NCBI GenBank assembly: GCA_045567365.1
Contig: JBJLDC010000012.1
Location: forward strand, 30,809-94,808
From: Candidatus Pelagibacterales bacterium
GTDB taxonomy: Bacteria > Pseudomonadota > Alphaproteobacteria > Pelagibacterales > AG-422-B15
Length of the DNA stretch: 64,000 bases
Reading direction: 5' to 3'
Part shown: positions 1 to 64,000 of the stretch, one piece after another
Numbering within the stretch: position 1 is the first letter of the stretch
Layout: every line of letters starts with the position of its first letter
Notes under the pieces: model-generated
The model's input: the letters and a program-made list of their open reading frames with translations, nothing else
Told to the model about the DNA's origin: nothing
Database searches by the model: none
Made by a program: the position numbers and the translations under genes

Positions 1-936
1 GCTTTGGTAATTTTAACAAACAAAAAACTTATAGGTGTTAGAGATCCATATGGAATAAGGCCATTAGTATTGGGAGATTTAAAAGGTGCTCCTGTACTTG
101 CTTCTGAAACATGCGCATTAGATATTATTGGGGCAAAGTATGTAAGAGATGTTGAGAATGGAGAGATTATTGTTATTACAGACAATAAAATTGAAAGCAT
201 TAAGCCGTTCCCAAATGTTAATGAGCGTCCATGTATTTTTGAAAGAATATATTTCTCAAGACCTGATAGTATCATTGATGGTCGATCAGTTTATTCATAC
301 CGAAAAAATTTAGGCTCCGAACTTGCAAAAGAGTTTAAAATTGATGCTGACGTTATTGTCCCAATTCCAGACTCTGGAGTTCCAGCGGCATTAGGATTTT
401 CTCAAACTTCTGGTATTCCATTTGAATTAGGCTTAATCAGAAACCATTATGTTGGAAGAACTTTTATTGAGCCAACCCAAAATATTCGTCAGTTTGGAGT
501 GAAATTGAAGCATAGCGTTAATGTTTCATATATAAAAAACAAAAAAGTAATTTTGATAGACGACTCTATAGTTAGAGGAACGACAGCAAAAAAAATAGTG
601 AAGATGGTTTATGATGCAGGAGCAAAAGAGGTTCATCTTGGTGTCTCATGTCCACCAATTACTCATCCTGATTTTTATGGAATTGATACTCCTAATTATA
701 ATGAATTAATTGCTTCAAATAAAAATATAGATGAAATGTCATCTATTATTGGAACAAAATCTCTATTTTTTTTAAGTTTGGATGGAACTTACCGAGCAAT
801 GGGCTGTGAAGAAAGAGATAGTTCATCTCCTCAATTTACAGATCACTGTTTTACAGGTGAGTATCCGACACCATTAATTGATATGGAGCAAGGAAATGTT
901 TCTAAGCAGTACTCTCTCTTGACTGAGAAGAGTTAA
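1..936 (+). CDS. purF: Amidophosphoribosyltransferase, C-terminal part (5' end lies outside the window)
   Basis: The reading frame is open from base 1. It carries the PRPP-binding loop VILIDDSIVRGTT and the DPYGIRPL / PDSG motifs typical of PurF. Confidence 0.9.
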   Translation, partial: ALVILTNKKLIGVRDPYGIRPLVLGDLKGAPVLASETCALDIIGAKYVRDVENGEIIVITDNKIESIKPFPNVNERPCIFERIYFSRPDSIIDGRSVYSYRKNLGSELAKEFKIDADVIVPIPDSGVPAALGFSQTSGIPFELGLIRNHYVGRTFIEPTQNIRQFGVKLKHSVNVSYIKNKKVILIDDSIVRGTTAKKIVKMVYDAGAKEVHLGVSCPPITHPDFYGIDTPNYNELIASNKNIDEMSSIIGTKSLFFLSLDGTYRAMGCEERDSSSPQFTDHCFTGEYPTPLIDMEQGNVSKQYSLLTEKS

Positions 937-1712
937 ATTTCTTTAGGTACGCCTACTTTATTGTACCCACAATCAACATAATGTGTCTCACCTGTTACTC
1001 CTGATGATAAATCACTGAGTAAATACAAACCAGAGTTTCCTACTTCGTCTAGGGTAATGTTTCTTTTCATAAGTGAATTTTTTTCGGACCATTTCATCAT
1101 ATCTTTGCCCCCAGAGATACCTGCCATAGCAAGTGTTTTCATAACACCAGCAGACAATGAATTTACTCTAATTCCATATTCACCCAAATCGGCAGCTAAG
1201 TATCGAACACTAGATTCTAAAGCAGCTTTTGCTACTCCCATTACATTGTAATTGGGTACAGCCCGTTGAGATCCGTCATAAGTTAGAGTAACCATTGATC
1301 CCCCATTAGTCATAAGTGGATATGCTTCTCTTGCTATTTCTGTGAAAGAAAAGCAAGAAATTAGCATTGTATTAGAAAAATTCTCTCTAGATGAATTGAT
1401 ATACTTCCCCTTTAATTCATTTTTATCTGAAAATGCAATTGAATGAAGTACAAAGTCAATAGATTGCCATTTATCTCTGATAAGAGAAAATGTATTTTTT
1501 ATTGAGTCGCTGTTTAAAACATCACATTCAATAAAAAAATTATTATTTATTGATTCAGCTAAAGGCTGTATCCGTCTTAGAAGAGTCTCTCCTTGATATG
1601 TGAAACATAAATCTGCCCCTTGCTCTGATAGTTTTTTTGCAATACCCCAAGCGATCGAATGATCATTTGCTACACCCATTATAATTCCTCTTTTGCCTTC
1701 CAATAGTCCCAT
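933..1712 (-). CDS. fabI: Enoyl-[acyl-carrier-protein] reductase (NADH)
   Basis: 259 aa SDR-fold protein with GVANDHSIAWGIAK at the N-terminus. It sits downstream of fabA-fabB, and its stop overlaps the purF stop region. Confidence 0.9.
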   Translation of the reverse strand: MGLLEGKRGIIMGVANDHSIAWGIAKKLSEQGADLCFTYQGETLLRRIQPLAESINNNFFIECDVLNSDSIKNTFSLIRDKWQSIDFVLHSIAFSDKNELKGKYINSSRENFSNTMLISCFSFTEIAREAYPLMTNGGSMVTLTYDGSQRAVPNYNVMGVAKAALESSVRYLAADLGEYGIRVNSLSAGVMKTLAMAGISGGKDMMKWSEKNSLMKRNITLDEVGNSGLYLLSDLSSGVTGETHYVDCGYNKVGVPKEI

Positions 1713-1713
1713 A

Positions 1714-2925
1714 TCAATTGTATCTCCTAAAAACTAAAGACGCATTTGTTCCACCAAACCCAAAGCTATTACTCATTGCCGTATCAAAAGCTCCCTCTTT
1801 GACAGATGTTAAAATGTTTAAATCCTTCGCAGCTTCATCAATATCCTTAATGTGTGCAGATTCACTCATAAAATCATTATTAAGCATTAATAGAGAATAT
1901 ATAGCTTCTTGAACACCCGCCGCACCGAGTGAATGACCTGTAAGAGATTTTGTTGAACTGATAAAAGGAGTTTCTTTTCCAAATACTTTTTTGACAGCGC
2001 CAAGCTCTGCATTATCACCTACAGGAGTTGAAGTGCCGTGGGCATTTATATAGTCAACTTTTTCATCTAAATTTTTGATTGCCATTTGCATACATCTTTC
2101 AGCACCTTCACCTGAAGGCTGTACCATATCGTAACCATCTGAAGTTGCTCCATATCCAACTAATTCAGCATAAATTTTTGCACCCCTTGATTTTGCGTGT
2201 TCAAGTTCTTCTAAAACCAGCACACCACCACCACCAGCAATTACAAAGCCATCTCTCGAAGAATCAAATGCTCTTGATGCAGTCTCTGGAGTATCATTAT
2301 ATTTTGAAGATAGAGCAGTCATAGCATCAAACAAGGCAGACAATGACCAGTCTAATTCTTCTCCGCCACCAGCAAAGACAATATCCTGTTTTCCCATCTG
2401 AATAAGCTCTGCTCCATGACCTATACAATGCGCACTTGTTGCACAAGCTGAGCTTATAGAATAGTTCATTCCCTTAATTTTAAAGAATGTAGATAATGTT
2501 GCGGAGTTTGTACTACACATTACCTTTGGTACACTTGTAGGGCCAATTTTTTTTGGACCTGTATCCCTTGTAATATCAAACGCTCTTAATAAATTTTTAG
2601 TTGATGGTCCACCCGATCCCATAACAAGGCCTGTCATAGGATTAGAAATAAGATTTTCATCTAATCCAGAATCCTTAAGTGCCTCAAGCATTGCTAAATA
2701 ATTGTAACTAGCACCATCGCCCATGAACCTTAAAAATTTTCTATCAATTGACTCTTGAAGATTAATTTTAATTTGTCCACTTACATGACTTCGAAAATTC
2801 ATATCTTTATGAGATTGATCAAAAGATATTCCTGACTTTGATTCTCTGAGTGAGTTTATAACCTCAATAGCATTATTCCCAATTGGGGAAATTATTCCTA
2901 AGCCAGTAACTACAACTTTTCTCAT
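1714..2925 (-). CDS. fabB: 3-oxoacyl-ACP synthase I (KAS I)
   Basis: 403 aa with active-site context [16 protein letters not shown] and GHSLGAAG. It lies immediately after fabA, as in fabA-fabB operons. Confidence 0.85.
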
Positions 2926-2926
2926 T

Positions 2927-3427
2927 TTATTTTATTAATCCTACCTTCAATCCTTCTGCTGTATATATTTTTTTTCCATCAACAGTGACTGTACCATCGC
3001 CAACTCCCACAACTACGCCTCTTTTAATAACTTTTTTCATATTAATATGATAAGTGACTAATTTAGAGTCTTGCAAAATTTCTCCAGCAAATTTGACATT
3101 TCCAGAACCCAAAGCACGACCTCTACCAGGCTCTCCAATCCAACCAAGATAAAAGCCTACTAGTTGCCACATAGCATCAAGTCCAAGGCACCCAGGCATT
3201 ACTGGATCCATTTCAAAGTGACAGCCAAAAAACCAAAGAGATGGATCAATATCAAACTCAGCGATAATCTCTCCTTTGTCAAATGAACCCCCCTGATCAG
3301 ATATTTTTGTAATTCGATCAAACATAAGCATTGGAGGTAAGGGTAGCCTTGCATTTCCGATGCCAAACATTTTTCCATGACCACATTCTAGTAATTCTTC
3401 ATTTGTGAAGCTTGATTTTTTGTCCAT
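2927..3427 (-). CDS. fabA: 3-hydroxydecanoyl-ACP dehydratase/isomerase
   Basis: 166 aa hot-dog fold protein with the FFGCHF...[12 protein letters not shown] motif characteristic of FabA. Confidence 0.9.
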
Positions 3428-3520
3428 ATGAAATATTTATCTCATTGTTTTAGTTAGATAAGTTAGTAGATTAGGGTATTATTATTGTAAAATATATATT
3501 TATTTATTAAACAAATCATT

Positions 3521-3919
3521 ATGAACTCAATTAAAGATATCTTAAGAAATAGCTCTTTAAGACCTACAAAGCAAAGAATTATGATAGGTAAGCTATTATT
3601 TAATGACACTGACAAGCATGTGACAGCTGAATCTTTATATCGTGAACTCACAGCTTCTGAGCAAAAAATATCTTTAGCAACCGTTTATAATACTCTGCAT
3701 GATTTCTGTGAAAAAAAACTATTAAAGAAAGTAACAATAGACACAGAAAAAGTTTATTTTGATACAAATACCAGTCCGCACCATCACTTTTACTCTGATA
3801 ATGAAAAATTATTAATTGATATTTCTAAAGATAAAATAAAAATTCAGGGACTGCCTAAGGCTCCTAAAGGCAAAAAAATCAAAGATGTAGAGCTGATCGC
3901 TCACTTAACAGATAACTAA
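3521..3919 (+). CDS. irr: Fur-family transcriptional regulator, Irr type (iron response regulator)
   Basis: 132 aa Fur-family winged-helix protein. It has FDTNTSPHHHFY (the Irr HHH motif) and lacks the C-terminal CxxC pairs of classical Fur. It is divergent from fabA, as irr is in Rhizobiales. Confidence 0.75.
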   Translation: MNSIKDILRNSSLRPTKQRIMIGKLLFNDTDKHVTAESLYRELTASEQKISLATVYNTLHDFCEKKLLKKVTIDTEKVYFDTNTSPHHHFYSDNEKLLIDISKDKIKIQGLPKAPKGKKIKDVELIAHLTDN

Positions 3920-3922
3920 GTT

Positions 3923-3941
3923 ATTGATAATAGTTATCAAT
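3923..3941. promoter_or_regulatory. Fur-box-like perfect palindrome ATTGATAA-TAG-TTATCAAT
   Basis: The arms are 8 bp with a 3-nt spacer, and the core TGATAATAGTTATCA is one mismatch from the 7-1-7 Fur box TGATAAT-N-ATTATCA. It lies 4 nt after the irr stop, so it could instead be a weak irr terminator hairpin. Confidence 0.4.
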
Positions 3942-3946
3942 CTCAG

Positions 3947-3963
3947 TTTAGAATTATTCTAAT
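3947..3963. promoter_or_regulatory. ICE-like Irr box TTTAGAA-TTA-TTCTAAT
   Basis: It matches the alphaproteobacterial iron control element TTTAGAA-N3-TTCTAAA at 13 of 14 specified positions. It ends 4 nt before a TTGACA hexamer (3967-3972) upstream of the rubrerythrin gene. Confidence 0.55.
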
Positions 3964-4023
3964 CTATTGACATTTATATTTAAGTTTATATATGTTGGTT
4001 ATAATTAATTTAGGAGATTAGTA

Positions 4024-4443
4024 ATGACTTCATTAAAAGAAAGTAAAACACTTGATAATTTAAAAGCTGCCTTTGCTGGAGAAAGCCAGGCGAATAGAAG
4101 GTACCTATACTTTGCTCAAAAAGCAGATGTTGAAGGTCATAACGATGTTGCGGCTGTATTTAGATCTACTGCTGAAGGTGAAACTGGACATGCTCATGGT
4201 CACTTAGAATTTATGGAAGAAGTGGGTGATCCTGCAACTGGTGAGCCAATTGGTTCAACTGAAGATAATCTGAAAGCAGCTATTGCTGGAGAAACACATG
4301 AATACACCGATATGTATCCTGGTATGGCAAAAACAGCGAGAGAAGAGGGATTTGACGAAATTGCTGACTGGTTTGAAACTTTAGCTAAAGCTGAAAAATC
4401 TCATGCAGGTAAATTTCAAAAAACTCTAGACTCGATCGAATAG
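4024..4443 (+). CDS. Rubrerythrin-family diiron protein (ferritin-like domain only, no rubredoxin domain)
   Basis: 139 aa with N-terminal LKAAFAGESQANRRY and a second LKAAIAGETHE repeat, giving the E...ExxH x2 ligand pattern. AGGAG lies 6 nt upstream of the ATG. Confidence 0.85.
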   Translation: MTSLKESKTLDNLKAAFAGESQANRRYLYFAQKADVEGHNDVAAVFRSTAEGETGHAHGHLEFMEEVGDPATGEPIGSTEDNLKAAIAGETHEYTDMYPGMAKTAREEGFDEIADWFETLAKAEKSHAGKFQKTLDSIE

Positions 4444-4452
4444 TTTATCAAC

Positions 4453-4480
4453 TGAGAGACTGAAATATTTCAGTCTCTCA
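4453..4480 (+). promoter_or_regulatory. Intercistronic perfect 28-nt palindrome / stem-loop (TGAGAGACTGAAAT|ATTTCAGTCTCTCA)
   Basis: Read directly from the sequence between the rubrerythrin stop (4443) and the next start (4492). No U-tract follows, so it is more likely an mRNA stabiliser or partial attenuator than a full terminator. Confidence 0.5.
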
Positions 4481-4491
4481 ATCACCAATTT

Positions 4492-5829
4492 ATGACAGAA
4501 AAAAAAGAGGGAAGTCTCTCAGCTCCAACACGTGATATTGTTGACTGGAAAAGTCCTGATTATTTAAATGAGGATACTTTAGATGCTGAAATGCGTAGAC
4601 AGTTTGAAGTGTGTCATAGCTGTAGAAGATGTTTCAATTTATGTGAGTCATTTCCAACTTTATTTGATTTAATCGATGACTCAAAAGATGAATCTTTAGA
4701 GAGTGTCGACTCTAAAGACTTTCCTAAAGTTGTCGATAAATGCACATTATGTGATATGTGTTTTATGACTAAGTGTCCTTATGTCCCACCACATGAATTT
4801 AACATAGATTTTCCGCACCTTATGTTGAGATATAGAACTCTTCAAAAGAAAAAGGGTCAACTTAGTAAAATGCCACAGGAACTTGCAAAGATTGATCGTA
4901 ATGCAAAAATAGCTGGTGTATCTCCATCAATTGCCAATTGGGGATCGAATAAAAAAAATACTCTTATAAGAAAACCTCTGGAGGCTTTAACTGGAATTGA
5001 TAAGAGTGCTGAGTTACCTAAATTTGAAAAGAAAACTTACATTCAGCAATCAAAAGAAATGTCTAAAGTCATAAATAAAGATGCGCCTGCATTTGGAAGA
5101 AAGGTTGCAATCTATTCTACATGTTATGTAAATTATAATAATACTGCTGTAGGGATAGCCGCTGAAAAAGTTTTATTACATAATGGCGTTGAAGTTATGC
5201 CTGTTTATCCTGGATGCTGTGGAATGCCTTACTTGGAACAATCTCAACATGAAAAAGTTGTAAAACAGTCAGAACTTGTTTCAAATGAATTATGTAAATT
5301 AATTGATGAGGGCTATGATATTGTGACCTTAACGGCAAGTTGTGGATTAATGCTAAAATTTGAATGGCCTTTATTAAATCCTGATAATGAAAAAATAAAA
5401 AAACTTTCAAATAATACTTATGATATTGATCAGTATGTATCTGACATATCAAAAAAAGAAGGCCTCACAACAGGACTGAGTTACATTGATGGAGGAATAA
5501 CGGTTCACAATGCATGTCATGCAAGAGCTCAAAATATGGGAAATAAAGCATTGGAAATGCTAAAAAATCTCCCAGATACCAAAGTTGATGTAGTGGAAAG
5601 ATGCGCAGGACATGGAGGAACTTTTGGTGTAATGAAAGAAACTCGAAATGCTGCGGTTAAATATGGAAGAACAACAGCAAGACAAATAAAAAATAAAAAA
5701 ACAAAGTTTGTAGTATCTGATTGTCCATTAGCAAGTAAACATTTAGATGGACTATTAAATGAAAAAGACGAGGAAGAGATAGTTTCAATGCATCCCATAG
5801 AAATTTTATCAAAATCTTATAATTTATAA
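4492..5829 (+). CDS. (Fe-S)-binding oxidoreductase, HdrD/GlpC-like with CCG domains
   Basis: 445 aa with two ferredoxin-type Cys clusters (CHSCRRCFNLC, CTLCDMCFMTKCP) followed by C-terminal Cys-rich CCG-type segments (PGCCGMP, ERCAGHGG). Confidence 0.8.
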   Translation: MTEKKEGSLSAPTRDIVDWKSPDYLNEDTLDAEMRRQFEVCHSCRRCFNLCESFPTLFDLIDDSKDESLESVDSKDFPKVVDKCTLCDMCFMTKCPYVPPHEFNIDFPHLMLRYRTLQKKKGQLSKMPQELAKIDRNAKIAGVSPSIANWGSNKKNTLIRKPLEALTGIDKSAELPKFEKKTYIQQSKEMSKVINKDAPAFGRKVAIYSTCYVNYNNTAVGIAAEKVLLHNGVEVMPVYPGCCGMPYLEQSQHEKVVKQSELVSNELCKLIDEGYDIVTLTASCGLMLKFEWPLLNPDNEKIKKLSNNTYDIDQYVSDISKKEGLTTGLSYIDGGITVHNACHARAQNMGNKALEMLKNLPDTKVDVVERCAGHGGTFGVMKETRNAAVKYGRTTARQIKNKKTKFVVSDCPLASKHLDGLLNEKDEEEIVSMHPIEILSKSYNL

Positions 5830-5848
5830 TCAAATTTTTGGAGAGAAT

Positions 5849-6442
5849 ATGTCATACAAAGATAAAAAAATAGAACCGTCAGATATTTTATCTATAGATC
5901 AATATACTGCTGAGCGTAAAACTTTAAGAAAAAATCTTGTGGCCATTAAAAAAGATAGGCGTGTTAACTTGGGTCCTCACGCTACATTCTATTTTGAAAA
6001 TTATTATACGATGAAAGCTCAAATTCAAGAGATGTTATATATCGAAAAAGGTGGTGATGAACAATTAAAAGATGAAATGGAAGCATATAATCCACTCATT
6101 CCTCAAGGTAAGGAAATTGTAGCTACCTTTATGTTTGAAATAGATAGCCCCATTACTAGAAAAAATGTTCTTAGCCAACTTGGCGGCGTTGAAAACTTAA
6201 TTTTTGTTTCTATCAATGGTGATAAAATTTTTGCAACTCCTGAAGGTGATACAGAGAGAACTGATGCATACGGAAAAACTTCTTCTGTACATTTCCTACA
6301 TTTTCACATGACTGATGATCAGATTAATAATTTTAAAAATATAGAGTCGAAAATTGAATTGGGAACCGACCATCAAGAATATCTACACACTACAGTCATT
6401 TCTTCTGATACAAAATCATCTTTAATTGAAGATTTAGATTAA
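5849..6442 (+). CDS. DUF3501-family protein (function unknown)
   Basis: 197 aa soluble protein. The family call rests on my recollection that DUF3501 co-occurs with rubrerythrin and HdrD-like genes. It has its own GGAG RBS. Confidence 0.55.
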   Translation: MSYKDKKIEPSDILSIDQYTAERKTLRKNLVAIKKDRRVNLGPHATFYFENYYTMKAQIQEMLYIEKGGDEQLKDEMEAYNPLIPQGKEIVATFMFEIDSPITRKNVLSQLGGVENLIFVSINGDKIFATPEGDTERTDAYGKTSSVHFLHFHMTDDQINNFKNIESKIELGTDHQEYLHTTVISSDTKSSLIEDLD

Positions 6443-7918
6443 TTAGTAAGTATTATATTTAATAAATTTATTTGCTTGAGTGAAGATTCTTTTTTTTCTT
6501 TCAGGGTCAATCTTTTCTAATGAATAAGCCATCATAGATAATCTATGATTGCTTTTTATATATTTTTTATTTTTCTCTATAAATTGCCAATATAATCCAT
6601 CGACTACATCACACCATTCACCTCGTTTATAATCACTCATTTTTAATAGGTAATTTGATCCACAAATATAAGGCTTAGTTGCAAAAATTCCTCCATCACT
6701 AAATGTACCCATTCCAAAAACGTTGGGAGTCATTACCCAATCACTTGAGTCAATAAACATTTCCATGAACCACTTAAATATTTCTTTGGGGTCAATACCT
6801 GAGAGGTTCATGATATTTGAAATCAACATTAGTCGAATTATGTGATGTGCATATCCAAATTTATTCACTTCCTTGATTGCGTGATCTAGTGGCTCAATCC
6901 CAGTGCTTCCATCATACCAACTCTTTTTCAATTTTAACTTATGACCCCAAAAGTTTGATTTTTTCATACTACTATCGTGATAATCATAGACATTCTTAAT
7001 AAATTCTCTCCATCCAATGATTTGTCTTACAAAGCCCTCGACATTATTAATTTGGATCTTTCTGGTTTTTGCAAATTTAATTGCCTTATTTACTACTTCT
7101 TCTGGCGTTAATAATCCTATATTTAATAGTGGACTTAACAAACTATGAAACAATATGTGTCCTTTTTTTGATATTGCATCTTCATAATCCCCAAAAAGAA
7201 AAAATTTATTTTTCAGGAAATCATCAAGCCAAGACAAGGCCTGCTTTCTTGTTGTTGGTATATTAAAGTTTTCTATTGATCCCGGATGACTATCAAAGAG
7301 GTTAGAGATTACTTTCTTTATTTGTTGTGTATTGTGTGTCTCTGAAATTTTTTTAATTTTTGGGACTGATATCGACTCAGGAAGTTTTTTTCTATTTAAT
7401 TCATCATATGACCACTGGTCTCCTTCAGGGTCTTTTCCTTTCATAAGTATATTTAGATCAGATCTTTGTAGTTTATAAAAATTACCCATGAAAGGTTTTT
7501 TATTTTTTGCAAAGAACTTCTCTTTTAATTCTTGTTTTGTAAGAAACATGGGGTTTGGTATAAATGAAAGTTCAATATTTAATTTTTTACATGTCTTCTT
7601 TAAGATATGATCAAAAAAATGATCTGAAACTTTAAATGTAATTATTCTTTTGACCTTTTGATTTTTAATTACTTTTTCTAGCTTTGCTGAATATGATAGA
7701 TTTTTATTTTGATTAATTTCATTATAAATAACATTAAAATTATTATTTATAAGTTCATCACGATAAGATCTCATTGCACTTAAAAAAAGTATCAGTTTAT
7801 GCTTGTGATACTTTTCTTGAGTACATAGACCAAAATCTTCAGCCATATAAAAAAAATCTTTTTTATATTCTTGTAAATATTTTTGAGGAAATAGTTGATC
7901 GCCTAAAATAAGAAACAT
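6443..7918 (-). CDS. Cryptochrome/photolyase-family protein (COG3046, PhrB/CryB-related)
   Basis: 491 aa with GYAHHIIRLM, DWVMTPNVFGM and KPYICGSNYLLKMSDY blocks typical of the prokaryotic (6-4) photolyase/CryB group. It directly abuts the convergent upstream gene with zero gap. Confidence 0.8.
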   Translation of the reverse strand: MFLILGDQLFPQKYLQEYKKDFFYMAEDFGLCTQEKYHKHKLILFLSAMRSYRDELINNNFNVIYNEINQNKNLSYSAKLEKVIKNQKVKRIITFKVSDHFFDHILKKTCKKLNIELSFIPNPMFLTKQELKEKFFAKNKKPFMGNFYKLQRSDLNILMKGKDPEGDQWSYDELNRKKLPESISVPKIKKISETHNTQQIKKVISNLFDSHPGSIENFNIPTTRKQALSWLDDFLKNKFFLFGDYEDAISKKGHILFHSLLSPLLNIGLLTPEEVVNKAIKFAKTRKIQINNVEGFVRQIIGWREFIKNVYDYHDSSMKKSNFWGHKLKLKKSWYDGSTGIEPLDHAIKEVNKFGYAHHIIRLMLISNIMNLSGIDPKEIFKWFMEMFIDSSDWVMTPNVFGMGTFSDGGIFATKPYICGSNYLLKMSDYKRGEWCDVVDGLYWQFIEKNKKYIKSNHRLSMMAYSLEKIDPERKKRIFTQANKFIKYNTY

Positions 7919-7930
7919 TGATTAAAGATA

Positions 7931-8377
7931 TTATTTTCCTGTAGATCCAAAACCTTTTTGATCTCTTGAGGTTTGATCTAAATTATTAACTTCTTTAAAA
8001 GAAACTTTTACAACTTCATTAAAAACCAATTGCGCTATTCTATCATTATTTTTGATTAAAAAATCTTCATTTCCATGATTAATTAGTATTACTTTTATTT
8101 CACCACGATAATCTGAGTCAATAGTTCCAGGTGAATTTAATACTGTAATCCCGTATTTTAATGATAGACCCGATCTAGGCCTCACTTGACCTTCAATATT
8201 TTGAGGTAAACTTAATGCTATTCCAGTGGGAATCAGTTCTCTTTCGTTTGGTTTAATTAAAATATCATTTTCTATAAAAGCAGATAAGTCCATACCAACT
8301 GATCCTTCAGTCTGGTACTTAGGAAGATCAAAGCTATTATTGTTTAGCTTTTTAATTAAGACAGTATTTTGTTTCAT
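7931..8377 (-). CDS. dut: dUTP diphosphatase
   Basis: 148 aa with the SPGTIDSDYRGEI and RSGL motifs and C-terminal GFGSTG. Confidence 0.92.
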   Translation of the reverse strand: MKQNTVLIKKLNNNSFDLPKYQTEGSVGMDLSAFIENDILIKPNERELIPTGIALSLPQNIEGQVRPRSGLSLKYGITVLNSPGTIDSDYRGEIKVILINHGNEDFLIKNNDRIAQLVFNEVVKVSFKEVNNLDQTSRDQKGFGSTGK

Positions 8378-8386
8378 TTTAGTAAT

Positions 8387-9583
8387 TTAATGAGAGAAGT
8401 GATCTACAATTCTCTGAGATAGTTTGTTTGCTACTTCAGATTTAGTCATTTTGGGCCAATTTTCAATACCATGATTAGATAAAAGACATATTTCATTGTG
8501 ATTTTTTCCAATAACTTTTCCACCTGAAACATCATTAGCAACAATCCAATCAGAACCTTTAGAATTTAGTTTAATAGTTGCATTATCAATTAAATTACTT
8601 GTCTCAGCTGCAAATCCAATAACTAATTTTGGTCTTTTAGAATTTCTTGTTCCAATTGATTTAAGAATATCTACATTCTCACTCAGTTCTAAATTTAAAA
8701 CATTCCCTGTTTTTTTTATTTTTTCACTATTTAATTTCTCAACTCTAAAATCTCCTACCGCCGCTGCACAGATAGCAATATCGGATGGTAAATTATTTTC
8801 ACATGCAATAAGCATTTCATTCGCTGATCTAACTTTTACAAAATTGCAACCTATAGGAGGTTCTAAATGAGTTGGACCAGAGATTAACGTTGTTTTTGCA
8901 CCTAACTGTGACAAACGATTAGCAATTGCATAACCTTGTTTTCCTGATGACTCATTAGAAATAAAACGAATTGGGTCAATCATTTCCTGAGTTGGACCTG
9001 CTGTAACTATTGCAGATAAATTTTTAAGAGGTTTTGAATAATATGTTTTAATAAAATCTAATGTTTCATCTACAATTTTATTAGTCTCACTTAATCTACC
9101 TTCTCCATACTCTCCACAGGCCATAGATCCACTTTCAGGGCCAATAAAATTGATACCATCATTTTTAAGAATTTTAATATTTCGTTGCGTTGACTCATTA
9201 AGCCACATTTGAACATTCATTGCAGGTGCAATTATTACAGGTTTGTTAGTTGCTTTTAAAACTGTTGAGGCTAGATCATCTGCTATTCCATGAGTAATTT
9301 TTGAAATAATATTTGCTGTTGCTGGTGCAACTAATAAAACATCAGCCATCCTTGCAAGCTGAATATGACCCATTTGATGTTCATCAGTTAAGTTAAATAG
9401 ATCGGTATAAACTCTATTTTCTGATAAACTTTCTATTGATAGCGGAGTAACAAATTCTGAACCTGACTTCGTAAGAATACATGTTATATCACATCCTTCT
9501 TCTCTAAACTTTCTAATTAGATCAAGAGATTTATAGGCTGCAATTCCACCAGTTATAATAAGTAGTATTTTTTTCTTCATCAT
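8387..9583 (-). CDS. coaBC: Bifunctional phosphopantothenoylcysteine decarboxylase / phosphopantothenate-cysteine ligase
   Basis: 398 aa with an N-terminal flavoprotein domain (ITGGIAAYK) and a C-terminal DFP domain (ISNESSGKQG). Confidence 0.9.
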   Translation of the reverse strand: MMKKKILLIITGGIAAYKSLDLIRKFREEGCDITCILTKSGSEFVTPLSIESLSENRVYTDLFNLTDEHQMGHIQLARMADVLLVAPATANIISKITHGIADDLASTVLKATNKPVIIAPAMNVQMWLNESTQRNIKILKNDGINFIGPESGSMACGEYGEGRLSETNKIVDETLDFIKTYYSKPLKNLSAIVTAGPTQEMIDPIRFISNESSGKQGYAIANRLSQLGAKTTLISGPTHLEPPIGCNFVKVRSANEMLIACENNLPSDIAICAAAVGDFRVEKLNSEKIKKTGNVLNLELSENVDILKSIGTRNSKRPKLVIGFAAETSNLIDNATIKLNSKGSDWIVANDVSGGKVIGKNHNEICLLSNHGIENWPKMTKSEVANKLSQRIVDHFSH

Positions 9584-9645
9584 TATTTTCGAAATATATT
9601 TACTTTAATAAATAAATAAAAGACATCTTTTTAAAATTTATTGTT

Positions 9646-11160
9646 TTATATCAATGCGATAATTCCCAATATTATGATGAATACAACTCCACCTCTAATT
9701 AGATAATTTGGACTCGGTACTTTTTCTTTATTCATTTCACTGATTGTATCAATTGCATTTTCAGCTCTTGATAAAAAATCAGGAAGGTCAGGAACTTTTC
9801 TTGCTAAAACTTTTAAAGTTTCTTGGGTTTCCTTAAGTCTATTCTTTATACCTAATTCATCTTTTAACCATTCTTCAATTTCAGGCTTTGAAACTTCCCA
9901 AAAATTAATATTAGGATCCAAATTTCTTGCAACACCCTCAACAATTATCATTGTCTTTTGAAGAAGTAAAAGTTGAGGTTGCAGTGACATATTAAATTGT
10001 TTTGTTATTTCAAATAACTGCACTAATACATTACCCATAGAGATATTTTTTGCTTTTTGATTTATTATCGGCTCTCCAATTGATCGAAGTGCTTGTGAAA
10101 AATCTTCAATGGATTCGTTTTTATCTATCAATCCTGCTTCTTTATGAATTTTTGCGATATCATGATAATCTTGTCTAATAAATCCATAAATTATTTCTGC
10201 GAGATAACGTCTATTTTGTTTGTCTAATCTCCCCATAATTCCAAAATCTACAGCAATTAAATTACTAGACTCATCAATAAATAAGTTTCCCTGATGAAGG
10301 TCTGCATGAAAGTAACCGTCACGAATAGACTGTCTTAAAAATGTAACAATTAAATTTTTTGCTGCTTGTTGTTTATCTATCTGAGTATTGTCAATTTTAT
10401 CAATAGGTAACCCATCTACTTTTTCAATTGTAAGAACTTTTTGAGACACCTTGTCCCAAAATACACTTGGTACTTTAAAATTTTCATCTCGTTTAGTATT
10501 TTCAGACAACTCAGAAGCAGCAGCAGCCTCATATCTTAGGTCAAGCTCAAATTTAATGACTTCTCTTGCTTTCTTTACTATTGAACCAGCTTGCAATCTT
10601 TTAAACTCTTGAAAATTCTCTAGAAATTTTGTTAACCATTCAAGCCTTTTCATTTCATCTTCAATAATCTCTTTTATGTTTGGCCTCAATATCTTAACAG
10701 CTACTTCAATTTCTTGGCTTTCATTCATAATCTTAGCAAAATGTACTTGAGCGATAGATGCAGCTGCAACTGGTTCACTAAAATTTTTGAATATCTGATC
10801 TATGTCTTTTTGAAATTCTTGTTCAATAATCTTAATTGCTTCATCTTTTGAGAATGGTGGAAGACTGTCTCTTAGCAATGCCATATCTTCAGCAACAACA
10901 TTTCCAATAATATCAGGACGTGTTGATATAAGTTGGCCTAATTTAATAAAAGAGGGGCCAAGTTGATTTAATGCCTGCGCAATTCGAATACCATCAGGAG
11001 ATTCTTTATATTCATTTGACTTTTTTTTCCCCAATGAAATTAGAAATGTAAAAACATCAAATAGAAATTTAAATTTAATATTTTTCCTAATTAGTTTAAG
11101 AATGTTATATTCTTTAAATGTTCTAATAATTTTTATAAAAAAGAAAAAATTAGTTATCAT
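9646..11160 (-). CDS. ubiB: Ubiquinone biosynthesis regulatory kinase-like protein UbiB (ABC1 family)
   Basis: 504 aa with ABC1/ADCK motifs (AAASIAQVH, HADLHQGN, DFG) and a C-terminal TM helix. Its start overlaps the ubiE stop. Confidence 0.85.
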   Translation of the reverse strand: MITNFFFFIKIIRTFKEYNILKLIRKNIKFKFLFDVFTFLISLGKKKSNEYKESPDGIRIAQALNQLGPSFIKLGQLISTRPDIIGNVVAEDMALLRDSLPPFSKDEAIKIIEQEFQKDIDQIFKNFSEPVAAASIAQVHFAKIMNESQEIEVAVKILRPNIKEIIEDEMKRLEWLTKFLENFQEFKRLQAGSIVKKAREVIKFELDLRYEAAAASELSENTKRDENFKVPSVFWDKVSQKVLTIEKVDGLPIDKIDNTQIDKQQAAKNLIVTFLRQSIRDGYFHADLHQGNLFIDESSNLIAVDFGIMGRLDKQNRRYLAEIIYGFIRQDYHDIAKIHKEAGLIDKNESIEDFSQALRSIGEPIINQKAKNISMGNVLVQLFEITKQFNMSLQPQLLLLQKTMIIVEGVARNLDPNINFWEVSKPEIEEWLKDELGIKNRLKETQETLKVLARKVPDLPDFLSRAENAIDTISEMNKEKVPSPNYLIRGGVVFIIILGIIALI

Positions 11161-11839
11161 TTTTTTTCCACGCAGAATGAATGGCTACTACCCCATTAAA
11201 TATATTTCTATATTCAACTTCAGAAAAGTTATTATCTTGAATAATAGATCGAAATGTTTCTTGAGATGGAAATTTTTCAATTGTATCTGTTAGGTATTCA
11301 TATGGTTTTTCGTCACCAACTACAACTTTCCCGATGACAGGTATTATTTTAGAATACAGAGAATACATTTTAGCTAGATTCACATTTTGAACTTTTGAAA
11401 ATTCAAGACATAAAAGTCTTCCATTATTTTTGAGAACTCTCCTTGCTTCATGCAACGATTGATTAATATCTGAAAAATTTCTAGCTCCAAATGATACTAG
11501 GTATGCATCAAAAGTATTATCTTCGAAAGGAAGGTTCTCTGCATTAGCATTCACCCAACTAATTCTGTCATCGTACTTATATTTTTTTTGCTTTCCATAT
11601 TTTGTCATATTTATATTTGGGTCACATACTGTAACTAAACCCTCGCCACTAATTCTATTTAAGAATCTTCTAGCGATATCACCTGTTCCTCCCGCTACAT
11701 CAATTATATTCATACCATAAGAAGGTTTAAGCCAATCTAGAAGACATTCCTTCCAATACCTATGAGCACCTACTGACATGAGATCATTCATCAAGTCATA
11801 ATTGCTTGCTACCTTATTAAATACTTCACTTGTTTTCAT
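11150..11839 (-). CDS. ubiE: Demethylmenaquinone/ubiquinone C-methyltransferase
   Basis: 229 aa with YDLMNDLMS, the SAM motif DVAGGTGD and FGARNF. Confidence 0.9.
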   Translation of the reverse strand: MKTSEVFNKVASNYDLMNDLMSVGAHRYWKECLLDWLKPSYGMNIIDVAGGTGDIARRFLNRISGEGLVTVCDPNINMTKYGKQKKYKYDDRISWVNANAENLPFEDNTFDAYLVSFGARNFSDINQSLHEARRVLKNNGRLLCLEFSKVQNVNLAKMYSLYSKIIPVIGKVVVGDEKPYEYLTDTIEKFPSQETFRSIIQDNNFSEVEYRNIFNGVVAIHSAWKKNDN

Positions 11840-11902
11840 AAAAACTAAATCTAAATCAAATATTCATATTCTTAATAAATAGAAAGTTTAATATATATTT
11901 AT

Positions 11903-12736
11903 ATGCCTGAATTGCCAGAAGTTGAAACAGTTATAAAAGGTATTAGCTCCAGTATATTGGGCCAAACCATCAATAAATGTGAGTTAAGTTTAAAAAAACT
12001 ACGATATCCAATAACTAGAAATTTTAAAAAAATTATACTCTCAACAAATGTAATAAGTATCTCAAGAAGAGCTAAGTATATCCTCATTAATCTTAGTAAC
12101 AATAAAACAATTATCATTCATCTTGGAATGTCAGGACGAATTATTCTCACCTCAAATAATGAAAATTCAAAATTCAAGCATACGCATATGACTTTATATT
12201 TTAAAAATAATTTAATAGTTAAGTTTATTGATCCAAGAAGATTTGGTTGCATACTACTTTTTGATACTAAAGCCATAAGTAAAAATAGACTATTTAGTCA
12301 TTTGGGACCTGAGCCATTAAGCAAACAATTCAATCCAAATTATTTGGAAAGATCATGTCAAAATAAGAGAGCCTCAATTAAGTCTGTTATTATGAACCAA
12401 TCCATAGTTGTAGGAATAGGAAATATTTATGCTTCTGAATCACTTTTTCGTTCAGGTATCAATCCAAAGAGAATAGCATTTGATATTACACATGACCAAT
12501 GTGTTCAATTAGTTAAAAATATTAAGTTTGTTTTGAATAGAGCTATTAAACTTGGTGGCTCAAGCATAAATGACTACTCCATGGTTGATGGAATGTTAGG
12601 CTACTTCCAAAATGAGCATAAAGTCTATGAAAGAGAGGGTAAAAATTGCTCAAAAAAAACTTGTAATGGACGTATATTAAGAATAGTAATAGCCCAGCGA
12701 TCAACATATTATTGTTCGCAATGTCAAAAAAATTAA
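11903..12736 (+). CDS. mutM: Formamidopyrimidine-DNA glycosylase
   Basis: N-terminal MPELPEVE catalytic motif, an H2TH region, and a C-terminal zinc finger C..C...C..C. Confidence 0.92.
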   Translation: MPELPEVETVIKGISSSILGQTINKCELSLKKLRYPITRNFKKIILSTNVISISRRAKYILINLSNNKTIIIHLGMSGRIILTSNNENSKFKHTHMTLYFKNNLIVKFIDPRRFGCILLFDTKAISKNRLFSHLGPEPLSKQFNPNYLERSCQNKRASIKSVIMNQSIVVGIGNIYASESLFRSGINPKRIAFDITHDQCVQLVKNIKFVLNRAIKLGGSSINDYSMVDGMLGYFQNEHKVYEREGKNCSKKTCNGRILRIVIAQRSTYYCSQCQKN

Positions 12737-12746
12737 TTGTAAGAAT

Positions 12747-13010
12747 ATGGCAAATACAAAATCTGCGAAAGCAAAAGTTAGAGAAATTCAGAATAAGACT
12801 GAGTTTAATAAATCTATTAAAAATAGATATCGTACCTTTTTAAAAAAAGTTGAACTAAATATAGTAAAAGGTGACAAAAAAGAAGCACAAGCTTCTCTCA
12901 AAGCAGCAGAATCAGAAATAATGTCTGCAGTTTCAAAAAATATCATCCATTTGAATACAGCATCTAGAAAAATCTCAAGACTTTCAAATAAGATAAAATC
13001 ATTAAAATAA
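12747..13010 (+). CDS. rpsT: 30S ribosomal protein S20
   Basis: 87 aa basic protein starting MANTKSAKAKVR. It is positioned upstream of dnaA, as in many alphaproteobacteria. Confidence 0.92.
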   Translation: MANTKSAKAKVREIQNKTEFNKSIKNRYRTFLKKVELNIVKGDKKEAQASLKAAESEIMSAVSKNIIHLNTASRKISRLSNKIKSLK

Positions 13011-13030
13011 TTTTTCTATTAGAATCGTAC

Positions 13031-13057
13031 ACTTACATCTTCTTATGTAAGTATTTT
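13031..13057 (+). terminator. Weak hairpin after rpsT (ACTTACAT-cttctt-ATGTAAGT followed by ATTTT)
   Basis: 8-bp perfect stem with a 6-nt loop, read directly from the sequence. The stem is AT-rich and the U-tract is short. Confidence 0.35.
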
Positions 13058-13349
13058 AAAAAGTACATGCTCTAAATTGATTTATTTTCTATTCATAGAT
13101 TTAAGATTAAAATTTATTCATAATATTTATCTTTTCTCATTGCGATTCATTTTTTTAAAGGTTAAGTTAAATTCAAATTAAGCACAAAGTCTGTGTTTAA
13201 TTTTCCAAAAATTTTTTGAATTTACTTTTTTAAAAAAATTGATGGCTTATTATTGCCAAACATAATTTTGTAATAAAAATGTAAAAATTCATTTTTATTT
13301 TTGGAATATTTAGATAGAATTTTTATATATTTGAGGGCAGTTAAAATTT

Positions 13350-14759
13350 ATGGCACAAGATCTTAATCAAATCAGCCCCATAGAAATAAATGTAAAAGAC
13401 CTTTGGCTCTTAGTTCTAAAAAAATTAAATAACGAATTAGGAAATGAGATATTTAACAGCTGGATTAAAAACATAAAAGTTCAATCCATAGATGATGATA
13501 TTTTATATTTCTCAGTCCCAACAAGATTTATACGTGATTGGATCACATCCCATTATTTAGATAAGATAATTTTTTTCTTGAATGCAGAAAATCCTAATAT
13601 TAGACGGGTAAAAATATCAATTGATAATATGTTATCTGCTAATCAAGATAATCAAGAAGAAAAAAATACTGAAACTATTAAATATCAGAATCAATCATCT
13701 AATTTTAATCAATCTGATGATTGGCCATTGGATGAACGATTTACATTTGATAAATTTATCACTGGTCCCTCAAATGAATTAGCGTTTGCATCTGCTAAGC
13801 GAATAGCTCAGTCAGAAAAATTTGATTTCAATCCTCTTTTTTTATATGGAGGTGTGGGTCTAGGTAAAACTCATCTAATGCACTCCATTGCTTGGGAAAT
13901 TTCAAATAGTAATCCGGGTGCAAAAGTTTTATATCTTTCCGCAGAACGATTTATGTTTCAATTTATTAAATCTTTAAGACAAAAAGATACCATGAGCTTT
14001 AAACAGAAGTTTAGATCTGTTGATGTCTTAATTTTAGATGATATACAATTTATGGTTGGAAAAAATTCCACCCAAGAAGAATTTTTTCATACTTTCAATT
14101 CTCTTCTTGATTTAAATAAAAAAGTTATTCTCTCTTCTGATAGAGCTCCTAGTGATTTAGATGGTTTTGATGAAAGAATTAAATCAAGATTATCGTGGGG
14201 TCTTGTAGCAGATATTTTACCAGCTTCATTTGAACTTCGTTATGAAATCCTTAAAAAGAAATCAGTGGAGCTTCTTAAGACAAACAGCGGCCACCATGTA
14301 CTTGATGACTCTGTTCTTATTTTTTTAGCAAAGACAATTGTAAGTAATGTTAGAGAACTTGAAGGGGCCCTTAATAAAGTTGTTACATTCTCAAATATTA
14401 TGAATAAGAAAATTGATGTAGAATTAACTAAGACTGTGCTTAAAGATTTATTAAGATCAAATAATAAAAGAATTACTATTGATGAAATACAAAATAAAGT
14501 TTCAAACTATTATAACATCAATACTGAGGATCTTATATCAAGCAGAAGACTAAGATCGTTTGCTAGGCCAAGACAGGTCGCCATGTATCTTGCAAAAAAA
14601 TTAACATCTAGATCTTTACCTGAAATTGGTAGAAAGTTTGGAGGCAGGGATCACACTACTGTTATTCATGCTGTAAAAAAAATAGATCAACTTAAATCTG
14701 AGAATGAAAAATTTGATGAAGATGTCAGTGTGCTTACTCAAATTATCACTTCTTCTTAA
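13350..14759 (+). CDS. dnaA: Chromosomal replication initiator protein DnaA
   Basis: 469 aa with the Walker A motif GGVGLGKTHL, the AAA+ core, and C-terminal domain IV (GGRDHTTVIHA). Confidence 0.97.
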   Translation: MAQDLNQISPIEINVKDLWLLVLKKLNNELGNEIFNSWIKNIKVQSIDDDILYFSVPTRFIRDWITSHYLDKIIFFLNAENPNIRRVKISIDNMLSANQDNQEEKNTETIKYQNQSSNFNQSDDWPLDERFTFDKFITGPSNELAFASAKRIAQSEKFDFNPLFLYGGVGLGKTHLMHSIAWEISNSNPGAKVLYLSAERFMFQFIKSLRQKDTMSFKQKFRSVDVLILDDIQFMVGKNSTQEEFFHTFNSLLDLNKKVILSSDRAPSDLDGFDERIKSRLSWGLVADILPASFELRYEILKKKSVELLKTNSGHHVLDDSVLIFLAKTIVSNVRELEGALNKVVTFSNIMNKKIDVELTKTVLKDLLRSNNKRITIDEIQNKVSNYYNINTEDLISSRRLRSFARPRQVAMYLAKKLTSRSLPEIGRKFGGRDHTTVIHAVKKIDQLKSENEKFDEDVSVLTQIITSS

Positions 14760-14827
14760 TAACTTTTAGTCATTCAAATCTTTATCTATTGCTAATTAAA
14801 TTGTAGAATAGTAATTGTAGTATTCAT

Positions 14828-15955
14828 ATGGATTTTAGAGTAAACAGCACCGAACTTCTTAGAGCATTATCTCACATACATGGTATTGTTGAAGTCCGTC
14901 ACACTCTTCCAATATTATCGAATATTATCATTACAACTCACGATAATTTACTATCATTATCTTCAACCAACCTAGACATTTTCTGTTCTGATGATTTGGA
15001 GGCTGAAGTTGGTCAGAATGGTTCTACTTCGGTTTCAGCTGCTACTTTTTATGAAATAGTAAAAAGACTACCAAGTGGATCAGAAATTCATGCATCTTTA
15101 TCGGAGGAAGACTCAACTTTAGCTTTGAAGTGTGGAAGATCAAAATTTAATCTTACTACGATTTCACCCGATGATTTTCCCAAGATTTCTCATGATGATT
15201 TAAATATACAATTTGTCTTAAGTGCAACTGAGCTTAAGAGAATGATAGATAAGACTAAATTTGCAATCTCGAATGAAGAAACTAGATACTACTTAAATGG
15301 AGTTTTTCTTCATCAAACTCAAAAAAACTCAATAGATATTTTAAGAGCTGTTGCGACAGATGGACATCGTCTAGCTCAATACGATATTCCTTTACCCCAA
15401 GGGGCTAAAGATATGAATGGAATTATCATTCCAAAAAAAATGATTCAAGAATTAAGAAGAGTTTTAGATGATGCAACGGGTGATATCAATATACAACTCA
15501 ATGAAAATAAAATTAAATTTTCATTTAATAACATGCAGATTATTTCAAAAGTTATCGACGGAACTTTTCCAGACTATACAAAAGTCATACCTCAATCCAA
15601 TGATAAATCAATAACAACAAATAATGAGGAATTAAAAAAAGCAATAGACAGAGTCTCTGCAGTTGCAATAAATGAAGAAACTAAATCAAAAGCTATAAAA
15701 TTAATTATTGAGTCAAATAAAATATCTTTAAGTGTTGATTCGTCATCAAGAGGATCAGCAATAGAAGAAATTGATTTAGATTATAATAATGAAAAAGTTG
15801 AGATTGGTTTTAACTCAAGATATTTAATTGATATTTGTAATGAGATAGATGGCGATAAGATCAATCTCAAGTTTTTGAACTCTACGTCTCCTGCAATAAT
15901 CCTAGATAATACAGATGAAAATCTTTTTTTTGTATTAATGCCAATGCGAATTTAA
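14828..15955 (+). CDS. dnaN: DNA polymerase III beta sliding clamp
   Basis: 375 aa with a three-domain clamp pattern, ATDGHRLA, and the C-terminal LMPMRI. Confidence 0.96.
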   Translation: MDFRVNSTELLRALSHIHGIVEVRHTLPILSNIIITTHDNLLSLSSTNLDIFCSDDLEAEVGQNGSTSVSAATFYEIVKRLPSGSEIHASLSEEDSTLALKCGRSKFNLTTISPDDFPKISHDDLNIQFVLSATELKRMIDKTKFAISNEETRYYLNGVFLHQTQKNSIDILRAVATDGHRLAQYDIPLPQGAKDMNGIIIPKKMIQELRRVLDDATGDINIQLNENKIKFSFNNMQIISKVIDGTFPDYTKVIPQSNDKSITTNNEELKKAIDRVSAVAINEETKSKAIKLIIESNKISLSVDSSSRGSAIEEIDLDYNNEKVEIGFNSRYLIDICNEIDGDKINLKFLNSTSPAIILDNTDENLFFVLMPMRI

Positions 15956-15961
15956 ACTTAC

Positions 15962-20233
<4,272 letters not shown>

Positions 20234-20281
20234 ATTAATTAATATAGTTAAATTTTAAATTTTAAAAAGAAGAGAAATCTC

Positions 20282-21574
20282 TTGAAGCAAGGAAAGCTAA
20301 ATACACAAGATAATATTACTTTAAAACTAAGAACCCTTATTTTTTTTAATTGGATTGCAATTATTGGTCAATCATTAGCGGTTTTTGTTTCTTACTCAAT
20401 AATTGAAGTAGATTTTAATTTAGTCGCAACTATATCCTTAATTTTTTTATTGTTATTATTAAATATTTTTTTAACTCTAAGATTTCCAATTACCAAAGCT
20501 CTAAATTTTAATGAAATCACTTTCTATTTATTGTTTGACCTCTTGCAGTTGATATCTTTGTTATATTTAACAGGAGGATTAACAAATCCTTTTTGTATCT
20601 TAATTTTAGTACCCATAGTTATTTCTTCTACTTATCTTGATTTAAAGAGAACTATTTTGATCTGTACTGCTTCGATTATTTCTTTAAGTATTTTACTTTT
20701 TTTTTACATGCCAATAAGTAGTAATTTAATAAATTTTAATAGTGATAGCTTCTCTAGAGAAGAAATCTTTTCAATTTGGGGAGCGTTAATTATTACACTT
20801 ATTTTTATGTCTGCTTATTGCTATCGAACAGCTAGTGAATCACGAAAAGCAGGTGAGGCTCTTAGAGAAACTCAAATGGCATTGTCAAATGAGGAAAAAG
20901 TATCTGCCCTTATGAGTTTAACAGCTGCTGCCGTTCATGAGCTTGGAACTCCATTGTCTACCATTTCTGTGGTATCAAAAGAACTTGTTGGCAATGTTAA
21001 AAAGAATGATGTTAATTATGATGATTTACAATTAATTCAAACTCAAGTTAAAAGATGCGCTGATATCTTAAAGAGACTTAGAACTACTAAGTTTGTGAGG
21101 GATAGTGATGAGTTTCTAAATGAATTTACTTTTACAAGTTTAATAAATGAGATTTTAGAAGATTATTCGAATGAAAAAATTGAAGTATCAATTAATGCTG
21201 ATGAAATTTTTTCTGAAAAGAATATTACTTTTTCAAGAGTTCCTGAGGTTATACAGTCTTTATCAAATATTATAGATAATGCATTTAAATATGCGAAAAA
21301 TAAAATCGTAATCAATTTGAAATATGCAGAAAAGTACATAATTGTTGAGATAATTGACGATGGAAATGGGTTCTCACCAGAAATATACGCATTGCTTGGA
21401 GAACCATATGTCCGAAGAAGTATCGATAAAGAAGATAAAGGTTTAGGATTAGGTCTATTTATTTCAAAGAATTTACTCAGTAAATCGTATGGTGATATTG
21501 AGTTTTTAAATTATAAGCCCAATGGAGCATGTGTAAGAATATTTTTGAATAAGAAAGAATTAAACATAAAATAA
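20282..21574 (+). CDS. regB: Redox-sensing histidine kinase RegB/PrrB/ActS
   Basis: Multi-TM N-terminus containing GGLTNPF (the RegB quinone-site motif GGxxNPF), the H-box AAVHELGTPL, a Cys in VKRCADIL (redox-box position), and an HATPase domain. A TTG start is assumed. Confidence 0.78.
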   Translation: MKQGKLNTQDNITLKLRTLIFFNWIAIIGQSLAVFVSYSIIEVDFNLVATISLIFLLLLLNIFLTLRFPITKALNFNEITFYLLFDLLQLISLLYLTGGLTNPFCILILVPIVISSTYLDLKRTILICTASIISLSILLFFYMPISSNLINFNSDSFSREEIFSIWGALIITLIFMSAYCYRTASESRKAGEALRETQMALSNEEKVSALMSLTAAAVHELGTPLSTISVVSKELVGNVKKNDVNYDDLQLIQTQVKRCADILKRLRTTKFVRDSDEFLNEFTFTSLINEILEDYSNEKIEVSINADEIFSEKNITFSRVPEVIQSLSNIIDNAFKYAKNKIVINLKYAEKYIIVEIIDDGNGFSPEIYALLGEPYVRRSIDKEDKGLGLGLFISKNLLSKSYGDIEFLNYKPNGACVRIFLNKKELNIK

Positions 21575-21578
21575 TTAT

Positions 21579-22109
21579 ATGAATGAAGAAAATTCACTTT
21601 TAATTTTAGATGATGACGAAATTTTTTGTAAGAGACTTCAAACAGCAATGAGTCGTAAAGGTTTTAACTCTTATGGAGCTTATTCCATAAGAGAAGCCAA
21701 AGACTTACTTAAAGAGTCTATTCCAAAATATGCTGTGATTGACTTAAGGCTGGGGGATGGTAATGGGCTCGAAATTGTATCAATTATTTCAAAACAAAGA
21801 AAAGATAGCAAAATTATAATATTGACTGGTTATGGAAATATTCCTACAGCTGTCGCAGCAGTTAAAGAAGGAGCTTGTGATTATTTATCAAAACCTGCTG
21901 ATGCAGATGATATTGAGGCTGCTTTACGTTCACCATATGAGAAAATTCCTGATCCTCCAGCAAATCCTATGTCGGCAGATCGTGTAAAATGGGAACACAT
22001 TCTTAGAGTGTATGAACAATGCAATCGGAATGTTTCAGAGACTGCTCGAAGGCTTAAAATGCATAGAAGGACTTTGCAGAGAATTCTTCAAAAAAAATCT
22101 CCAAGATAA
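21579..22109 (+). CDS. regA: Response regulator RegA/PrrA/ActR
   Basis: 176 aa with a receiver domain plus the short Fis-type HTH NVSETARRLKMHRRTLQRIL. Confidence 0.87.
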   Translation: MNEENSLLILDDDEIFCKRLQTAMSRKGFNSYGAYSIREAKDLLKESIPKYAVIDLRLGDGNGLEIVSIISKQRKDSKIIILTGYGNIPTAVAAVKEGACDYLSKPADADDIEAALRSPYEKIPDPPANPMSADRVKWEHILRVYEQCNRNVSETARRLKMHRRTLQRILQKKSPR

Positions 22110-22115
22110 GGCAGA

Positions 22116-23315
22116 TTATGCTGATTTTTTTAATTGGTTGATTTCACTTAAAGTATTGACACCCTGATCAGCAATTTCTTGGCCAGCAACAGTATCATTC
22201 TCAGAATCAAGCTCATCCATGTTAACGAATTCAGCATATGTTGCTTTTGTTCTATCAGTAATGATATGAGCCTTTAGTAAGGTTTTTACTAAAACTCTAA
22301 ATATATTATTTTGATTTTTCATCTCATCTTTAATTACTTCACCTTGGTCAATATACTTGTGAAACTCTTGATCAACCCATTTGTAATCAAGACCAACACA
22401 CGAATAAACATGTTTTTTTTCTGTTGGGTTGACTAAGTTAAATAGAAGCTCAACAAATATTTTTTCAGCCCAATCTTCTACTTTTATGTGTTCTTTTTCC
22501 GAGAGCTTAGGTATTGTTCTGTCAGCCCATATTTTACCAAACTTATGATGGAAAGCTTCGTCACTCATAGTGTACTTTAATAGAGTTTTCAGTACTGGAT
22601 CGTTTGTATTTTCATAAGCCATGGCGAAAGCTCCCATTGCTAAACCTTCAATCATCATTTGCATACCAACAATCTTTTTATAAACAACATCAGATGAAAC
22701 TATGTCATTAGCAACTCTACCTAGTGTAGGACCAACCTTATAAGGTGATCCCCATCTGGCTTGAATATATCTTGTAAAGCCGGCAACATGTCTTGCTTCT
22801 TCTCTAGTTTGATTAGCTGCATATTCTTGTGCGCCTGGATCTCGAAGAACATGACAAAGACTAGCACTTAAAGATAAAGCTGCTTGTTCCCCATGAAGTA
22901 TTTGAGATAATACAAATCGAAAACTTTCATTATTAAGTTTGACCAATTGTTTTGTAGTTAATTTCTCTCTTATGCTTGGTATTTGTAATTCAATACCAAA
23001 TGGTCCATCTGGATCTACGATATTTTGATTCTCAACATCAAATGGAATATCAAAATCTATATATTTTTTATCATTTGGATCCCAAAAATGTTTATGTGTA
23101 GCACTAATAATTTTATCAAAAGCATTTGATCGATCACTGTAACGATCTTCATCCATCATTGGTATAAAGTGTTTTGGATTTGCTGCATTATATGCAGGAT
23201 CTTTAGTAAGTGAATTTTTTCCAGAGTTTGATGTCTGCCACTTTTCTTGAACTTTATATACTTTGTCTTTTGCAATTATTTTTGCAATTTGTATTTTCTG
23301 AGATAATTCAACCAT
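22116..23315 (-). CDS. Ferritin-like diiron-carboxylate protein (AurF/R2-like oxygenase fold), function unknown
   Basis: 399 aa with the four-helix ligand pattern HGEQ ... EEARH ... MMIEG ... DEAFHH. The first ~130 residues have no motif I recognise. Confidence 0.6.
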   Translation of the reverse strand: MVELSQKIQIAKIIAKDKVYKVQEKWQTSNSGKNSLTKDPAYNAANPKHFIPMMDEDRYSDRSNAFDKIISATHKHFWDPNDKKYIDFDIPFDVENQNIVDPDGPFGIELQIPSIREKLTTKQLVKLNNESFRFVLSQILHGEQAALSLSASLCHVLRDPGAQEYAANQTREEARHVAGFTRYIQARWGSPYKVGPTLGRVANDIVSSDVVYKKIVGMQMMIEGLAMGAFAMAYENTNDPVLKTLLKYTMSDEAFHHKFGKIWADRTIPKLSEKEHIKVEDWAEKIFVELLFNLVNPTEKKHVYSCVGLDYKWVDQEFHKYIDQGEVIKDEMKNQNNIFRVLVKTLLKAHIITDRTKATYAEFVNMDELDSENDTVAGQEIADQGVNTLSEINQLKKSA

Positions 23316-23558
23316 ATGCGAAATTTAATTCATTTGATTTGATATGTAAACAAAATGTACTATGTGAGATTATATATATCAATGCGACAAACCGTCAAAT
23401 TTAAATATTATAAAAATATCATATTAATCAATATCTTAATAAATACTAATGATAGATTTTAATTTAAAAAGATATTATTTTTTGTGTACTTTATTATGTT
23501 TTTCCAATAATTTACATTCGATCCGAAGATGCTCTCAATTTAGGTAACTATCCATTTT

Positions 23559-26327
23559 ATGATGCAAAAAATTGAAGATTTTGTTTTTAAATTTAAGCTA
23601 TCAATCTTAGGCATATTTGTCTTGCTAACAGTTGTGATGGGTTATTTTGCCCTTCAAATTAAAATGGATGCTGGTTTTATTAAACAGTTGCCAACAAACC
23701 ATGAGTTTATTCATACCTACTTTCAGTATCAAGATGCACTAAGTGGCACTAATAATATTACAATCTCTCTAAGAACAACAGATGGAGAGATATTTGAAAA
23801 AGATTATTTATCTAAGCTATATGAGCTATCTGAAACGTTAAGGTATCTTCCAGGAGTTAATCAATCAAGCATGAAGTCTTTATGGACTTCAAATACAAGA
23901 GTAATGAGAGTTACTGAAGAAGGCTTTGAGGCAACTACGGTCATACCCGGTAATATTACTCCTCAAGAACTAACGGATAGTGAAATAAAAAATATTAGAG
24001 ATAGAGTATTAACAGGTGGGCATGTTGGAAGCTTAGTTGCAAATGATTTCTCAGCTTCTTTAGTAAGAGTTGAACTTACTGAATTTGATCCTCGCACTGG
24101 AGAAAAATTAGATTATCTTCAATTAGGTCGAGAGATTGAGGCTATTCGAGATGAATTTGAGGTTGGTAAATACAAAGTAGAAATCACTGGATTTGCAAAA
24201 ATGATCTCAGATATAGCAAGTGAAGCATATAATGTTGTTATATTTTTTGCTCTTGCTTTTGTATTAACTGTATTAGCCGTTTACTGGTATTCAAGATCAT
24301 GGACCTTAACTTTCTTACCTCTCGTTTGTTCTTTAACTTCTTTAATTTGGCAATTTGGAATGTTAAAAGTTCTGGGATTTGGTTTAGATCCACTCGCTAT
24401 CCTTGTCCCTTTCTTAGTTTTTGCTATTGGTGTTTCTCACGGGATACAGCAAGTCAACCAGATCTCTAAGGAAGTAATAGATGGACGTTCTGCTGAATAT
24501 GCTGCAAGAGCAAGTTTCTCAAGACTACTTGTACCTGGGAGTATGGCTCTAATAACAGACCTTGTTGGATTTGGTACATTGATCTTATTACCAATTGGGA
24601 TGATTCAGGAATTAGGCATTACAGCATCAATTGGTGTTGCTTTTAAAATTATAACAAACTTAGTAATGCTTCCATTGGCTGCATCCTATGCAAGATATAA
24701 TGATAATTTTGTTAAATCTGCATCATCAGCTATTGCATACAGAAGAAAAAGGGTTGCAGTTTTTGGAAAGTTAGCAAAACCTCGAGCAGCAGCAATCACT
24801 TTAACGATAAGTGCTGTTTTGTTTGCTGGAGCAATATTTATGGCCTCAGATAGGCATGTAGGCGACTTACATTCTGGAGCACCGGAGTTAAGGCCAGAGG
24901 CTCGATACAATCAAGATATTGGTGAAATTACTAAGAGATATAATGTTACAACAGATGTTCTCGTCGTAATCTTTGAGAGTTTAGCCCAATCCCAGGGAGT
25001 TCCACCGTGTCGCTCTATAGATATGATGAGTGCTCAAGATAATTTTCATTGGTATGCAGAAAATATCGATGGAGTTGTTTCGGTTATTTCCCTCTCCAGT
25101 ATAGCTAAACGCGGAATGAGTGGATATGCTGAGGGTAATTTAAAATGGAGCTATTTACCAAGAAATGATCGAGCATTATCATTTGCTTCAAGCGTAGTTG
25201 GTCCAGAGTCAGGCTTAATGAATGAAAATTGTTCTATTATGCCAATATATATTTTTACTGAGGATCACAAAGCAACAACAATTTCCCACATAATAGAAGA
25301 AATAGAAAATTATAAATTAAAATTTATAAACTCTGACTCAACTTTTACGATGAAATCATTTTTTAAGAGACCAGCAGAGGGTACTGATTTTATTTCTGAT
25401 GCTCAAGTAGTAAGTGGATCATTTTTTGCAGGTACGATCGAAGATTGGAATATTACTCAGCATAAATATTTTAATACTGATGAATGGGTCCTATTTGGTC
25501 ATGAAAATAATTTTAATGTTAGAGACTTATGGAATATTAAACTATTAAATTATTTAAGAGATATAGATCAATATGATGAAAAACTAGAACCTGCTGTGAG
25601 AGAGATCCGAAAAGCAGATACAGCAATAAAAAAATTCTTTAATGAAAATGAAGATATTCCTGCAATTGTTTATGATATGGATGAAATAAACTATCGTTTA
25701 GCAAGTGGCACGGTTGGAATTCAACATGCTACAAATGAAATTATTGAAGAGTCAGAGCTTCCAATGATGTTGATTGTATATGCCGTGATTTTTCTTTTAG
25801 TATTCGGTACATACATGGATTGGAGGGCGACAATCTGTTGTACTGTTCCACTTACATTTGCAACAATGTTAGGATATGCATTTATGGATATAATGCAAAT
25901 CGGATTAAAGGTTTCAACTTTACCAGTTATGGTTCTTGCTGTGGGTATTGGTGTTGATTATGCTTTTTACATTTATAATAGGCTACAAACATATTTAAAA
26001 GAAGGTATGGAAATATCTGAAGCGTTTGAGCAAACTTTTGCCAATACTGGCGCTGCAGTAGTCTTCACTGCTTTAACACTTGCAATCGGAGTATCTACTT
26101 GGTCATTCTCAGCACTTAAGTTTCAGGCTGATATGGGCATGCTCTTAACATTTATGTTTTTAATTAATATGGTTTGCGCCATGACAACACTACCTGCTTT
26201 AGCGGTTGTATTAGATAAAGTTTTTCCACGAAAAAATGATAGTATATTTAAGTTTGTAGGTGGCCAAACAGGCGTAGCTTATTTAATAACAATATCTTTG
26301 GTCATTGTAGCTTTATTTTTGATTTAA
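23559..26327 (+). CDS. RND-superfamily exporter, MMPL/HpnN-like (two 6-TM bundles)
   Basis: 922 aa. There is an N-terminal TM helix, a periplasmic domain, a TM cluster around residues 230-390, a second large periplasmic domain, and a C-terminal TM cluster. Confidence 0.75.
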   Translation: MMQKIEDFVFKFKLSILGIFVLLTVVMGYFALQIKMDAGFIKQLPTNHEFIHTYFQYQDALSGTNNITISLRTTDGEIFEKDYLSKLYELSETLRYLPGVNQSSMKSLWTSNTRVMRVTEEGFEATTVIPGNITPQELTDSEIKNIRDRVLTGGHVGSLVANDFSASLVRVELTEFDPRTGEKLDYLQLGREIEAIRDEFEVGKYKVEITGFAKMISDIASEAYNVVIFFALAFVLTVLAVYWYSRSWTLTFLPLVCSLTSLIWQFGMLKVLGFGLDPLAILVPFLVFAIGVSHGIQQVNQISKEVIDGRSAEYAARASFSRLLVPGSMALITDLVGFGTLILLPIGMIQELGITASIGVAFKIITNLVMLPLAASYARYNDNFVKSASSAIAYRRKRVAVFGKLAKPRAAAITLTISAVLFAGAIFMASDRHVGDLHSGAPELRPEARYNQDIGEITKRYNVTTDVLVVIFESLAQSQGVPPCRSIDMMSAQDNFHWYAENIDGVVSVISLSSIAKRGMSGYAEGNLKWSYLPRNDRALSFASSVVGPESGLMNENCSIMPIYIFTEDHKATTISHIIEEIENYKLKFINSDSTFTMKSFFKRPAEGTDFISDAQVVSGSFFAGTIEDWNITQHKYFNTDEWVLFGHENNFNVRDLWNIKLLNYLRDIDQYDEKLEPAVREIRKADTAIKKFFNENEDIPAIVYDMDEINYRLASGTVGIQHATNEIIEESELPMMLIVYAVIFLLVFGTYMDWRATICCTVPLTFATMLGYAFMDIMQIGLKVSTLPVMVLAVGIGVDYAFYIYNRLQTYLKEGMEISEAFEQTFANTGAAVVFTALTLAIGVSTWSFSALKFQADMGMLLTFMFLINMVCAMTTLPALAVVLDKVFPRKNDSIFKFVGGQTGVAYLITISLVIVALFLI

Positions 26328-27266
26328 CTATTCATTAACAAGCTTTATAAATATTTCCTCTAAGTTATTTTCTTCAATTTTTATGTCCTTAATGTTTATT
26401 TTAAGTTTAACTAATCTTGTAAGAACTTCTTGGTGACTAATAATACTTGGATCATATTCGATGGCTATATGGCCGTCGTTATTTGAGAATGAGATGTCTA
26501 AATCATCGAAGATATCGTCTTTGATTGTCGTTGAATTACCATGTTCAATGATTATTTTCTTAAAATTCATCTTTGATTTAATATTTTTTGTTTTATCTGC
26601 AATTAGGAGTTTGCCCTTATTAATAATAGCTATCTCATCACATAAATTTTCAGCTTCATGTAAATAATGCGTTGTTATAATTATCGTTTTACCCTGAGCT
26701 TTTAGTGACTTTATATTTTCCCATAAGGTCTGCCGCAATTCTACGTCTACACCTGCAGTTGGCTCATCAAGTACAAGTATTTCTGGATCATGAACCATTG
26801 CTTTTGCAATGAGGAGTCGTCTTTTCATTCCCCCAGAGAGTGTTCTAGCATAGGCATCAGATTTATCTTCCAGTGCTAATAGACTAAGGATTTTTTTTGT
26901 TTGCCTCTTTTCTTTTGGCACTCCGTAGAGCCCTGCTTGAAGCTCCAATAATTCATAAGGAGTGAAAAAGGGGTCCATATTTAATTCTTGAGGAACTATT
27001 CCAATACGGGGTTTGATTTCATAAAGTTCTTTTGAATAATCTTTTCCAAAAATGTTAATAGTACCTGAAGTTTTGTAAACTAGATCAGCCAAAATATTAA
27101 TAAGAGTTGATTTACCAGCTCCATTAGGTCCCAATAGTCCAAATATTATTCCTGACTTTATTTCGAGAGAAATATTATCTAAAGAGTACTTTTTTTGATT
27201 TTTATAAATCTTTGATAAATTATTAATTTTTATTGCAATGTTTTCTTTCATAACTATTTTGTACAA
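26328..27266 (-). CDS. ABC transporter ATP-binding protein (ABC-2/CcmA-like) with a C-terminal extra domain
   Basis: Walker A GPNGAGKST, signature LSGGMKRR, and Walker B ILVLDEPT. No permease gene lies next to it. Confidence 0.85.
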   Translation of the reverse strand: MYKIVMKENIAIKINNLSKIYKNQKKYSLDNISLEIKSGIIFGLLGPNGAGKSTLINILADLVYKTSGTINIFGKDYSKELYEIKPRIGIVPQELNMDPFFTPYELLELQAGLYGVPKEKRQTKKILSLLALEDKSDAYARTLSGGMKRRLLIAKAMVHDPEILVLDEPTAGVDVELRQTLWENIKSLKAQGKTIIITTHYLHEAENLCDEIAIINKGKLLIADKTKNIKSKMNFKKIIIEHGNSTTIKDDIFDDLDISFSNNDGHIAIEYDPSIISHQEVLTRLVKLKINIKDIKIEENNLEEIFIKLVNE

Positions 27267-27306
27267 ACAATAGTTTTTATTCTAATTTCTTGTATCATAT
27301 AAACTT

Positions 27307-27486
27307 ATGAGCTCACCAGATAAAAAAAATTATCATTCTCAAGTTTCTGAAACTGTTAAAAGTAAAAAAGTCAGTTGTAATGGCGGCGGTGGAGCTCTAG
27401 GACATCCAAAAATATATCTTGATATGGGAAAAGAAAATCAAATTATCTGTCCTTACTGTAGTAAAATTTTTATTCTAGAACTTTAG
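27307..27486 (+). CDS. Small zinc-finger protein (zf-CHCC type, NDUFS6 C-terminal-like), absent from the ORF track
   Basis: My own translation gives MSSPDKKNYHSQVSETVKSKKVSCNGGGGALGHPKIYLDMGKENQIICPYCSKIFILEL (59 aa). The C-x7-H...C-x2-C pattern and the GHP..YL..G.....CPYC block match the conserved alphaproteobacterial/mitochondrial zinc-finger family. The ORF fills the gap before polA. Confidence 0.7.
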   Translation: MSSPDKKNYHSQVSETVKSKKVSCNGGGGALGHPKIYLDMGKENQIICPYCSKIFILEL

Positions 27487-27489
27487 TTT

Positions 27490-30279
27490 ATGACTAAAAA
27501 AAACCATCTATTTTTAATTGATGGCTCTGGATATATTTTTAGAGCTTACTATGCTCTGCCTCCTTTATATCGAAAAAGTGATGGACTTCCAACAGGAGCA
27601 GTTAATGGTTTTTGTAATATGATTTATAAATTAGTTGAAGATACAAATCGTGATGTGAAACCATCACACATAGCTGTTATATTTGATAGTGCAAGAAAGA
27701 CATTTAGAAATGATATTTATAAAGATTATAAAGCAAATCGAGGAGAGCCACCTGAAGATTTAATTCCTCAGTTTCAAATAATCAAAGACTCTGTAAAAGC
27801 TTTTGGTATTCAATCTATTGAATTACCTGGATTTGAGGCTGATGATATTATTGCTACATATGCACGTATTGGAAATGAAATGGGATGGAAAGTTTCAATT
27901 GTTTCTTCAGATAAAGACCTTATGCAAATTGTAGACAGTAATATTTCACTTATTGATACAATGAAAAATAAATCAATTGGACCAAATGAAGTAATAGAAA
28001 AATTTGGAGTGGACCCGACAAAAGTTATAGATGTTCAGGCTTTGGCAGGTGATAGCTCAGATAATGTTCCAGGGGCACCCGGTATAGGGATTAAAACAGC
28101 AGCAACATTAATTAATGAATTTGGAAATCTAGAAAATTTACTTAAAAACTGTCATCAAATAAAGCAGAATAAACGAAGAGAGACATTGGAGAATTTCCAA
28201 GAACAAATTTTAATAAGTAAGAAGTTAGTTACGCTTAAAAATGATGTAATTGATATTCCCTCTATTGACCAACTTAAAAGTACTGAAGCCAATATAAACG
28301 AACTAATTCCATTTTTATCTGATTTAGAGTTAAATAAATTAGCTGACAGAATAAAGAAAAAGAATCCTAACGTTGATATTTCAGCTATTAGAAATGAAAA
28401 TAAGGTATCAATTTCAAATTTTGAAAAAAAACCAGATATCAAGAAAAATATTGATCAAACCAACCATCAAAAAACAAATTATTCAATTATAAATGATGAA
28501 AATAAACTTGAAGAAATTATAAATCAAATTTCTAGACAAGATATGTTTGTATTTGATGTTGAAACAGACTCATTGGATATACAAAAAGCAAAATTAGTTG
28601 GAATTTCTGTTTGTTTTAATTTAGAAAATTCTTTTTATATTCCAATTGGTCATCAAGAGGATACAAAACAGTTAGGAATTAGTCAGATTAAAAAAAAACT
28701 ATCTCCACTTTTTAAATCAGAATCAATCATTAAGGTTGGGCATAATATCAAATATGATATTGCTATTCTTCAAAAGTATGAAATTCATGTAAATAGCATT
28801 GATGATACAATGTTAATGTCTCTAGTATGTGATGCTGGAATAAATCGTCATAATATGGACGATCTGGCAAAGATTCACCTCAATCGTGAAACAATAAAAT
28901 TTAAAGATGTAGTTGGTTCAGGTAAATCTCAATTAACATTTGATCAAGTTAAAATTTCTGAAGCAATAAATTATGCTGCCGAAGACTCAGAAATTACATT
29001 TAGACTTTATAAATTGTTCAAGAAAAGAATACTCAATGAGAGAAACGCGTCTGTTTATTATGAAATTGAAAGGTCTCTAATAAATTCTATTTTAAAAATG
29101 GAAACAAATGGCATGAAAGTTGATAATAATTACCTGAAAAATTTATCTAACGAATTTGAGCTCAGAATTAAAAATGTTGAAAAAAAGATTTTTAAGTTAG
29201 CAGGTAAAGAATTTAATATTGGATCTCCTAAACAGTTAGCAGAAATTTTGTTTGATTTTCTAAAATTAAATCCTCCCAAAAAAACAAAATCTGGTGAAAG
29301 ATCGACTGGCATTGAAGTTCTGGAAGACCTTGCATATGAAGGAAATAAGATTGCGGAACATATCATTGACTGGAGGCAAATTTCAAAATTAAGAAGTACC
29401 TACACTGAAGCTCTTCAAGGCCATATTTCTCAAGAAACAGGTAGGATTCATACTTCTTTTTCAATGGCGTCAACAACCACTGGGAGACTAGCTTCATCAG
29501 ATCCTAATCTTCAAAATATACCCATTAGAACTGACGAAGGTAGATCAATTCGTAAAGCCTTTATTGCCGAAAAAAATAAAACAATATTTTCTGCTGACTA
29601 TAGTCAAATTGAATTAAGAGTTCTTGCACACATAGCTAATGTTGACCAACTCAAAGAAGCTTTTAATAATAATGATGACATTCATAAGATGACCGCCTCA
29701 GAAATATTTAATATTAAAATGAAAGATGTCACTAGTGATCTGAGGAGACAGGCTAAAGCGGTGAATTTTGGAATTATATATGGAATTTCTGCATATGGAT
29801 TAGCTAAACAACTCAGTATATCTAATTTCGAGGCGTCAGATTTTATAAAAAAATATTTTAATAAATTTAGTGGAATAAAAGATTTTATGGAGAACACTAA
29901 AGAGTTATGCCGTCAAAACGGTTATGTTGAGACATTATGTGGACGAAAATGTTTTTTCCCGCGAATAAAAGATAAAAATTTTGCTTTACGGTCTTTTCAA
30001 GAAAGAGCTGCGATAAATGCACCAATTCAAGGAACTGCAGCAGATATAATTAAATATGCTATGATAAAAATAGATAAAAAGTTGAATAATGATGAAGATT
30101 GCAAAATGATTTTACAAGTACACGATGAATTAATTTTTGAAATTCAAAAGAGTAAAATTGAAAAATTTTCTAAATTAATAATAAATGAAATGCAAAATGC
30201 CTTAGAGCCTCATACTAAATTAAGTATACCTTTGATAGTTGATAGTAACTCTGGTAAAAATTGGAATGAGGCGCATTAA
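27490..30279 (+). CDS. polA: DNA polymerase I
   Basis: 929 aa with a 5'-3' exonuclease domain, a 3'-5' exonuclease domain (FDVETDSL), and polymerase motifs (DYSQIELR, QVHDEL). Confidence 0.97.
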   Translation: MTKKNHLFLIDGSGYIFRAYYALPPLYRKSDGLPTGAVNGFCNMIYKLVEDTNRDVKPSHIAVIFDSARKTFRNDIYKDYKANRGEPPEDLIPQFQIIKDSVKAFGIQSIELPGFEADDIIATYARIGNEMGWKVSIVSSDKDLMQIVDSNISLIDTMKNKSIGPNEVIEKFGVDPTKVIDVQALAGDSSDNVPGAPGIGIKTAATLINEFGNLENLLKNCHQIKQNKRRETLENFQEQILISKKLVTLKNDVIDIPSIDQLKSTEANINELIPFLSDLELNKLADRIKKKNPNVDISAIRNENKVSISNFEKKPDIKKNIDQTNHQKTNYSIINDENKLEEIINQISRQDMFVFDVETDSLDIQKAKLVGISVCFNLENSFYIPIGHQEDTKQLGISQIKKKLSPLFKSESIIKVGHNIKYDIAILQKYEIHVNSIDDTMLMSLVCDAGINRHNMDDLAKIHLNRETIKFKDVVGSGKSQLTFDQVKISEAINYAAEDSEITFRLYKLFKKRILNERNASVYYEIERSLINSILKMETNGMKVDNNYLKNLSNEFELRIKNVEKKIFKLAGKEFNIGSPKQLAEILFDFLKLNPPKKTKSGERSTGIEVLEDLAYEGNKIAEHIIDWRQISKLRSTYTEALQGHISQETGRIHTSFSMASTTTGRLASSDPNLQNIPIRTDEGRSIRKAFIAEKNKTIFSADYSQIELRVLAHIANVDQLKEAFNNNDDIHKMTASEIFNIKMKDVTSDLRRQAKAVNFGIIYGISAYGLAKQLSISNFEASDFIKKYFNKFSGIKDFMENTKELCRQNGYVETLCGRKCFFPRIKDKNFALRSFQERAAINAPIQGTAADIIKYAMIKIDKKLNNDEDCKMILQVHDELIFEIQKSKIEKFSKLIINEMQNALEPHTKLSIPLIVDSNSGKNWNEAH

Positions 30280-31055
30280 TGAGTGAAGTAATAGTTTTAG
30301 TTACAGGTGGTTTTGATCCGATTCATAGTGGTCATATTTTATATTTGAAAGACGCAAAAAAACTTGGTGATAAATTGATCGTAGGAGTTAATTCTGATCA
30401 ATGGCTGATTAATAAAAAAGGAAGCCCCTTTATGCCTATAGATGAAAGAATGAATATAATTTCAAATTTATCAGTAGTTGATGAAGCGATTGAATTTGAA
30501 GATGATGAATTTAATTCCGCAAGCAATGCAATCACCAAAGTTCTTCAAAAATATCCTAATCATAAGATAATATTTGCAAATGGTGGAGATCGAAATGATG
30601 AAAATATTCCGGAGATGGATAAATTTAATGATCATCATAACGTAAGCTTTGAGTTTGGAGTAGGTGGAGATTATAAAAAAAATTCATCAAGTTGGATTCT
30701 TAAAAATTGGAATGGTACAAAAGAGATTAGACCATGGGGCTGGTATCGGGTTATTGATGACTCTGATGACCACAAAGTGAAGGAAATACAGGTGAACCCA
30801 AAATCAAGATTAAGTCTACAATCACATAGCAAAAGATCTGAAGTCTGGACTGTTATTAACGGTGAAGCATTTGTTACAATAAATGACAAATCATTCTTAT
30901 TGAAATTGAATGAGTCAATATTCATACCTGTTGAGTCTCAGCATCGACTTGAAAATAAAACTGATAAATCTCTAAATATAATTGAAATACAAACAGGAAC
31001 TTATTTTGGAGAAGATGATATTAGAAGGTATGAAGATGATTATAATAGATCATAG
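30279..31055 (+). CDS. Fusion protein: cytidylyltransferase-like nucleotidyltransferase plus type II mannose-6-phosphate-isomerase-like cupin
   Basis: The N-terminus has TGGFDPIHSGH (the HxGH nucleotidyltransferase motif). The C-terminus has WGWYRV...LSLQSHSKRSEVW...IPVESQHRLEN (cupin). The ATG overlaps the polA TAA as TAATG. Confidence 0.7.
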   Translation: MSEVIVLVTGGFDPIHSGHILYLKDAKKLGDKLIVGVNSDQWLINKKGSPFMPIDERMNIISNLSVVDEAIEFEDDEFNSASNAITKVLQKYPNHKIIFANGGDRNDENIPEMDKFNDHHNVSFEFGVGGDYKKNSSSWILKNWNGTKEIRPWGWYRVIDDSDDHKVKEIQVNPKSRLSLQSHSKRSEVWTVINGEAFVTINDKSFLLKLNESIFIPVESQHRLENKTDKSLNIIEIQTGTYFGEDDIRRYEDDYNRS

Positions 31056-31058
31056 TTC

Positions 31059-32327
31059 ATGAAAGTATTATCTTCAAAATTTTATCTCTCCGTATTTCTA
31101 TTTTTAAATATTATTAATTTCGTAGATAGGAATATACTTTTTGCTTTTGGTGATACGATTAAAACTGAATTCAGCTTATCAAATACACAGTGGGGATTAC
31201 TCACTGGATTAGTTTTTTTGTTTTCTTATTCAGTTGCATCAGTTTTTATAGGTGTATTAGGAGATCGATTTAGTCGCACTAAGATAATTGGTATAGGGAT
31301 TATTTTTTGGAGTGCCATGACTTCATTAACTGGTCTCGCAAAGAACATATCTACATTATTTATATCAAGAGCATTAATAGGAGTTGGTGAGTCATCCTTA
31401 TCTCCTAATGCAATGTCCATGCTTAGCGACGTTTTTCCTCAAGAAAGAAGGGGCTTAGCAACAGCTATATATTATTTAGGTATACCTCTAGGAGTTGGTT
31501 TCGGTTTTCTTATTGCTAGCGTGCTTGGCCCTATTCTGGGTTGGAGAACTATTTTTATTTCTCTTGGAGTTATTGGTATCGTAATAGGAGTATTGATTTA
31601 TTTTATGACTGAGCCAGCAAGAGGCTCATTTGATAAAAAGAATAGTCAAAGTTTAGAACAACAAAAAATTAGTGAAATAGTAAAGCTTGCTTTTAAATCG
31701 ATAACTAATTCTAGATCACTCTGGCTTATTATGTTAGGGGGTGTCATAGGCCATATACCTCTTGGCGTTGGTGGCTTTGATACGGTTTGGGCTGTTCAAG
31801 AAAGGGGATTTAAAGAGGAAGAATATACTGCGATATTTGGGCTCTTTTTTGTTGTCGGGGGTTCAATGGGTGCAATTTTTGGAGGCCTTGTCGGAGACTA
31901 CTTTGCAAAGCGATATAAGGCTGGTGCAATGTTAGCGTTAGTTATTATTTATTCATTTTTAATACCTGCAAGTATTTATTATAGATTTGCTTCACCTGAT
32001 GGAATTTATTTCTACATCGCACTTTTCCTAATAACATTTCAAGTAACAGTATTTTATGGTCCAACGTTTGCAGCAGTTCAATCTTTGTCTCCATATAAAG
32101 TTAGAACTTCAATACTTGCAATTTGGATACTAGGTGTAAATATTGTAGGTATGGGAATTGGAAGTTTTTTTACAGGATATCTCTCAGACACACTCTTTTC
32201 AAATTTTGAATACCCTTTATCTTGGTCTACTTCTTTAATGGCAGCATTTACCTTTCTTTCATTGATTTGTTATCATCTCTCTAGAAAAACTTATGATGAA
32301 GATATAAAAAAAGCTCAATTAATTTAG
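31059..32327 (+). CDS. MFS transporter
   Basis: 422 aa with about 12 predicted TM helices and the MFS loop motif GDRFSRTK. Confidence 0.8.
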   Translation: MKVLSSKFYLSVFLFLNIINFVDRNILFAFGDTIKTEFSLSNTQWGLLTGLVFLFSYSVASVFIGVLGDRFSRTKIIGIGIIFWSAMTSLTGLAKNISTLFISRALIGVGESSLSPNAMSMLSDVFPQERRGLATAIYYLGIPLGVGFGFLIASVLGPILGWRTIFISLGVIGIVIGVLIYFMTEPARGSFDKKNSQSLEQQKISEIVKLAFKSITNSRSLWLIMLGGVIGHIPLGVGGFDTVWAVQERGFKEEEYTAIFGLFFVVGGSMGAIFGGLVGDYFAKRYKAGAMLALVIIYSFLIPASIYYRFASPDGIYFYIALFLITFQVTVFYGPTFAAVQSLSPYKVRTSILAIWILGVNIVGMGIGSFFTGYLSDTLFSNFEYPLSWSTSLMAAFTFLSLICYHLSRKTYDEDIKKAQLI

Positions 32328-33928
32328 ATGCTAATCGGCCCCGAAGATTTAACATTTTCATCAACATCATTTTCAAATTGGGTAAAATTATCAATAAACA
32401 TTGAGACTAACTTTTTTGCTTGCGTATCATAAGAGCTTGGATCTTCCCAAGAATTTTTTGGATCAAGAATTTTAGAATCTACATTATTTACATTAAGAGG
32501 GACTAAAAAACCAAAATTTTCATCTTTTCTCATTTCAGCATCCGCTAACTCACCTGATAGTGCTGCATTCAAGAGAGTTCTTGTATCTTTTATGCTAATT
32601 CTTTTTCCAACGCCATAAACTCCACCGATCCAACCCGTATTAACTAGCCAACAGTTTACATTGTGCTCTGAGATTTTGTTTTTCAGAAGGTCCCCATATT
32701 CAATGGGATTTCTTGGCATGAATGGACTTCCAAAACAAGTCGAGAAGGTTGCCTGAGGTTCTTTGCCTAAGCCCATCTCAGTTCCAGCGACTTTAGCCGT
32801 ATATCCTGATAAAAAGTGATACATAGCTTGAGAAGGTGAGAGTTTTGATATCGGAGGCAAAACTCCAAATGCATCAGCGGTTAACATAATTATGTTTGTT
32901 GGATGATTTGTTTTGCCACTTAGAGTTACATTTGGAATAAATTCTAATGGGTACGCCCCACGAGTATTTTCTGTTATAGAATTATCATCCAAATCTAGAG
33001 TGCCATCTGAATTAAGAATTGCATTTTCAATTACAGTTTGTTTCATTTGTGTTGTAGCATATATTTCTGGCTCGGCTTCTTCCGAAAGTCTTATAAGTTT
33101 GGCATAGCATCCACCTTCAAAATTAAAAAGACCATCGTCTGACCAGCCATGTTCGTCATCACCCAAAAGTGATCGATTTGGATCAGCACTTAATGTAGTT
33201 TTTCCGGTTCCTGACAGACCAAAAAAAATAGATGAATCTCCATCTGGGCCAGTATTAACTGAGCAATGCATTGGCATAATATTTTTTTCAGGTAGAAAAA
33301 AGTTTAAAAGAGTGAAGACAGATTTTTTTGTTTCACCTGCATATTCAGTGCCACAGATTAAAATTAATTTTTTTTCTAAATTAACTACAATTGCTGTCTC
33401 ACTATTTGTTCCATGTATTTTTGGGTCCATCTTGAGATGAGGGAAATTAACAATTGTAAATTCACTTTTATAATTTTGTAGCTCAGCTTCTGTTGGCCTT
33501 ACCAATAAATGTCTTGCGAATAATCCATGCCATGCAAATTCAGTCATTATAGTGACTGGTAGTGAATTTTTTCTATCGGCACCCCCGAATAGATCGTGAA
33601 TATAGATTTTTTTATTTTTTGAATATTCTATGAAACTATGTAAGATTTTGTCGAAGTTTTCACTAGATATTTCAACATTAGTTTTTCCAAAGTGTATATT
33701 TGCTCCATGCACTTTATCTCGAACAAAAAATTTATCGTTAGCTGATCGACCAGTTTTATTACCAGTCTTAACTACTAGCGCTCCATGTTTTGATAGCTCC
33801 CCTTCACTATTTTCTATAGCTATATTGTAAAGCTTTTCAGATGTGAGATTTCTATGGATCTCTGATGCATTACTAATAAATGCTGAATTTAAGCTATTTT
33901 CCATAATCCTAAAAATTGTGTTTGCCAA
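32324..33928 (-). CDS. pckA: Phosphoenolpyruvate carboxykinase (ATP)
   Basis: 534 aa with the kinase-1a motif GLSGTGKTT and the blocks typical of ATP-dependent PckA. Confidence 0.96.
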   Translation of the reverse strand: MANTIFRIMENSLNSAFISNASEIHRNLTSEKLYNIAIENSEGELSKHGALVVKTGNKTGRSANDKFFVRDKVHGANIHFGKTNVEISSENFDKILHSFIEYSKNKKIYIHDLFGGADRKNSLPVTIMTEFAWHGLFARHLLVRPTEAELQNYKSEFTIVNFPHLKMDPKIHGTNSETAIVVNLEKKLILICGTEYAGETKKSVFTLLNFFLPEKNIMPMHCSVNTGPDGDSSIFFGLSGTGKTTLSADPNRSLLGDDEHGWSDDGLFNFEGGCYAKLIRLSEEAEPEIYATTQMKQTVIENAILNSDGTLDLDDNSITENTRGAYPLEFIPNVTLSGKTNHPTNIIMLTADAFGVLPPISKLSPSQAMYHFLSGYTAKVAGTEMGLGKEPQATFSTCFGSPFMPRNPIEYGDLLKNKISEHNVNCWLVNTGWIGGVYGVGKRISIKDTRTLLNAALSGELADAEMRKDENFGFLVPLNVNNVDSKILDPKNSWEDPSSYDTQAKKLVSMFIDNFTQFENDVDENVKSSGPISI

Positions 33929-34038
33929 TTAAACATATTTCACAATTTATGTTAAGTTTAAAATTTAATAATTAGTGGGGATAAATATTCATAGTAGTCA
34001 GCCATGATAATGACACAAATAATATTTAAATTTAAGAA

Positions 34039-34737
34039 ATGAAGCCTACTATAGCATTAGTTGATGATGATCGAAATATTCTCGTATCTCTAGAAGAGAT
34101 TCTTAAAAAAGAAGATTTTTTAATTCAGAGCTATTCAGATGGCATTTCTGCTTTAAAAGGAATGTACAGGATGCCGCCAGATATTGCTGTGATTGATATT
34201 AAGATGCCAAAAATGGATGGTTATGAACTTTTTCGTAAGATAAGAGAAAAGTTAAAAATTCCAGTAATTTTTTTAACTTCAAAAGATAAGGAAGTAGATC
34301 GCTTGAAAGGTTTAATGCAAGGAGCAGATAATTATGTCACTAAAGGAGGAAATTTTTCAAAACAAATATTAGTTGAGACGATTAAAAATACTTTAAATCG
34401 TATTAAGCTTGAAACTGATCAACAGAATAGCAATGATATAATTGTTTATAAAAACTTAAGAATGGACTGTTCAAAACAAGAATGTGAATGGAAAAATAAA
34501 CCTTTACTTGATCCATTAACAACAACTGAATTTAAAATAATAAAAGAATTAGTTATTAAACCGGGTATTGTTAAAACTAGAGATCGTCTAATGGATATTG
34601 CTTATAAAGATGATTTATATGTTGATGATCGCACTATAGATAGTCATGTGAAGAGAATAAGGAAAAAATTCAAGAAAATAGATCCAGAATTTCAATCTAT
34701 AAACACTTTATATGGATCAGGATATCAATGGAAATAA
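34039..34737 (+). CDS. chvI: OmpR-family response regulator, ChvI/BvrR-like by synteny
   Basis: Receiver domain plus winged-helix domain (DDRTIDSHVKRIRKKF). It is divergent from pckA and followed by a sensor kinase, as chvI-chvG is in Rhizobiales. Confidence 0.72.
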   Translation: MKPTIALVDDDRNILVSLEEILKKEDFLIQSYSDGISALKGMYRMPPDIAVIDIKMPKMDGYELFRKIREKLKIPVIFLTSKDKEVDRLKGLMQGADNYVTKGGNFSKQILVETIKNTLNRIKLETDQQNSNDIIVYKNLRMDCSKQECEWKNKPLLDPLTTTEFKIIKELVIKPGIVKTRDRLMDIAYKDDLYVDDRTIDSHVKRIRKKFKKIDPEFQSINTLYGSGYQWK

Positions 34738-34764
34738 ATATAATTTTCATTAATATTATTTGTC

Positions 34765-36285
34765 TTGAACAGCTTATTTAGAAAATTTTTATTTTATAAT
34801 GTATTAGGATTTATAATCCTAGGAATCATATCTATAGTTGTAATAATTTTATCTAACAATTATCAACTAAATAAACGTCTTTCCCTTATTCAAACTCAAA
34901 CGCTTATTTCTTATAATTATATCAATTCAACTAATTTTTCAAAAAACAATGTAACCGATTTATCTCTATCTGAACTTTATGCAAGTCTTGAATTAAAAAA
35001 TTTATCAATCTTAATAATAGATAGAGATAAAAATATACTATTTGATAATAAAGGATATGACTTAGAAACGGAGTCTTTTCTTTCTGAAGAATTAATTTCA
35101 ATTGAGACTATAGAGGGTACTCTTCAAAAAAGTTTAGAAAATGATAATTCAAATATCAAAAGAAACTTTTTTAGTAATACAAAGTTCAATAATTCTTTTA
35201 AAAAATCATTAGATGGTGAGAAACAGAAATTTTCCATTAATTTTGTAAATGATCAATTACTACTATTTTCCATATTTCCTTTTATGTCTTTCGATGAGAG
35301 TTTATTTATTGTTGCTTATGAGGATAACTCTGAAATAAATGAAATAAATAAACAAATAAGAATAAATATATTTCTAAGTTTTTTAGCAATTATTTTATCT
35401 TTGATGATTTTCTCTTTTTTCCTCAATTTTGTTATTTTAAGACCCATAAAAATATTAGCTCTCTCTGCTGCGAATATTGAAAAGAATTTAAAATCAAAAC
35501 CAAAAATTGATGAATTAGGAAAAAGAGACGATGAAATAGGAGACTTATCAAAAACTCTGAACGAAATGTTAGAAAATTTATATGAGAAAATAAATGATGC
35601 GGAGAAGTATTCTGCAGATTTAATGCATGAAATAAGAAATCCATTGGCATCGATTAAAATGGCAAGTGAAGTTATTTTTGATAAAACTCCTAAAGATTAC
35701 CAAAAGTTTATCGAAATGATTGAAGCGGATATATTGAGAATAGAAAATATTATTACTGACTATTCTGCTATGATCAAAGATGAGGTGAGATTATCTACAA
35801 CTGAAGCCAAAGTATTTAATATTGAAGATTTAATTATTGAAATAGTTCATGAGTATGAAAAGCTTAATAAGACTAATATTGAATTCATATTTATTAACGA
35901 CAATAGTACAAAAGATAATTTTAACATTAGGGGTCAAATATCTTTTTTACGACAAGCTATTCAAAATATTGTTGATAATGCAGTTTCATTCTCAAAATAT
36001 GGAGATAAAATTATAATAAATTTATCGTCAACAAGTAATTATACCAGTTTATCAATTTCAGATAATGGACCTGGAATTAAAGAGCCAATTTTTGAGAAAA
36101 TTTTTGAACGTTTTTATTCCTTAAGAGATGAAATAGATGCTACGAAAAGTCATTCAGGTCTAGGTTTAAATATTGCCAAACAGATTATCGATGCTCATCA
36201 AGGCTATATTTCTGCCAATAATATTGAAGATAATAGTGGAATAATAGGTGCAAGATTTATCATTAATTTACCTATTGCCAAATGA
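34765..36285 (+). CDS. chvG: Sensor histidine kinase, ChvG/BvrS/ExoS-like by synteny
   Basis: Two TM helices flank a periplasmic domain, followed by HAMP, the H-box LMHEIRNPLASI, and HATPase (GLGLNIAK). A TTG start is assumed. Confidence 0.68.
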   Translation: MNSLFRKFLFYNVLGFIILGIISIVVIILSNNYQLNKRLSLIQTQTLISYNYINSTNFSKNNVTDLSLSELYASLELKNLSILIIDRDKNILFDNKGYDLETESFLSEELISIETIEGTLQKSLENDNSNIKRNFFSNTKFNNSFKKSLDGEKQKFSINFVNDQLLLFSIFPFMSFDESLFIVAYEDNSEINEINKQIRINIFLSFLAIILSLMIFSFFLNFVILRPIKILALSAANIEKNLKSKPKIDELGKRDDEIGDLSKTLNEMLENLYEKINDAEKYSADLMHEIRNPLASIKMASEVIFDKTPKDYQKFIEMIEADILRIENIITDYSAMIKDEVRLSTTEAKVFNIEDLIIEIVHEYEKLNKTNIEFIFINDNSTKDNFNIRGQISFLRQAIQNIVDNAVSFSKYGDKIIINLSSTSNYTSLSISDNGPGIKEPIFEKIFERFYSLRDEIDATKSHSGLGLNIAKQIIDAHQGYISANNIEDNSGIIGARFIINLPIAK

Positions 36286-36331
36286 ACCATAACTGCTAAA
36301 TAAAATATACAATTTAAATTGAGAGATACAC

Positions 36332-37627
36332 ATGACTGATACCAATGATTATAAAGTTGCCGATATAGAACTTGCAGAGTTTGGCAGAAAAGAAATTTCA
36401 CTAGCTGAAACAGAAATGCCTGGCTTAATGGCCTTGAGGAGTGAATATGGAAATGAAAAACCTCTAAAGGGTGCTAGAATTGTTGGTTGTCTTCATATGA
36501 CAATACAAACAGCTGTCCTTATTGAGACATTGGTTGAATTAGGTGCGGACGTAAGATGGTCATCATGTAATATTTTCTCTACTCAAGATCATGCAGCTGC
36601 TGCAGTAGCAAAAGCTGGTGTACCAGTATTTGCCTGGAAAGGTGAAACAGAAGAAGAATATTGGTGGTGTGTAAGACAAACTATTGAAGGTAAAGATGGA
36701 TGGACCCCAAATATGATTCTTGATGATGGTGGAGATTTAACTGCATTAATGCACAATGAATATAAAGAATTACTTCAAGACGTAAAAGGTTTATCAGAAG
36801 AGACAACTACAGGAGTACTGGCGCTTAAAAAAATGGAGAACGATGGAACTCTTCTAGTGCCTGCGATTAATGTTAATGATTCTGTTACCAAATCTAAATT
36901 TGATAATCTTTATGGATGTAGAGAAAGCCTAGTTGACAGTATTAGAAGAGCAACAGATGTTATGATGTCAGGTAAGGTAGCAATCGTTGCAGGCTTTGGT
37001 GATGTTGGCAAAGGAAGCGCCGCTTCATTACGTCAAAGTGGAGCTCGTGTTTTGGTTACTGAAACTGACCCTATCTGTGCTTTGCAAGCCGCAATGGAAG
37101 GTTATGAAGTTGTTCTTATGGATGAAATGATTAAAGAGGCTGATATTGTTGTAACTGCAACTGGAAATAAAGACATAGTTACAGCAGATCATGTCAGAGA
37201 TATGAAAGATAGAGCAATACTTTGTAATATAGGTCATTTTGATAATGAAATCCAAGTTGACGCTTTAAAAAATTATAAATGGGACGAAATAAAACCACAA
37301 GTTCACGAAATTACTCTTCCTGATGGAAAAAGAATCATTCTTTTAGCTGAAGGTCGCCTTGTAAATCTTGGATGCGCAACTGGTCACCCAAGTTTTGTAA
37401 TGAGTGCTTCATTTACAAATCAAGTTACAGCTCAAATGGAGCTATGGAATCACTCAGAAAATTATGAGAAAAAACTGTATGTTCTTCCGAAACATCTTGA
37501 TGAAAAAGTTGCAAGGCTACATTTAGAAAAAGTTGGTGCCAAGTTAACTAAACTTTCAAAAGATCAGGCTGACTATATTAGTGTAACACCAGAGGGTCCA
37601 TATAAGCCTGAAGCATATAGATACTAA
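36332..37627 (+). CDS. ahcY: Adenosylhomocysteinase
   Basis: 431 aa with the NAD-binding motif GFGDVGKG and conserved [14 protein letters not shown]. Confidence 0.96.
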
Positions 37628-37654
37628 TCTACAAATTAGTGCTATCATTTTATA

Positions 37655-38107
37655 ATGATCGTCTCTAACGAGAAAGAAACACGAGATATAGCAAATAAAA
37701 TTTCTAGTAGTATTAAAGGAACGAACCTGGTTCTTTGTCTTAATGGTGATTTAGGATCAGGTAAAACAACATTTACAAGGTATTTAATTAGATCTCTTCA
37801 AAGCAATAGATTAGCCAATGAAATTCCAAGCCCAACATTTACCCTTCTTCAGATTTATGATTATAAGTCAGGTCAGATCTATCATTATGACTTTTATCGC
37901 CTAGACAAAATAGAAGAACTTTTTGAATTAAATTTCTCAGAGTCATTAAGAAATAATATCTGCATAATTGAGTGGTCGAATAAATTTAAGAAGGCTCTTC
38001 CAGAAAATAGAATAGAAATAGATTTTGAAATAATTTCAAATAATTCTCGTAAGCTTAAATTTAATTTTTTAGGCAAATGTAAAAAAGATATCTTTAAATG
38101 GCTATAG
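37655..38107 (+). CDS. tsaE: tRNA t6A37 biosynthesis ATPase TsaE
   Basis: 150 aa with the P-loop GDLGSGKTTF and SPTF, and YHYDFYRL. Confidence 0.85.
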   Translation: MIVSNEKETRDIANKISSSIKGTNLVLCLNGDLGSGKTTFTRYLIRSLQSNRLANEIPSPTFTLLQIYDYKSGQIYHYDFYRLDKIEELFELNFSESLRNNICIIEWSNKFKKALPENRIEIDFEIISNNSRKLKFNFLGKCKKDIFKWL

Positions 38108-39066
38108 ATGAAAATACCATAAGATCCTTGTTAATCAGAAATAAAATTTCTAATTATAAATTAGAACAAATCAGATCAGATGCATCTTTCAGAGAATATT
38201 ACAGAGTTTTAGACAAAAATCTTTTAATTATGTATGCGCCAAAAGATAAAGGTGAGTCCTTGGTTAATTTCGAAAAGATCAATAAAGTTTTATCTTCAAT
38301 TAATCTTAGTGTGTCAAAAATCTACGATGCTGATTATCAAAATGACTTGTTACTAATAGAAGATTTTGGAAATGATATTTTTTCAACAAAATTAAATCAT
38401 AGTAATGAAAAAGATCTCTATGAAAAAGCCATCAATTTACTATCAATTATTCACAATAACTCAGATTTAGAAGTTCATAATTTAAAAAAATATAATTTTG
38501 AAATTTTATTGAATGAGTCTCAATTATTTATTGAATGGTACTTAGAAAAGCATCTTAAGTTAAATTTAAATAACTCTGAAAAAAGCGAATTTCAAAATAT
38601 CCTTGAAAGACAATTTAACTCCCTAACATTAAAACAGAACAGTCTTGTACTAAGAGATTTTCATGTAGATAATTTAATATATTTAGATGATAGAGATGGC
38701 ATTAATCAACTAGGTTTGATTGACTATCAAGATGCTCTAGTTGGTTCAAGTGTATATGATTTTACCTCTTTAATTGAGGATGTTAGGCATCCAATTCAGG
38801 ATGATCTAAAAAATTCATTAGTAGAAACGTTTAGTAAATTAATATCTGTAGATCAGAATGAGTTGAAAAGAGGAATCAGTTTTTATTCAATACAGAGGAA
38901 TTTAAAAATCGTTGGTATATTCTCACGATTAAAATATCGAGATGATAAAAAAAATTATTTCCCAATGATTGAAGTGGCATGGGGTTTCATTAAGAATCAC
39001 CTTAAAAATAATGAATATAAAGATCTAAATAATTGGATAAATAATATTATGAACAACTCATTATGA
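38098..39066 (+). CDS. amgK: Aminoglycoside-phosphotransferase-fold kinase, AmgK-like (anomeric MurNAc/GlcNAc kinase)
   Basis: APH-fold motifs (RDFHVDNL, IDYQDA). It sits between tsaE and a MurU-like nucleotidyltransferase with overlapping stops and starts. Confidence 0.65.
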   Translation: MAIDENTIRSLLIRNKISNYKLEQIRSDASFREYYRVLDKNLLIMYAPKDKGESLVNFEKINKVLSSINLSVSKIYDADYQNDLLLIEDFGNDIFSTKLNHSNEKDLYEKAINLLSIIHNNSDLEVHNLKKYNFEILLNESQLFIEWYLEKHLKLNLNNSEKSEFQNILERQFNSLTLKQNSLVLRDFHVDNLIYLDDRDGINQLGLIDYQDALVGSSVYDFTSLIEDVRHPIQDDLKNSLVETFSKLISVDQNELKRGISFYSIQRNLKIVGIFSRLKYRDDKKNYFPMIEVAWGFIKNHLKNNEYKDLNNWINNIMNNSL

Positions 39067-39758
39067 TTAAGCACGCAATAATACTTGCAGCTGGCCTCGG
39101 AAAAAGGATGCTTCCTTTGACTAATGAATTACCAAAACCAATGGTAAAGATTAAAGGAAAACCAATAATTAAACATCTTATTGACTTATTGGATCAAATT
39201 GGAATTGAAAAAATTTGTGTGAATGTGCACTATAAATCTGAGTTATTATCGGATTATCTTGAATCAATTAAAAATAAAAAAATTTTAATTTCAGATGAAA
39301 CTGATGAGCTTCTCGATACAGGAGGAGGAATAAAAAAAGCTTTTGATTTATTAGAAGAAGATAATTCATTTGTATTCAATAGTGACATCTTATGGAATGA
39401 TGTACATGTGGAACAGTTAAGAAATATGTCAGAAAAATTTAACACAAAGGACATGGATGCTCTTCTGGGATTATCACATATTAATAAGCTTGAAGGATAT
39501 GATGGGCTAGGAGATTTTTGTTTTACAGACTCTCAAATTGTTGAGAGATATAAACAAGGCAATGAAAATCCTTATGTATATAGTGGCGTACAGATAATTA
39601 AAAAGAATCTATTAAATTCAATAAGTGAAGCGGTTTTCTCTGTAAATATAGCTTGGGACATTGCAATTAAATCAAATACCTTATATGGATTCAAGCTTGA
39701 ACATCAAATAAAGCATATAGGAACAACTAAAATGGTAGAAAAAGTAAATGAAGAATAA
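39063..39758 (+). CDS. murU: Sugar-1-phosphate nucleotidyltransferase, MurU-like
   Basis: N-terminal ILAAGLGKRMLPLT nucleotidyltransferase motif. It is coupled to amgK by an ATGA overlap. Confidence 0.68.
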   Translation: MIKHAIILAAGLGKRMLPLTNELPKPMVKIKGKPIIKHLIDLLDQIGIEKICVNVHYKSELLSDYLESIKNKKILISDETDELLDTGGGIKKAFDLLEEDNSFVFNSDILWNDVHVEQLRNMSEKFNTKDMDALLGLSHINKLEGYDGLGDFCFTDSQIVERYKQGNENPYVYSGVQIIKKNLLNSISEAVFSVNIAWDIAIKSNTLYGFKLEHQIKHIGTTKMVEKVNEE

Positions 39759-40338
39759 AATTAAATTTTTTATTTTTGTATTTTTTTTATTTATTCCTGA
39801 ATTTGTTTATTCAAACGATAATTTAGCTAATTTCATAATTCGTGATTACAGTGAGGGAGAATTACCAATTGTGGGTAACCCAGATGCTAAATACACTATA
39901 GTTGAGTTTTTTGATTATCGCTGTGGATATTGTTCAAAACAAGCAAATGATCTCGCAAAAATTTTAGAAGAAAAAAATAATGTAAAAATAATTTATTTAG
40001 AATTTCCTATTTTTGGAGGTATATCAGATACTGTTGCAAGAATTGCATTAAGTATTTGGAATAGTAATCCCGAATTATATTTTGATGTTCATAATAAATT
40101 TATGAATTTAGGTCCAAGAATGAAAAAGGACAATATTATTGAAACTCTAAATGGACTAAAGCTTAATGGTGAGTTAATCTTTGCAGAAGCAGAAAAGGAT
40201 ATGGATAATCAAACTATTTTGAAAAATAGATCCTTAGCACAAAGTCTTAATTTAAGAGGTACACCAGCACTCATTATTAATGATAATTTAAGTCCTGGTT
40301 ATCTAAAATACGAAAACTTAATAACTTTCATAGAATAG
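39748..40338 (+). CDS. DsbA-family thiol:disulfide oxidoreductase (periplasmic)
   Basis: Signal peptide and the thioredoxin-fold active site CGYC in FFDYRCGYCS. Confidence 0.75.
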   Translation: MKNKIKFFIFVFFLFIPEFVYSNDNLANFIIRDYSEGELPIVGNPDAKYTIVEFFDYRCGYCSKQANDLAKILEEKNNVKIIYLEFPIFGGISDTVARIALSIWNSNPELYFDVHNKFMNLGPRMKKDNIIETLNGLKLNGELIFAEAEKDMDNQTILKNRSLAQSLNLRGTPALIINDNLSPGYLKYENLITFIE

Positions 40339-40405
40339 TCTTTTTAAAATTATAATTTTAATATCTGGACTTGAAATATATTAAAAAGATAAATATCTTA
40401 AAACT

Positions 40406-40732
40406 ATGATCCAAAAAGCAAAATTTGAAATTGGTGAAATTGTAAAACATAGATACTTTGATTTTAGAGGTGTCATTTTCGATGTGGATCCTGAATTTAA
40501 TAACACTGAAGAATGGTATAATTCTATTCCTCTCCAAGTGAGACCAATTAAAGAACAACCATTTTATCATTTATTAGCTGAAGCACCTGGTCAACCTTCT
40601 TATGTTGCTTATGTTTCACAGCAAAACCTACTTAGAGATGATGCGCCTGGACCGCTAGCACATCCTTTAATAGATGAATTATTTAATGGCATTAAAGACG
40701 GTAAATATATTACGCGAAGTAAACATAATTAA
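40406..40732 (+). CDS. hspQ: Heat shock protein HspQ / YccV-like hemimethylated-DNA-binding domain protein
   Basis: 108 aa with FEIGEIVKHRYFDFRGVIFDVDP and the PFYHLL block. Confidence 0.8.
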   Translation: MIQKAKFEIGEIVKHRYFDFRGVIFDVDPEFNNTEEWYNSIPLQVRPIKEQPFYHLLAEAPGQPSYVAYVSQQNLLRDDAPGPLAHPLIDELFNGIKDGKYITRSKHN

Positions 40733-40737
40733 TTGTT

Positions 40738-41277
40738 ATGAAAAATCTAGCTAAGCCAGTAATTGAATTTGGTCCAGTAGTAGTCTTTTTTTATTTCTTT
40801 ATAAAAACAGGAGAAATTCAGTCCGCTATCCTTCCTCTTATGGTTGCGGCTGGCGTGGCTATAGTTGCATCTCTACTTATTGAAAAAAAAGTCAATCAAA
40901 TGTTACTATTTAGCACAATCTTGATTTTTGTATTTGGATCTTTGACTATTTATTTTAATGATCCATTCTTCATTAAAATTAAAGTTACAATAGTTAACTT
41001 AATTTTTGCAGGAATTTTGTATATTGGACTTTTATTTAAAAAGCCTCTTTTAAAAAACTTAATGAGTGGATCATTGAAGATGAATGATGAAGGCTGGTTT
41101 ATTATGAGTAAAAGATGGGCTACATTTTTTTTATTTTTAGCGATTTGTAATGAAATTGTTTATAGAAATTTTTCAGATGCTTTTTGGGTTAATTTTAAAT
41201 TGTTTGGTATTATGGGGCTGACGTTTATATTTATTTTTTCTCAAGTATTTTTTATTCAAAAAAATATGCAACAATAA
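40738..41277 (+). CDS. yciB: Inner-membrane septation protein A (YciB/IspZ)
   Basis: 179 aa with five TM helices and family-typical EFGPVVVFF at the N-terminus. Confidence 0.8.
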   Translation: MKNLAKPVIEFGPVVVFFYFFIKTGEIQSAILPLMVAAGVAIVASLLIEKKVNQMLLFSTILIFVFGSLTIYFNDPFFIKIKVTIVNLIFAGILYIGLLFKKPLLKNLMSGSLKMNDEGWFIMSKRWATFFLFLAICNEIVYRNFSDAFWVNFKLFGIMGLTFIFIFSQVFFIQKNMQQ

Positions 41278-41285
41278 TTGTTTTT

Positions 41286-42116
41286 TTAAAATGGTTTATC
41301 ACCAACAATAGAAATCCTATCCATTACTCTCTCATGACCGAGTCCTCTTCCTGGATAGAAGTCAGCAATTGCATAATGTTGAGTGCTTCGATTATCTAAA
41401 ATTGCAATTGCGTTCTCTGTCCACTTAAATCTACACGATAAATCAAGTCTTTCTTGATGCTTAAAGATATAATTTAATAAATCACTACTTTCATCATCAG
41501 GAAGGCCAACTATTTTTTTTGTGTATGTAGGATTTACATATAAAATTTTCTTTCCTGTTTCAGGATGAGTTCTTATAATCGGATGCTCATTTGAATATTG
41601 TTCTCCAATCTTGCCATTACTTTCCATTTTTGAGTAATTCTCAACAAAGAATTTTGATCCATTTGAAGTATGAATTGCCTTCTTATTTTGAATAATTTTT
41701 TTGATATCTTCGTCAAGAGTTTCTAATGCCAATTCCATATTCGAAAAAACTGTATCACCGCCTATTGGGGGTATCTTCAAAGATTTAAGCATAATCACTT
41801 TGCTTGGTGTAAGATCATAACTCACATCACTATGCCAACCTTCTCCCCATTGATTTTTTTCATTCGCGGCTTTAATAATTCTTGTTATTTGAGGATATTT
41901 TTCAATACCTTTGACATAAGCATGTTCTTCTACTGGACCAAACATAGATGCAATCTCTATAAATTTTTCTAGAGTTAGGCTTTGATTACGGAAAAAAACT
42001 ACTTTGTGTTCTAATAAAAGATTATTAATTTCTTCAAAATTTTTATTATTGAGATAATTAAGATCAAAATTAATTACTTCCGCACCAAGAGCCCCTGAAA
42101 CTAAATCTACATTCAT
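41286..42116 (-). CDS. TauD/TfdA-family Fe(II)/2-oxoglutarate dioxygenase (taurine dioxygenase or AtsK-like)
   Basis: 276 aa with the HxD facial-triad context GWHSDVSY and a distal His in TQHYA. Confidence 0.8.
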   Translation of the reverse strand: MNVDLVSGALGAEVINFDLNYLNNKNFEEINNLLLEHKVVFFRNQSLTLEKFIEIASMFGPVEEHAYVKGIEKYPQITRIIKAANEKNQWGEGWHSDVSYDLTPSKVIMLKSLKIPPIGGDTVFSNMELALETLDEDIKKIIQNKKAIHTSNGSKFFVENYSKMESNGKIGEQYSNEHPIIRTHPETGKKILYVNPTYTKKIVGLPDDESSDLLNYIFKHQERLDLSCRFKWTENAIAILDNRSTQHYAIADFYPGRGLGHERVMDRISIVGDKPF

Positions 42117-42125
42117 AATAAAAAT

Positions 42126-43025
42126 TTATTTTATTTTTTTTGAGTTGTCATTTATTTTCACATCTTCATTTTCAAAAAACTGATCAATAATTCTATAGGC
42201 AACAAATATAAAAACAATTAAACCACCTATAAGTTCCAAAGTTGGAGGTTGTTCACCTAATACTATCCATGCCCAAATTGGAGTAAGAATAGGTTCAGTT
42301 AAAATAAATAATGCTGCCCTATGTGGAGGAATATATCGAGAACCTATCGTTATAAGCAGAAAACCTATTCCAACTTGAAATGCTCCAATGAATATTGATA
42401 GAAGTAAATCGTGAGTACTAATATTATATTCAGAAATTATTGAAACACTGATGACTAATGCGACTATTCCTGCAAGAAAAGTTGCAGGCATAAAATCAAT
42501 TTCAGGGGATTTGTTTATAAGTGTTAGTTGAAAAGCAAAACAAACAGGAACGCCTAGCATAATTAAATTACCTACCGCATGATCAGCCTCTATCCCTCCT
42601 GAGAACATAATAAATACACCAAACATTGAACCACCAATGGCAATAAGTGTTTTTGTGCTAATTGTTTTTTTAAGGAAAAAATAACTAGCAACCATTGCAA
42701 AAAGAGGAGAAGTGCTTAGTAAAAAACCTCCATTTGCAACAGAGGTTTTACTCATTCCAAACACATAGAGTATGTTGCTTATGCCAACAATAAATGCAAT
42801 CAGCAAACCACTATATCCAATATTTTTAAAAGCTTCTGGTGTTTTACTTTTAAATTTGACAAGAATATAAAACATCATGATCGATGAGAAACCAATTGAG
42901 CGAAAGGCTGTAATTTCAAGTGGAGTTGCAGACTCCATATATTTTATTAGTGTCCCACCAAAACTTAAAAATATACCTGCTCCAATTAAACACAGCGCAC
43001 CAACTTTTTCTTTATTGTAATTCAT
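42126..43025 (-). CDS. DMT-superfamily (EamA) transporter
   Basis: 299 aa with 10 TM helices in two EamA repeats. Confidence 0.8.
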   Translation of the reverse strand: MNYNKEKVGALCLIGAGIFLSFGGTLIKYMESATPLEITAFRSIGFSSIMMFYILVKFKSKTPEAFKNIGYSGLLIAFIVGISNILYVFGMSKTSVANGGFLLSTSPLFAMVASYFFLKKTISTKTLIAIGGSMFGVFIMFSGGIEADHAVGNLIMLGVPVCFAFQLTLINKSPEIDFMPATFLAGIVALVISVSIISEYNISTHDLLLSIFIGAFQVGIGFLLITIGSRYIPPHRAALFILTEPILTPIWAWIVLGEQPPTLELIGGLIVFIFVAYRIIDQFFENEDVKINDNSKKIK

Positions 43026-43071
43026 AATATTCTAATTCATTATAGGATTGATATTGGGGGAGTAAATACAA

Positions 43072-44787
43072 ATGAAATTATTATCAGTTTTAATTATAGC
43101 TTTATTCTTTGTTTCATGTGGAGAGCAGAATGAAATAAGTATTTTAAAAACTGACATAAATGATGGGCTTAGCGAAGAACACAGAAATGAATTTCGGCGT
43201 GATATTGTTGAGGTAACTGATGGGGTCTATTCTGGTATAGGTTTTGGTTTAGCTAATTCAATCATGATTGAAACAAGTGATGGATTAGTTATTGTAGATA
43301 CTCTCGGTTCTGAAGAACGAGCAACTGAGATGTTGGAAGAGTTTAGAAAAATTTCATCCAAACCGATCAAGGCAATAATTTATACTCATAACCATTTAGA
43401 CCATATTGGAGGCACTACAATTTTTGCCCAAGAAGGAGAGCCAGAAATTTATGCGCATGAGAATATTCTCTACAACATAGATAATATCTCAACAACAATT
43501 AGACCAATAATTTTTGAACGTTCCGCTAGACAGTTTGGAATTCCTCTTCCTGAAGATAAAATTATACATCAGGGCATTGGAGGATTTTTAGAAATTAATG
43601 CTGGTTCCACTATTGGATTATTAAGACCAACGATAACTTTTGAAGATAAATTAGATTTAAAAATTGATGATCTTGAAATAGAGCTCGCTCATGTTCCTGG
43701 AGAGACTGATGATCATTTGTATGTATGGCTACCTGAACAGAAGGCTGTAATGGTAGGTGACAATTTTTATAGAACATTTGCAAATCTATATGCAATTAGA
43801 GGAACAAAATTCAGAAACCCAATGGAATGGGTTCATAGTATTGATAAAATAAGAGAGTTAGATGCTGAATATTTAATTCCAAGTCATAGCAGACCAATTG
43901 TGGGCAAAGAAAATATTGCTAAAGCGTTACTAGATTATAGAGATGGTATTCAGTTTGTTCATGATCAAACAATAAGACATATTAATAAAGGTCTATTACC
44001 AGATGAGATTGTAAAAATAGTAAAATTACCACCTCATTTAGCCAGTTCACCCTACCTTCAAGAATTTTATGGTTCTATTAGTTCTTATGTACGATCAGTT
44101 TTTTCAGGGTATATAGGCTGGTTTAGTGGAAATATAACGGAGTTACATCCTTTAGATAATACTATTAAAGCACAAAAAATAAGAGAGCTTGCTGAGAGAA
44201 GTATTTCTTTAAATGATGCAGCGGAAAGCGCACTGAAGAATGGTGAATTTCAGTGGGCAATGGAACTTGCTGATATTCTATTAGCTCTCAATCCTGAGGA
44301 TGAAGGCTCAAAGAAAATAAAAGCACAGGCAGCAGAGAATTTTTCTTATACTCAAACAGCTTCTAATGATTACTATTATTATCAAACTGTAGCAGGTGAG
44401 CTACGTGGGGAAATCGATGTTTATACAAATAGTAATAAAGTAACTCCAGCTCAACTTTATGCCACTCCAATGAAAACTATTTTTAATTCAATTCCCGTAA
44501 ACTTAAATGCAGAGAAGTCATTGGAAGTAGATAAGAAAGTTTTATTTACATTCACTGACTTAGAACAAGTTTTTAGAATTCATATAAGGCGAGGAGTAGC
44601 TGAATTAACTTATATATCTCAAAATGATGAGGAATTAGTAATTAAAACTGATCAACAGTCACTCAAAGAAATTTTTGCTGGATTAAAGAGTGTTCCTAGT
44701 ATTTCTCTCATGTTAGCTAAAAATGAAATTGAAGTTGAAGGTGGGAAAATAGAGTTTCTAAAGTTTTTATCTCTATTTCAAGGCTAA
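43072..44787 (+). CDS. Alkyl/aryl-sulfatase, SdsA1 type (MBL fold plus dimerisation plus SCP2-like C-terminus), lipoprotein
   Basis: Lipobox FFVSCG, the metallo-beta-lactamase motif HNHLDHIGG, and a 571-aa length and architecture typical of type III sulfatases. Confidence 0.8.
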   Translation: MKLLSVLIIALFFVSCGEQNEISILKTDINDGLSEEHRNEFRRDIVEVTDGVYSGIGFGLANSIMIETSDGLVIVDTLGSEERATEMLEEFRKISSKPIKAIIYTHNHLDHIGGTTIFAQEGEPEIYAHENILYNIDNISTTIRPIIFERSARQFGIPLPEDKIIHQGIGGFLEINAGSTIGLLRPTITFEDKLDLKIDDLEIELAHVPGETDDHLYVWLPEQKAVMVGDNFYRTFANLYAIRGTKFRNPMEWVHSIDKIRELDAEYLIPSHSRPIVGKENIAKALLDYRDGIQFVHDQTIRHINKGLLPDEIVKIVKLPPHLASSPYLQEFYGSISSYVRSVFSGYIGWFSGNITELHPLDNTIKAQKIRELAERSISLNDAAESALKNGEFQWAMELADILLALNPEDEGSKKIKAQAAENFSYTQTASNDYYYYQTVAGELRGEIDVYTNSNKVTPAQLYATPMKTIFNSIPVNLNAEKSLEVDKKVLFTFTDLEQVFRIHIRRGVAELTYISQNDEELVIKTDQQSLKEIFAGLKSVPSISLMLAKNEIEVEGGKIEFLKFLSLFQG

Positions 44788-45234
44788 ATGGGTTACAGGT
44801 CATCACTTATAGTAGGTATTTTAGGGTTAATACCATTTGTAATAATTTTTTTCTGTTGTTTAATAACACCTGCTGATCAAGAGGTATATAATCTATTAAT
44901 TTATTTATTTATTTCTTATGCCGCTATTATTTCATCTTTTTTAGGAGGTATACAATGGGGATTGATCACTGCTTCTGCTGACCGGATATATAATGTTCTC
45001 TTGCCATTACTAATATCAACGGTTCCTGCATTAATGGGGTGGTCCGCTTTAATCTTTATAACTAATCTATTCTATTCGTTAATAATCATTGTTATTTCCT
45101 TCTTAATTGCTTTGGCTCATGATTATTATTTGTATAATACTAAAGCTACTCCTTATTGGTTTTTAAATATAAGAGTTCCGTTGACGAGCTCAGTTATAGT
45201 GCTTTCATTTATGATGTTTTTTTATATTGATTAG
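44788..45234 (+). CDS. DUF3429-family small membrane protein
   Basis: 148 aa with four TM helices and the FLGGIQWG motif. Its start directly abuts the sulfatase stop (TAAATG). Confidence 0.55.
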   Translation: MGYRSSLIVGILGLIPFVIIFFCCLITPADQEVYNLLIYLFISYAAIISSFLGGIQWGLITASADRIYNVLLPLLISTVPALMGWSALIFITNLFYSLIIIVISFLIALAHDYYLYNTKATPYWFLNIRVPLTSSVIVLSFMMFFYID

Positions 45235-46463
45235 TTAATTATTCTTGAAACAAACCAAAAAATACCAAAGCTTATCACTAAAACAAAAATTAAATTTTTA
45301 AAAAATATTTCAAAATTTCTTAACTGTAAATATGAAATTAATTTTAAGAAGATTAAAATTAATGAAACAAAGATAATTTGCCCAATTTCAACGCCTATAT
45401 TAAAACCGGCTAAGCCATAAATTAAATTATAATTCTGAATTTCAGTTTTAAGAAGAAATGATCCAAATCCATAACCATGAATTAGACCAAATAAAACGGT
45501 AATAATGTATATAAGTATATTCTTATTTCTTAAATTTTTATATAAACCAAAATAACCTATAGAGAATATTATAATTCCAATCAATGTGGTTTTGGATATT
45601 AAAATTGGATTAATCAGACCAAGGGATAATAATAAAATTAATGCTGCTATTAATAAAAAAAATATCTCCTTAAATTTTTTTGTTCTTTCCAAGAAGTATT
45701 CAAGACCAAGAAAAAAAATTGTGAATCCAATAAGGGACTCGACAAGCATCATATTTGGAGTTGCATAACCTAGAGTAGAAAAAATAAGGGTAATACTATG
45801 ACCTAGTGTAAAACCTGTTATCACTATCAATAATTTTCTAATGCTTGAAATAAGTAAGACTAGTCCAGCAATAAATAAAAGATGATCGTATCCGTTTAGT
45901 ATGTGCTCAATGCCAATTTTTATGAAATTAAATATACTTGATAAAAAATCATTATTTTTTTCTTCGTTTTTATTCTCTGCTAAGTTGATAGATTGATCAT
46001 TATAGAAAAGAGCTTTTTCTAATATTATACTGTCTTCTTCATATATCCTTGCAATATGAATATGGCTTGGAATGATATCAAAAAATGCATTGTTAATTAT
46101 TTTAATTGCTTCTGGTTGCTTACATTGAAATTTCATTGCAACATTTATTGAACCTTCTTTTGAAGGTATTAAATGCATTGGTTTAATTTGGATGCATATA
46201 TCATTTCCGGATATAACTTTTAATCGTTTTTCAAGATATTTTATGAATGCTTCACTTTCGCTTAAGTTTTGTTCATAAAGAAATTTTTCTATGTCAGGTA
46301 ATTTTAAGACCCGAGTAGCTTCTATTTCAAATACATTAAATGTGCCATCAACGTTAACTCCATTTATATTCCATTTCGAATGTGACTCACTAAAATAATG
46401 TGCATTAGATGGATAAATTGAAACAAAAAATATGAATATTAAAAATTTAATTATTTTTAACAT
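45231..46463 (-). CDS. HupE/UreJ-family membrane protein with a ~170-aa N-terminal periplasmic extension
   Basis: Signal peptide ending SNA|HYF, a soluble domain, then GYDHLLFIAGLVLL and six TM helices typical of HupE_UreJ_2 metal permease-like proteins. Confidence 0.6.
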   Translation of the reverse strand: MLKIIKFLIFIFFVSIYPSNAHYFSESHSKWNINGVNVDGTFNVFEIEATRVLKLPDIEKFLYEQNLSESEAFIKYLEKRLKVISGNDICIQIKPMHLIPSKEGSINVAMKFQCKQPEAIKIINNAFFDIIPSHIHIARIYEEDSIILEKALFYNDQSINLAENKNEEKNNDFLSSIFNFIKIGIEHILNGYDHLLFIAGLVLLISSIRKLLIVITGFTLGHSITLIFSTLGYATPNMMLVESLIGFTIFFLGLEYFLERTKKFKEIFFLLIAALILLLSLGLINPILISKTTLIGIIIFSIGYFGLYKNLRNKNILIYIITVLFGLIHGYGFGSFLLKTEIQNYNLIYGLAGFNIGVEIGQIIFVSLILIFLKLISYLQLRNFEIFFKNLIFVLVISFGIFWFVSRIIN

Positions 46464-47319
46464 CTAAGTCATATCTCTTAATATTAGCATTTTCTTTTAG
46501 ATACTGAATATAATCCTTAAAATACTTATCATCCTTTGAATTTTTAAAATCAAATAAAATTTTATCATACAGTCTATTAAATAAATCAATATCTTTGATA
46601 TCACTATTTGTATTTCTAATTTGAATTAATAAGAAACCATTTTCATATTTAATCGGATTAGAAATATCATTTAGGTTTAACTCAAAAATATCTTTACATA
46701 TATTATTTCCTAATAATTGATTGCAGTCTTTTATGCTAATAAGGCGATTAGGAATTGAAAAAAAAAGCTCTTGATGAAATTGTTTTTTTGACTCTTCAAA
46801 TCCGATTGTGCTAATTGCTTCAAGTAACAAATTAATATCTTCTTCTCTCTGAGAGTTTAAAAAAATTATATCTAAGTGAATTAATTTACTTAATTGATAC
46901 TTTTTTTTATTATTTTTATAATATTCTCTTAATTCTTTTTCAGTAACTTCTTCTTCATTTTGCAGAAGAACTGAATTAATTACTTGTTGAATAATTGCTT
47001 TTCTAATCTGAATATCAAATTTATGAAGTTCAAGTTCAATTCCTTTTTGTAAAAGAAGTTCTTCCTCTATCATTTTCTCAAGAACAATTTCAAGTAATTC
47101 CTCGTCATTTTCATCGATTACATCGATTCCAAGTGTACTTATATATTTAATATATTGATCTTCAGATATGGTCATGTCGTTCACCAGAGCGACTGCATTT
47201 TGTTGTCTTAAATATTGATTTGAAGACTTAGATTGAAACAATTCTTGAGAAATTAGTAAGACGCCAATTATTAATGCAAAAACAAAAAGATAATTAATGT
47301 TGTTTATGAGGCGAAACAT
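46447..47319 (-). CDS. Membrane-anchored SurA/PpiD-like chaperone with a degenerate parvulin-like region
   Basis: N-terminal TM helix, VALVNDMTISEDQY (SurA-N-like), and TEKELREYYKNNKKKY. I cannot find a clean parvulin catalytic motif. It overlaps the downstream HupE-like start by 17 nt. Confidence 0.42.
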   Translation of the reverse strand: MFRLINNINYLFVFALIIGVLLISQELFQSKSSNQYLRQQNAVALVNDMTISEDQYIKYISTLGIDVIDENDEELLEIVLEKMIEEELLLQKGIELELHKFDIQIRKAIIQQVINSVLLQNEEEVTEKELREYYKNNKKKYQLSKLIHLDIIFLNSQREEDINLLLEAISTIGFEESKKQFHQELFFSIPNRLISIKDCNQLLGNNICKDIFELNLNDISNPIKYENGFLLIQIRNTNSDIKDIDLFNRLYDKILFDFKNSKDDKYFKDYIQYLKENANIKRYDLDVKNN

Positions 47320-47375
47320 ATCTCTTGCACTATCATCAATTTTTCTCCATTATTCAAGTGTTTCAAGGAAAATTT

Positions 47376-49778
47376 ATGACAATAATTAAATATTTTTTAT
47401 ATCTACTCATTGCAGTTTTTTTATTTATTTCAGCAGGAGTGGTTATATTAGATAGAGGTTTTTTTTCTGAGTCTTTGGGGCCAGGAGAAATTCAGGGAAA
47501 AATAAATTCTTCTGAGTTTGTGGTAAATAAAACTGAAAATTATAAAAATGCTGCAAAATCTGTAAATGCAAACAATGAAAAACAAATTTTATTTGGTGAT
47601 CTTCACGTTCATTCTACATTTTCATTAGACGCACATCAAATGAGCTTACCTATTGTTGGTGGAGTGGGAGTTCATCCAGTCGCCGATGCATGTGATTTTG
47701 CTAGACACTGTTCTGCACTTGATTTTTGGTCGATCAATGATCATGCGGAAAGTCTAACTCCTAAGAGATGGAAAGAAACAAAAGAAACTATACGAAAATG
47801 TAATCAACTTAATATTGATAAAGAAAATCCAGACTGCGTAGCTTTTCTAGGCTGGGAATGGACACAAGTTGGGGCTAACCGTGGTACTCATTGGGGACAT
47901 CATAATGTTATTTTGGCTGAAGAAGAAGAAGCTTTAGTCCCTGCAAGACCTATTGCATCGCAAAGTATTGCTCGTCAAGTACTTGGAAATGCACCTGACT
48001 GGCCAAATGTAACGTATGCATTTATCGATATGAAAAATTTTAAGAGATACCTTGATTTTAATAATTATGTCACAGAGATTTTAGATACGCCAATATGTGA
48101 GAGAGGGGTGCCATCGAAAGAGCTTCCAATAGATTGTAGTGAAGATGCATTAACACCACTTGTTTTAGCTAATAAAGTAAATGAATACGACAGCGATTAT
48201 ATAATTATTCCACATGGACAAACATGGGGACTTTATACGCCTAAAGGTTATACCCTGGATAAAGGACTTGAGCTTTCAAAGCAGTACCCTCATCAATTTG
48301 ATTTATTAGAGATTCACTCTGGTCATGGAAATAGTGAAGAATATAGATCTTGGCGTGCAGGTAAAGTAACGAGAGAGTCTGAAGTTGTTGTTGATACCAT
48401 GATCAACGTAAGAGACGTGACTGAGTTAGATTTTCAAACTGGCACTTTAATAGCTACGGTAGATGGGAAAGAAAGATCATTTGATTTCGGGACTCAAGTG
48501 TGTCCAGAGCCTTCGGAAAACTACACACCTCAATGTTGGAAGTTAGGAGAAATCATTTATGAAAGATGTATAAAAGCTGGTGTAAACAAAAACGAATGTG
48601 ATGAGAGAAAAATTAAGACACAGCAAATTGTTGTAGACCGCGGTCGCACAGGAGTAAATGCTATTTCTAACTTAACAGAAAGAGATAAATTAGATTCAGG
48701 CCAGTGCCGTGATTGCTTTTCTCCTGCGATGAATTACGTACCGGGTGGAAGTGCTCAGTATGGAATGGCTCTTACAAAATTTAAGGATGATGGATCTAAG
48801 CATCGATTTAAATATGGGTTCATTTCATCTAGTGATAATCATCAGGCTGCACCAGGTTCAGGTTATAAAGAATTGTTTCATACAAGTGTTGACGGTGTTG
48901 GGCCACCAAAAGAATTATTTGACAAATTCTTACACATGGAGCCTTACACTATAGGTGCTAAAAATGAAAACCCCGTGAAGGATGCATATATATCTGATGA
49001 CCAGCCAATTGATTTTGATCTTACTAAACTAACCCTTGGATTTAATACGATTGAATGGGAGCGACAGAGATCTTTTTTTCAAACTGGGGGATTAGCAGCT
49101 GTACACTCTGAAGGAAGGTCAAAAGAAGAAATTTGGGATGCTTTCAAGAGACATGAAACTTATGCAACAAGTGGTCCAAGAATTCTACTTTGGTTTGATC
49201 TTGTAAATAATCAAGATAGCAAAAATGGAAAATCACCTATGGGTTCTCTCGTAGAAATGAATCAGAACCCTGAATTTGAAGTCAGAGCTATGGGATCATA
49301 TGTTCAAAAAAGTGGATGCCCAGAAGATGCCTATACAGCACTTGGAGAAGATCGTGTGAACGAGCTTTGTTATAATGAATGTTATAATCCATCTGATGAA
49401 CGTAAGAAGATAACAAGAATTGAGGTTATTAGAGTTTGGCCTCAAGAGTACATAAATCAACCAATAGATGAAAGAATTGAAGATACATGGCTAGTTCACA
49501 ATTGTGACACTGACAAACTTGGATGCAGATTTACTTTTACTGATCCAGATTTTTCAACTATGCAGTCAGATGTTAGCTATTATGCAAGAGCAATTGAAGA
49601 GCCATCACCAATTATAAATGTGAAGGGTGCTCACTGCATATTCGATGAAGAGGGTAATTGTTCTGAATTTAAAATATGCACTCAGGATTTTAAAAATCCC
49701 CGTGACCTTGAAGCATGCACTAGCATTGATGAACCAAGGGCCTGGTCATCTCCAATATATCTAAATTATAAGTTATAA
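47376..49778 (+). CDS. DUF3604-family protein (PHP-like metal-dependent phosphoesterase fold), membrane-anchored/periplasmic and Cys-rich
   Basis: FGDLHVHSTFSLDA (the DUF3604/PHP N-terminal metal motif), an N-terminal TM helix, and many Cys residues. I prefer ATG 47376 (AAGGA upstream) over the track's TTG at 47325. Confidence 0.7.
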   Translation: MTIIKYFLYLLIAVFLFISAGVVILDRGFFSESLGPGEIQGKINSSEFVVNKTENYKNAAKSVNANNEKQILFGDLHVHSTFSLDAHQMSLPIVGGVGVHPVADACDFARHCSALDFWSINDHAESLTPKRWKETKETIRKCNQLNIDKENPDCVAFLGWEWTQVGANRGTHWGHHNVILAEEEEALVPARPIASQSIARQVLGNAPDWPNVTYAFIDMKNFKRYLDFNNYVTEILDTPICERGVPSKELPIDCSEDALTPLVLANKVNEYDSDYIIIPHGQTWGLYTPKGYTLDKGLELSKQYPHQFDLLEIHSGHGNSEEYRSWRAGKVTRESEVVVDTMINVRDVTELDFQTGTLIATVDGKERSFDFGTQVCPEPSENYTPQCWKLGEIIYERCIKAGVNKNECDERKIKTQQIVVDRGRTGVNAISNLTERDKLDSGQCRDCFSPAMNYVPGGSAQYGMALTKFKDDGSKHRFKYGFISSSDNHQAAPGSGYKELFHTSVDGVGPPKELFDKFLHMEPYTIGAKNENPVKDAYISDDQPIDFDLTKLTLGFNTIEWERQRSFFQTGGLAAVHSEGRSKEEIWDAFKRHETYATSGPRILLWFDLVNNQDSKNGKSPMGSLVEMNQNPEFEVRAMGSYVQKSGCPEDAYTALGEDRVNELCYNECYNPSDERKKITRIEVIRVWPQEYINQPIDERIEDTWLVHNCDTDKLGCRFTFTDPDFSTMQSDVSYYARAIEEPSPIINVKGAHCIFDEEGNCSEFKICTQDFKNPRDLEACTSIDEPRAWSSPIYLNYKL

Positions 49779-49829
49779 TTAGTCATTTATTATCATATAG
49801 TTATCAATCAAAATTCACTATTTCGTTTC

Positions 49830-49857
49830 ATGACAAATTGGCATTTAAGTCTTATTG
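49830..49857 (+). promoter_or_regulatory. Shared amt upstream motif, copy 1: ATGACA-aat-TGGCAT-ttaa-GTC-tta-TTG
   Basis: It has the same spacing and 18 identical specified positions as the copy at 51280-51307. It contains the imperfect inverted repeat ATGaCA/TGgCAT and begins 79 nt before the amt ATG. Confidence 0.5.
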
Positions 49858-49908
49858 AGGGTCTTAAGCAGGATGTTATTAAAGCTTATAATTTAGGGGG
49901 ACATTTAA

Positions 49909-51186
49909 ATGTTTAAAAACATAATCATTTATATTTTTATTGCTACTCTCACTTCTTCATCTGCATATGCAGGCGTTGACCAAGAAGTAGCTTATATTTT
50001 TAATACTTTTTCTTTTTTGGTTTGCGGATTCTTAGTTATGTGGATGGCAGCAGGATTTTGTATGCTGGAGTCTGGTTTAGTTACAACTCGTAGTGTTTCA
50101 ACTATCGCGGCTAAAAATATTGGAAAATTTGCTATTGTTTCTGTTGTTTTTTACCTCGTAGGTTACAACCTTGGATATGGTATACCAGAAGGTGGATATA
50201 TTGGAACTTTTTCAACTTGGACAGATACATCTTCAATTGAAACTGGATATTCCGGTGCATCAGATTGGTTCTTTCAAACATTATTTGTTTGTGCAACATG
50301 TTCAATAGTTTCAGGAGCAGTTGCAGAAAGAATAAAAATTTGGCCATTCTTTTTATTTTCGGCGATACTCGGTGGATTTATCTATCCCATTCAAATGGGA
50401 TGGGAATGGGGCGGAGGCTGGCTTGATGCATTAGGCTTTGCTGATTTTGCTGGCTCAACACTTGTTCATGCATGTGGAGGTGCAGCAGCACTTGCGGGAA
50501 TAATGCTTTTGGGTCCACGTATTGGTAGATACAGCACAAAAGGTGAAGTGCAATCAATGGAGCCTTTTGCAGCTTCTTCAATTCCATTAGTTGCTCTTGG
50601 AACTTTTATCCTATGGATGGGATGGTTTGGTTTTAATGGTGGCTCTCAGTTAGCACTTGGCTCTTATGAGGATGCAACAGCAATGTCTACAATTTTCATC
50701 AATACTCAACTTGCCGCATGTGGAGGGTGTCTATCTGCTGCAGTAGTTACCCGTTTAGTTGGTGGTAAAACTGATGTTATTATGATGTTAAATGGTTGTT
50801 TAGCAGGATTGGTTTCGATCACTGCTGAACCATTAATGCCATCTCCAATTCTAGCAATTATAATCGGCGCAGTTGGTGGAATAATAATGTACGTTGGTAC
50901 TAATTTTCTAAATAGTATGAAGTTAGATGATGTAGTTGGTGCAATTCCTGTTCATATGTTTGCAGGAATATGGGGCACAATGATTGTACCATTGTCTAAT
51001 CCTGACACCTCATATGTTACTCAATTTATAGGTGTTGCAGCTGTAATTGCTTTTGTCTTTATTGTCTCTTACATAGTCTTATTGATTATAAAAAATACTA
51101 TAGGACTTAGAATCAGTGCAGAAGCAGAAAAACTGGGTACTGACAAATCGGAAGTAGGAGTTGTAGCGTACTCTATTAGAGATTAA
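49909..51186 (+). CDS. amtB: Ammonium transporter (Amt family), copy 1
   Basis: 425 aa with a signal peptide, 11 TM helices, and Amt signatures (DFAGSTLVH, GWFGFNGGS, VGAIPVH). Confidence 0.93.
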   Translation: MFKNIIIYIFIATLTSSSAYAGVDQEVAYIFNTFSFLVCGFLVMWMAAGFCMLESGLVTTRSVSTIAAKNIGKFAIVSVVFYLVGYNLGYGIPEGGYIGTFSTWTDTSSIETGYSGASDWFFQTLFVCATCSIVSGAVAERIKIWPFFLFSAILGGFIYPIQMGWEWGGGWLDALGFADFAGSTLVHACGGAAALAGIMLLGPRIGRYSTKGEVQSMEPFAASSIPLVALGTFILWMGWFGFNGGSQLALGSYEDATAMSTIFINTQLAACGGCLSAAVVTRLVGGKTDVIMMLNGCLAGLVSITAEPLMPSPILAIIIGAVGGIIMYVGTNFLNSMKLDDVVGAIPVHMFAGIWGTMIVPLSNPDTSYVTQFIGVAAVIAFVFIVSYIVLLIIKNTIGLRISAEAEKLGTDKSEVGVVAYSIRD

Positions 51187-51205
51187 CCCTTAACTTTTAA
51201 AATTG

Positions 51206-51239
51206 CCCCTCAATCTTAAATGATTGAGGGGTTTTTTTT
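51206..51239 (+). terminator. Rho-independent terminator after amt copy 1
   Basis: CCCCTCAATC-ttaaat-GATTGAGGGG is a perfect 10-bp stem followed by T8. Confidence 0.85.
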
Positions 51240-51256
51240 ATTCTATTTTTTTGTTA

Positions 51257-51307
51257 ATGCCATTTTGGCAAAAAGTTTAATGACATGATGGCATAAGAGT
51301 CGAGTTG
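51257..51307 (+). promoter_or_regulatory. Shared amt upstream motif, copy 2 (51280-51307), plus an extra palindrome ATGCCA-ttt-TGGCAA (51257-51271)
   Basis: ATGACA-tga-TGGCAT-aaga-GTC-gag-TTG aligns with copy 1 without gaps. A second ATGNCA-N3-TGGCAW palindrome starts 23 bp upstream. Confidence 0.5.
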
Positions 51308-51368
51308 TTTCTTTGTTTTATCCAAATGATAGTGAGTTAACTTAAATTTTTTAAACGGAGAAATTAGA

Positions 51369-52637
51369 ATGATTAAAAGAATAGTTTTATACTCATTACT
51401 ATTCACTTCTTTATTAAGTGTTAGTGCTTATGCAGGAACAGATGATGAAACTGCTTATGCTCTGAACACTTTATTATTTTTAGTAAGTGGATTCTTAGTA
51501 ATGTTAATGGCTGCAGGGTTCTGTATGCTTGAATCAGGAATGGTTACATCTAAAAGTGTATCCACAATTGCCGCAAAAAATATTGGGCTATATTCAATTG
51601 CAGGACTTATGTTCTGGGTTATAGGATACAATGTTGCTTATGGTATACCAGAAGGTGGATATATTGGATCATTCACCCCATGGAGTGATGCTTCCGCAAT
51701 TGATACAGGCTATTCTGATGGATCTGATTGGTTTTTCCAAATGGTTTTTTGCGCAACAACAGTTTCAATTGTATCAGGAACATTAGCTGAAAGAATCAAA
51801 ATATGGCCTTTCTTTTTGTTTGCTGCAATTTTAACTGGAATTATTTATCCAATTGAAATGGGTTGGCAGTGGGGAGGCGGTTGGTTATCAGCTGCTGGCT
51901 TCTCAGATTTTGCTGGTTCAACTCTAGTGCACGCGGCGGGTGGTGCAGCAGCATTGGCTGGTGCGATCGTACTAGGTCCTCGTCTTGGTAGATTTAGTAA
52001 TGGTAAATTAGTACCATTTGCTAGTTCGTCTATTCCATTAGCAACACTTGGAACATTTATTTTATGGTTCGGCTGGTTCGGCTTTAATGGTGGATCTCAA
52101 TTAGCTCTAGCTGGTTTTGAAAATGCTACTGCCGTAGCTACCATTTATATTAATACAAATCTTGCTGCTTGTGCTGGTGTTATGACTTGCGCTGTTATTA
52201 CTAGATTAATAAATGGTAAGACAGATGTTATAATGATGTTAAATGGTGCGCTGGGTGGACTTGTTGCTATTACAGCTGAGCCACTTACTCCAACTCCATT
52301 AATGGCTATTATTATTGGTTCAATTGGTGGAATTATTGTAATACTTGGTACTCAAGCTCTTAACAAATTTCAGATTGATGATGTTGTAGGGGCTATTCCA
52401 GTTCACTTATTTGCTGGTATATGGGGTACTCTTGCTGTTCCTCTAACTAATAGTGGTACATCTTTTGGACCACAATTACTTGGTACTGCTTCAATATGTG
52501 CTTTTGTATTCGTAGTTTCATTCATTGTCTGGTCAATTATGAAAGCAACTATAGGTATAAGAATAAGCGAAGAAGCTGAAAAAGAAGGAACTGATATAGC
52601 GGAAACTGGTGTAACAGCTTACGCAATCAGAGACTAA
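51369..52637 (+). CDS. amtB: Ammonium transporter (Amt family), copy 2
   Basis: 422 aa and collinear with copy 1. By eye, roughly two-thirds or more of aligned residues are identical. GGAG RBS present. Confidence 0.93.
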   Translation: MIKRIVLYSLLFTSLLSVSAYAGTDDETAYALNTLLFLVSGFLVMLMAAGFCMLESGMVTSKSVSTIAAKNIGLYSIAGLMFWVIGYNVAYGIPEGGYIGSFTPWSDASAIDTGYSDGSDWFFQMVFCATTVSIVSGTLAERIKIWPFFLFAAILTGIIYPIEMGWQWGGGWLSAAGFSDFAGSTLVHAAGGAAALAGAIVLGPRLGRFSNGKLVPFASSSIPLATLGTFILWFGWFGFNGGSQLALAGFENATAVATIYINTNLAACAGVMTCAVITRLINGKTDVIMMLNGALGGLVAITAEPLTPTPLMAIIIGSIGGIIVILGTQALNKFQIDDVVGAIPVHLFAGIWGTLAVPLTNSGTSFGPQLLGTASICAFVFVVSFIVWSIMKATIGIRISEEAEKEGTDIAETGVTAYAIRD

Positions 52638-52655
52638 TTTCCTCCTGACCTAAAG

Positions 52656-52703
52656 AAACGGTCCTGCAATTTTTCCCCTTAATTTTTTGCAGGACCGTTT
52701 TTT
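52656..52703 (+). terminator. Terminator after amt copy 2
   Basis: AAACGGTCCTGCAA ... TTGCAGGACCGTTT are 14-nt complementary arms with a ~17-nt loop, followed by a T-run. Confidence 0.7.
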
Positions 52704-52743
52704 ATTTTGATTTTTTATATTTTCCTAATAAAGTCTTCAACTT

Positions 52744-53694
52744 ATGGAAAATCATAGTCACAAATTTGAAAAAAAGAAAGCTGGAGTGTTTTTTTTTAAA
52801 TCCTCTAGTCCATTTGAATTTCATCATATATTAAATGGCATAGATACAGAGCCTAAGGAAGAAATTTATGGCTCTCTTATTTTTCCTGAAAATGTGAAAC
52901 TTCCATGCCCTGCCGTAATCGCTGTTCATGGTAGCGCAGGTTTAAGAGGAAATCATCATGACCATATTGTTAATTTGTTAGAAGCTGGTATTGCTGTTTT
53001 TAGAATTCATAGTTTTGAAGCAAGAGGTTTAATTTCGATTATTGAAGACCAAATGAGAGTGACTTTAGCCACAATGATTACGGACTCATTTCGTGCATTA
53101 TCCCTATTATCTCAACATCCTGATATAGATCCAAATAAAATTGGAATTATGGGTTGGAGCCTTGGAGGCAGCACATCTTTTTATTCTGCTTGGTCCCCAA
53201 TAGTCAAAGCTTTGACGTTAGGAGATGAAAAATTTTCAGCTCATCTCCCTCTTTATCCTGGAACTCATATTAAACCTGAAATAAATGAATGGACTGACGC
53301 CCCAATGACAATTTTATGTGGAGATGCAGATGATTATACTCCAACTAGTCTTGTCAAAAATATTCTTGAATATATTAAACCAGCTAAATCAAATATAGAT
53401 CTCATTACTTATCCAGATGCTCATCACTCTTTCGATTCTATCGATCCAATCGAATTTATTCCTTATGCCATTAGACTTACTGAAAAGTTTGCAGTTATTG
53501 ATAAAAATTCCAATCTAACATTTACCTTAGATGATGGAACTGTAATACCTTGTGATGATGCTGAAGGTCGTACGAATCTTATTAAGGCAGTCCCAGGTAT
53601 AATGGGCGCTCATGCAGGTTGCAATTGGGAAGCTCGACGTCAGTGTCATAAAGATGTTATTTCTTTTTTCAAAAAAGAATTTTTAAACTCATAA
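52744..53694 (+). CDS. Dienelactone-hydrolase-family alpha/beta hydrolase
   Basis: 316 aa with the nucleophile elbow GWSLGG and C-terminal D...H (DADDYTP, AHHSF). Confidence 0.7.
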   Translation: MENHSHKFEKKKAGVFFFKSSSPFEFHHILNGIDTEPKEEIYGSLIFPENVKLPCPAVIAVHGSAGLRGNHHDHIVNLLEAGIAVFRIHSFEARGLISIIEDQMRVTLATMITDSFRALSLLSQHPDIDPNKIGIMGWSLGGSTSFYSAWSPIVKALTLGDEKFSAHLPLYPGTHIKPEINEWTDAPMTILCGDADDYTPTSLVKNILEYIKPAKSNIDLITYPDAHHSFDSIDPIEFIPYAIRLTEKFAVIDKNSNLTFTLDDGTVIPCDDAEGRTNLIKAVPGIMGAHAGCNWEARRQCHKDVISFFKKEFLNS

Positions 53695-53714
53695 TTTATT
53701 TAGATTCTAAAGTG

Positions 53715-53745
53715 TTGACTCTAAGATTGAGCAGTGCAATAATAA
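53715..53745 (+). promoter_or_regulatory. Putative sigma-70 promoter of umuDC (TTGACT, 17 nt, AATAAT)
   Basis: The hexamers were read directly from the sequence, with the -35 at 53715-53720 and the -10 at about 53738-53743. Confidence 0.45.
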
Positions 53746-53760
53746 GAACAAAACAAGAAC
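53746..53760 (+). promoter_or_regulatory. Alphaproteobacterial SOS (LexA) box GAAC-N7-GAAC
   Basis: GAACaaaacaaGAAC is an exact match to the GAAC-N7-GAAC / GTTC-N7-GTTC direct-repeat LexA operator of alphaproteobacteria. It lies immediately after the putative -10 and 18 nt before the umuD ATG. Confidence 0.7.
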
Positions 53761-53777
53761 AAATTAGTATTTAATCA

Positions 53778-54185
53778 ATGTTATTAACCTTTTATAAAGA
53801 GGGTGTGGAATGTGGATTTCCATCTCCAGCTAGGGATTTTACCGAGAGCTCTATAGATTTAAATGAAGAGCTGATTCATCGCCCCAACTCAACTTTTGTC
53901 GTTAGAGCACGTGGTCATTCAATGATTGATGCAGGCATATCACCTGGTGATTTAATTATTGTTGATCGAAGTTTAAAGCCACGTCATGGATCAGTAATAG
54001 TTGCAGTATTAGATGGAGAACTCAGTATTAAGATTCTTAATATAAAAAGTAAACATGATATTTCATTAGAATCAGCAAATAAAAACTATGAAGATGTTCA
54101 TGTCTCAGAAGAAATGGATTTTATGATTTGGGGTGTCTGTACATATGTAGTTCACGATCTGAAAAAACTTAATTCTTCTTTATGA
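53778..54185 (+). CDS. umuD: Translesion polymerase V accessory subunit UmuD (S24 LexA-like peptidase)
   Basis: The ECGFPSPA block contains the Cys-Gly cleavage site. The Ser nucleophile is in GHSMIDAG and the Lys is in LSIKIL. An in-frame TAA two codons upstream fixes the start. Confidence 0.88.
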
Positions 54186-55441
54186 AAAAAAAAGTTTTTG
54201 CACTCATAGACTGTAATGCATTTTATGTTTCTTGTGAGAGAGTGTTCAATCCAAAATTAAATAATAAACCTGTAGTAGCACTGTCCAATAATGATGGATG
54301 CATTATTGCTAGATCTAAAGAAGCAAAAGCTCTTGGTATTAAGATGGGAGTTCCACTTTTTAAAGTTAAAGACATTGTAGAAAGAGAAAATGTAATTGTA
54401 TTTTCATCTAACTATACTTTGTATGCAGATATGTCACGACGAGTTATGAATATAATATCTGAGTTTACTCCAAGTATTGAAGTTTATTCAATTGATGAAG
54501 CATTTATTGAGCTAACCAATATGAATGTAGACTATGAGTCTTATGCTCGTCATATGAGAAAAGTAATTTTACAATATACAGGTATTCCAGTTAGTATTGG
54601 TATTGCCTCAACAAAGACTCTAACAAAAGTAGCAAATCATATCGCTAAAGATGATGAGTCTTTAGAAGGTGTATGCTCACTAATTCAACACGAGAATTTA
54701 GATCAAGTTTTAGAAGATACCAACGTCGCAGATGTATGGGGTGTTGGACGACAGCTGTCTAAGAAGTTAATAGCGAACGGTATATTTAATGCCAAACTAC
54801 TGAAAAATTGTGAAGATGCATGGGTTCGAAAAATGATGAGTGTTAATGGATTAAAAACAGTATCTGAATTAAGAGAGATATCTTGTCTAGATCTGGAGGA
54901 AACTTCTGCTACTCGAAAAAGCTGTTGCACTACAAGATCATTTGGAAAACCATTGATAAATCTTGAAGATATAGAGCAGGCAGTTACCACGTTTGCTCGT
55001 CGCGCAACAGAGAGAATTAGAGGTGAAAATTTAATTGCTTCCACAGTCTCTGTTTTCTTAAGAACAAATCCTTTTGATAGAAACCGTTATTATTCAAATA
55101 GTTCAACCACAACGTTGAGTTATCCAACTTATGATACGGTGCAGATAGTGAAGATAGCCTTACAGTTAACTAAAATAATTTTTCGAGAAAATTATAAGTA
55201 TAAGAAGGCAGGTGTTCTATTAAGTGGGCTTTATGAAAAAGGCACTGAAACAAAAGATTTATTTTCTGAGACAAGATATAGATCACCAAAATTAATGTCT
55301 GCGGTTGATCAAATTAACGAGCGTTATGGGAGTGATACAATTCAAATAGCAACAGAATGTCAGATGGGCAAATGGAAACAAAAAAGAAAGAATTGTACTC
55401 AGAGTTATACCACCCAACTTGATAATGTTTTATTGATTTAA
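54182..55441 (+). CDS. umuC: Y-family DNA polymerase V catalytic subunit UmuC
   Basis: 419 aa with N-terminal [16 protein letters not shown], the SIDEAF catalytic motif, and an ATGA overlap with umuD. Confidence 0.9.
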
Positions 55442-56371
55442 ATTTTTAGATAAAAAGCTCTCAAATACATTAACAATTTTATCTGGTATTTTAGCACTAC
55501 CACCATGACCACCGGTAAACATAAAGATGTCAGCATCATCATTTATTTTAATGATAGCTCGTACTGAGTCAGGAGAGACTTCTGTATCATCATCAGCATA
55601 GGCAATATGAAATGGTATTTTATTTTTTGAAAAAACTTCGTAGATATATTCATAGTTTTTTGGAAAAAGATTTCTTGAGGCTGAAAGAAGAGCATGTTCA
55701 GTTCCAGGTAGACTTAATTGATTTATATATTTTTCAATAAAGTCTTCATTAATAGATTCATCTTTATTCCATTCAAGAGCTCTTTTTTTAATTAATGGTA
55801 ATCCAAAAAAGCGCATCATTATTTCCCCAACAATAGGGACATTTAGAATTTTAAAAATATTATTATCAATGTGAACGACTGGAACTTGTATTCCTACAGC
55901 CAATGAACGATCAATATGATCATTCGAATATTGAACTGCGATGGGTGCTCCCATTGAAACTCCATAAAGTATAAATTTATCAATTTTTAAATGATCGAGG
56001 AGCTCATCAAGTTGCAGTTGATAAACATCCATAGAATATTTTATTTTAGGACGATCTGAGTAACCTCGACCAAACTGGTCATAACATATAACCCAATAAT
56101 TTAATTCACTAAGGCGCTGACAAAACTCTGAGTAACCCTCAGATGGAAGTGTTCCTCCATGAATTACGATAATAGGTATATTATTTTTTAACCCAAATTC
56201 TCTGTATGCCGTTAGGCCATTAGTTAATTCAACAAACTCATAATTTGAAGAATTTTGATATTCTATGAGATTTCCACTTTCACGGTTCATCAAATTGTAC
56301 ATTAGATAGAGTAGAATTATTATGATTAAGAGAGTAATGAGTATAAATTGGTAAAACATATTCATTTTCAA
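55430..56371 (-). CDS. Alpha/beta hydrolase (membrane-anchored)
   Basis: N-terminal TM helix, the oxyanion motif HGG, and the nucleophile elbow GVSMGA. Its 3' end overlaps the umuC 3' end by 12 nt. Confidence 0.7.
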
Positions 56372-56460
56372 TAAAATTTAGGTCTAATTGTTAGTTGCTT
56401 AAGAACCCTCATTTTGCTAGCATAAATACCTTATAACAAAAATAAAGAAGGTAATTAATA

Positions 56461-57672
56461 ATGAAAAAATCAATATTTACAGTTCTATTAGGAGCTTCTC
56501 TGATAGCGCTGATTTCTGGTTGCTCACAACAAAAAGAAGAAGTAGCAGCTAGTGACATAAATGTGGGGATTATTCTTGGTTTTACAGGACCAATTGAATC
56601 TTTGACTCCAACAATGGCGTCTTCCGCAGAAATGGCTTTTAAAGAAGCAACTGACGCAGGAATACTTAATGGATCAACTCTTAATCCTGTAAGAGCTGAC
56701 TCGACTTGTATAGATGCGGCCGCAGCAACATCTGCAGCTGAACGATTAGTTACAGCTGATAATGTTGCAGCAATAATGGGTGCTGACTGTTCAGGTGTTA
56801 CCACTGCAATTGCAAATAATGTTGCTGTACCAAATGGTGTTACAATAATTTCACCATCTGCAACATCACCTGCATTAACTACAATTGAAGATAAAGGATT
56901 TTTCTTTAGAACAGCACCATCTGATGCTCGTCAAGGACAAGTTCTTGCTCAAGTTGTAATGGATAGAGGAGTTAAAAAACTAGCAGTAACTTATACAAAC
57001 AATGATTACGGTAAAGGTTTGTCAGATAGTTTCGTAGGTGCATTCAAAGCCATGGGTGGAGAAGTAACTATTGAAGTTCCTCACGAAGATGGAAAAGCTG
57101 ATTACTCTGCTGAAGTAAGTACGTTATCAGCTTCAGGTGCCGAAGAGCTTGCTGTTCTTGGATATGTTGACCAAGGTGGAAAAGGTATTATCCAAAACTC
57201 TCTTGATACAGGCGCATTCTCAAGGTTCATTTTAGCTGATGGCATGATTGGACAAAGCTTGATTGATAATGTTGATGGAGATTTGACAGGTACATTCGGT
57301 ACTTTGCCTGGTAATGAGTCAGACGGAGCGGCAATGTTTATTAAAATGGCAAGTGCAAATGGAATTCCTGGTGATGGACCATTTGAACAAGAGTCATACG
57401 ATGCTGCAGCACTGATTGTTCTTGCAATGCAAGCTGGAGGTTCGGCAGATCGTGCAACTATCGCTCAAAATGTAATGGGTGTTGCAAATGCTCCTGGAAC
57501 TAAAATTCTTCCAGGTGAATTAGCGAAAGCGATTGCACTTCTTAAAGATGGAAAAGAAGTAGATTATCAAGGCGCAACGAATGTTGAGTTCTCTGATGTT
57601 GGTGAAGCATCAGGATCTTACAAAGAACTAGAAATAGGTTCTGGTAAGTTCAATACAATTCGAGTTAGATAA
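56461..57672 (+). CDS. ABC transporter substrate-binding lipoprotein, branched-chain amino acid (LivK/LivJ) type
   Basis: Lipobox LISGCS and a type-1 periplasmic binding fold. It is noticeably more GC-rich and Ala/Gly-rich than its neighbours. Confidence 0.85.
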   Translation: MKKSIFTVLLGASLIALISGCSQQKEEVAASDINVGIILGFTGPIESLTPTMASSAEMAFKEATDAGILNGSTLNPVRADSTCIDAAAATSAAERLVTADNVAAIMGADCSGVTTAIANNVAVPNGVTIISPSATSPALTTIEDKGFFFRTAPSDARQGQVLAQVVMDRGVKKLAVTYTNNDYGKGLSDSFVGAFKAMGGEVTIEVPHEDGKADYSAEVSTLSASGAEELAVLGYVDQGGKGIIQNSLDTGAFSRFILADGMIGQSLIDNVDGDLTGTFGTLPGNESDGAAMFIKMASANGIPGDGPFEQESYDAAALIVLAMQAGGSADRATIAQNVMGVANAPGTKILPGELAKAIALLKDGKEVDYQGATNVEFSDVGEASGSYKELEIGSGKFNTIRVR

Positions 57673-57680
57673 TTTTACCA

Positions 57681-57708
57681 GTAAGGCCTAGTTTAACTAG
57701 GCCTTACA
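57681..57708. terminator. Hairpin between the convergent SBP gene and livM (GTAAGGCCTAGT-ttaa-ACTAGGCCTTAC)
   Basis: Perfect 12-bp stem with a 4-nt loop. The loop is the livM stop region and the right arm encodes the last livM codons. There is no clear U-tract on either strand. Confidence 0.45.
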
Positions 57709-59066
57709 ACCTTTTCAGGAATCACACCTCTAGGCATAAATCTCAAGGTTATTAATAATATTGCTCCCATAATAAATAAACGCATATGAGGAGCACTTGC
57801 AATTAAATGCATTCTAATTGGGTCACCATAATCCATACCGCTTGTTACTAAACTAATAAATGCAATAGAAATAGGTTCTGCTTCGATCCACATGAACCAT
57901 ATAAAGAAACCTCCAAATATTGACCCTAAGTTATTTCCACTACCACCTACAATCACCATAACCCAAATTATAAAAGTAAAACGTAATGGTTGATAGGTAC
58001 CAGGAGTAAATTGTCCATCTAAGGTTGTTAACATAGCTCCGGCAATCCCAATGATAGCTGACCCAAGAATAAAGACTTGTAAATGCTGGCCAACTATATT
58101 TTTACCCATAGCACTTGCTGCAACTTCATTATCTCTAATTGCTCTTAACATTCTCCCCCAAGGAGAATTTAAAGCTAGTTGGCTTAAGAAGAATAAAATC
58201 ACAAGAACAGAAATGAACAAACCTGCGTAGCAAAGTTTGACATATATACTTGATCCTTCAATGACAAGTTTATTCAAGAGATCTTGTCTGCCAGATATAG
58301 TTTCAATCGCTGAAAGTCTTGATGAATTTAACCATTCAATAATATTTATAAACCATTCTGATTCTTGTAACCTTATTTCATAAGGCACTGGTCTTGGAAG
58401 GCCAGTTACATTTTTAACGCCTCTAGACAGCCAGTCTTCATGCTTTAAAACTGCAATAACTATTTCAGAAATTCCAAGAGTTGCTATTGCTAAGTAGTCT
58501 GAGCGTAAACCTAAAGTAACCTTACCAATAATCCATGCGAGCAAAGCAGCTGCAAATGCAGCAGCAATCCAAGAAAAAACAATAGGCATTCCAAGTCCAC
58601 CAAGAAATCCAGTTTTAGCAGGGTTAATATCTTCAATTAAGTCTATAGACGGTCCATAAAACTTACTTAAACCAATAGCAGCTAATAAAATAATGAAGAC
58701 AATAAAAAATCTTTTTTTGAAAATAGATTTTATATTTTTTGACACATAGAAAATAAAAAATGATGCAACAATTACAATCAATAGACTAATTAATATACCA
58801 GTACCGCCAACAGACCATGCTTCGTAGATTGGTTGATGAGATATAAGAACAGCTACAAGCCCACCCAGAGCAGTAAATCCCATTACTCCTGCATTAAACA
58901 AGCCTGCGTAACCCCACTGTAGATTAACACCCATAGCCATTATCGCTGAAATAATGCATAGATTAAATATACCAATTGAAACAGACCAAGACTGGCCAAT
59001 ACCGACAATTATCAATAAAAATGCCATAAATGAGAAGGCAAGATGAGTTCTATATCTTTGAATCAT
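57693..59066 (-). CDS. livM: Branched-chain amino acid ABC transporter permease
   Basis: 457 aa polytopic membrane protein of the LivM type with an internal insertion. Its start overlaps the livH stop. Confidence 0.85.
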   Translation of the reverse strand: MIQRYRTHLAFSFMAFLLIIVGIGQSWSVSIGIFNLCIISAIMAMGVNLQWGYAGLFNAGVMGFTALGGLVAVLISHQPIYEAWSVGGTGILISLLIVIVASFFIFYVSKNIKSIFKKRFFIVFIILLAAIGLSKFYGPSIDLIEDINPAKTGFLGGLGMPIVFSWIAAAFAAALLAWIIGKVTLGLRSDYLAIATLGISEIVIAVLKHEDWLSRGVKNVTGLPRPVPYEIRLQESEWFINIIEWLNSSRLSAIETISGRQDLLNKLVIEGSSIYVKLCYAGLFISVLVILFFLSQLALNSPWGRMLRAIRDNEVAASAMGKNIVGQHLQVFILGSAIIGIAGAMLTTLDGQFTPGTYQPLRFTFIIWVMVIVGGSGNNLGSIFGGFFIWFMWIEAEPISIAFISLVTSGMDYGDPIRMHLIASAPHMRLFIMGAILLITLRFMPRGVIPEKVVRPS

Positions 59067-60082
59067 AGTGTCTTACCTCTAAAAATTCCAGTCGGTCGAA
59101 TAATTAAAACTATTACTAAGATGATAAATGATATAGCAAATTTATAATCGGTAGATAAGAATTGCATTAATCCACTAGGCTCAAGATTAGTAGGTAGTAA
59201 ATACATGAAAAACTTTTTATAAGCATACGTAAGCATAACTTCTGAGAATGCAATTATATAGCCACCTGCAACAGCACCTAATGGATTTCCAATTCCTCCA
59301 ACAATCGCAGCTGCAAACATTGGAAGTAATAATTGAAAATATGTAAATGGTTTAAAACTTTTATCAAGGCCATATAAAACTCCAGCAATTGTTGCTAGCA
59401 TGCCAACTATAATCCATGTGATCATCACGACTCTATCGGGATTAATTCCAGACAAAAGAGCAAGATCTTCATTATTTGAGTAAGCTCTCATTGATTTACC
59501 CATCTTCGTTTTTTGCAAAAAATAAAATAACATCATCATCGTTATGAGAGCTATTACAATTGTAAGTACTTGTGTTGACTTAATACTCAATCCTTCTGGA
59601 AGACCTGTATATGATTTAAATTCAACTGCTTTTATAATAAATTTTTCTCCATCAAAAAAAGTTCTATCTTTGGGTCCAATTATAAATCTTACGATTGCAT
59701 TCATTATGAACATAACTCCAACCGAGACAATCATGAACACAACTGGTTGACTCTTCTGTTCTCTATAAAATTTATAAATAACTCTATCAGTGAGTAAGCA
59801 AAAGCCAGCAGTTAAAGCCATTGCAAATGGTAAGGCAATCAAAGCAGTAGGGAGCACACCAGCAGTTAAACCCCAAGATTGGAATAGCCATGTTATAAGA
59901 ATGGCAATCATTGTTCCAAATGCCATCAAGTCACCATGAGCAAAATTTGAAAATCTTAAAACAGCATACACAAGTGTAATACCAAGAGCTGCAAGCGCCA
60001 GCTGTGATCCATAAGATAGAGCAGGAACAATTACAAAATTTGCCAATAGTATTATTGCATTAAGTAAGTCGTAGTTTTCCAT
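59063..60082 (-). CDS. livH: Branched-chain amino acid ABC transporter permease
   Basis: 339 aa LivH-type permease. Confidence 0.85.
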   Translation of the reverse strand: MENYDLLNAIILLANFVIVPALSYGSQLALAALGITLVYAVLRFSNFAHGDLMAFGTMIAILITWLFQSWGLTAGVLPTALIALPFAMALTAGFCLLTDRVIYKFYREQKSQPVVFMIVSVGVMFIMNAIVRFIIGPKDRTFFDGEKFIIKAVEFKSYTGLPEGLSIKSTQVLTIVIALITMMMLFYFLQKTKMGKSMRAYSNNEDLALLSGINPDRVVMITWIIVGMLATIAGVLYGLDKSFKPFTYFQLLLPMFAAAIVGGIGNPLGAVAGGYIIAFSEVMLTYAYKKFFMYLLPTNLEPSGLMQFLSTDYKFAISFIILVIVLIIRPTGIFRGKTL

Positions 60083-60084
60083 TA

Positions 60085-60792
60085 TTATCCGCCTAAAAAA
60101 GCCTTTCTGACCTCTGAATCATTAAGAAGTTCAGAACCTTTCCCTGTAAATTTATTTTTTCCAGCAACTAATACATATCCATAGTCAGCAATATTTAGAG
60201 CCTGTTTAGCATTTTGTTCGACAATTATTATTGCAACTCCAGTTTTTTTAATTTCAATAATTTTATCAAAAAGTTCATCCATAACGACAGGAGAAACGCC
60301 AGCAGTGGGCTCATCGAGCATCAAAACATTTGGCTGTGTCATCAATGCTCTTCCAACTGCAACTTGCTGTCTCTGTCCCCCAGATAATTCCCCTGCTACT
60401 TGTTCTTTCTTTTCGTAAAGAATTGGGAATAACGAATACATTTCCTCAAATGTTTGATAGAGATCGTCATCTCTGAGATAAGCTCCCATCTCTAAATTTT
60501 CTTTAACTGTTAATTCGTTAAAGATATTCATTGTTTGTGGAACAAATGATATTCCAGACGCGACTCTATCTTGAGGAGATAAATTAGAAATATCTTTTTC
60601 ATCAAGAAATACTTTTCCCTGACTAAGTTTTAACATGCCTAGCATTGCTTTCATGGCAGTGGATTTTCCTGCACCATTAGGTCCTACAATTACGGAGATT
60701 TCACCTTTATTAACTGAAATACTACAATCGTTTAAAATATTTTCTCCACCATATCCACCAACTAGATTTTGACTATAGAAGAAGTTACTCAT
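60085..60792 (-). CDS. livF: Branched-chain amino acid ABC transporter ATP-binding protein
   Basis: Walker A GPNGAGKST, signature LSGGQRQQ, and Walker B LMLDEPT. Confidence 0.88.
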   Translation of the reverse strand: MSNFFYSQNLVGGYGGENILNDCSISVNKGEISVIVGPNGAGKSTAMKAMLGMLKLSQGKVFLDEKDISNLSPQDRVASGISFVPQTMNIFNELTVKENLEMGAYLRDDDLYQTFEEMYSLFPILYEKKEQVAGELSGGQRQQVAVGRALMTQPNVLMLDEPTAGVSPVVMDELFDKIIEIKKTGVAIIIVEQNAKQALNIADYGYVLVAGKNKFTGKGSELLNDSEVRKAFLGG

Positions 60793-61553
60793 ACCGCACC
60801 ACTTCTACCTAAATAAGCTGAGATTACTTCTTCATTTTTTTTAACATCCTCAATCTTGCCTTCAGTTAAAACTTTCCCTTCAGACATGACAATGACTTTA
60901 CTGCAGAGTTTACTGATAAACTCAATATCGTGTTCAATCATACAAAATGTATAACCTTTTTCTTGATTCAGTTTTAAAATTACCTCAGCAATTTCATTGA
61001 GAAGAGTTCTATTAACACCTGCTCCAACTTCATCTAATAAAACAATTCTAGCATCTACCATCATTGTTCTTCCAAGTTCTAATAATTTTTTTTGGCCGCC
61101 AGATAAGTTGCCAGCCAGTTCATAACTTAGATGTGACAGATTTAAAAATTCAATAACTTCAAATGCTTTATCTTTTATTTTTTTTTCTTCTTCTTTTATT
61201 TTTTTTCGATTAATCCATGCATTCATTAATTTTTCACCAGATTGAAATCCAGGAACAACCATTAGATTTTCAAGTACTGTTAGTTTTGAGAATTCATGAG
61301 CAATTTGAAATGTTCTTAATATTCCTTCATAAAATAATTGATGTGATGGTATGCCAGTAATATCTTTATTTCTAAAATATATTGATCCACTTGAGGGCTC
61401 AATAGTTCCACAGATTACGTTAAATAATGTTGTTTTTCCTGCTCCATTTGGTCCAATCAAACCAGTAATTGAGCCTTGCTCAATTTCAAGTGAAACACTA
61501 TCAACAGCACGGATGCCACCAAATTGTTTGCTAAGATTTTTTATTTCAAGCAT
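60789..61553 (-). CDS. livG: Branched-chain amino acid ABC transporter ATP-binding protein
   Basis: Walker A GPNGAGKTT, signature LSGGQKKLLE, and the C-terminal LivG-type tail. Confidence 0.88.
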   Translation of the reverse strand: MLEIKNLSKQFGGIRAVDSVSLEIEQGSITGLIGPNGAGKTTLFNVICGTIEPSSGSIYFRNKDITGIPSHQLFYEGILRTFQIAHEFSKLTVLENLMVVPGFQSGEKLMNAWINRKKIKEEEKKIKDKAFEVIEFLNLSHLSYELAGNLSGGQKKLLELGRTMMVDARIVLLDEVGAGVNRTLLNEIAEVILKLNQEKGYTFCMIEHDIEFISKLCSKVIVMSEGKVLTEGKIEDVKKNEEVISAYLGRSGAV

Positions 61554-61589
61554 CTTTAAAACAATACGCTAGTGATTACATTGGAGCAA

Positions 61590-62495
61590 TTACTTATTAT
61601 CATTTGATGTTTGATTTAAATAAAGAGCAAATAAAATAAGGCTTAAGGAAAGCAGTACATTTATTTCAATTGCTTCACCTAAGAAAATAGCTCCAGAGAA
61701 ATAAGCTATCAAAGGAATAAGAAAATTAATTAATGATAAGAAAACAGGTCCTTTAGTTTCAATAATTTTAAAAAATAAAAGGTTTGCAATTGCTGTTGCA
61801 AATATACCTTGGATTGAAACAGATAATATTGCTTTAGAATTAAATTCATTAAGCCAAAAAGGTTCAAAGAATAATGCAAAAGGTAAGATCCATATAACAC
61901 TCGCTATCGTTACTCCAGTAGCAAGAGAAATAAAATTTACTTCGGGAACAAGTTTAGTTAAAACTGCATTCAGGCCATAGCATGTGGCAGCTAACAAAAC
62001 AATTAGCTGACTTATTATTTCAATTGAATTTCCTCTTCCTATTTGTGTAATAGTGTCAAAGCCAAATAGTATCAATATTCCACAAAATGCTATAATGAAA
62101 CTAAGTACTTTCTTAAAATTTATAATTTCATTTTTTAAAATAATTGCACTTAGTGCTAGGGTAAGTAGGGGCATAGGAGACATTAATACTCCTGCTAAAC
62201 CTGCATTAATGTATATTTCTGCAGAGGAAATTAATGAAAAAGGTATTGCCAGCCCAAAAGCCCCAAGAATAAAATAAAAAAGAATTAGTTTCGGCTTAAG
62301 AACTAGTTTTTGATTCTGCAGTTTCATAACTACATATAAAATTATTGACGCCATCAAAAGTCTTAAAAAAACATTTGTTATTGGACCAATCTCTTCAACT
62401 GCCAGTTTGATAAATAAAAAATTAACTCCCCAAATAGTTGCTAAGGAAAGTAAAAATATCCAGCTTGTAAAACTTGTTTGATTTATTTGTTTCAT
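61590..62495 (-). CDS. DMT-superfamily (EamA) transporter
   Basis: 301 aa with 10 TM helices in two EamA repeats. Confidence 0.8.
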   Translation of the reverse strand: MKQINQTSFTSWIFLLSLATIWGVNFLFIKLAVEEIGPITNVFLRLLMASIILYVVMKLQNQKLVLKPKLILFYFILGAFGLAIPFSLISSAEIYINAGLAGVLMSPMPLLTLALSAIILKNEIINFKKVLSFIIAFCGILILFGFDTITQIGRGNSIEIISQLIVLLAATCYGLNAVLTKLVPEVNFISLATGVTIASVIWILPFALFFEPFWLNEFNSKAILSVSIQGIFATAIANLLFFKIIETKGPVFLSLINFLIPLIAYFSGAIFLGEAIEINVLLSLSLILFALYLNQTSNDNK

Positions 62496-62547
62496 TTAAG
62501 TCGGAGGAGAGTATTATTGTATATCTCTAAAGTAAACGTATTAATAT

Positions 62548-63150
62548 ATGAGAACTATATTCATTTTTATTGCTTTATTATCGATGCTCACTAGCTGTGC
62601 CAGTAAGCCACCAGATAATCAGGAAAATATCTGTAAGATATTTAATGAAAAATCATCTTGGTATCGATTAGCCAATAAATCAGAAGAAAAATGGGGTGCC
62701 CCAATTCATGTTCAAATGTCAATCTTAAGGCAAGAGTCTTCCTTTCAGAATAGAGTAAAGCCAGAACGTGAAAAATTATTTGGAGTTATTCCTTGGAAAC
62801 GTAAATCGAGTGCCTTAGGTTATACTCAAGCAATAGATGGAACATGGGACTGGTATAAAAAAGAAAATAATAAACCACTTGCTTCAAGAGTTAATTTTGC
62901 CGATGCTGTAGACTTTACAGGCTGGTATATAAATAAAACAACTTCAATAAATAAAATCACTAAAAGTGATACTTATAACCAATATCTAGCCTATCATGAA
63001 GGGCATGGCGGTTTTAAAAAAGGAACTTATAAGAGTAAAGAGTGGTTAATTGAGGTTGCTCGCAAAGTTAAGATACGAGCTGATCGATATGAGTCTCAAT
63101 TAGCTGAATGTGAAAATGATTTTAATAAAAAATTTCTAGGTATTTTTTGA
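62548..63150 (+). CDS. Lipoprotein with a lytic-transglycosylase (SLT-like) motif
   Basis: Lipobox LTSCAS, SILRQESSFQ (SLT catalytic Glu-Ser context), and GYTQAIDGTW. Confidence 0.6.
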   Translation: MRTIFIFIALLSMLTSCASKPPDNQENICKIFNEKSSWYRLANKSEEKWGAPIHVQMSILRQESSFQNRVKPEREKLFGVIPWKRKSSALGYTQAIDGTWDWYKKENNKPLASRVNFADAVDFTGWYINKTTSINKITKSDTYNQYLAYHEGHGGFKKGTYKSKEWLIEVARKVKIRADRYESQLAECENDFNKKFLGIF

Positions 63151-64000
63151 ATGAAAAAAAATAAAAAATTAGTAGCTGTTACCATGGGAGATCCATCTGG
63201 AATTTCAACAGAGATTATTATTAAGTCATGGAAAAGAGCTGCTTATACTTTTTTTGTAATACATGATCCTGAATATATTTCTAAAGTTGCGAGTAAATTA
63301 AAACTTAAAGTTAATATTAAATTAATATCAAGTCCTGAGGAAGCTCATGGAGTTTTTAAAAAATCATTACCTGTACTGCCAATTAAAATTGAAAGTAATA
63401 CAAGATTGGGTTACCCAAATCATAGTAACTCTAGACATATTTTTCGATCAATTGATCTTGCAATTAAATTTGCAAAAGAAAAGAAGGTTTCAGGAATTGT
63501 AACTAATCCAATATCAAAAGAAATATTATCGAGATACAGAAAAAATTTTACTGGTCATACAGAATATTTAGCAAGATTAGATAAGAAAAAAATTTTTGGA
63601 ATGATGCTATTAAATAATCAACTTAAAGTTGTTCCATTTACAACTCATATTCCACTAAAAGATGTTTGTAAGCATATAAAGCAGAAACCACTCTTAGAGG
63701 CAGTAAAGTTATTAAATCAATCTTTGAAGAAAAACTTTGGTATAAAAAAACCAAAAATTGCTATTACAGGTCTTAATCCACATTCAGGTGATGGAGGCCT
63801 TTTAGGAAACGAAGAAAATAAAATCATACTGCCAGTAATAAAAAAGAGTTTGAAAAGTGGGATATTAATAACAGGCCCACTATCTGCTGACTCTGCTTTT
63901 CAAGATAAAAATCTAAAATTATTTGATGCTTTTCTGTGCATGTATCACGATCAAGCATTAATACCAGTGAAGACTATCGATTTTGACAATACAATTAATT
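63151..64000 (+). CDS. pdxA: 4-hydroxythreonine-4-phosphate dehydrogenase, N-terminal ~283 aa (3' end lies outside the window); absent from the ORF track
   Basis: The frame is open from ATG 63151 to the window end. It contains VTMGDPSGIS, GLNPHSGDGGLLGNEE and MYHDQALIPVK, which match PdxA blocks. Confidence 0.88.
   Translation, partial: MKKNKKLVAVTMGDPSGISTEIIIKSWKRAAYTFFVIHDPEYISKVASKLKLKVNIKLISSPEEAHGVFKKSLPVLPIKIESNTRLGYPNHSNSRHIFRSIDLAIKFAKEKKVSGIVTNPISKEILSRYRKNFTGHTEYLARLDKKKIFGMMLLNNQLKVVPFTTHIPLKDVCKHIKQKPLLEAVKLLNQSLKKNFGIKKPKIAITGLNPHSGDGGLLGNEENKIILPVIKKSLKSGILITGPLSADSAFQDKNLKLFDAFLCMYHDQALIPVKTIDFDNTIN

Follow-up and report, generated by a model that had tools for sequence, protein, structure and literature searches.

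Two adjacent palindromic elements occupy the 104-nt spacer between irr and the downstream rubrerythrin gene rbr of a Candidatus Pelagibacterales bacterium, and judged by their conservation and fixed spacing they are functional, conserved elements of one promoter. The first element (box 1, 3923-3941) is plausibly a Fur-type site and as such a candidate addition to this locus. The second (3947-3963) is an iron control element (ICE), i.e. a predicted Irr operator, and by sequence comparison this assignment is sound. All positions refer to the window, which is the complete 64-kb stretch of DNA that was analysed. Starting with the stop codon of irr (TAA, 3917-3919), the spacer reads TAA-GTT-ATTGATAATAGTTATCAAT-CTCAG-TTTAGAATTATTCTAAT-CTA-TTGACA. 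The Irr half of the finding is an already known computational prediction: the minimal Irr regulon proposed for P. ubique by Rodionov et al. in 2006 consists of the rubrerythrin gene (PMC1698941). What is new is box 1. We propose that the 47-bp region 3925-3971 is the control region of a sigma-70-type promoter of rbr, which would hold two neighbouring operators for proteins of the Fur family, both of 7-1-7 design. From these data, we infer which proteins bind, where transcription starts and whether each regulatory input is positive or negative.

The window is AT-rich (about 30% G+C), and the related loci all stem from genomes of Pelagibacteraceae/SAR11 or from marine metagenomes. Upstream of irr, the genes fabI, fabB and fabA are located on the minus strand (933-3427), and irr adjoins fabA-fabB-fabI in every SAR11 locus examined. 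The gene irr (3521-3919, plus strand) codes for a Fur-family regulator of 132 amino acids, which scored 74 bits with the Pfam model FUR. The original prediction had named its product Irr; this was borne out by a score of 168.8 bits with the NCBIfam model IrrA (cut-off 150), by the HHH motif and by the presence of a single Cys residue. The gene rbr (4024-4443, plus strand) codes for a rubrerythrin-domain protein of 139 amino acids (Pfam Rubrerythrin, 105.7 bits). Its score with the NCBIfam model Rbr, which was 135.7 bits and thus under the cut-off of 200, stems from model positions 1-146 of 194; only the four-helix di-iron part is matched, and the rubredoxin domain is absent. The next gene encodes a CCG-domain Fe-S protein resembling GlpC and HdrD (4492-5829, plus strand; Pfam CCG), whose matches to GlpC-like NCBIfam models are all under cut-off. 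The final gene of the cluster encodes a DUF3501 protein (5849-6442, plus strand; Pfam DUF3501, 206.9 bits). The same trio of genes is also found together in related loci, and the CCG Fe-S protein and the DUF3501 protein may supply Rbr with electrons.

Immediately after rbr, a 12-bp stem-loop is predicted on the plus strand (4453-4480; -18.6 kcal/mol, z = -5.1). A stem-loop at this place, with differing sequence, is predicted in 11 of the 12 loci examined, the exception being L034; in L170, a T run follows it. The structure may serve as a partial terminator or attenuator, or as an mRNA stabiliser, and in this way set the level of Rbr above that of the downstream proteins. A search of positions 3400-4600 against Rfam gave no known RNA motif. 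Elsewhere in the window, the region 12737-19508 is distinguished by dnaA, dnaN, recF and gyrB at 13350-19508, and the cumulative GC skew is lowest at about 10-14 kb; the replication origin is probably located within the window. A gene pair at 53778-55441 resembles umuD (Peptidase_S24) and umuC (IMS family), which is notable for a small genome.

Box 1 is a perfect 8-3-8 palindrome, ATTGATAA-TAG-TTATCAAT, and its 7-1-7 core TGATAAT-A-GTTATCA (3925-3939) differs in one position from the Fur consensus TGATAATnATTATCA, both as originally predicted. Written as a 9-1-9 palindrome, the element is ATTGATAAT-A-GTTATCAAT; compared to AATGATAATnATTATCATT, it matches in 15 of 18 positions. Its left half TGATAAT agrees completely with the classical Fur half-site. 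Box 1 carries a T where the Fur sites of Caulobacter hold a strongly conserved G. For scoring, a Fur matrix was derived from 27 Caulobacter Fur sites, which cover a range of 11.4-24.2 bits. With a uniform background, box 1 is the best match of the window (15.6 bits), and it ranks second if the composition of the window is used as the background. About 10% of composition-preserving shuffles of 64 kb also contain a position that reaches 15.6 bits; the case for Fur at box 1 therefore rests on position and conservation. The variants of box 1 in L034 and L170 scored 19.5 and 18.3 bits, respectively, with the same matrix. The second-best match to it in the window (20013-20031, CCTGAGATCCATTCTAAAT, 12.2 bits) is located within a YgjP-like ORF, with a histidine kinase gene about 250 nt downstream, and is probably due to chance.

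The sequence of the second element is TTTAGAA-TTA-TTCTAAT. It matches 13 of the 14 bases of TTTAGAA-N3-TTCTAAA, in agreement with the original prediction, and deviates from the motif TTTRGAAYNRTTCYAAA of Rodionov et al. only in the final position. In 7-1-7 form, it reads TTAGAAT-T-ATTCTAA (core 3948-3962). When scored in the register of box 1, the ICE reached only 5.1 bits with the Caulobacter Fur matrix; it departs from Fur-type half-sites chiefly at positions 2 and 4. Across lineages, the half-sites of box 1 always contain TGA..TCA and those of the ICE always TTA..TAA. These distinct invariant bases and the low score of the ICE argue for two different proteins. The description of the ICE by Nienaber et al. 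reportedly concerned heme-uptake genes, and the work on the rubrerythrin-like gene blr7895 is said to have come later. That this description was the first, and that the ICE is the target of Irr according to Rudolph et al., is stated in the introduction of PMC1698941.

In order to assess conservation, irr loci were gathered whose Irr proteins differ in their degree of identity to that of the window. Ten lineages, whose Irr proteins are 58-99% identical to that of the window, have a co-directional gene past irr, and all of them keep a cassette with the order box 1, 7-nt linker, ICE, three nucleotides, TTGAC. The cassette is 47 nt long (3925-3971) in every one of these lineages and 85-100% identical to that of the window, while in comparisons with more distant lineages the identity at four-fold degenerate sites of irr is as low as 25-40%. 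Invariant are the columns TGATAATA..T.TCA of box 1 (followed by.T in the alignment), the ICE core TTAGAAT.ATTCTAA, and TTGAC at a fixed distance from the ICE (column pattern T.TTGAC). Within box 1, the left half is fixed and the right half is degenerate: it occurs as GTTATCA, ACTATCA, GTTCTCA and ATTCTCA, which breaks the pairing without compensation. The stretch between the -35 region and the ribosome-binding site is variable except for a TATAT block. The comparison of orthologous intergenic regions that the original prediction had proposed as a check revealed both elements conserved in ten lineages. The central claim of that prediction, namely that both are operators at one promoter, is strengthened by this conservation and by the fixed spacing, the binding proteins being predicted.

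In most cassette lineages, the rbr operon is located downstream. The lineages L021-L026 have a 61-aa ORF (4003-4188 in their own coordinates) instead, which has no family match, and their ICE is the perfect version TTTAGAA-TTA-TTCTAAA. In L030, L031-L033 and L167-L169, the gene past irr is convergent to it, and the cassette is completely absent. The cassette tracks the co-directional downstream gene; it should therefore be considered a promoter-operator module of that gene and not a part of the irr 3' end. The autoregulatory read-through that had been considered earlier finds no support: the cassette is lost where no such gene follows irr, and in the window clade the irr promoter contains no ICE.

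It could be argued that the palindromes arose by chance in AT-rich intergenic DNA. The window does contain many perfect inverted repeats with arms of 8 bp (31, compared to 17.8 +/- 4.8 in shuffles), so it is the identity of the motifs that counts and not their palindromy. With at most one mismatch, however, the Fur core and the ICE each occur once in the window, the expected numbers being 0.12 and 0.15 per 64 kb, and in 0 of 200 dinucleotide-preserving shuffles was the pair found within 60 bp. The near-identity and the fixed length of the cassette among lineages whose synonymous sites are saturated point in the same direction, and the probability that chance produced the pair is minute.

It is similarly hard to believe, and we regard it as highly improbable, that box 1 is merely the transcription terminator or a 3' hairpin of irr. 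The element begins 3 nt past the irr stop codon, is a perfect 8-bp inverted repeat, and its RNA fold is somewhat better than those of shuffled sequences (z = -3.0). The stem of -4.6 kcal/mol consists nearly completely of A-U pairs, however, and is not followed by a U tract; moreover, a terminator scan of the region was empty. In other lineages, substitutions disrupt the stem without compensating changes while the left half stays invariant, and box 1 is missing in three lineages where irr still needs a terminator. Box 1 was consequently rejected as an intrinsic terminator for want of a G+C-rich stem, of a U tract and of compensating changes. The original prediction had itself raised the case of a first palindrome acting only as the irr terminator; fold, scan and lineage comparison all speak against it.

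The best promoter-like match in the spacer has its -35 hexamer TTGACA at 3967-3972 on the plus strand. The promoter scan gave TTGACA-N18-TATGTT as output. We infer a -10 region at 3989-3996 (plus strand), which corresponds either to TATATG with a 16-nt spacer or to TATGTT with an 18-nt spacer. In other lineages, the semi-conserved TATAT block is found 16 nt past the -35 region, and it reads TATATT in L016 and L021. The -10 hexamer of rbr is weak, and the choice of the exact hexamer as well as the start site deduced from it are provisional. A ribosome-binding site AGGAG (4012-4016, plus strand) was read directly from the sequence, and its GGA is kept in the alignment. Two alternative promoters within the palindromes, TTGATA-N19-TAGAAT and TTATCA-N18-TCTAAT, were rejected because of a poor spacing or a poor -10 hexamer and because of the invariant TTGAC that follows the ICE. 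The gap between the ICE and TTGACA consists of the three bases CTA (3964-3966); the value of 4 nt given earlier has to be corrected. The centres of box 1 (3932) and of the ICE (3955) are 23 bp apart and, relative to the presumed start site, are positioned at about -70 and -47, respectively. Box 1 overlaps neither the -35 nor the -10 region.

On the basis of this geometry, the following scheme is proposed. The ICE, which abuts the -35 region, is most likely bound by Irr encoded by the gene just upstream. Irr, which is active at low iron or heme, would occlude the -35 region and thus repress transcription. The ccpA promoter of R. sphaeroides is bound by purified Irr; its Irr box precedes the mapped 5' end by about 40 nt, and an irr mutant shows increased expression of ccpA (PMC3413700). 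The position of the ICE at the window locus matches this ccpA geometry. Iron-loaded Fur is the most likely ligand of box 1, which is located upstream of the ICE at a distance of one operator-length; with sufficient iron, this Fur would favour transcription or work against Irr. Those Fur sites of Caulobacter that are located upstream of the -35 region activate genes of iron-using proteins in iron-sufficient cells, whereas Fur sites overlapping the promoter repress (PMC2724300). The position of box 1 upstream of the -35 region therefore suggests a Fur-activated rather than a classical repression geometry. The earlier Fur-box reading is strengthened by the fit to a 9-1-9 box and by the invariant half-site bases, but the centre at about -70 is not that of a classical repressor site. 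The two genes after rbr would be transcribed by read-through, and both inputs together would restrict the synthesis of di-iron and Fe-S proteins to iron-sufficient cells. We consider the chance that Irr represses at low iron and iron-loaded Fur assists expression at high iron to be about even.

The opposite logic, in which iron-loaded Fur at box 1 represses and Irr at the upstream ICE activates, would make a peroxidase operon that is induced at iron scarcity. For P. ubique HTCC1062, a 1.57-fold increase of rbr mRNA at iron limitation has been reported (PMC2864753), which is the opposite of pure iron-sparing. Furthermore, an ICE has been proposed to exert a positive or a negative effect according to where in the promoter it is located (PMC1698941), and at the window locus both box 1 and the ICE are upstream of the -35 region. 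However, an Irr dimer bound only 3 nt from the -35 hexamer should clash with RNA polymerase, and the comparable geometry of R. sphaeroides ccpA leads to repression. In addition, classical repression by Fur is exerted from sites that overlap the promoter, while the upstream ones of Caulobacter activate. Lineages resembling L005, whose Irr proteins are 45-47% identical to that of the window, differ in having an ICE over the -10 region and no box 1, and the promoter layout behind the 1.57-fold increase in HTCC1062 may be of the window type or a different one. Taken together, we regard this inverted regulation as unlikely.

If Irr repression and Fur-assisted expression are retained as the preferred scheme, it still has to be asked whether the protein at box 1 is Fur. 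Candidates are the Rrf2-family protein IscR, a second Irr dimer or another factor. The Fur-alpha, RirA, Iron-Rhodo and IscR boxes share the pattern TG-N11-CA, and the IscR site of P. ubique is detected with the Iron-Rhodo profile (PMC1698941). Under iron limitation, the suf operon and rbr rise together (PMC2864753). No fur gene was found within the 64-kb window, nor were suf, sfu or iscR; in P. ubique HTCC1062, Fur is encoded (PMC2864753), and only the fbp operon was predicted to be regulated by Fur in P. ubique by Rodionov et al. (PMC1698941). Against a non-Fur protein stand the classical left half-site and the 19-bp 9-1-9 outline ATTG...CAAT, which fits validated alphaproteobacterial Fur sites. 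Moreover, the different invariant bases kept by box 1 and the ICE speak against Irr at both sites, and the IscR half-site quoted in PMC1698941 is cTTGACgr and not TTGATAA. An operator for one of these other proteins is accordingly an improbable explanation of box 1, and iron-loaded Fur remains the favoured candidate.

SAR11 lineages that are more distant from the window also have ICE-like sites past irr, and the layout of the promoter varies among them. In L005 and L036-L043, two ICE-like sites flank the -35 hexamer of rbr in the arrangement TTTAAAA-CGA-TTCTAAA, TTGACT, TTTAGAA-TCA-TTATAAA, with one site over the -10 region. In these lineages, a further conserved ICE-like site precedes the start codon of irr by about 50 nt and suggests autoregulation of Irr; the window clade is without it. 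In L006-L015, whose Irr proteins are about 45% identical to that of the window, irr is followed by a catalase-peroxidase-like gene and not by a rubrerythrin gene; its product starts with MSVEYKKNGSGKCPVMHG. The region in question, just past irr, is at about 4372-4450 in the coordinates of each locus. The promoter of these katG lineages is TTGACT-N5/6-TTTAGAATAATTATAAA, and the ICE is located over the spacer and the -10 region. Upstream of irr in the window, the fabA-irr spacer contains the block ATTGTAAAATATATA (3490-3505), which is conserved in the window clade and looks like an extended -10 element (TG-n-TAAAAT) for irr. An ICE or a Fur-like site was not found there.

Metagenomes were scanned for a pattern consisting of an ICE, 2 nt, TTGAC and a -10-like element; this spacing does not match that of the SAR11 irr loci, which is 3 nt. 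At least 120 contigs contain an ICE followed by 2 nt and TTGAC, mainly upstream of an nfuA-like gene or of a gene for a Fur-family protein. An ICE abutting TTGAC is widespread in metagenomes, and the place of the ICE directly before the -35 region in the window agrees with this. Among the matches listed (L044-L163), 57 mostly soil or peat contigs contain TTTAGAAnnnTTCTAA, with TGAC following four bases on; the commonest form in these contigs is TTTAGAATTATTCTAAA-TC-TTGAC. Their sites are positioned just upstream of a gene for a Cys-rich Fur-family protein (HCHYYC...CxxC), which belongs to no NCBIfam family above cut-off. In 21 more contigs among the matches listed, the site is found upstream of an nfuA-like gene whose product starts with MFIQTE. 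ICE-type operators may thus serve more proteins of the Fur family than Irr.

SAR11 bacteria dominate the iron-poor surface oceans and possess very few regulators, which makes every single regulatory input informative. Should box 1 prove to be a true Fur site, the Fur regulon predicted for this group would exceed the single iron-uptake operon proposed in 2006, and peroxide defence would be tied to both iron sensors. With at least three operator layouts across lineages, the irr-linked locus is a tractable case of regulatory change in reduced genomes. It is conceivable, although we would call it a tentative idea with rather less than even prospects, that in the streamlined SAR11 genomes the paralogues Fur and Irr each recognise one of two neighbouring 7-1-7 operators, whose half-sites differ in only one or two bases. 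The 47 bp would then be a compact, portable module of iron logic, which would have been attached to different genes (the rbr operon or the 61-aa ORF), lost together with its target and, in sister subclades, exchanged for other layouts with an ICE over the -10 region or two ICEs flanking the -35 region. If this were true, promoters would have been rewired in a bacterial group that is among the most abundant.

With respect to known systems, the arrangement is another dual-motif iron promoter, which is largely expected and does not change the understanding of Irr and Fur. Closest is the Irr-ICE regulon, which comprises blr7895 of B. japonicum, mbfA and ccpA of R. sphaeroides, and the rubrerythrin gene predicted for P. 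ubique. The motif is the same, irr is likewise present, the target is an iron-containing peroxide-defence protein, and the operator is located by the promoter; the rubrerythrin prediction for P. ubique (PMC1698941) concerns the same kind of locus as that of the window. In contrast to this regulon, the ICE of the window clade occurs only upstream of the -35 region and is paired with a second operator, and Irr binding in SAR11 is predicted.

Box 1 resembles the Fur-alpha box of Caulobacter crescentus, as both are 19-bp 9-1-9 palindromes with the ends ATTG...CAAT. The Caulobacter boxes follow ATTG[A/C]GAAYNRTTCTCAAT, and experimentally supported sites are, for example, ATTGAGAACCATTCTCAAA and ATTGCGAATAATTATCATT. 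The activating sites of Caulobacter, which belong to the iron-using-protein genes sdhC, nuoA and acnA, are likewise located upstream of the -35 region. Unlike the Caulobacter box, box 1 of the window has a degenerate right half and contains the classical GATAAT instead of G[A/C]GAA, and both the binding of Fur and the activation by it are predicted.

The 7-1-7 boxes of Bacillus subtilis Fur, PerR and Zur were reportedly worked out by Baichoo and Helmann in 2002 and by Fuangthong and Helmann in 2003, both cited in PMC2864753. These paralogues read one operator design, and what distinguishes their boxes is one or two bases in each half-site. The half-sites TGATAAT and TTAGAAT of the window represent one design in a similar way. 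In contrast to the B. subtilis boxes, the operators of the window are located side by side at one promoter, and the predicted pair of proteins is Fur and Irr. Finally, anaerobes such as Desulfovibrio vulgaris possess perR(fur-like)-rbr operons, in which, as in the window, the gene of a Fur-family regulator directly adjoins that of a rubrerythrin. In the window, however, it is Irr that is encoded next to rbr, the bacterium is aerobic, Rbr is without a rubredoxin domain, and rbr has a promoter of its own.

Follow-up and report, generated by a model that had tools for sequence, protein, structure and literature searches.

Ang-1/Ang-2 “anglerases” fused to HupE/UreJ-2 permeases were published in 2025, with metal capture for import as their proposed role (Franco Cairo et al., Nat Commun 2025, PMC12537917; PDB 9GCE). 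The Ang domains bind Cu2+/Ni2+ via His1 at nanomolar Kd, and the metal site of RbAng-1a consists of His1 and the non-conserved Asn41. Published anglerase neighborhoods contain DUF4198, IndA-like, and PfkB genes; among the counted neighbors, Rotamase_2 occurs just three times and DUF3604 never (PMC12537917). ZrgA of V. cholerae and PA4063 of P. aeruginosa are Zur-regulated periplasmic zinc-binding proteins (PMC9820375, PMC8561739). There are also precedents for dedicated metallation. In E. coli, the chaperone YcdY matures the Zn cofactor of the tri-zinc PHP phosphatase YcdX, and one operon encodes both together with an inner-membrane protein (ycdX-ycdY-ycdZ; PMC4464133). TerC membrane proteins metallate Sec-exported enzymes, the B. 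subtilis metal transporters MeeF and MeeY being proposed to load them during or after export (PMC10550928).

We analyzed a 64-kb window (the whole stretch of DNA under study) from SAR11 (Pelagibacteraceae). Three genes at 45231-49778 were present in the divergent layout described by an earlier note on this DNA, including the 800-aa Cys-rich DUF3604 protein (Table 1). All three proteins carry either an anchor or a signal peptide at the N-terminus. The permease and chaperone genes, both on the minus strand, overlap by 17 nt. The DUF3604 ORF opens with TTG at 47325. The ATG at 47376 is the likely start, because an AAGGA Shine-Dalgarno sequence lies 7 nt upstream and the N-termini of homologs agree; the divergent gap, previously put at a few nt to ~56 nt, would then be 56 nt. 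Both promoters must lie inside this gap or within the coding ends. Comparison across homologous loci showed that the intergenic sequence was kept only among the closest SAR11 relatives. We found no shared operator in this region and its relatives, and no match to it in Rfam.

Table 1. Positions of the genes and predicted features within the window.
Feature	Position	Strand	Basis
Ang-type HupE/UreJ-2 permease gene, 410 aa	45231..46463	-	ORF; Pfam HupE_UreJ_2 E 2e-36; AF2 pLDDT 84
Predicted signal peptide, aa 1-21 (...PSNA↓H)	46401..46463	-	Conserved hydrophobic N-terminus, then A-x-A↓H
Putative periplasmic beta-sandwich metal-capture domain, aa 22-170	45954..46400	-	Invariant columns; Foldseek; domain-only profile
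HupE/UreJ-2 membrane domain, aa 173-410	45234..45947	-	Pfam; invariants; helices in model
Membrane-anchored SurA-like chaperone, degenerate parvulin domain, 290 aa	46447..47319	-	Pfam Rotamase_2 E 3e-10; family alignment
Divergent intergenic region, 56 nt	47320..47375	.	Sequence
DUF3604-subfamily protein, 800 aa (likely start)	47376..49778	+	Pfam DUF3604; homologs; AF2
N-terminal hydrophobic signal-anchor helix, aa 1-27	47376..47456	+	Sole hydrophobic segment 1-31; model helix 2-27
Candidate PHP-like metal-hydrolase core, aa ~68-500	47577..48875	+	Invariants on predicted strands; hhalign; weak Foldseek matches
CHCH-like stretch, C376-x10-C387-x10-C398-x9-C408	48501..48599	+	Profile match CHCHD1/mS37 E 0.06; four Cys invariant
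Possibly associated neighbor: lipoprotein MBL-fold alkyl sulfatase, 571 aa	43072..44787	+	Pfam Lactamase_B + Alkyl_sulf_dimr + Alkyl_sulf_C; lipobox FFVSC

The Pfam HupE_UreJ_2 match in the permease began only at residue ~180. The extension before it was confirmed as a periplasmic domain (~150 aa), but the layout that the earlier note called unusual is already known: this is the architecture of the anglerases. A mis-called start was excluded, with the domain conserved in homologs and the hydrophobic N-terminus followed by A-x-A↓H common to all distant permease homologs. Signal-peptide cleavage is predicted to leave His22 as residue 1 of the mature permease, and the anticipated N-terminal His was invariant in the family. 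The alignment also showed invariant Ser27, Ser29, Trp31, Cys90, Cys114, His134, and His136; His22, the motif SH(I/V)H, and two Cys are invariant together. The mature N-terminal His and the SH(I/V)H motif probably form one metal site. Invariants of the membrane domain were H187-x5-D193-H194, H222, E242, H329, N355, E359, and Q362.

The N-domain was modeled as a beta-sandwich most similar to ZrgA (8f1b; Foldseek E 2.7e-5, target-normalised TM-score 0.70). The model also matched PA4063 and, more weakly, Ang-1 (9gce; E 6e-4, target-normalised TM-score 0.44). With the anglerases the protein shares its overall plan: a signal peptide, then a periplasmic beta-sandwich whose first mature residue is an invariant His and whose strands 2 and 3 are joined via three helices, then a flexible linker and a PF13795 permease. 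In both, the closest solved fold is that of ZrgA (8F1B). However, no sequence similarity between the N-domain and the 9GCE chain was detectable, even by profiles at E<=10, and the permease family here has its own invariants (H-x-[R/F]-S-x-S-x-S-x-W, the Cys pair, and SH(I/V)H). Like ZrgA and PA4063, the domain would be a periplasmic His-based metal binder feeding a membrane transporter. Whereas ZrgA is a free protein with long His-rich loops and a MacB-like ABC transporter (ZrgBC), the N-domain here is joined covalently to a secondary permease, lacks any His-rich loop, and is predicted to start with a metal-binding His. A domain-only profile retrieved 931 clusters, nearly all permease-fused.

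The chaperone matched Pfam Rotamase_2 with 41 bits (cut-off 27), and its SurA_N_2 and SurA_N_3 matches were sub-threshold. The family alignment showed a conserved EEELLxQRGxEL chaperone motif, Leu in place of the catalytic His of the parvulin domain, and no conserved His or Cys. The earlier description of a SurA/PpiD-like protein without a parvulin catalytic motif held for the catalytic residues, but the parvulin-type domain itself is recognized by Pfam. In Pseudomaricurvus, the permease-adjacent copy (141 aa) lacks the whole parvulin domain. The best reading of these sequences is a membrane-anchored SurA-type holdase with a parvulin domain stripped of catalytic residues. An N-terminal membrane anchor, a SurA_N-type chaperone core, and a parvulin-type domain are shared with SurA, PpiD, and PrsA. 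The PpiD parvulin domain is likewise reported to be catalytically dead, and the gene of a lipase-specific foldase (Lif) lies next to that of one large secreted client, as would be the case for this chaperone. Unlike all of these, the chaperone here is much shorter (290 aa) and always translationally coupled to a metal permease.

The plus-strand protein matched Pfam DUF3604 (E 8e-23). At least 5179 of 8000 candidates scored were homologs at E<=1e-3, with full-length relatives (41-46% identity) in Binatia, Myxococcota, and Gammaproteobacteria. We read the protein (AF2 model pLDDT 82.5, pTM 0.87) as an N-terminal membrane anchor followed by a putative PHP-like catalytic core, Cys-rich inserts, and a C-terminal beta-rich domain. 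Core invariants (H77/H79, D85, D122/H123, E161, H172/H175, H280, H317, and D487/H489), mapped from the alignment onto the model, sit in or just past successive predicted beta-strands; residues 74-86 read GDLHVHSTFSLDA. As for the proposed PHP-like metal site, the protein shows ligands in a PHP-type arrangement, borne by a core of seven strands, but no significant match to the PHP fold was found. Motifs I/II aligned with E. coli YcdX and Rnm by hhalign (E~0.01, probability 4%), Foldseek matches to Pol III alpha PHP domains and 3e38 were weak (E about 0.01), and Pfam PHP gave no match in the protein. The protein may be a PHP-like hydrolase with a PHP-type trinuclear metal-ligand set, a weak assignment whose fold match is not statistically significant. 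PHP enzymes are mostly phosphoesterases, and the substrate is possibly a phospho- or sulfo-ester. Of the 21 Cys, 20 were invariant across 40 homologs. The protein probably faces the periplasm as a membrane-anchored, disulfide-rich enzyme (about ten pairs), with the CHCH-like stretch a probable disulfide-stapled helical hairpin.

The earlier note had named a lack of linkage in other genomes as grounds for refutation; the three families proved to be linked in many of them. Among 44 informative metagenome loci anchored on DUF3604 at 41-64% identity, chaperone and permease adjoined DUF3604 in 24 (17 co-directional, L034 among them, 3 convergent, 4 divergent). By our estimate, such adjacency would arise in roughly 0.1% of cases if the few thousand genes of a genome were ordered at random. 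Most major DUF3604 clades include linked loci, and the trio also occurred in a gammaproteobacterial MAG, cultured Pseudomaricurvus alkylphenolicus, Binatia, and a TARA contig. SAR11 genomes are gene-dense, with short gaps and overlaps common, which would suit a chance adjacency of unrelated envelope genes. The survey refuted this reading, to which we give almost no probability, because the same families adjoin, in three orientations, across unrelated lineages: Alpha- and Gammaproteobacteria, Binatia, and many metagenome contigs of unassigned taxonomy.

In a reverse look-up of 8 diverse permease genes, the chaperone was directly upstream in 8/8, overlapping unless a gap intervened. DUF3604 lay <=4 kb from the permease in 4/8 and was absent from 2/8 pairs, and 20/44 DUF3604 loci had no chaperone-permease pair nearby; neither, therefore, is strictly dependent on the other in cis. 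The chaperone has the permease as its obligate partner, with DUF3604 a frequent but dispensable third member. Additional DUF3604 genes come with additional chaperone paralogs (L093, L101), and the distances of the three families correlate (r 0.82-0.89, mirror-tree without species-tree control). The anglerase paper has no DUF3604 and just three Rotamase_2 neighbors, so neither the trio as a module nor the obligate chaperone pairing seems to have been reported.

None of our findings favored the Ni/Co-type metal suggested earlier; the ZrgA/PA4063 fold match and one locus hint at zinc, whereas the published Ang-1 domain prefers Cu/Ni (PMC12537917). At that single locus (L089), the trio abuts a znuA-zur-znuC cluster, made up of znuA, a gene of the Fur family, and a ZnuC-like ATPase; the znu intergenic region holds a perfect Zur box. 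A Zur-box scan gave matches no more numerous than chance. Zinc is our tentative guess, and the evidence for it is anecdotal.

Our best explanation, to which we give somewhat less than an even chance, is that the locus encodes a module for handling metal and folding a PHP-like hydrolase outside the cytoplasm. Metal delivery plus folding for a periplasmic PHP-like enzyme, as first suggested, thus remains the best reading, amended in four respects (the anglerases, the obligate partner, the metal, and PHP). The analysis itself establishes gene content, conserved linkage, conserved residues, and fold similarities; physical hand-off, metal identity, transport direction, and enzyme substrate are what we infer. 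DUF3604 would leave the cytoplasm unfolded via Sec and be held by the chaperone while its cysteines are oxidized. The permease's tethered domain would catch scarce metal, which could come from the periplasm or travel outward via the channel, and the metal would be supplied to the three-metal site of DUF3604, and/or imported. The core would be the chaperone-permease pair, with DUF3604 the commonest third member. Counting against this reading are the loci that lack the pair or DUF3604, the non-significant PHP match, the anecdotal case for zinc, and the Cu/Ni preference of Ang-1. In addition, HupE/UreJ proteins and anglerases are described as bringing metal into the cytoplasm, and such import would not by itself metallate a periplasmic enzyme. 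The precedents differ in their parts. YcdX (245 aa) is not known as exported, YcdY belongs to the TorD/DmsD family, YcdZ is DUF1097, and none is homologous to the trio proteins except in PHP-like motifs; MeeF/MeeY belong to an unrelated, Mn-specific family without a tethered capture domain or dedicated chaperone gene.

A rather unlikely alternative is that the pair is a plain metal importer, as in the published model of Ang-HupE/UreJ-2 (PMC12537917). The N-domain would fish periplasmic Ni, Cu, Co, or Zn for HupE uptake into the cytoplasm, and DUF3604, merely co-regulated within a single metal-responsive regulon and with no direct hand-off, might be metal-dependent, metal-sparing, or free metal from organic ligands before uptake. 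Rhizobium HupE is a demonstrated Ni importer (cited in PMC12537917, PMC4771312), and hupE/ureJ is patchy across SAR11 genomes, like accessory metal-uptake genes (PMC4771312). TonB-dependent receptors lie beside the module in L009 and L068, and L089 holds the trio inside a locus for zinc uptake, alongside a NicO-like permease, ZnuA, and a regulator of the Fur family. However, import leaves unexplained the invariable coupling of a SurA-type chaperone to the permease and the extra chaperone paralogs alongside extra DUF3604 genes. No operator or riboswitch common to the loci was found, and uptake into the cytoplasm is of no use to a Sec-exported enzyme.

Some neighbors would suit nutrient scavenging, in which DUF3604 cleaves an organic phospho- or sulfo-ester outside the cell or in the periplasm, the permease takes the product rather than free metal, and the N-domain is a metal-dependent substrate receptor. 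Alkyl sulfatase homologs flank the module in SAR11, L078 (E 2e-41), and partly L070; a classical sulfatase, an S1/P1 nuclease, an alkaline phosphatase, a PstS-like protein, and a phosphate porin also adjoin it. Each esterase neighbor, however, occurred in only one to three lineages, the polar positions kept invariant in the membrane domain (HX5DH, His, Glu, Asn, Gln) are all of the kind that typically serves metal-cation permeation in HupE/NiCoT families, and we know of no HupE relative that carries organic solutes; we consider scavenging improbable. We assign similarly little probability to the idea that the pair metallates and folds several exported metalloenzymes in general, DUF3604 being just the commonest neighbor. 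Pairs without DUF3604 adjoin other metal hydrolases, namely an alkaline phosphatase and M1 peptidase (L100), an M48 peptidase (L096), Amidohydro_2 and MBL (P0289 contig), and an M24 peptidase translationally coupled upstream (L101). This sample is four loci without a background control, the M1, M24, and M48 neighbors lack evident signal peptides, and the idea widens the metal-handling and folding module more than it competes with it. The presence of the trio in SAR11 and many unrelated bacteria suggests dedicated metal supply and folding for an enzyme outside the cytoplasm.

The three open reading frames claimed in the earlier note were all recovered as described by ORF calling, in sequence of ~30% G+C. 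The HupE/UreJ-2 protein (the permease) starts with what looks like a signal peptide, then has about six or seven hydrophobic helices, and its Pfam HupE_UreJ_2 match begins only at residue ~180 (PF13795; E 2e-36, 125 bits, cut-off 24.5). The gene for the SurA-like protein (the chaperone) overlaps the permease start by 17 nt. Its product carries one N-terminal anchor and matched Rotamase_2 (PF13145; E 3e-10, 41.2 bits, cut-off 27); SurA_N scores (PF13624/PF13623) were 20.8 and 19.3 bits, under the cut-offs of 27-28, and chaperone homologs carry unmarked SurA_N matches in Pfam. The plus-strand ORF matched DUF3604 (PF12228; E 8e-23, 81 bits, cut-off 20.4), the match being split into four fragments over part of the model. 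The first codon of this ORF is TTG; an ATG at 47376, with an AAGGA Shine-Dalgarno sequence 7 nt upstream, agrees with the N-termini of DUF3604 homologs, and a start there gives an 800-aa protein with 21 cysteines and leaves a divergent gap of 56 nt. The only hydrophobic segment of this protein is N-terminal. We found no conserved operator in the 56-nt region, which is alignable only among the closest SAR11 relatives, no riboswitch or other Rfam RNA in the window or in 12 operon-bearing loci, and no ABC genes adjacent to the permease in the window by ORF calls and Pfam.

Coordinates of the module, its neighbours and the comparison loci (L-numbers)
Sequence	Position	Strand	Feature
Window	39748-40338		secreted DsbA-like thiol-disulfide oxidoreductase (CGYC), ~7 kb upstream of DUF3604
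Window	43072-45234		lipoprotein MBL-fold alkyl sulfatase (571 aa, lipobox FFVSC) and DUF3429 membrane protein, convergent with the permease
Window	45231-46463	-	permease, 410 aa
Window	46447-47319	-	chaperone, 290 aa
Window	47376-49778	+	DUF3604 protein, 800 aa
Window	48501-48599		CHCH-like cysteine run, residues 376-408 of DUF3604
Window	49909-52637		two tandem Amt (ammonium-transporter) paralogs, immediately downstream of DUF3604
Window	53778-55441		umuD-like (Peptidase_S24) and umuC-like (IMS family Y-polymerase) pair, SOS translesion synthesis
L009	4810-4824		Zur-box-like site, 2 mismatches
L041	12270-14225		canonical 651-aa lipoprotein form of DUF3604
L089	3291-11359		NicO-like permease > DUF3604 > chaperone > permease > < ZnuA, Fur-family gene > ZnuC-like ATPase
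L089	10033-10047		perfect Zur box (TGTTATAATATAACA), znuA/zur intergenic region
L093	4424-11574		chaperone (278 aa) > DUF3604 > SurA-core-only protein (141 aa) > permease > second DUF3604
L097	3880-5788		ycdX-ycdY-ycdZ operon of E. coli K-12
L101	11386-14564		789-aa DUF3604 form, just 88 bits to the profile of the window's subfamily, followed downstream by a distant Rotamase_2 gene of its own

An alignment of 40 diverse DUF3604 sequences was used to fetch 80 metagenome loci at 41-64% identity. ORFs were called in all 80 and searched with iterated profiles of both minus-strand proteins, and a locus was taken as informative if each of its flanks reached 2.6 kb or more, or if it gave a positive match (n = 44). 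Linkage of the three families in other genomes, the test set by the earlier note itself, was observed: chaperone and permease adjoined DUF3604 in 24 of the 44 loci, and the pair was absent near DUF3604 in 20. DUF3604, chaperone and permease followed one another on one strand in 16 loci and, with an over-long ORF call, in L034; three linked loci were convergent, a form also seen in a gammaproteobacterial MAG, and four were divergent like the window. L041 was scored as linked from an 80-aa chaperone fragment at the contig end; between this fragment and a second DUF3604, of the canonical form, lies a gene that does not encode a HupE. The pair was missing from the single Binatia and single Myxococcota loci examined. 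Linked loci spread over most major DUF3604 clades of a neighbour-joining tree, mixed with unlinked ones. The three families have correlated pairwise distances (r = 0.82-0.89), and vertical inheritance alone gives some correlation. A single-protein contig scan returned only near-identical SAR11 loci, with DUF3604 copies 91-97% identical in Pelagibacteraceae single-cell and metagenome-assembled genomes, which places the window in SAR11.

Starting from the permease, we observed a member of the chaperone family directly upstream, mostly overlapping, in all eight diverse homologs looked up. DUF3604 lay within 4 kb of the permease in four of these (cultured Pseudomaricurvus alkylphenolicus, a Binatia MAG, a TARA contig and L101) and was absent in two; the remaining two look-ups were cut by contig ends. 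Chaperone and permease form an obligate pair, with DUF3604 as their commonest but dispensable partner, and chance adjacency of the trio is refuted. We found no consistent fourth partner among the module neighbourhoods, where neighbours are mostly lineage-specific. The P. alkylphenolicus locus (L093) is an expanded module with AraC-type regulators on its flanks, and its two DUF3604 paralogs are 53% identical to each other. L101 and L041 carry other DUF3604 subfamilies close by, and the association of DUF3604 with parvulin-like proteins may reach past the window's subfamily. A 733-aa protein (P0428) was considered as a chaperone-permease fusion and rejected, because its N-terminal part is without a Rotamase match; the protein is probably an over-long gene call.

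Among 8000 candidates scored, 5179 were DUF3604 homologs at E ≤ 1e-3. The window protein represents a divergent 750-800-aa subfamily with 58% mean column identity and 20 invariant cysteines across 40 aligned sequences, all of which match PF12228. Four evenly spaced invariant cysteines (spacings 10, 10 and 9) weakly resemble the eukaryotic CHCH-domain protein CHCHD1/mS37 (E 0.06) and probably form a disulfide-stapled helical hairpin. The invariant cysteines and this run, with their putative disulfides, fit the expectation for a protein that undergoes oxidation in the periplasm.

The hallmark of PHP enzymes such as YcdX is a nine-residue metal-ligand set on successive strands of a seven-stranded barrel. 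We mapped the invariant His, Asp and Glu of the 40-sequence alignment onto the predicted DUF3604 model (pLDDT 82.5, pTM 0.87), and these residues sit within or just after predicted strands: H77, H79, then D85 (strand 70-78), D122 and H123 (117-120), E161 (155-164), H172 and H175 (174-180), H280 (275-280), H317 (310-315), and D487 and H489 (481-484). As modelled, DUF3604 shows the PHP ligand pattern HxH, H/D, H, E, H, H, DxH, carried by a barrel of seven strands. Alignment with hhalign paired H77/H79/D85/H123 with H7/H9/H15/H40 of E. coli YcdX; Pfam found no PHP domain at E ≤ 10 in the 40 members.

In every permease homolog examined, the predicted signal peptide ends in A-x-A and is followed at once by His, which in distant homologs opens the motif H-x-[R/F]-S-x-S-x-S-x-W. 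Within the periplasmic N-domain (residues 22-170), His22, Ser27, Ser29, Cys90, Cys114 and His136 are invariant across alignments of 16, 34 and 22 sequences; for Trp31 and His134 this holds in two of these alignments, with conservation of 90% or more in the remaining one. All sequences in the sets of 16 and of 34 diverse homologs carry H187-x5-D193-H194 in the first membrane helix; further membrane-domain invariants are H222, E242, H329, N355, E359 and Q362. H-x5-D-H is reportedly the metal motif of HupE/NiCoT proteins, as described by Eitinger in 2005 and in work on Rhizobium HupE. In the AlphaFold model (pLDDT 84), residues 26-160 fold into a beta-sandwich whose strands 2 and 3 are separated by three helices; a short low-confidence linker joins it to the helical domain. 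A domain-only profile found 931 clusters among 1.84 billion representatives. Nearly all are 390-440 aa long with the N-domain at residues ~20-170, which indicates that the domain is fused to the permease; short matches look like truncated gene calls.

The earlier note called this N-terminally extended architecture unusual; it is now a published class, the anglerases, in which an Ang domain is fused to a HupE/UreJ-2 permease (2025; PMC12537917). The window permease shares with Ang-1 proteins a signal peptide followed at once by a fully conserved His (by predicted cleavage) and, in the AF2 model, a permease-linked, non-cytoplasmic beta-sandwich in which three helices lie between strands 2 and 3. 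Foldseek matched the N-domain to the RbAng-1a structure (9GCE; E 6e-4, probability 1.0) with a target-normalised TM-score of only 0.44 and an rmsd of 8.3. Neither the full-length nor the N-domain profile found the 9GCE chain at E ≤ 10, and no PDB chain matched. Unlike Ang-1, the window family has its own invariant His-x-His and a Cys pair that would form a disulfide. Judged by these profile searches, the window permease is not a close member of the class, whose hallmark is nanomolar Cu2+/Ni2+ binding via a mono-histidine brace (PMC12537917). Published anglerase neighbourhoods hold DUF4198, IndA-like and PfkB genes; the tables of that study count Rotamase_2 neighbours only three times and DUF3604 not at all (PMC12537917). 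The fold of the N-domain also matches ZrgA/PA4063 (Foldseek E 2.7e-5, target-normalised TM-score 0.70). In contrast to the window domain, HupE-fused in nearly all clusters, ZrgA/PA4063 is a free periplasmic protein with His-rich loops, encoded with the ZrgBC ABC transporter.

Parvulin isomerases such as Par10 and Pin1 have a conserved catalytic His pair and active-site loop. In the chaperone family, the first catalytic His and the loop (GGDLG-type) are conserved nowhere; the C-terminal His (G[F/Y]H[V/I]L) is kept in many lineages, is Tyr or Phe in related SAR11-type loci and is Leu in the window protein. The earlier note saw no recognisable parvulin catalytic motif; this is right for the degenerate catalytic residues, but a parvulin domain is recognisable, with its Rotamase_2 match above threshold. 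The P. alkylphenolicus copy directly upstream of the permease retains the SurA core, with the parvulin domain deleted. Because the parvulin residues are not conserved and one ortholog lacks the domain, the chaperone reads best as a membrane-anchored holdase, probably without isomerase activity. In the family alignment a SurA_N-type segment (EEELLxQRGxEL...RK) is strongly conserved and no His or Cys is, so the chaperone itself is unlikely to bind metal.

We propose, with slightly less than even confidence, that the module matures DUF3604 through a chaperone and a metal-supplying permease. DUF3604 would be Sec-exported and membrane-anchored; the chaperone would hold it during oxidation and folding, and the tethered His1/His-x-His N-domain of the permease would supply metal to the putative trinuclear site of DUF3604. 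Two documented precedents make such a module plausible: YcdY is a dedicated chaperone for zinc-cofactor maturation of the PHP phosphatase YcdX (PMC4464133), and membrane proteins of the TerC family load metal onto enzymes exported by Sec (PMC10550928). The E. coli set of ycdX (PHP tri-zinc phosphatase), ycdY (chaperone) and ycdZ (inner-membrane protein) follows the same logic with non-homologous parts. In the main rival reading, the pair acts solely as the importer already published, and DUF3604 is no more than co-regulated with it. We regard this as somewhat unlikely: it leaves unexplained both why a SurA-type chaperone is always coupled to the permease and why extra DUF3604 genes come with extra chaperone paralogs. 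Uptake of the product after ester hydrolysis seems improbable, and so, to the same degree, does a general metallation device serving several enzymes. A further reading, in which the pair is a dedicated periplasmic machine loading a specific metal, possibly zinc, onto a folding, probably disulfide-rich, Sec-exported PHP-type hydrolase, is in our view unlikely.

The metal hints for the module point in different directions. Hints of zinc are the N-domain fold match to ZrgA/PA4063, the trio embedded in a zinc-uptake locus (L089), Zn-dependent alcohol dehydrogenases directly downstream in L062 and L065, and nearby exported esterases of typically zinc-using families (MBL alkyl sulfatase in SAR11, L078 and L070; S1/P1 nuclease in L094; alkaline phosphatase in L100). 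Tempering these hints, no riboswitch names the metal, the sole characterised Ang domain prefers Cu and Ni, and HupE proper imports Ni. Scanning every locus plus the window for Zur boxes gave 3 sites in 1.2 Mb, with ~4 expected by chance, and only the L089 znuA/zur site is convincing. The L009 site, between a chaperone-permease operon and a divergent TonB-dependent receptor, is only a lead, with the overall site number at chance level.

Alkyl-sulfatase homologs flank the module in the distant L078 (E 2e-41, beside a classical sulfatase) and partly in L070. One Amt gene and the umuD-like/umuC-like pair, the latter found here in a streamlined SAR11 genome, are syntenic in L011, a 61%-identity relative. 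ECH_1 (enoyl-CoA hydratase) lies beside DUF3604 in eight mostly unlinked loci (L006, L026, L036, L037, L057, L060, L082 and L084), and the genes most often seen next to linked loci encode acyl-CoA dehydrogenases (7 of 102 neighbours). A lipid or acyl-CoA theme is possible.

The permease architecture (2025), the DUF3604 family and SurA-like chaperones are already known; the obligate chaperone-permease pairing and the recurrent DUF3604 linkage appear to be unreported in the searchable literature. Metal supply to enzymes that fold outside the cytoplasm is a long-standing problem, and to our knowledge only a few dedicated systems are known. The locus joins recently described metal-capturing permeases for which no client is known, widespread uncharacterised DUF3604 enzymes and a private chaperone. 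If the dedicated-machine reading is true, the pair would parallel, in Gram-negative bacteria, the TerC-mediated metallation of exoenzymes, DUF3604 would be the first identified client for anglerases, and the large DUF3604 family would gain a biogenesis pathway and a functional handle. The presence of the module in cultured P. alkylphenolicus makes the hypothesis directly testable. SAR11 is the most abundant marine heterotroph; trace metals are scarce for it, and each retained gene is likely to matter. If DUF3604 is an exported phospho- or sulfo-esterase, the module would have a bearing on marine organic-nutrient cycling.

Follow-up and report, generated by a model that had tools for sequence, protein, structure and literature searches.

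Two collinear ammonium transporter genes, amt1 and amt2, lie side by side in the window, by which is meant the whole 64-kb stretch of DNA that was analysed; their products share 66% identity, and both belong to the Pfam family Ammonium_transp and to the NCBIfam family TIGR03644, the "marine subtype". The pair is split by an intrinsic terminator, and its coordinates and sequences, once re-read, are as an earlier sequence-only reading of the same DNA had described them:

49909 to 51186, + strand: amt1, ammonium transporter of 425 aa (PF00909, E=1e-96; TIGR03644, 546 bits against a cut-off of 514)
51205 to 51240, + strand: intrinsic terminator of amt1, a hairpin (51205-51232) with an 11-bp stem holding 6 G-C pairs, then a T-run
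51369 to 52637, + strand: amt2, ammonium transporter of 422 aa (PF00909, E=2e-102; TIGR03644, 581 bits)

Neither gene is followed by glnK, as that reading also held: no P-II ORF was found downstream of either, the scan of 54 of the window's 59 ORFs with 100 aa or more (the other 5 lie at 57693-62495 and 62548-63150) turned up none, and no glnK-amtB operon in which P-II is co-transcribed with amt was found. Cultured SAR11 are reported to lack PII and NtrBC and to have sigma-70 and sigma-32 only (PMC3870248, PMC13198564), in agreement with the lack of PII and sigma-54 that the earlier reading had given as reported for the group. As a trait of the lineage, however, the missing PII partner does not hold, since a divergent P-II gene stands at precisely this locus in SAR11 relatives of the same synteny, and P-II occurs there in many SAR11 lineages.

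The two leaders share a motif, which reads ATGACAAATTGGCATTTAAGTCTTATTG before amt1 (49830-49857, 79 nt ahead of the ATG) and ATGACATGATGGCATAAGAGTCGAGTTG before amt2 (51280-51307, 89 nt ahead of the ATG). The element of the form ATGACA-N3-TGGCAT in both leaders, here called the box, and a second amt2 copy 23 bp upstream were confirmed in position and sequence:

49830 to 49844, + strand: box 1 (amt1), ATGACAAATTGGCAT, with the dyad core TGACA-AAT-TGGCA at 49831-49843
51257 to 51271, + strand: box 2 (amt2, distal), ATGCCATTTTGGCAA, the extra copy upstream of the second motif
51280 to 51294, + strand: box 3 (amt2, proximal), ATGACATGATGGCAT, 23 bp centre-to-centre from box 2

The box is confined to these leaders within the window. 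Its exact 15-mer pattern occurs at two places in the 64-kb window, the two amt leaders only; the relaxed dyad TGNCA-N3-TGNCA gives three sites, all in the amt leaders, against about 0.5 expected from composition, and the 18 other intergenic regions of the window hold no further box at one mismatch or fewer. In 722 kb of SAR11-like DNA, 21 of the 22 dyad matches lie within 300 nt upstream of amt ORFs, where composition alone predicts about 0.12, and the single outlier falls within a coding ORF; the motif is thus not at background frequency in SAR11-like DNA.

Footprinting of the amt leaders in relatives finds the box there as well. Twenty distinct instances give the consensus nTGaCAwnTTGGCAn, with positions 3, 5, 6, 10, 11, 13 and 14 invariant in all of them, while the flanking leader sequence is unalignable among box-bearing leaders and the Amt proteins of the lineages concerned are 67-99% identical. 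Box 1 is kept in the orthologous leaders of loci L001, L003, L014, L020, L081-L088 and L177-L186, and boxes 2 and 3 in loci L001 and L015. The geometry is kept too: the box starts 78-90 nt before the ATG, a TTG is conserved 11 nt past its end, and in every first-gene leader the box is followed by N10 and ATTG, within the hexamers ATTGAG or ATTGTG (GTTGTT in amt2-type leaders). The 28-nt extent first given to the motif has accordingly to be trimmed, as conservation in relatives is limited to the dyad and the TTG, and the GTC between them varies. Three sequence groups include relatives with P-II; in these, one box lies about 70-85 nt away from the start of P-II, amt is preceded by a box of its own, and in some of them a second amt has yet another; the copy beside P-II is reversed relative to that gene. 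Each transcription unit at the locus (amt1, amt2 and the divergent P-II of relatives) has its own copy of the box. This specificity and this conservation in relatives support the claim that the shared motif is a functional cis-element and not a product of chance, and we take the box to be a real and specific DNA operator, with a probability of roughly 0.85.

The position of the boxes relative to transcription is constrained by the amt1 terminator: because only about 17 nt separate it from box 2, at least part of the amt2 promoter must overlap the boxes or lie downstream of them. The following putative promoter elements were read by eye from the aligned leaders:

49854 to 49859, + strand: ATTGAG, set exactly 10 nt beyond box 1; all first-gene leaders have ATTG at that distance, and its TTG (49855-49857) is a putative -35 element
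49877 to 49882, + strand: TATTAA, candidate -10 element read from the sequence, 16 nt after TTGAGG
51304 to 51309, + strand: GTTGTT, at a distance of 10 nt from box 3 that matches the amt1 leader, giving the putative -35 element TTGTTT (51305-51310)
51328 to 51333, + strand: GATAGT, candidate -10 element, 17 nt after TTGTTT

The amt1 leader also holds TATAAT at 49887-49892, an alternative candidate -10 element. An amt2-like promoter geometry, TTGAGA-17-GATATT, is seen in L006, L083 and L088, and a sigma-70 consensus scan of both amt leaders returned no match of 9/12 or better. If the conserved TTG, placed 11 nt past the box, is indeed the -35 element, as we infer from the aligned leaders, the centre of the box would therefore lie near -53. 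The operator would then be a 13-15 bp imperfect dyad bound by a dimeric helix-turn-helix regulator that docks just upstream of each gene's own sigma-70 promoter, where it could contact RNA polymerase or block the upstream contacts of the polymerase; the two amt2 boxes, 23 bp or about two helical turns apart, would allow cooperative binding.

A candidate for this regulator is encoded in the window itself, about 28 kb upstream of the amt locus, where regB adjoins regA:

20282 to 21574, + strand: regB/prrB/actS-type redox sensor kinase gene, the candidate upstream sensor (NCBIfam equivalog NF033792, 401 bits against a cut-off of 350)
21579 to 22109, + strand: regA/prrA/actR-type response regulator gene, the candidate binder (NCBIfam equivalog NF033791, 276 bits against a cut-off of 250)

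In RegB, the quinone-site motif is GGLTNPF and the H-box AAVHELGTPL, and VKRCADILKRL contains a cysteine. The C-terminal 57 aa of RegA align to the DNA-binding domain of PrrA (PDB 1UMQ, E=2e-25), and its helix-turn-helix NVSETARRLKMHRRTLQRIL is that of PrrA apart from an N to K exchange in the turn, the K being found in 76 of 79 SAR11 RegA sequences; the genome thus encodes a regulator with the conserved RegA helix-turn-helix. SAR11 are reported to have two sigma factors and only four two-component systems, RegB/RegA among them (PMC13198564).

The likeness of the box to RegA sites lies in its core. The 15-mers recovered by ChIP-seq for R. capsulatus RegA have the form GCGNCA-N3-TGNCGC, as in GTGACAATTTGTCCC, CTGCCAAAATGTCGC and CCGTCATTTTGGCGG (PMC5359404). 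In the same 15-bp frame, the SAR11 box is an inverted repeat with the core GNC-N5-GNC (GNCR...YGNC); the exact core GNCA-N3-TGNC is present in 20 of 20 SAR11 boxes compared with 8 of the 33 R. capsulatus 15-mers, and the inner consensus GNVRDNHYSNC holds for 19 of the 20. When the R. capsulatus matrix is cut down to its inner 11 columns, a post hoc choice made after the full-matrix ranks were known, box 1 ranks first of 63,986 window positions, and boxes 2 and 3 rank 7 and 54 of about 64,000; with all 15 columns, the boxes rank only 488-3334. The outer positions depart from those of published sites: none of the 20 boxes matches the full RegA consensus SSGNVRDNHYSNCSS or the RegR consensus GNGRCRTTNNGNCGC, and the G/C-rich flanks that define RegA boxes (SSG...CSS; GNG...CGC) are missing in all 20. 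Position 2 is T in 19 of 20 boxes and position 14 is A in 20 of 20, while R. capsulatus sites have C at position 2 in 24 of 33 and G at position 14 in 29 of 33, never A. In the second-gene variant, the left half reads CGCCA, which is wholly canonical for RegA. Published RegA-family motifs are described as degenerate, and RegA multimerises on DNA and uses multiple sites. The earlier statement that no known nitrogen-regulator site fits stands for NtrC (TGCACC-N5-GGTGCA, in neither leader) and for the NtcA pattern, which fits neither leader; nor does sigma-54 fit (TGGCAC-N5-TTGCW, where TGGCA is present but the GC/TTGC falls at the required spacing in no leader). What that reading missed is that the site of RegA/PrrA, a redox rather than a nitrogen regulator, does fit in its core.

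On these grounds the likeliest binder of the boxes is RegA (PrrA/ActR), which together with its sensor kinase forms the redox-sensing two-component system RegB/RegA; we put it at a little under even odds. RegB, sensing the state of the quinone pool, would phosphorylate RegA and so set the transcription of amt, and of P-II where present; nitrogen uptake would in this way be linked to the energy and redox status of the cell. RegA is known to co-control nitrogen fixation genes and to interact with NtrX (PMC5359404; PMC3870248 ref. 47); no literature link of PrrA/RegA to amtB was found. Counting against RegA, it is present throughout the SAR11 loci sampled and the box at this one amt locus only; in 80 metagenomic SAR11 loci (412 kb), the intergenic stretches near regBA contain neither a strict nor a loose box, and the RegA core is not enriched upstream of amt in 60 GC-rich alphaproteobacterial loci (4 observed versus 18 expected by length). 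A GC-type RegA-box candidate at 23384 in the window was set aside as not recurrent among SAR11 regBA loci. None of glnA, gltBD, ntrX or the urease genes lies within the SAR11 loci examined.

The same observations leave a sizeable minority share of belief to an operator for some regulator other than RegA, be it NtrX, a LysR-type Nac-like protein, an Lrp/AsnC-type protein or an uncharacterised one. The targets, amt and P-II, make up a classic nitrogen regulon, and the presence of the box at both speaks for a regulator of nitrogen more than for one of redox state; the missing G/C flanks and a regBA without a nearby box argue in the same direction. LysR-type regulators use pairs of T-N11-A dyads spaced by about two turns, and Lrp/AsnC-type sites are 13-bp palindromes of 5-3-5 form; the TG-N9-CA of the box is within the loose T-N11-A format, and the 23-bp spacing before amt2 resembles recognition/activation pairs, but neither the window nor the neighbourhood of the locus in relatives yielded a LysR- or AsnC-type gene. 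NtrX, a Fis-type helix-turn-helix response regulator, has been proposed as nitrogen regulator in Pelagibacter (PMC3870248), and its published sites are palindromes with CA-Nx-TG (PMC9223101), as is the box, which reads CAW-N-WTG. The NtrX sites are, however, CAA-N2-5-TTG in Brucella and Sinorhizobium and GCA-N9-TGC in R. sphaeroides, and the box conforms to neither, its spacing being N1 and its frame differing from the latter. Among the published motifs compared, the exact core and spacing are shared by the RegA family only.

It is improbable that the conserved bases are simply a core promoter, with xTGACA as -35 and WATTGW as -10, or with TTGGCA as -35. The left half (ATGACA, TTGTCA or TTGACA) does match TTGACA at 5-6 of 6 positions, with the conserved ATTG 17-18 nt downstream, and TTGGCA matches the -35 hexamer at 5 of 6. 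But a general sigma-70 element should recur, and none of the other 18 intergenic regions in the window contains the dyad, nor do about 700 kb of SAR11 DNA from elsewhere; the would-be -10 elements (AATTGA, TATTGA, AGTTGT) mostly lack the key T at -7 or A at -11, and no consistent -10 follows 17 nt after TTGGCA. The sigma-54 spacing GG-N10-GC is likewise missing, in organisms reported to lack sigma-54, and symmetric half-site conservation with a reversed copy at P-II suits a dimer site better.

The alternative of "protein operator or RNA element" left by the sequence-only reading comes down on the side of the protein operator, and it is very improbable that the motif works at the level of the mRNA leader, be it like a riboswitch or as an RNA element that binds a protein. 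Such an element would accord with the speculation of Smith et al. on novel riboswitches for Pelagibacter amt genes and with the tandem glutamine riboswitches on close amt paralogs; moreover, pairing is possible in the amt2 leader between the two boxes and between a U-rich stretch and the Shine-Dalgarno region. Against this, RNAalifold found 0 conserved pairs across eight leaders, the folding z-scores of four leaders are inconsistent (-0.03, -1.64, +1.25 and -2.33, two of the four folding no better than shuffles), and the structures predicted for these four are unrelated. The middle pair of the dyad (N/N') is an A/G or U/G mismatch and does not covary, and the gap between the amt1 terminator and box 2 is too short for a promoter. 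No Rfam family matches the window at gathering score, and the leaders at E<5 give weak matches only (E 0.07 or worse), mostly overlapping the amt1 terminator hairpin; the covariance model of the glutamine riboswitch, RF01739, has no match in the window, while as a positive control it recovers two aptamers, at 59.8 and 59.3 bits, in the amt leader of L090. Least credible of all is a functionless remnant of the amt1/amt2 duplication, for although the genes are paralogous and their leaders could have been duplicated with them, the rest of both leaders is unalignable while seven box positions stay invariant in several lineages, a copy adjoins the unrelated P-II gene, and the spacing to ATG and TTG is fixed.

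The operator also bears on the diversity of amt control in SAR11, the most abundant heterotroph of the ocean. The earlier suggestion that one site versus two could underlie differences between amt paralogs is a conjecture; the paralogs that behave differently in HTCC1062 are SAR11_0818 and SAR11_1310. Leaders of the SAR11_0818 type (hupA-amtB, L007-L010) carry a different palindrome, TGCA-N5-TGCA, which is also found on riboswitch-type leaders, so that closely related amt paralogs have at least three leader types (the box, tandem glutamine riboswitches and this second palindrome). Equating the window pair with SAR11_0049/0050 of HTCC1062, reported as unchanged under nitrogen limitation, was considered and rejected: those two are grouped with sensor-type Amts (PMC11796062), and the synteny differs, regB being SAR11_0447 in HTCC1062. 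How SAR11 controls nitrogen uptake without the PII/NtrBC cascade has been a question since 2013, for which the proposals so far were unspecified riboswitches and NtrX. The box offers a concrete, mutable DNA element whose consensus and geometry are defined and whose specificity for P-II and the amt genes of this locus is high, together with a named candidate binder whose gene is identified in the window; if RegA does bind, nitrogen uptake in SAR11 would be tied to energy status. A further step, which we consider unlikely, is that SAR11 lineages without NtrBC have rewired RegB/RegA to drive ammonium uptake and, where it is present, P-II, with redox and energy state, in place of a glutamine/PII cascade, as the primary nitrogen input. 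The lineage-wide N-to-K exchange in the RegA helix-turn-helix would then have moved the flank specificity from CG...CG to TG...CA, the second palindrome would be an NtrX site, and two Fis-type response regulators would split the amt paralogs between them.

Besides NtrX, three known systems invite comparison. Tandem RF01739 riboswitches occupy the same place as the box, in the leader of a closely related amt (76-79% identical), and presumably share its purpose, the matching of uptake to nitrogen status; they are, however, an RNA mechanism, whereas the window leaders have no aptamer and their box is read as acting at the DNA level. The NtrC/sigma-54 control of glnK-amtB also places upstream dyads over an ammonium transporter and P-II, and the TGGCA of the box resembles a -24 element, but the SAR11 leaders have neither a GC at the -12 spacing nor TGCACC-N5-GGTGCA; in the usual glnK-amtB arrangement, P-II is co-transcribed upstream of amt, whereas it is divergent in the SAR11 relatives and was not found in the window. 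The RegA/PrrA/ActR/RegR boxes are, like the SAR11 box, imperfect 15-bp inverted repeats with the core GNCA-N3-TGNC, an A/T-rich centre and a stronger right half, and the R. capsulatus cydA site (the first of the three 15-mers cited above) is nearly identical to the SAR11 instance GTGACAAATTGGCAT. They differ in the outer positions, TG...CA in SAR11 against CG...CG in Rhodobacter and Bradyrhizobium, in the autoregulation of regBA seen in Rhodobacter, no box having been found near regBA in the SAR11 loci sampled, and in the targets, respiratory or photosynthetic genes for RegA as compared with ammonium transporters and P-II for the SAR11 box.

The window comes from a SAR11 chromosome (Pelagibacteraceae) and has a G+C content of ~31%; dnaA, dnaN, recF and gyrB are located at 13-19 kb, and the Amt1 protein is 99% identical to its counterpart in the single-cell genome AG-912-N08. 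Its two collinear amt genes, whose products are 66% identical, are real ammonium transporters split by a terminator, as the sequence-only reading had claimed, and three copies of an imperfect dyad, hereafter the box, lie exactly where that reading had placed them:

49909-51186, + strand: amt1 (Pfam PF00909, NCBIfam TIGR03644, 'marine subtype')
51205-51240, + strand: amt1 terminator, a hairpin with an 11-bp stem and then a T-run, between amt1 and amt2
51369-52637, + strand: amt2 (Pfam PF00909, NCBIfam TIGR03644, 'marine subtype')
49830, + strand: box 1 (amt1), ATGACAAATTGGCAT
51257, + strand: box 2 (amt2, distal), ATGCCATTTTGGCAA
51280, + strand: box 3 (amt2, proximal), ATGACATGATGGCAT

The exact 15-mer pattern has two sites in the window, both in amt leaders, and TGNCA-N3-TGNCA has three in 64 kb, all in the leaders of amt1 and amt2 (~0.5 expected from composition); no further intergenic site was found in the window at <=1 mismatch. 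In 722 kb of SAR11-like DNA, 21 of the 22 matches to the strict dyad fall <=300 nt upstream of amt ORFs, where ~0.12 would be expected, which places the motif well above background in related DNA; the lone outlier lies within a coding ORF, and further loci outside this count yielded additional boxes at equivalent positions. The motif shared by the amt leaders is thus more than chance.

The gene order common to relatives is HupE, PPIase, DUF3604, amt(-amt), dienelactone hydrolase, umuD and umuC, with one or two amt copies after DUF3604 depending on lineage (L015, L081 and L014 versus the window, L006 and L083-L088, among the numbered SAR11-like loci gathered for comparison) and a P-II and a DJ-1/PfpI gene present in some lineages and missing in others. 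Footprinting across these relatives finds the box ahead of the first amt gene in every case and of the second in most, despite Amt identities of only 67-84% and leaders that are otherwise unalignable. The consensus of 20 distinct boxes is nTGaCAwnTTGGCAn, with G3, C5, A6, T10, G11, C13 and A14 invariant and T2 and G12 each found in 19 of 20; the box begins 78-90 nt ahead of the ATG, ATTG stands exactly 10 nt past it (ATTGAG or ATTGTG; GTTGTT in amt2-type leaders), and amt2-type leaders (window, L001, L015) carry a second box 23 bp upstream. Of the 28-nt conserved motif first proposed, the dyad and the TTG are conserved, whereas the 'GTC' is not. Leader types are also swapped among orthologues, an 84%-identical amt2 orthologue having a single-box, amt1-type leader. 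The finding holds, on firmer evidence than sequence alone could give.

Two other elements were seen in the window. The 83-nt spacer before umuD-umuC (53778-55441) holds GAACAAAACAAGAAC at 53746-53760, of the form GAAC-N7-GAAC, which is the format of LexA/SOS boxes in alphaproteobacteria. The gap separating a Fur-family gene (3521-3919) from rubrerythrin (4024-4443) contains a perfect 8-3-8 palindrome, ATTGATAA-TAG-TTATCAAT (3923-3941), probably the operator of that Fur-family regulator; 13 of its bases (ATAGTTATCAATC) recur at 49797-49809, ~20 nt ahead of box 1, a recurrence that may be due to chance because the copy is one half-site only and poorly conserved in L001.

No P-II gene was found among the 54 of 59 window ORFs of >=100 aa that were scanned (all but those at 57693-62495 and 62548-63150); the claimed lack of a PII partner stands to that extent and falls as a lineage trait, since many syntenic SAR11 relatives carry a GlnB/K-type P-II of 116 aa, with a T-loop tyrosine (...ELYRGEEY), divergent from the tandem amt pair:

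L083, 3516-3866, - strand: P-II gene, locus syntenic with the window
L088, 3354-3704, - strand: P-II gene, locus syntenic with the window
L006, 1061-1411, - strand: P-II gene, locus syntenic with the window
L177-L186, ~3501-3851: P-II gene, syntenic amt locus

One P-II protein cluster, which NCBI annotates as Pelagibacterales, occurs on >260 contigs, and all P-II homologues looked up share the same amt-locus context. The long P-II-amt spacers (270-330 nt; three sequence groups) contain two boxes, the first ~70-85 nt away from where P-II begins, the other at the usual position before amt, and one P-II group has a third, near-perfect box (TGCCATATTGGCA) ahead of the second amt. Standing beside P-II and both amt genes, the box therefore marks a small nitrogen-related regulon. 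The presence of P-II in many relatives contradicts the general statement that SAR11 are without PII; the window's lineage has lost the gene or never had it.

That statement, like the differing behavior of amt paralogs mentioned in the sequence-only reading, is borne out for HTCC1062, which is without PII and NtrBC, for which NtrX and unspecified riboswitches have been proposed, and in which SAR11_0818 (amtB) and SAR11_1310 differ in their response to nitrogen limitation (Smith et al. 2013, PMC3870248); the intergenic regions preceding both genes appear in Meyer et al. 2009, which defined no motif in them. The window Amts most resemble the hupA-amtB (SAR11_0818) type (75-77% identity; L007-L010), whose leader carries not the box but a different, 13-bp palindrome, (A)TGCA-N5-TGCA(T), 75-93 nt before the gene, so that the idea of one box versus two cannot be related to the published paralog data. 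An assignment of the window pair to SAR11_0049/0050 was withdrawn, as these group with sensor-type Amts (PMC11796062) and their synteny differs. ATGCA-N5-TGCAT occurs eight times upstream of amt and three times elsewhere in the 722 kb; it reads CAA-N3-YTG and loosely resembles published NtrX sites. Amt paralogs 76-79% identical to Amt2 are preceded by two tandem glutamine riboswitch aptamers (RF01739, ~60 bits each; also in L004, L005, L017, L018 and L091-L096), with the palindrome ~60 nt upstream of the first, so that near-identical transporters stand under entirely different leader types.

L008:2839, L010:2839, L011:1410, L013:1456, L090:3724, L093:3728, L094:3738: TGCA-N5-TGCA palindrome
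L090, 3793-3851 and 3864-3918: glutamine aptamers, RF01739, 59.8 and 59.3 bits

The alternative first offered, protein operator or RNA element, resolves toward the former. RNAalifold gave zero conserved pairs in eight diverse leaders; single-sequence folds of four leaders had z-scores of -0.03, -1.64, +1.25 and -2.33 with unrelated structures; Rfam gave no match in the leaders even at E<5 except weak ones (E 0.07 or worse), mostly over the amt1 terminator; and the variable middle base of the half-sites shows no covariation (A/G, U/G or C/A pairs). All this points to a box acting as DNA rather than RNA. Nor does a general sigma-70 element fit, as it should recur at other promoters and the dyad does not; with xTGACA as -35 and WATTGW as -10, key -10 positions are wrong in most copies, and TTGGCA as -35 finds no -10 at the right distance. 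The amt1 terminator ends ~17 nt before box 2, too close for a promoter to fit ahead of the amt2 boxes, which likewise speaks for DNA rather than RNA. We infer a promoter in which the conserved TTG (TTGAGG, TTGAGA, TTGTGA or TTGTTT) would serve as -35, which fits most leaders, with a weak -10 (TATTAA, GATATT, GATAGT or TAGATT) 15-17 nt past it, so that the box centre would lie near -53; a promoter scan of both leaders gave no match at 9/12 or better. The conserved dyad is thus best read as a predicted DNA operator (probability about 0.85), and a highly specific, conserved element of this kind before each amt, and before P-II in relatives, is real at this one SAR11 locus. In the amt2 leader (MFE -23 kcal/mol, z = -1.6), GUUUCUUUGUUU (51305-51316) could pair with AAACGGAGAAAU (51352-51363), a stretch containing the Shine-Dalgarno sequence; other leader types do not conserve this pairing, and the proposed promoter would leave its upstream arm untranscribed.

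As to what might bind this operator, SAR11 reportedly possess just four two-component systems, RegB/RegA and NtrY/NtrX among them (PMC13198564), and the window encodes the former, a redox-sensing pair:

20282-21574, + strand: regB/prrB/actS-type kinase (NCBIfam equivalog; GGLTNPF quinone motif, H-box, conserved cysteine)
21579-22109, + strand: regA/prrA/actR-type regulator (NCBIfam equivalog ActR/PrrA/RegA)

The C-terminal domain of RegA aligns to the PrrA DNA-binding domain (PDB 1UMQ), and RegA co-regulates nitrogen fixation genes and interacts with NtrX (PMC5359404; PMC3870248 ref. 47). On the inner 11 columns of a matrix of 33 Rhodobacter capsulatus RegA sites, a restriction chosen after the full-matrix ranks were known, the amt1 box ranks first of 63,986 window positions and the two amt2 boxes 7th and 54th; on all 15 columns the boxes rank only 488-3334. 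RegA is accordingly the leading but still tentative candidate, with a little less than an even chance, because the G/C flanks are missing, the columns are post hoc, no box was found around regBA in 80 SAR11 loci, the core is not enriched upstream of amt in GC-rich alphaproteobacteria, and no literature link of PrrA/RegA to amtB was found; RegA is present throughout the SAR11 loci sampled and the box is confined to this amt locus. Another binder (NtrX, a LysR-type, an Lrp-type or an unknown protein) is somewhat less likely than RegA. A regulon of amt and P-II would be more natural for a nitrogen regulator than for RegA; published NtrX sites (CAA-N2-5-TTG; GCA-N9-TGC; PMC9223101) differ from the box in spacing. 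The patterns of sigma-54 (-24/-12), NtrC and NtcA sites do not fit, as had been noted for the latter two. A separate element, GCGACAAACCGTCAA (23384-23398), is located 1.3 kb past regA, where an unknown gene of 399 aa and an RND/MMPL transporter diverge from a 243-nt spacer; it is the second-best window match to the full RegA matrix, has the canonical GCG left flank, and has no counterpart in 80 regBA loci by simple pattern scan.

By comparison with known systems, the box core matches the RegA/PrrA family, whose cognate regulator is encoded nearby. The 33 15-mers from R. capsulatus RegA ChIP-seq have the form GCGNCA-N3-TGNCGC (PMC5359404), and several (GTGACAATTTGTCCC of cydA, CTGCCAAAATGTCGC, CCGTCATTTTGGCGG and GCGTCAATATGGCGC) are nearly superimposable on SAR11 boxes; both motifs are stronger in the right half, and the exact core GNCA-N3-TGNC occurs in 20/20 SAR11 boxes versus 8/33 R. 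capsulatus sites. By contrast, at the outer positions, where all three published consensus sequences call for G/C, every SAR11 box has T and A instead, and 0/20 match the full RegA or RegR consensus. In the helix-turn-helix, otherwise invariant across RegA/PrrA/RegR, an N-to-K change in the turn (RRLKMHRR versus RRLNMHRR) is the only difference from PrrA; it is present in 76 of 79 SAR11 RegA sequences retrieved and is a possible cause of an altered flank preference. The box varies an already known type of element and does not amount to a new type of system.
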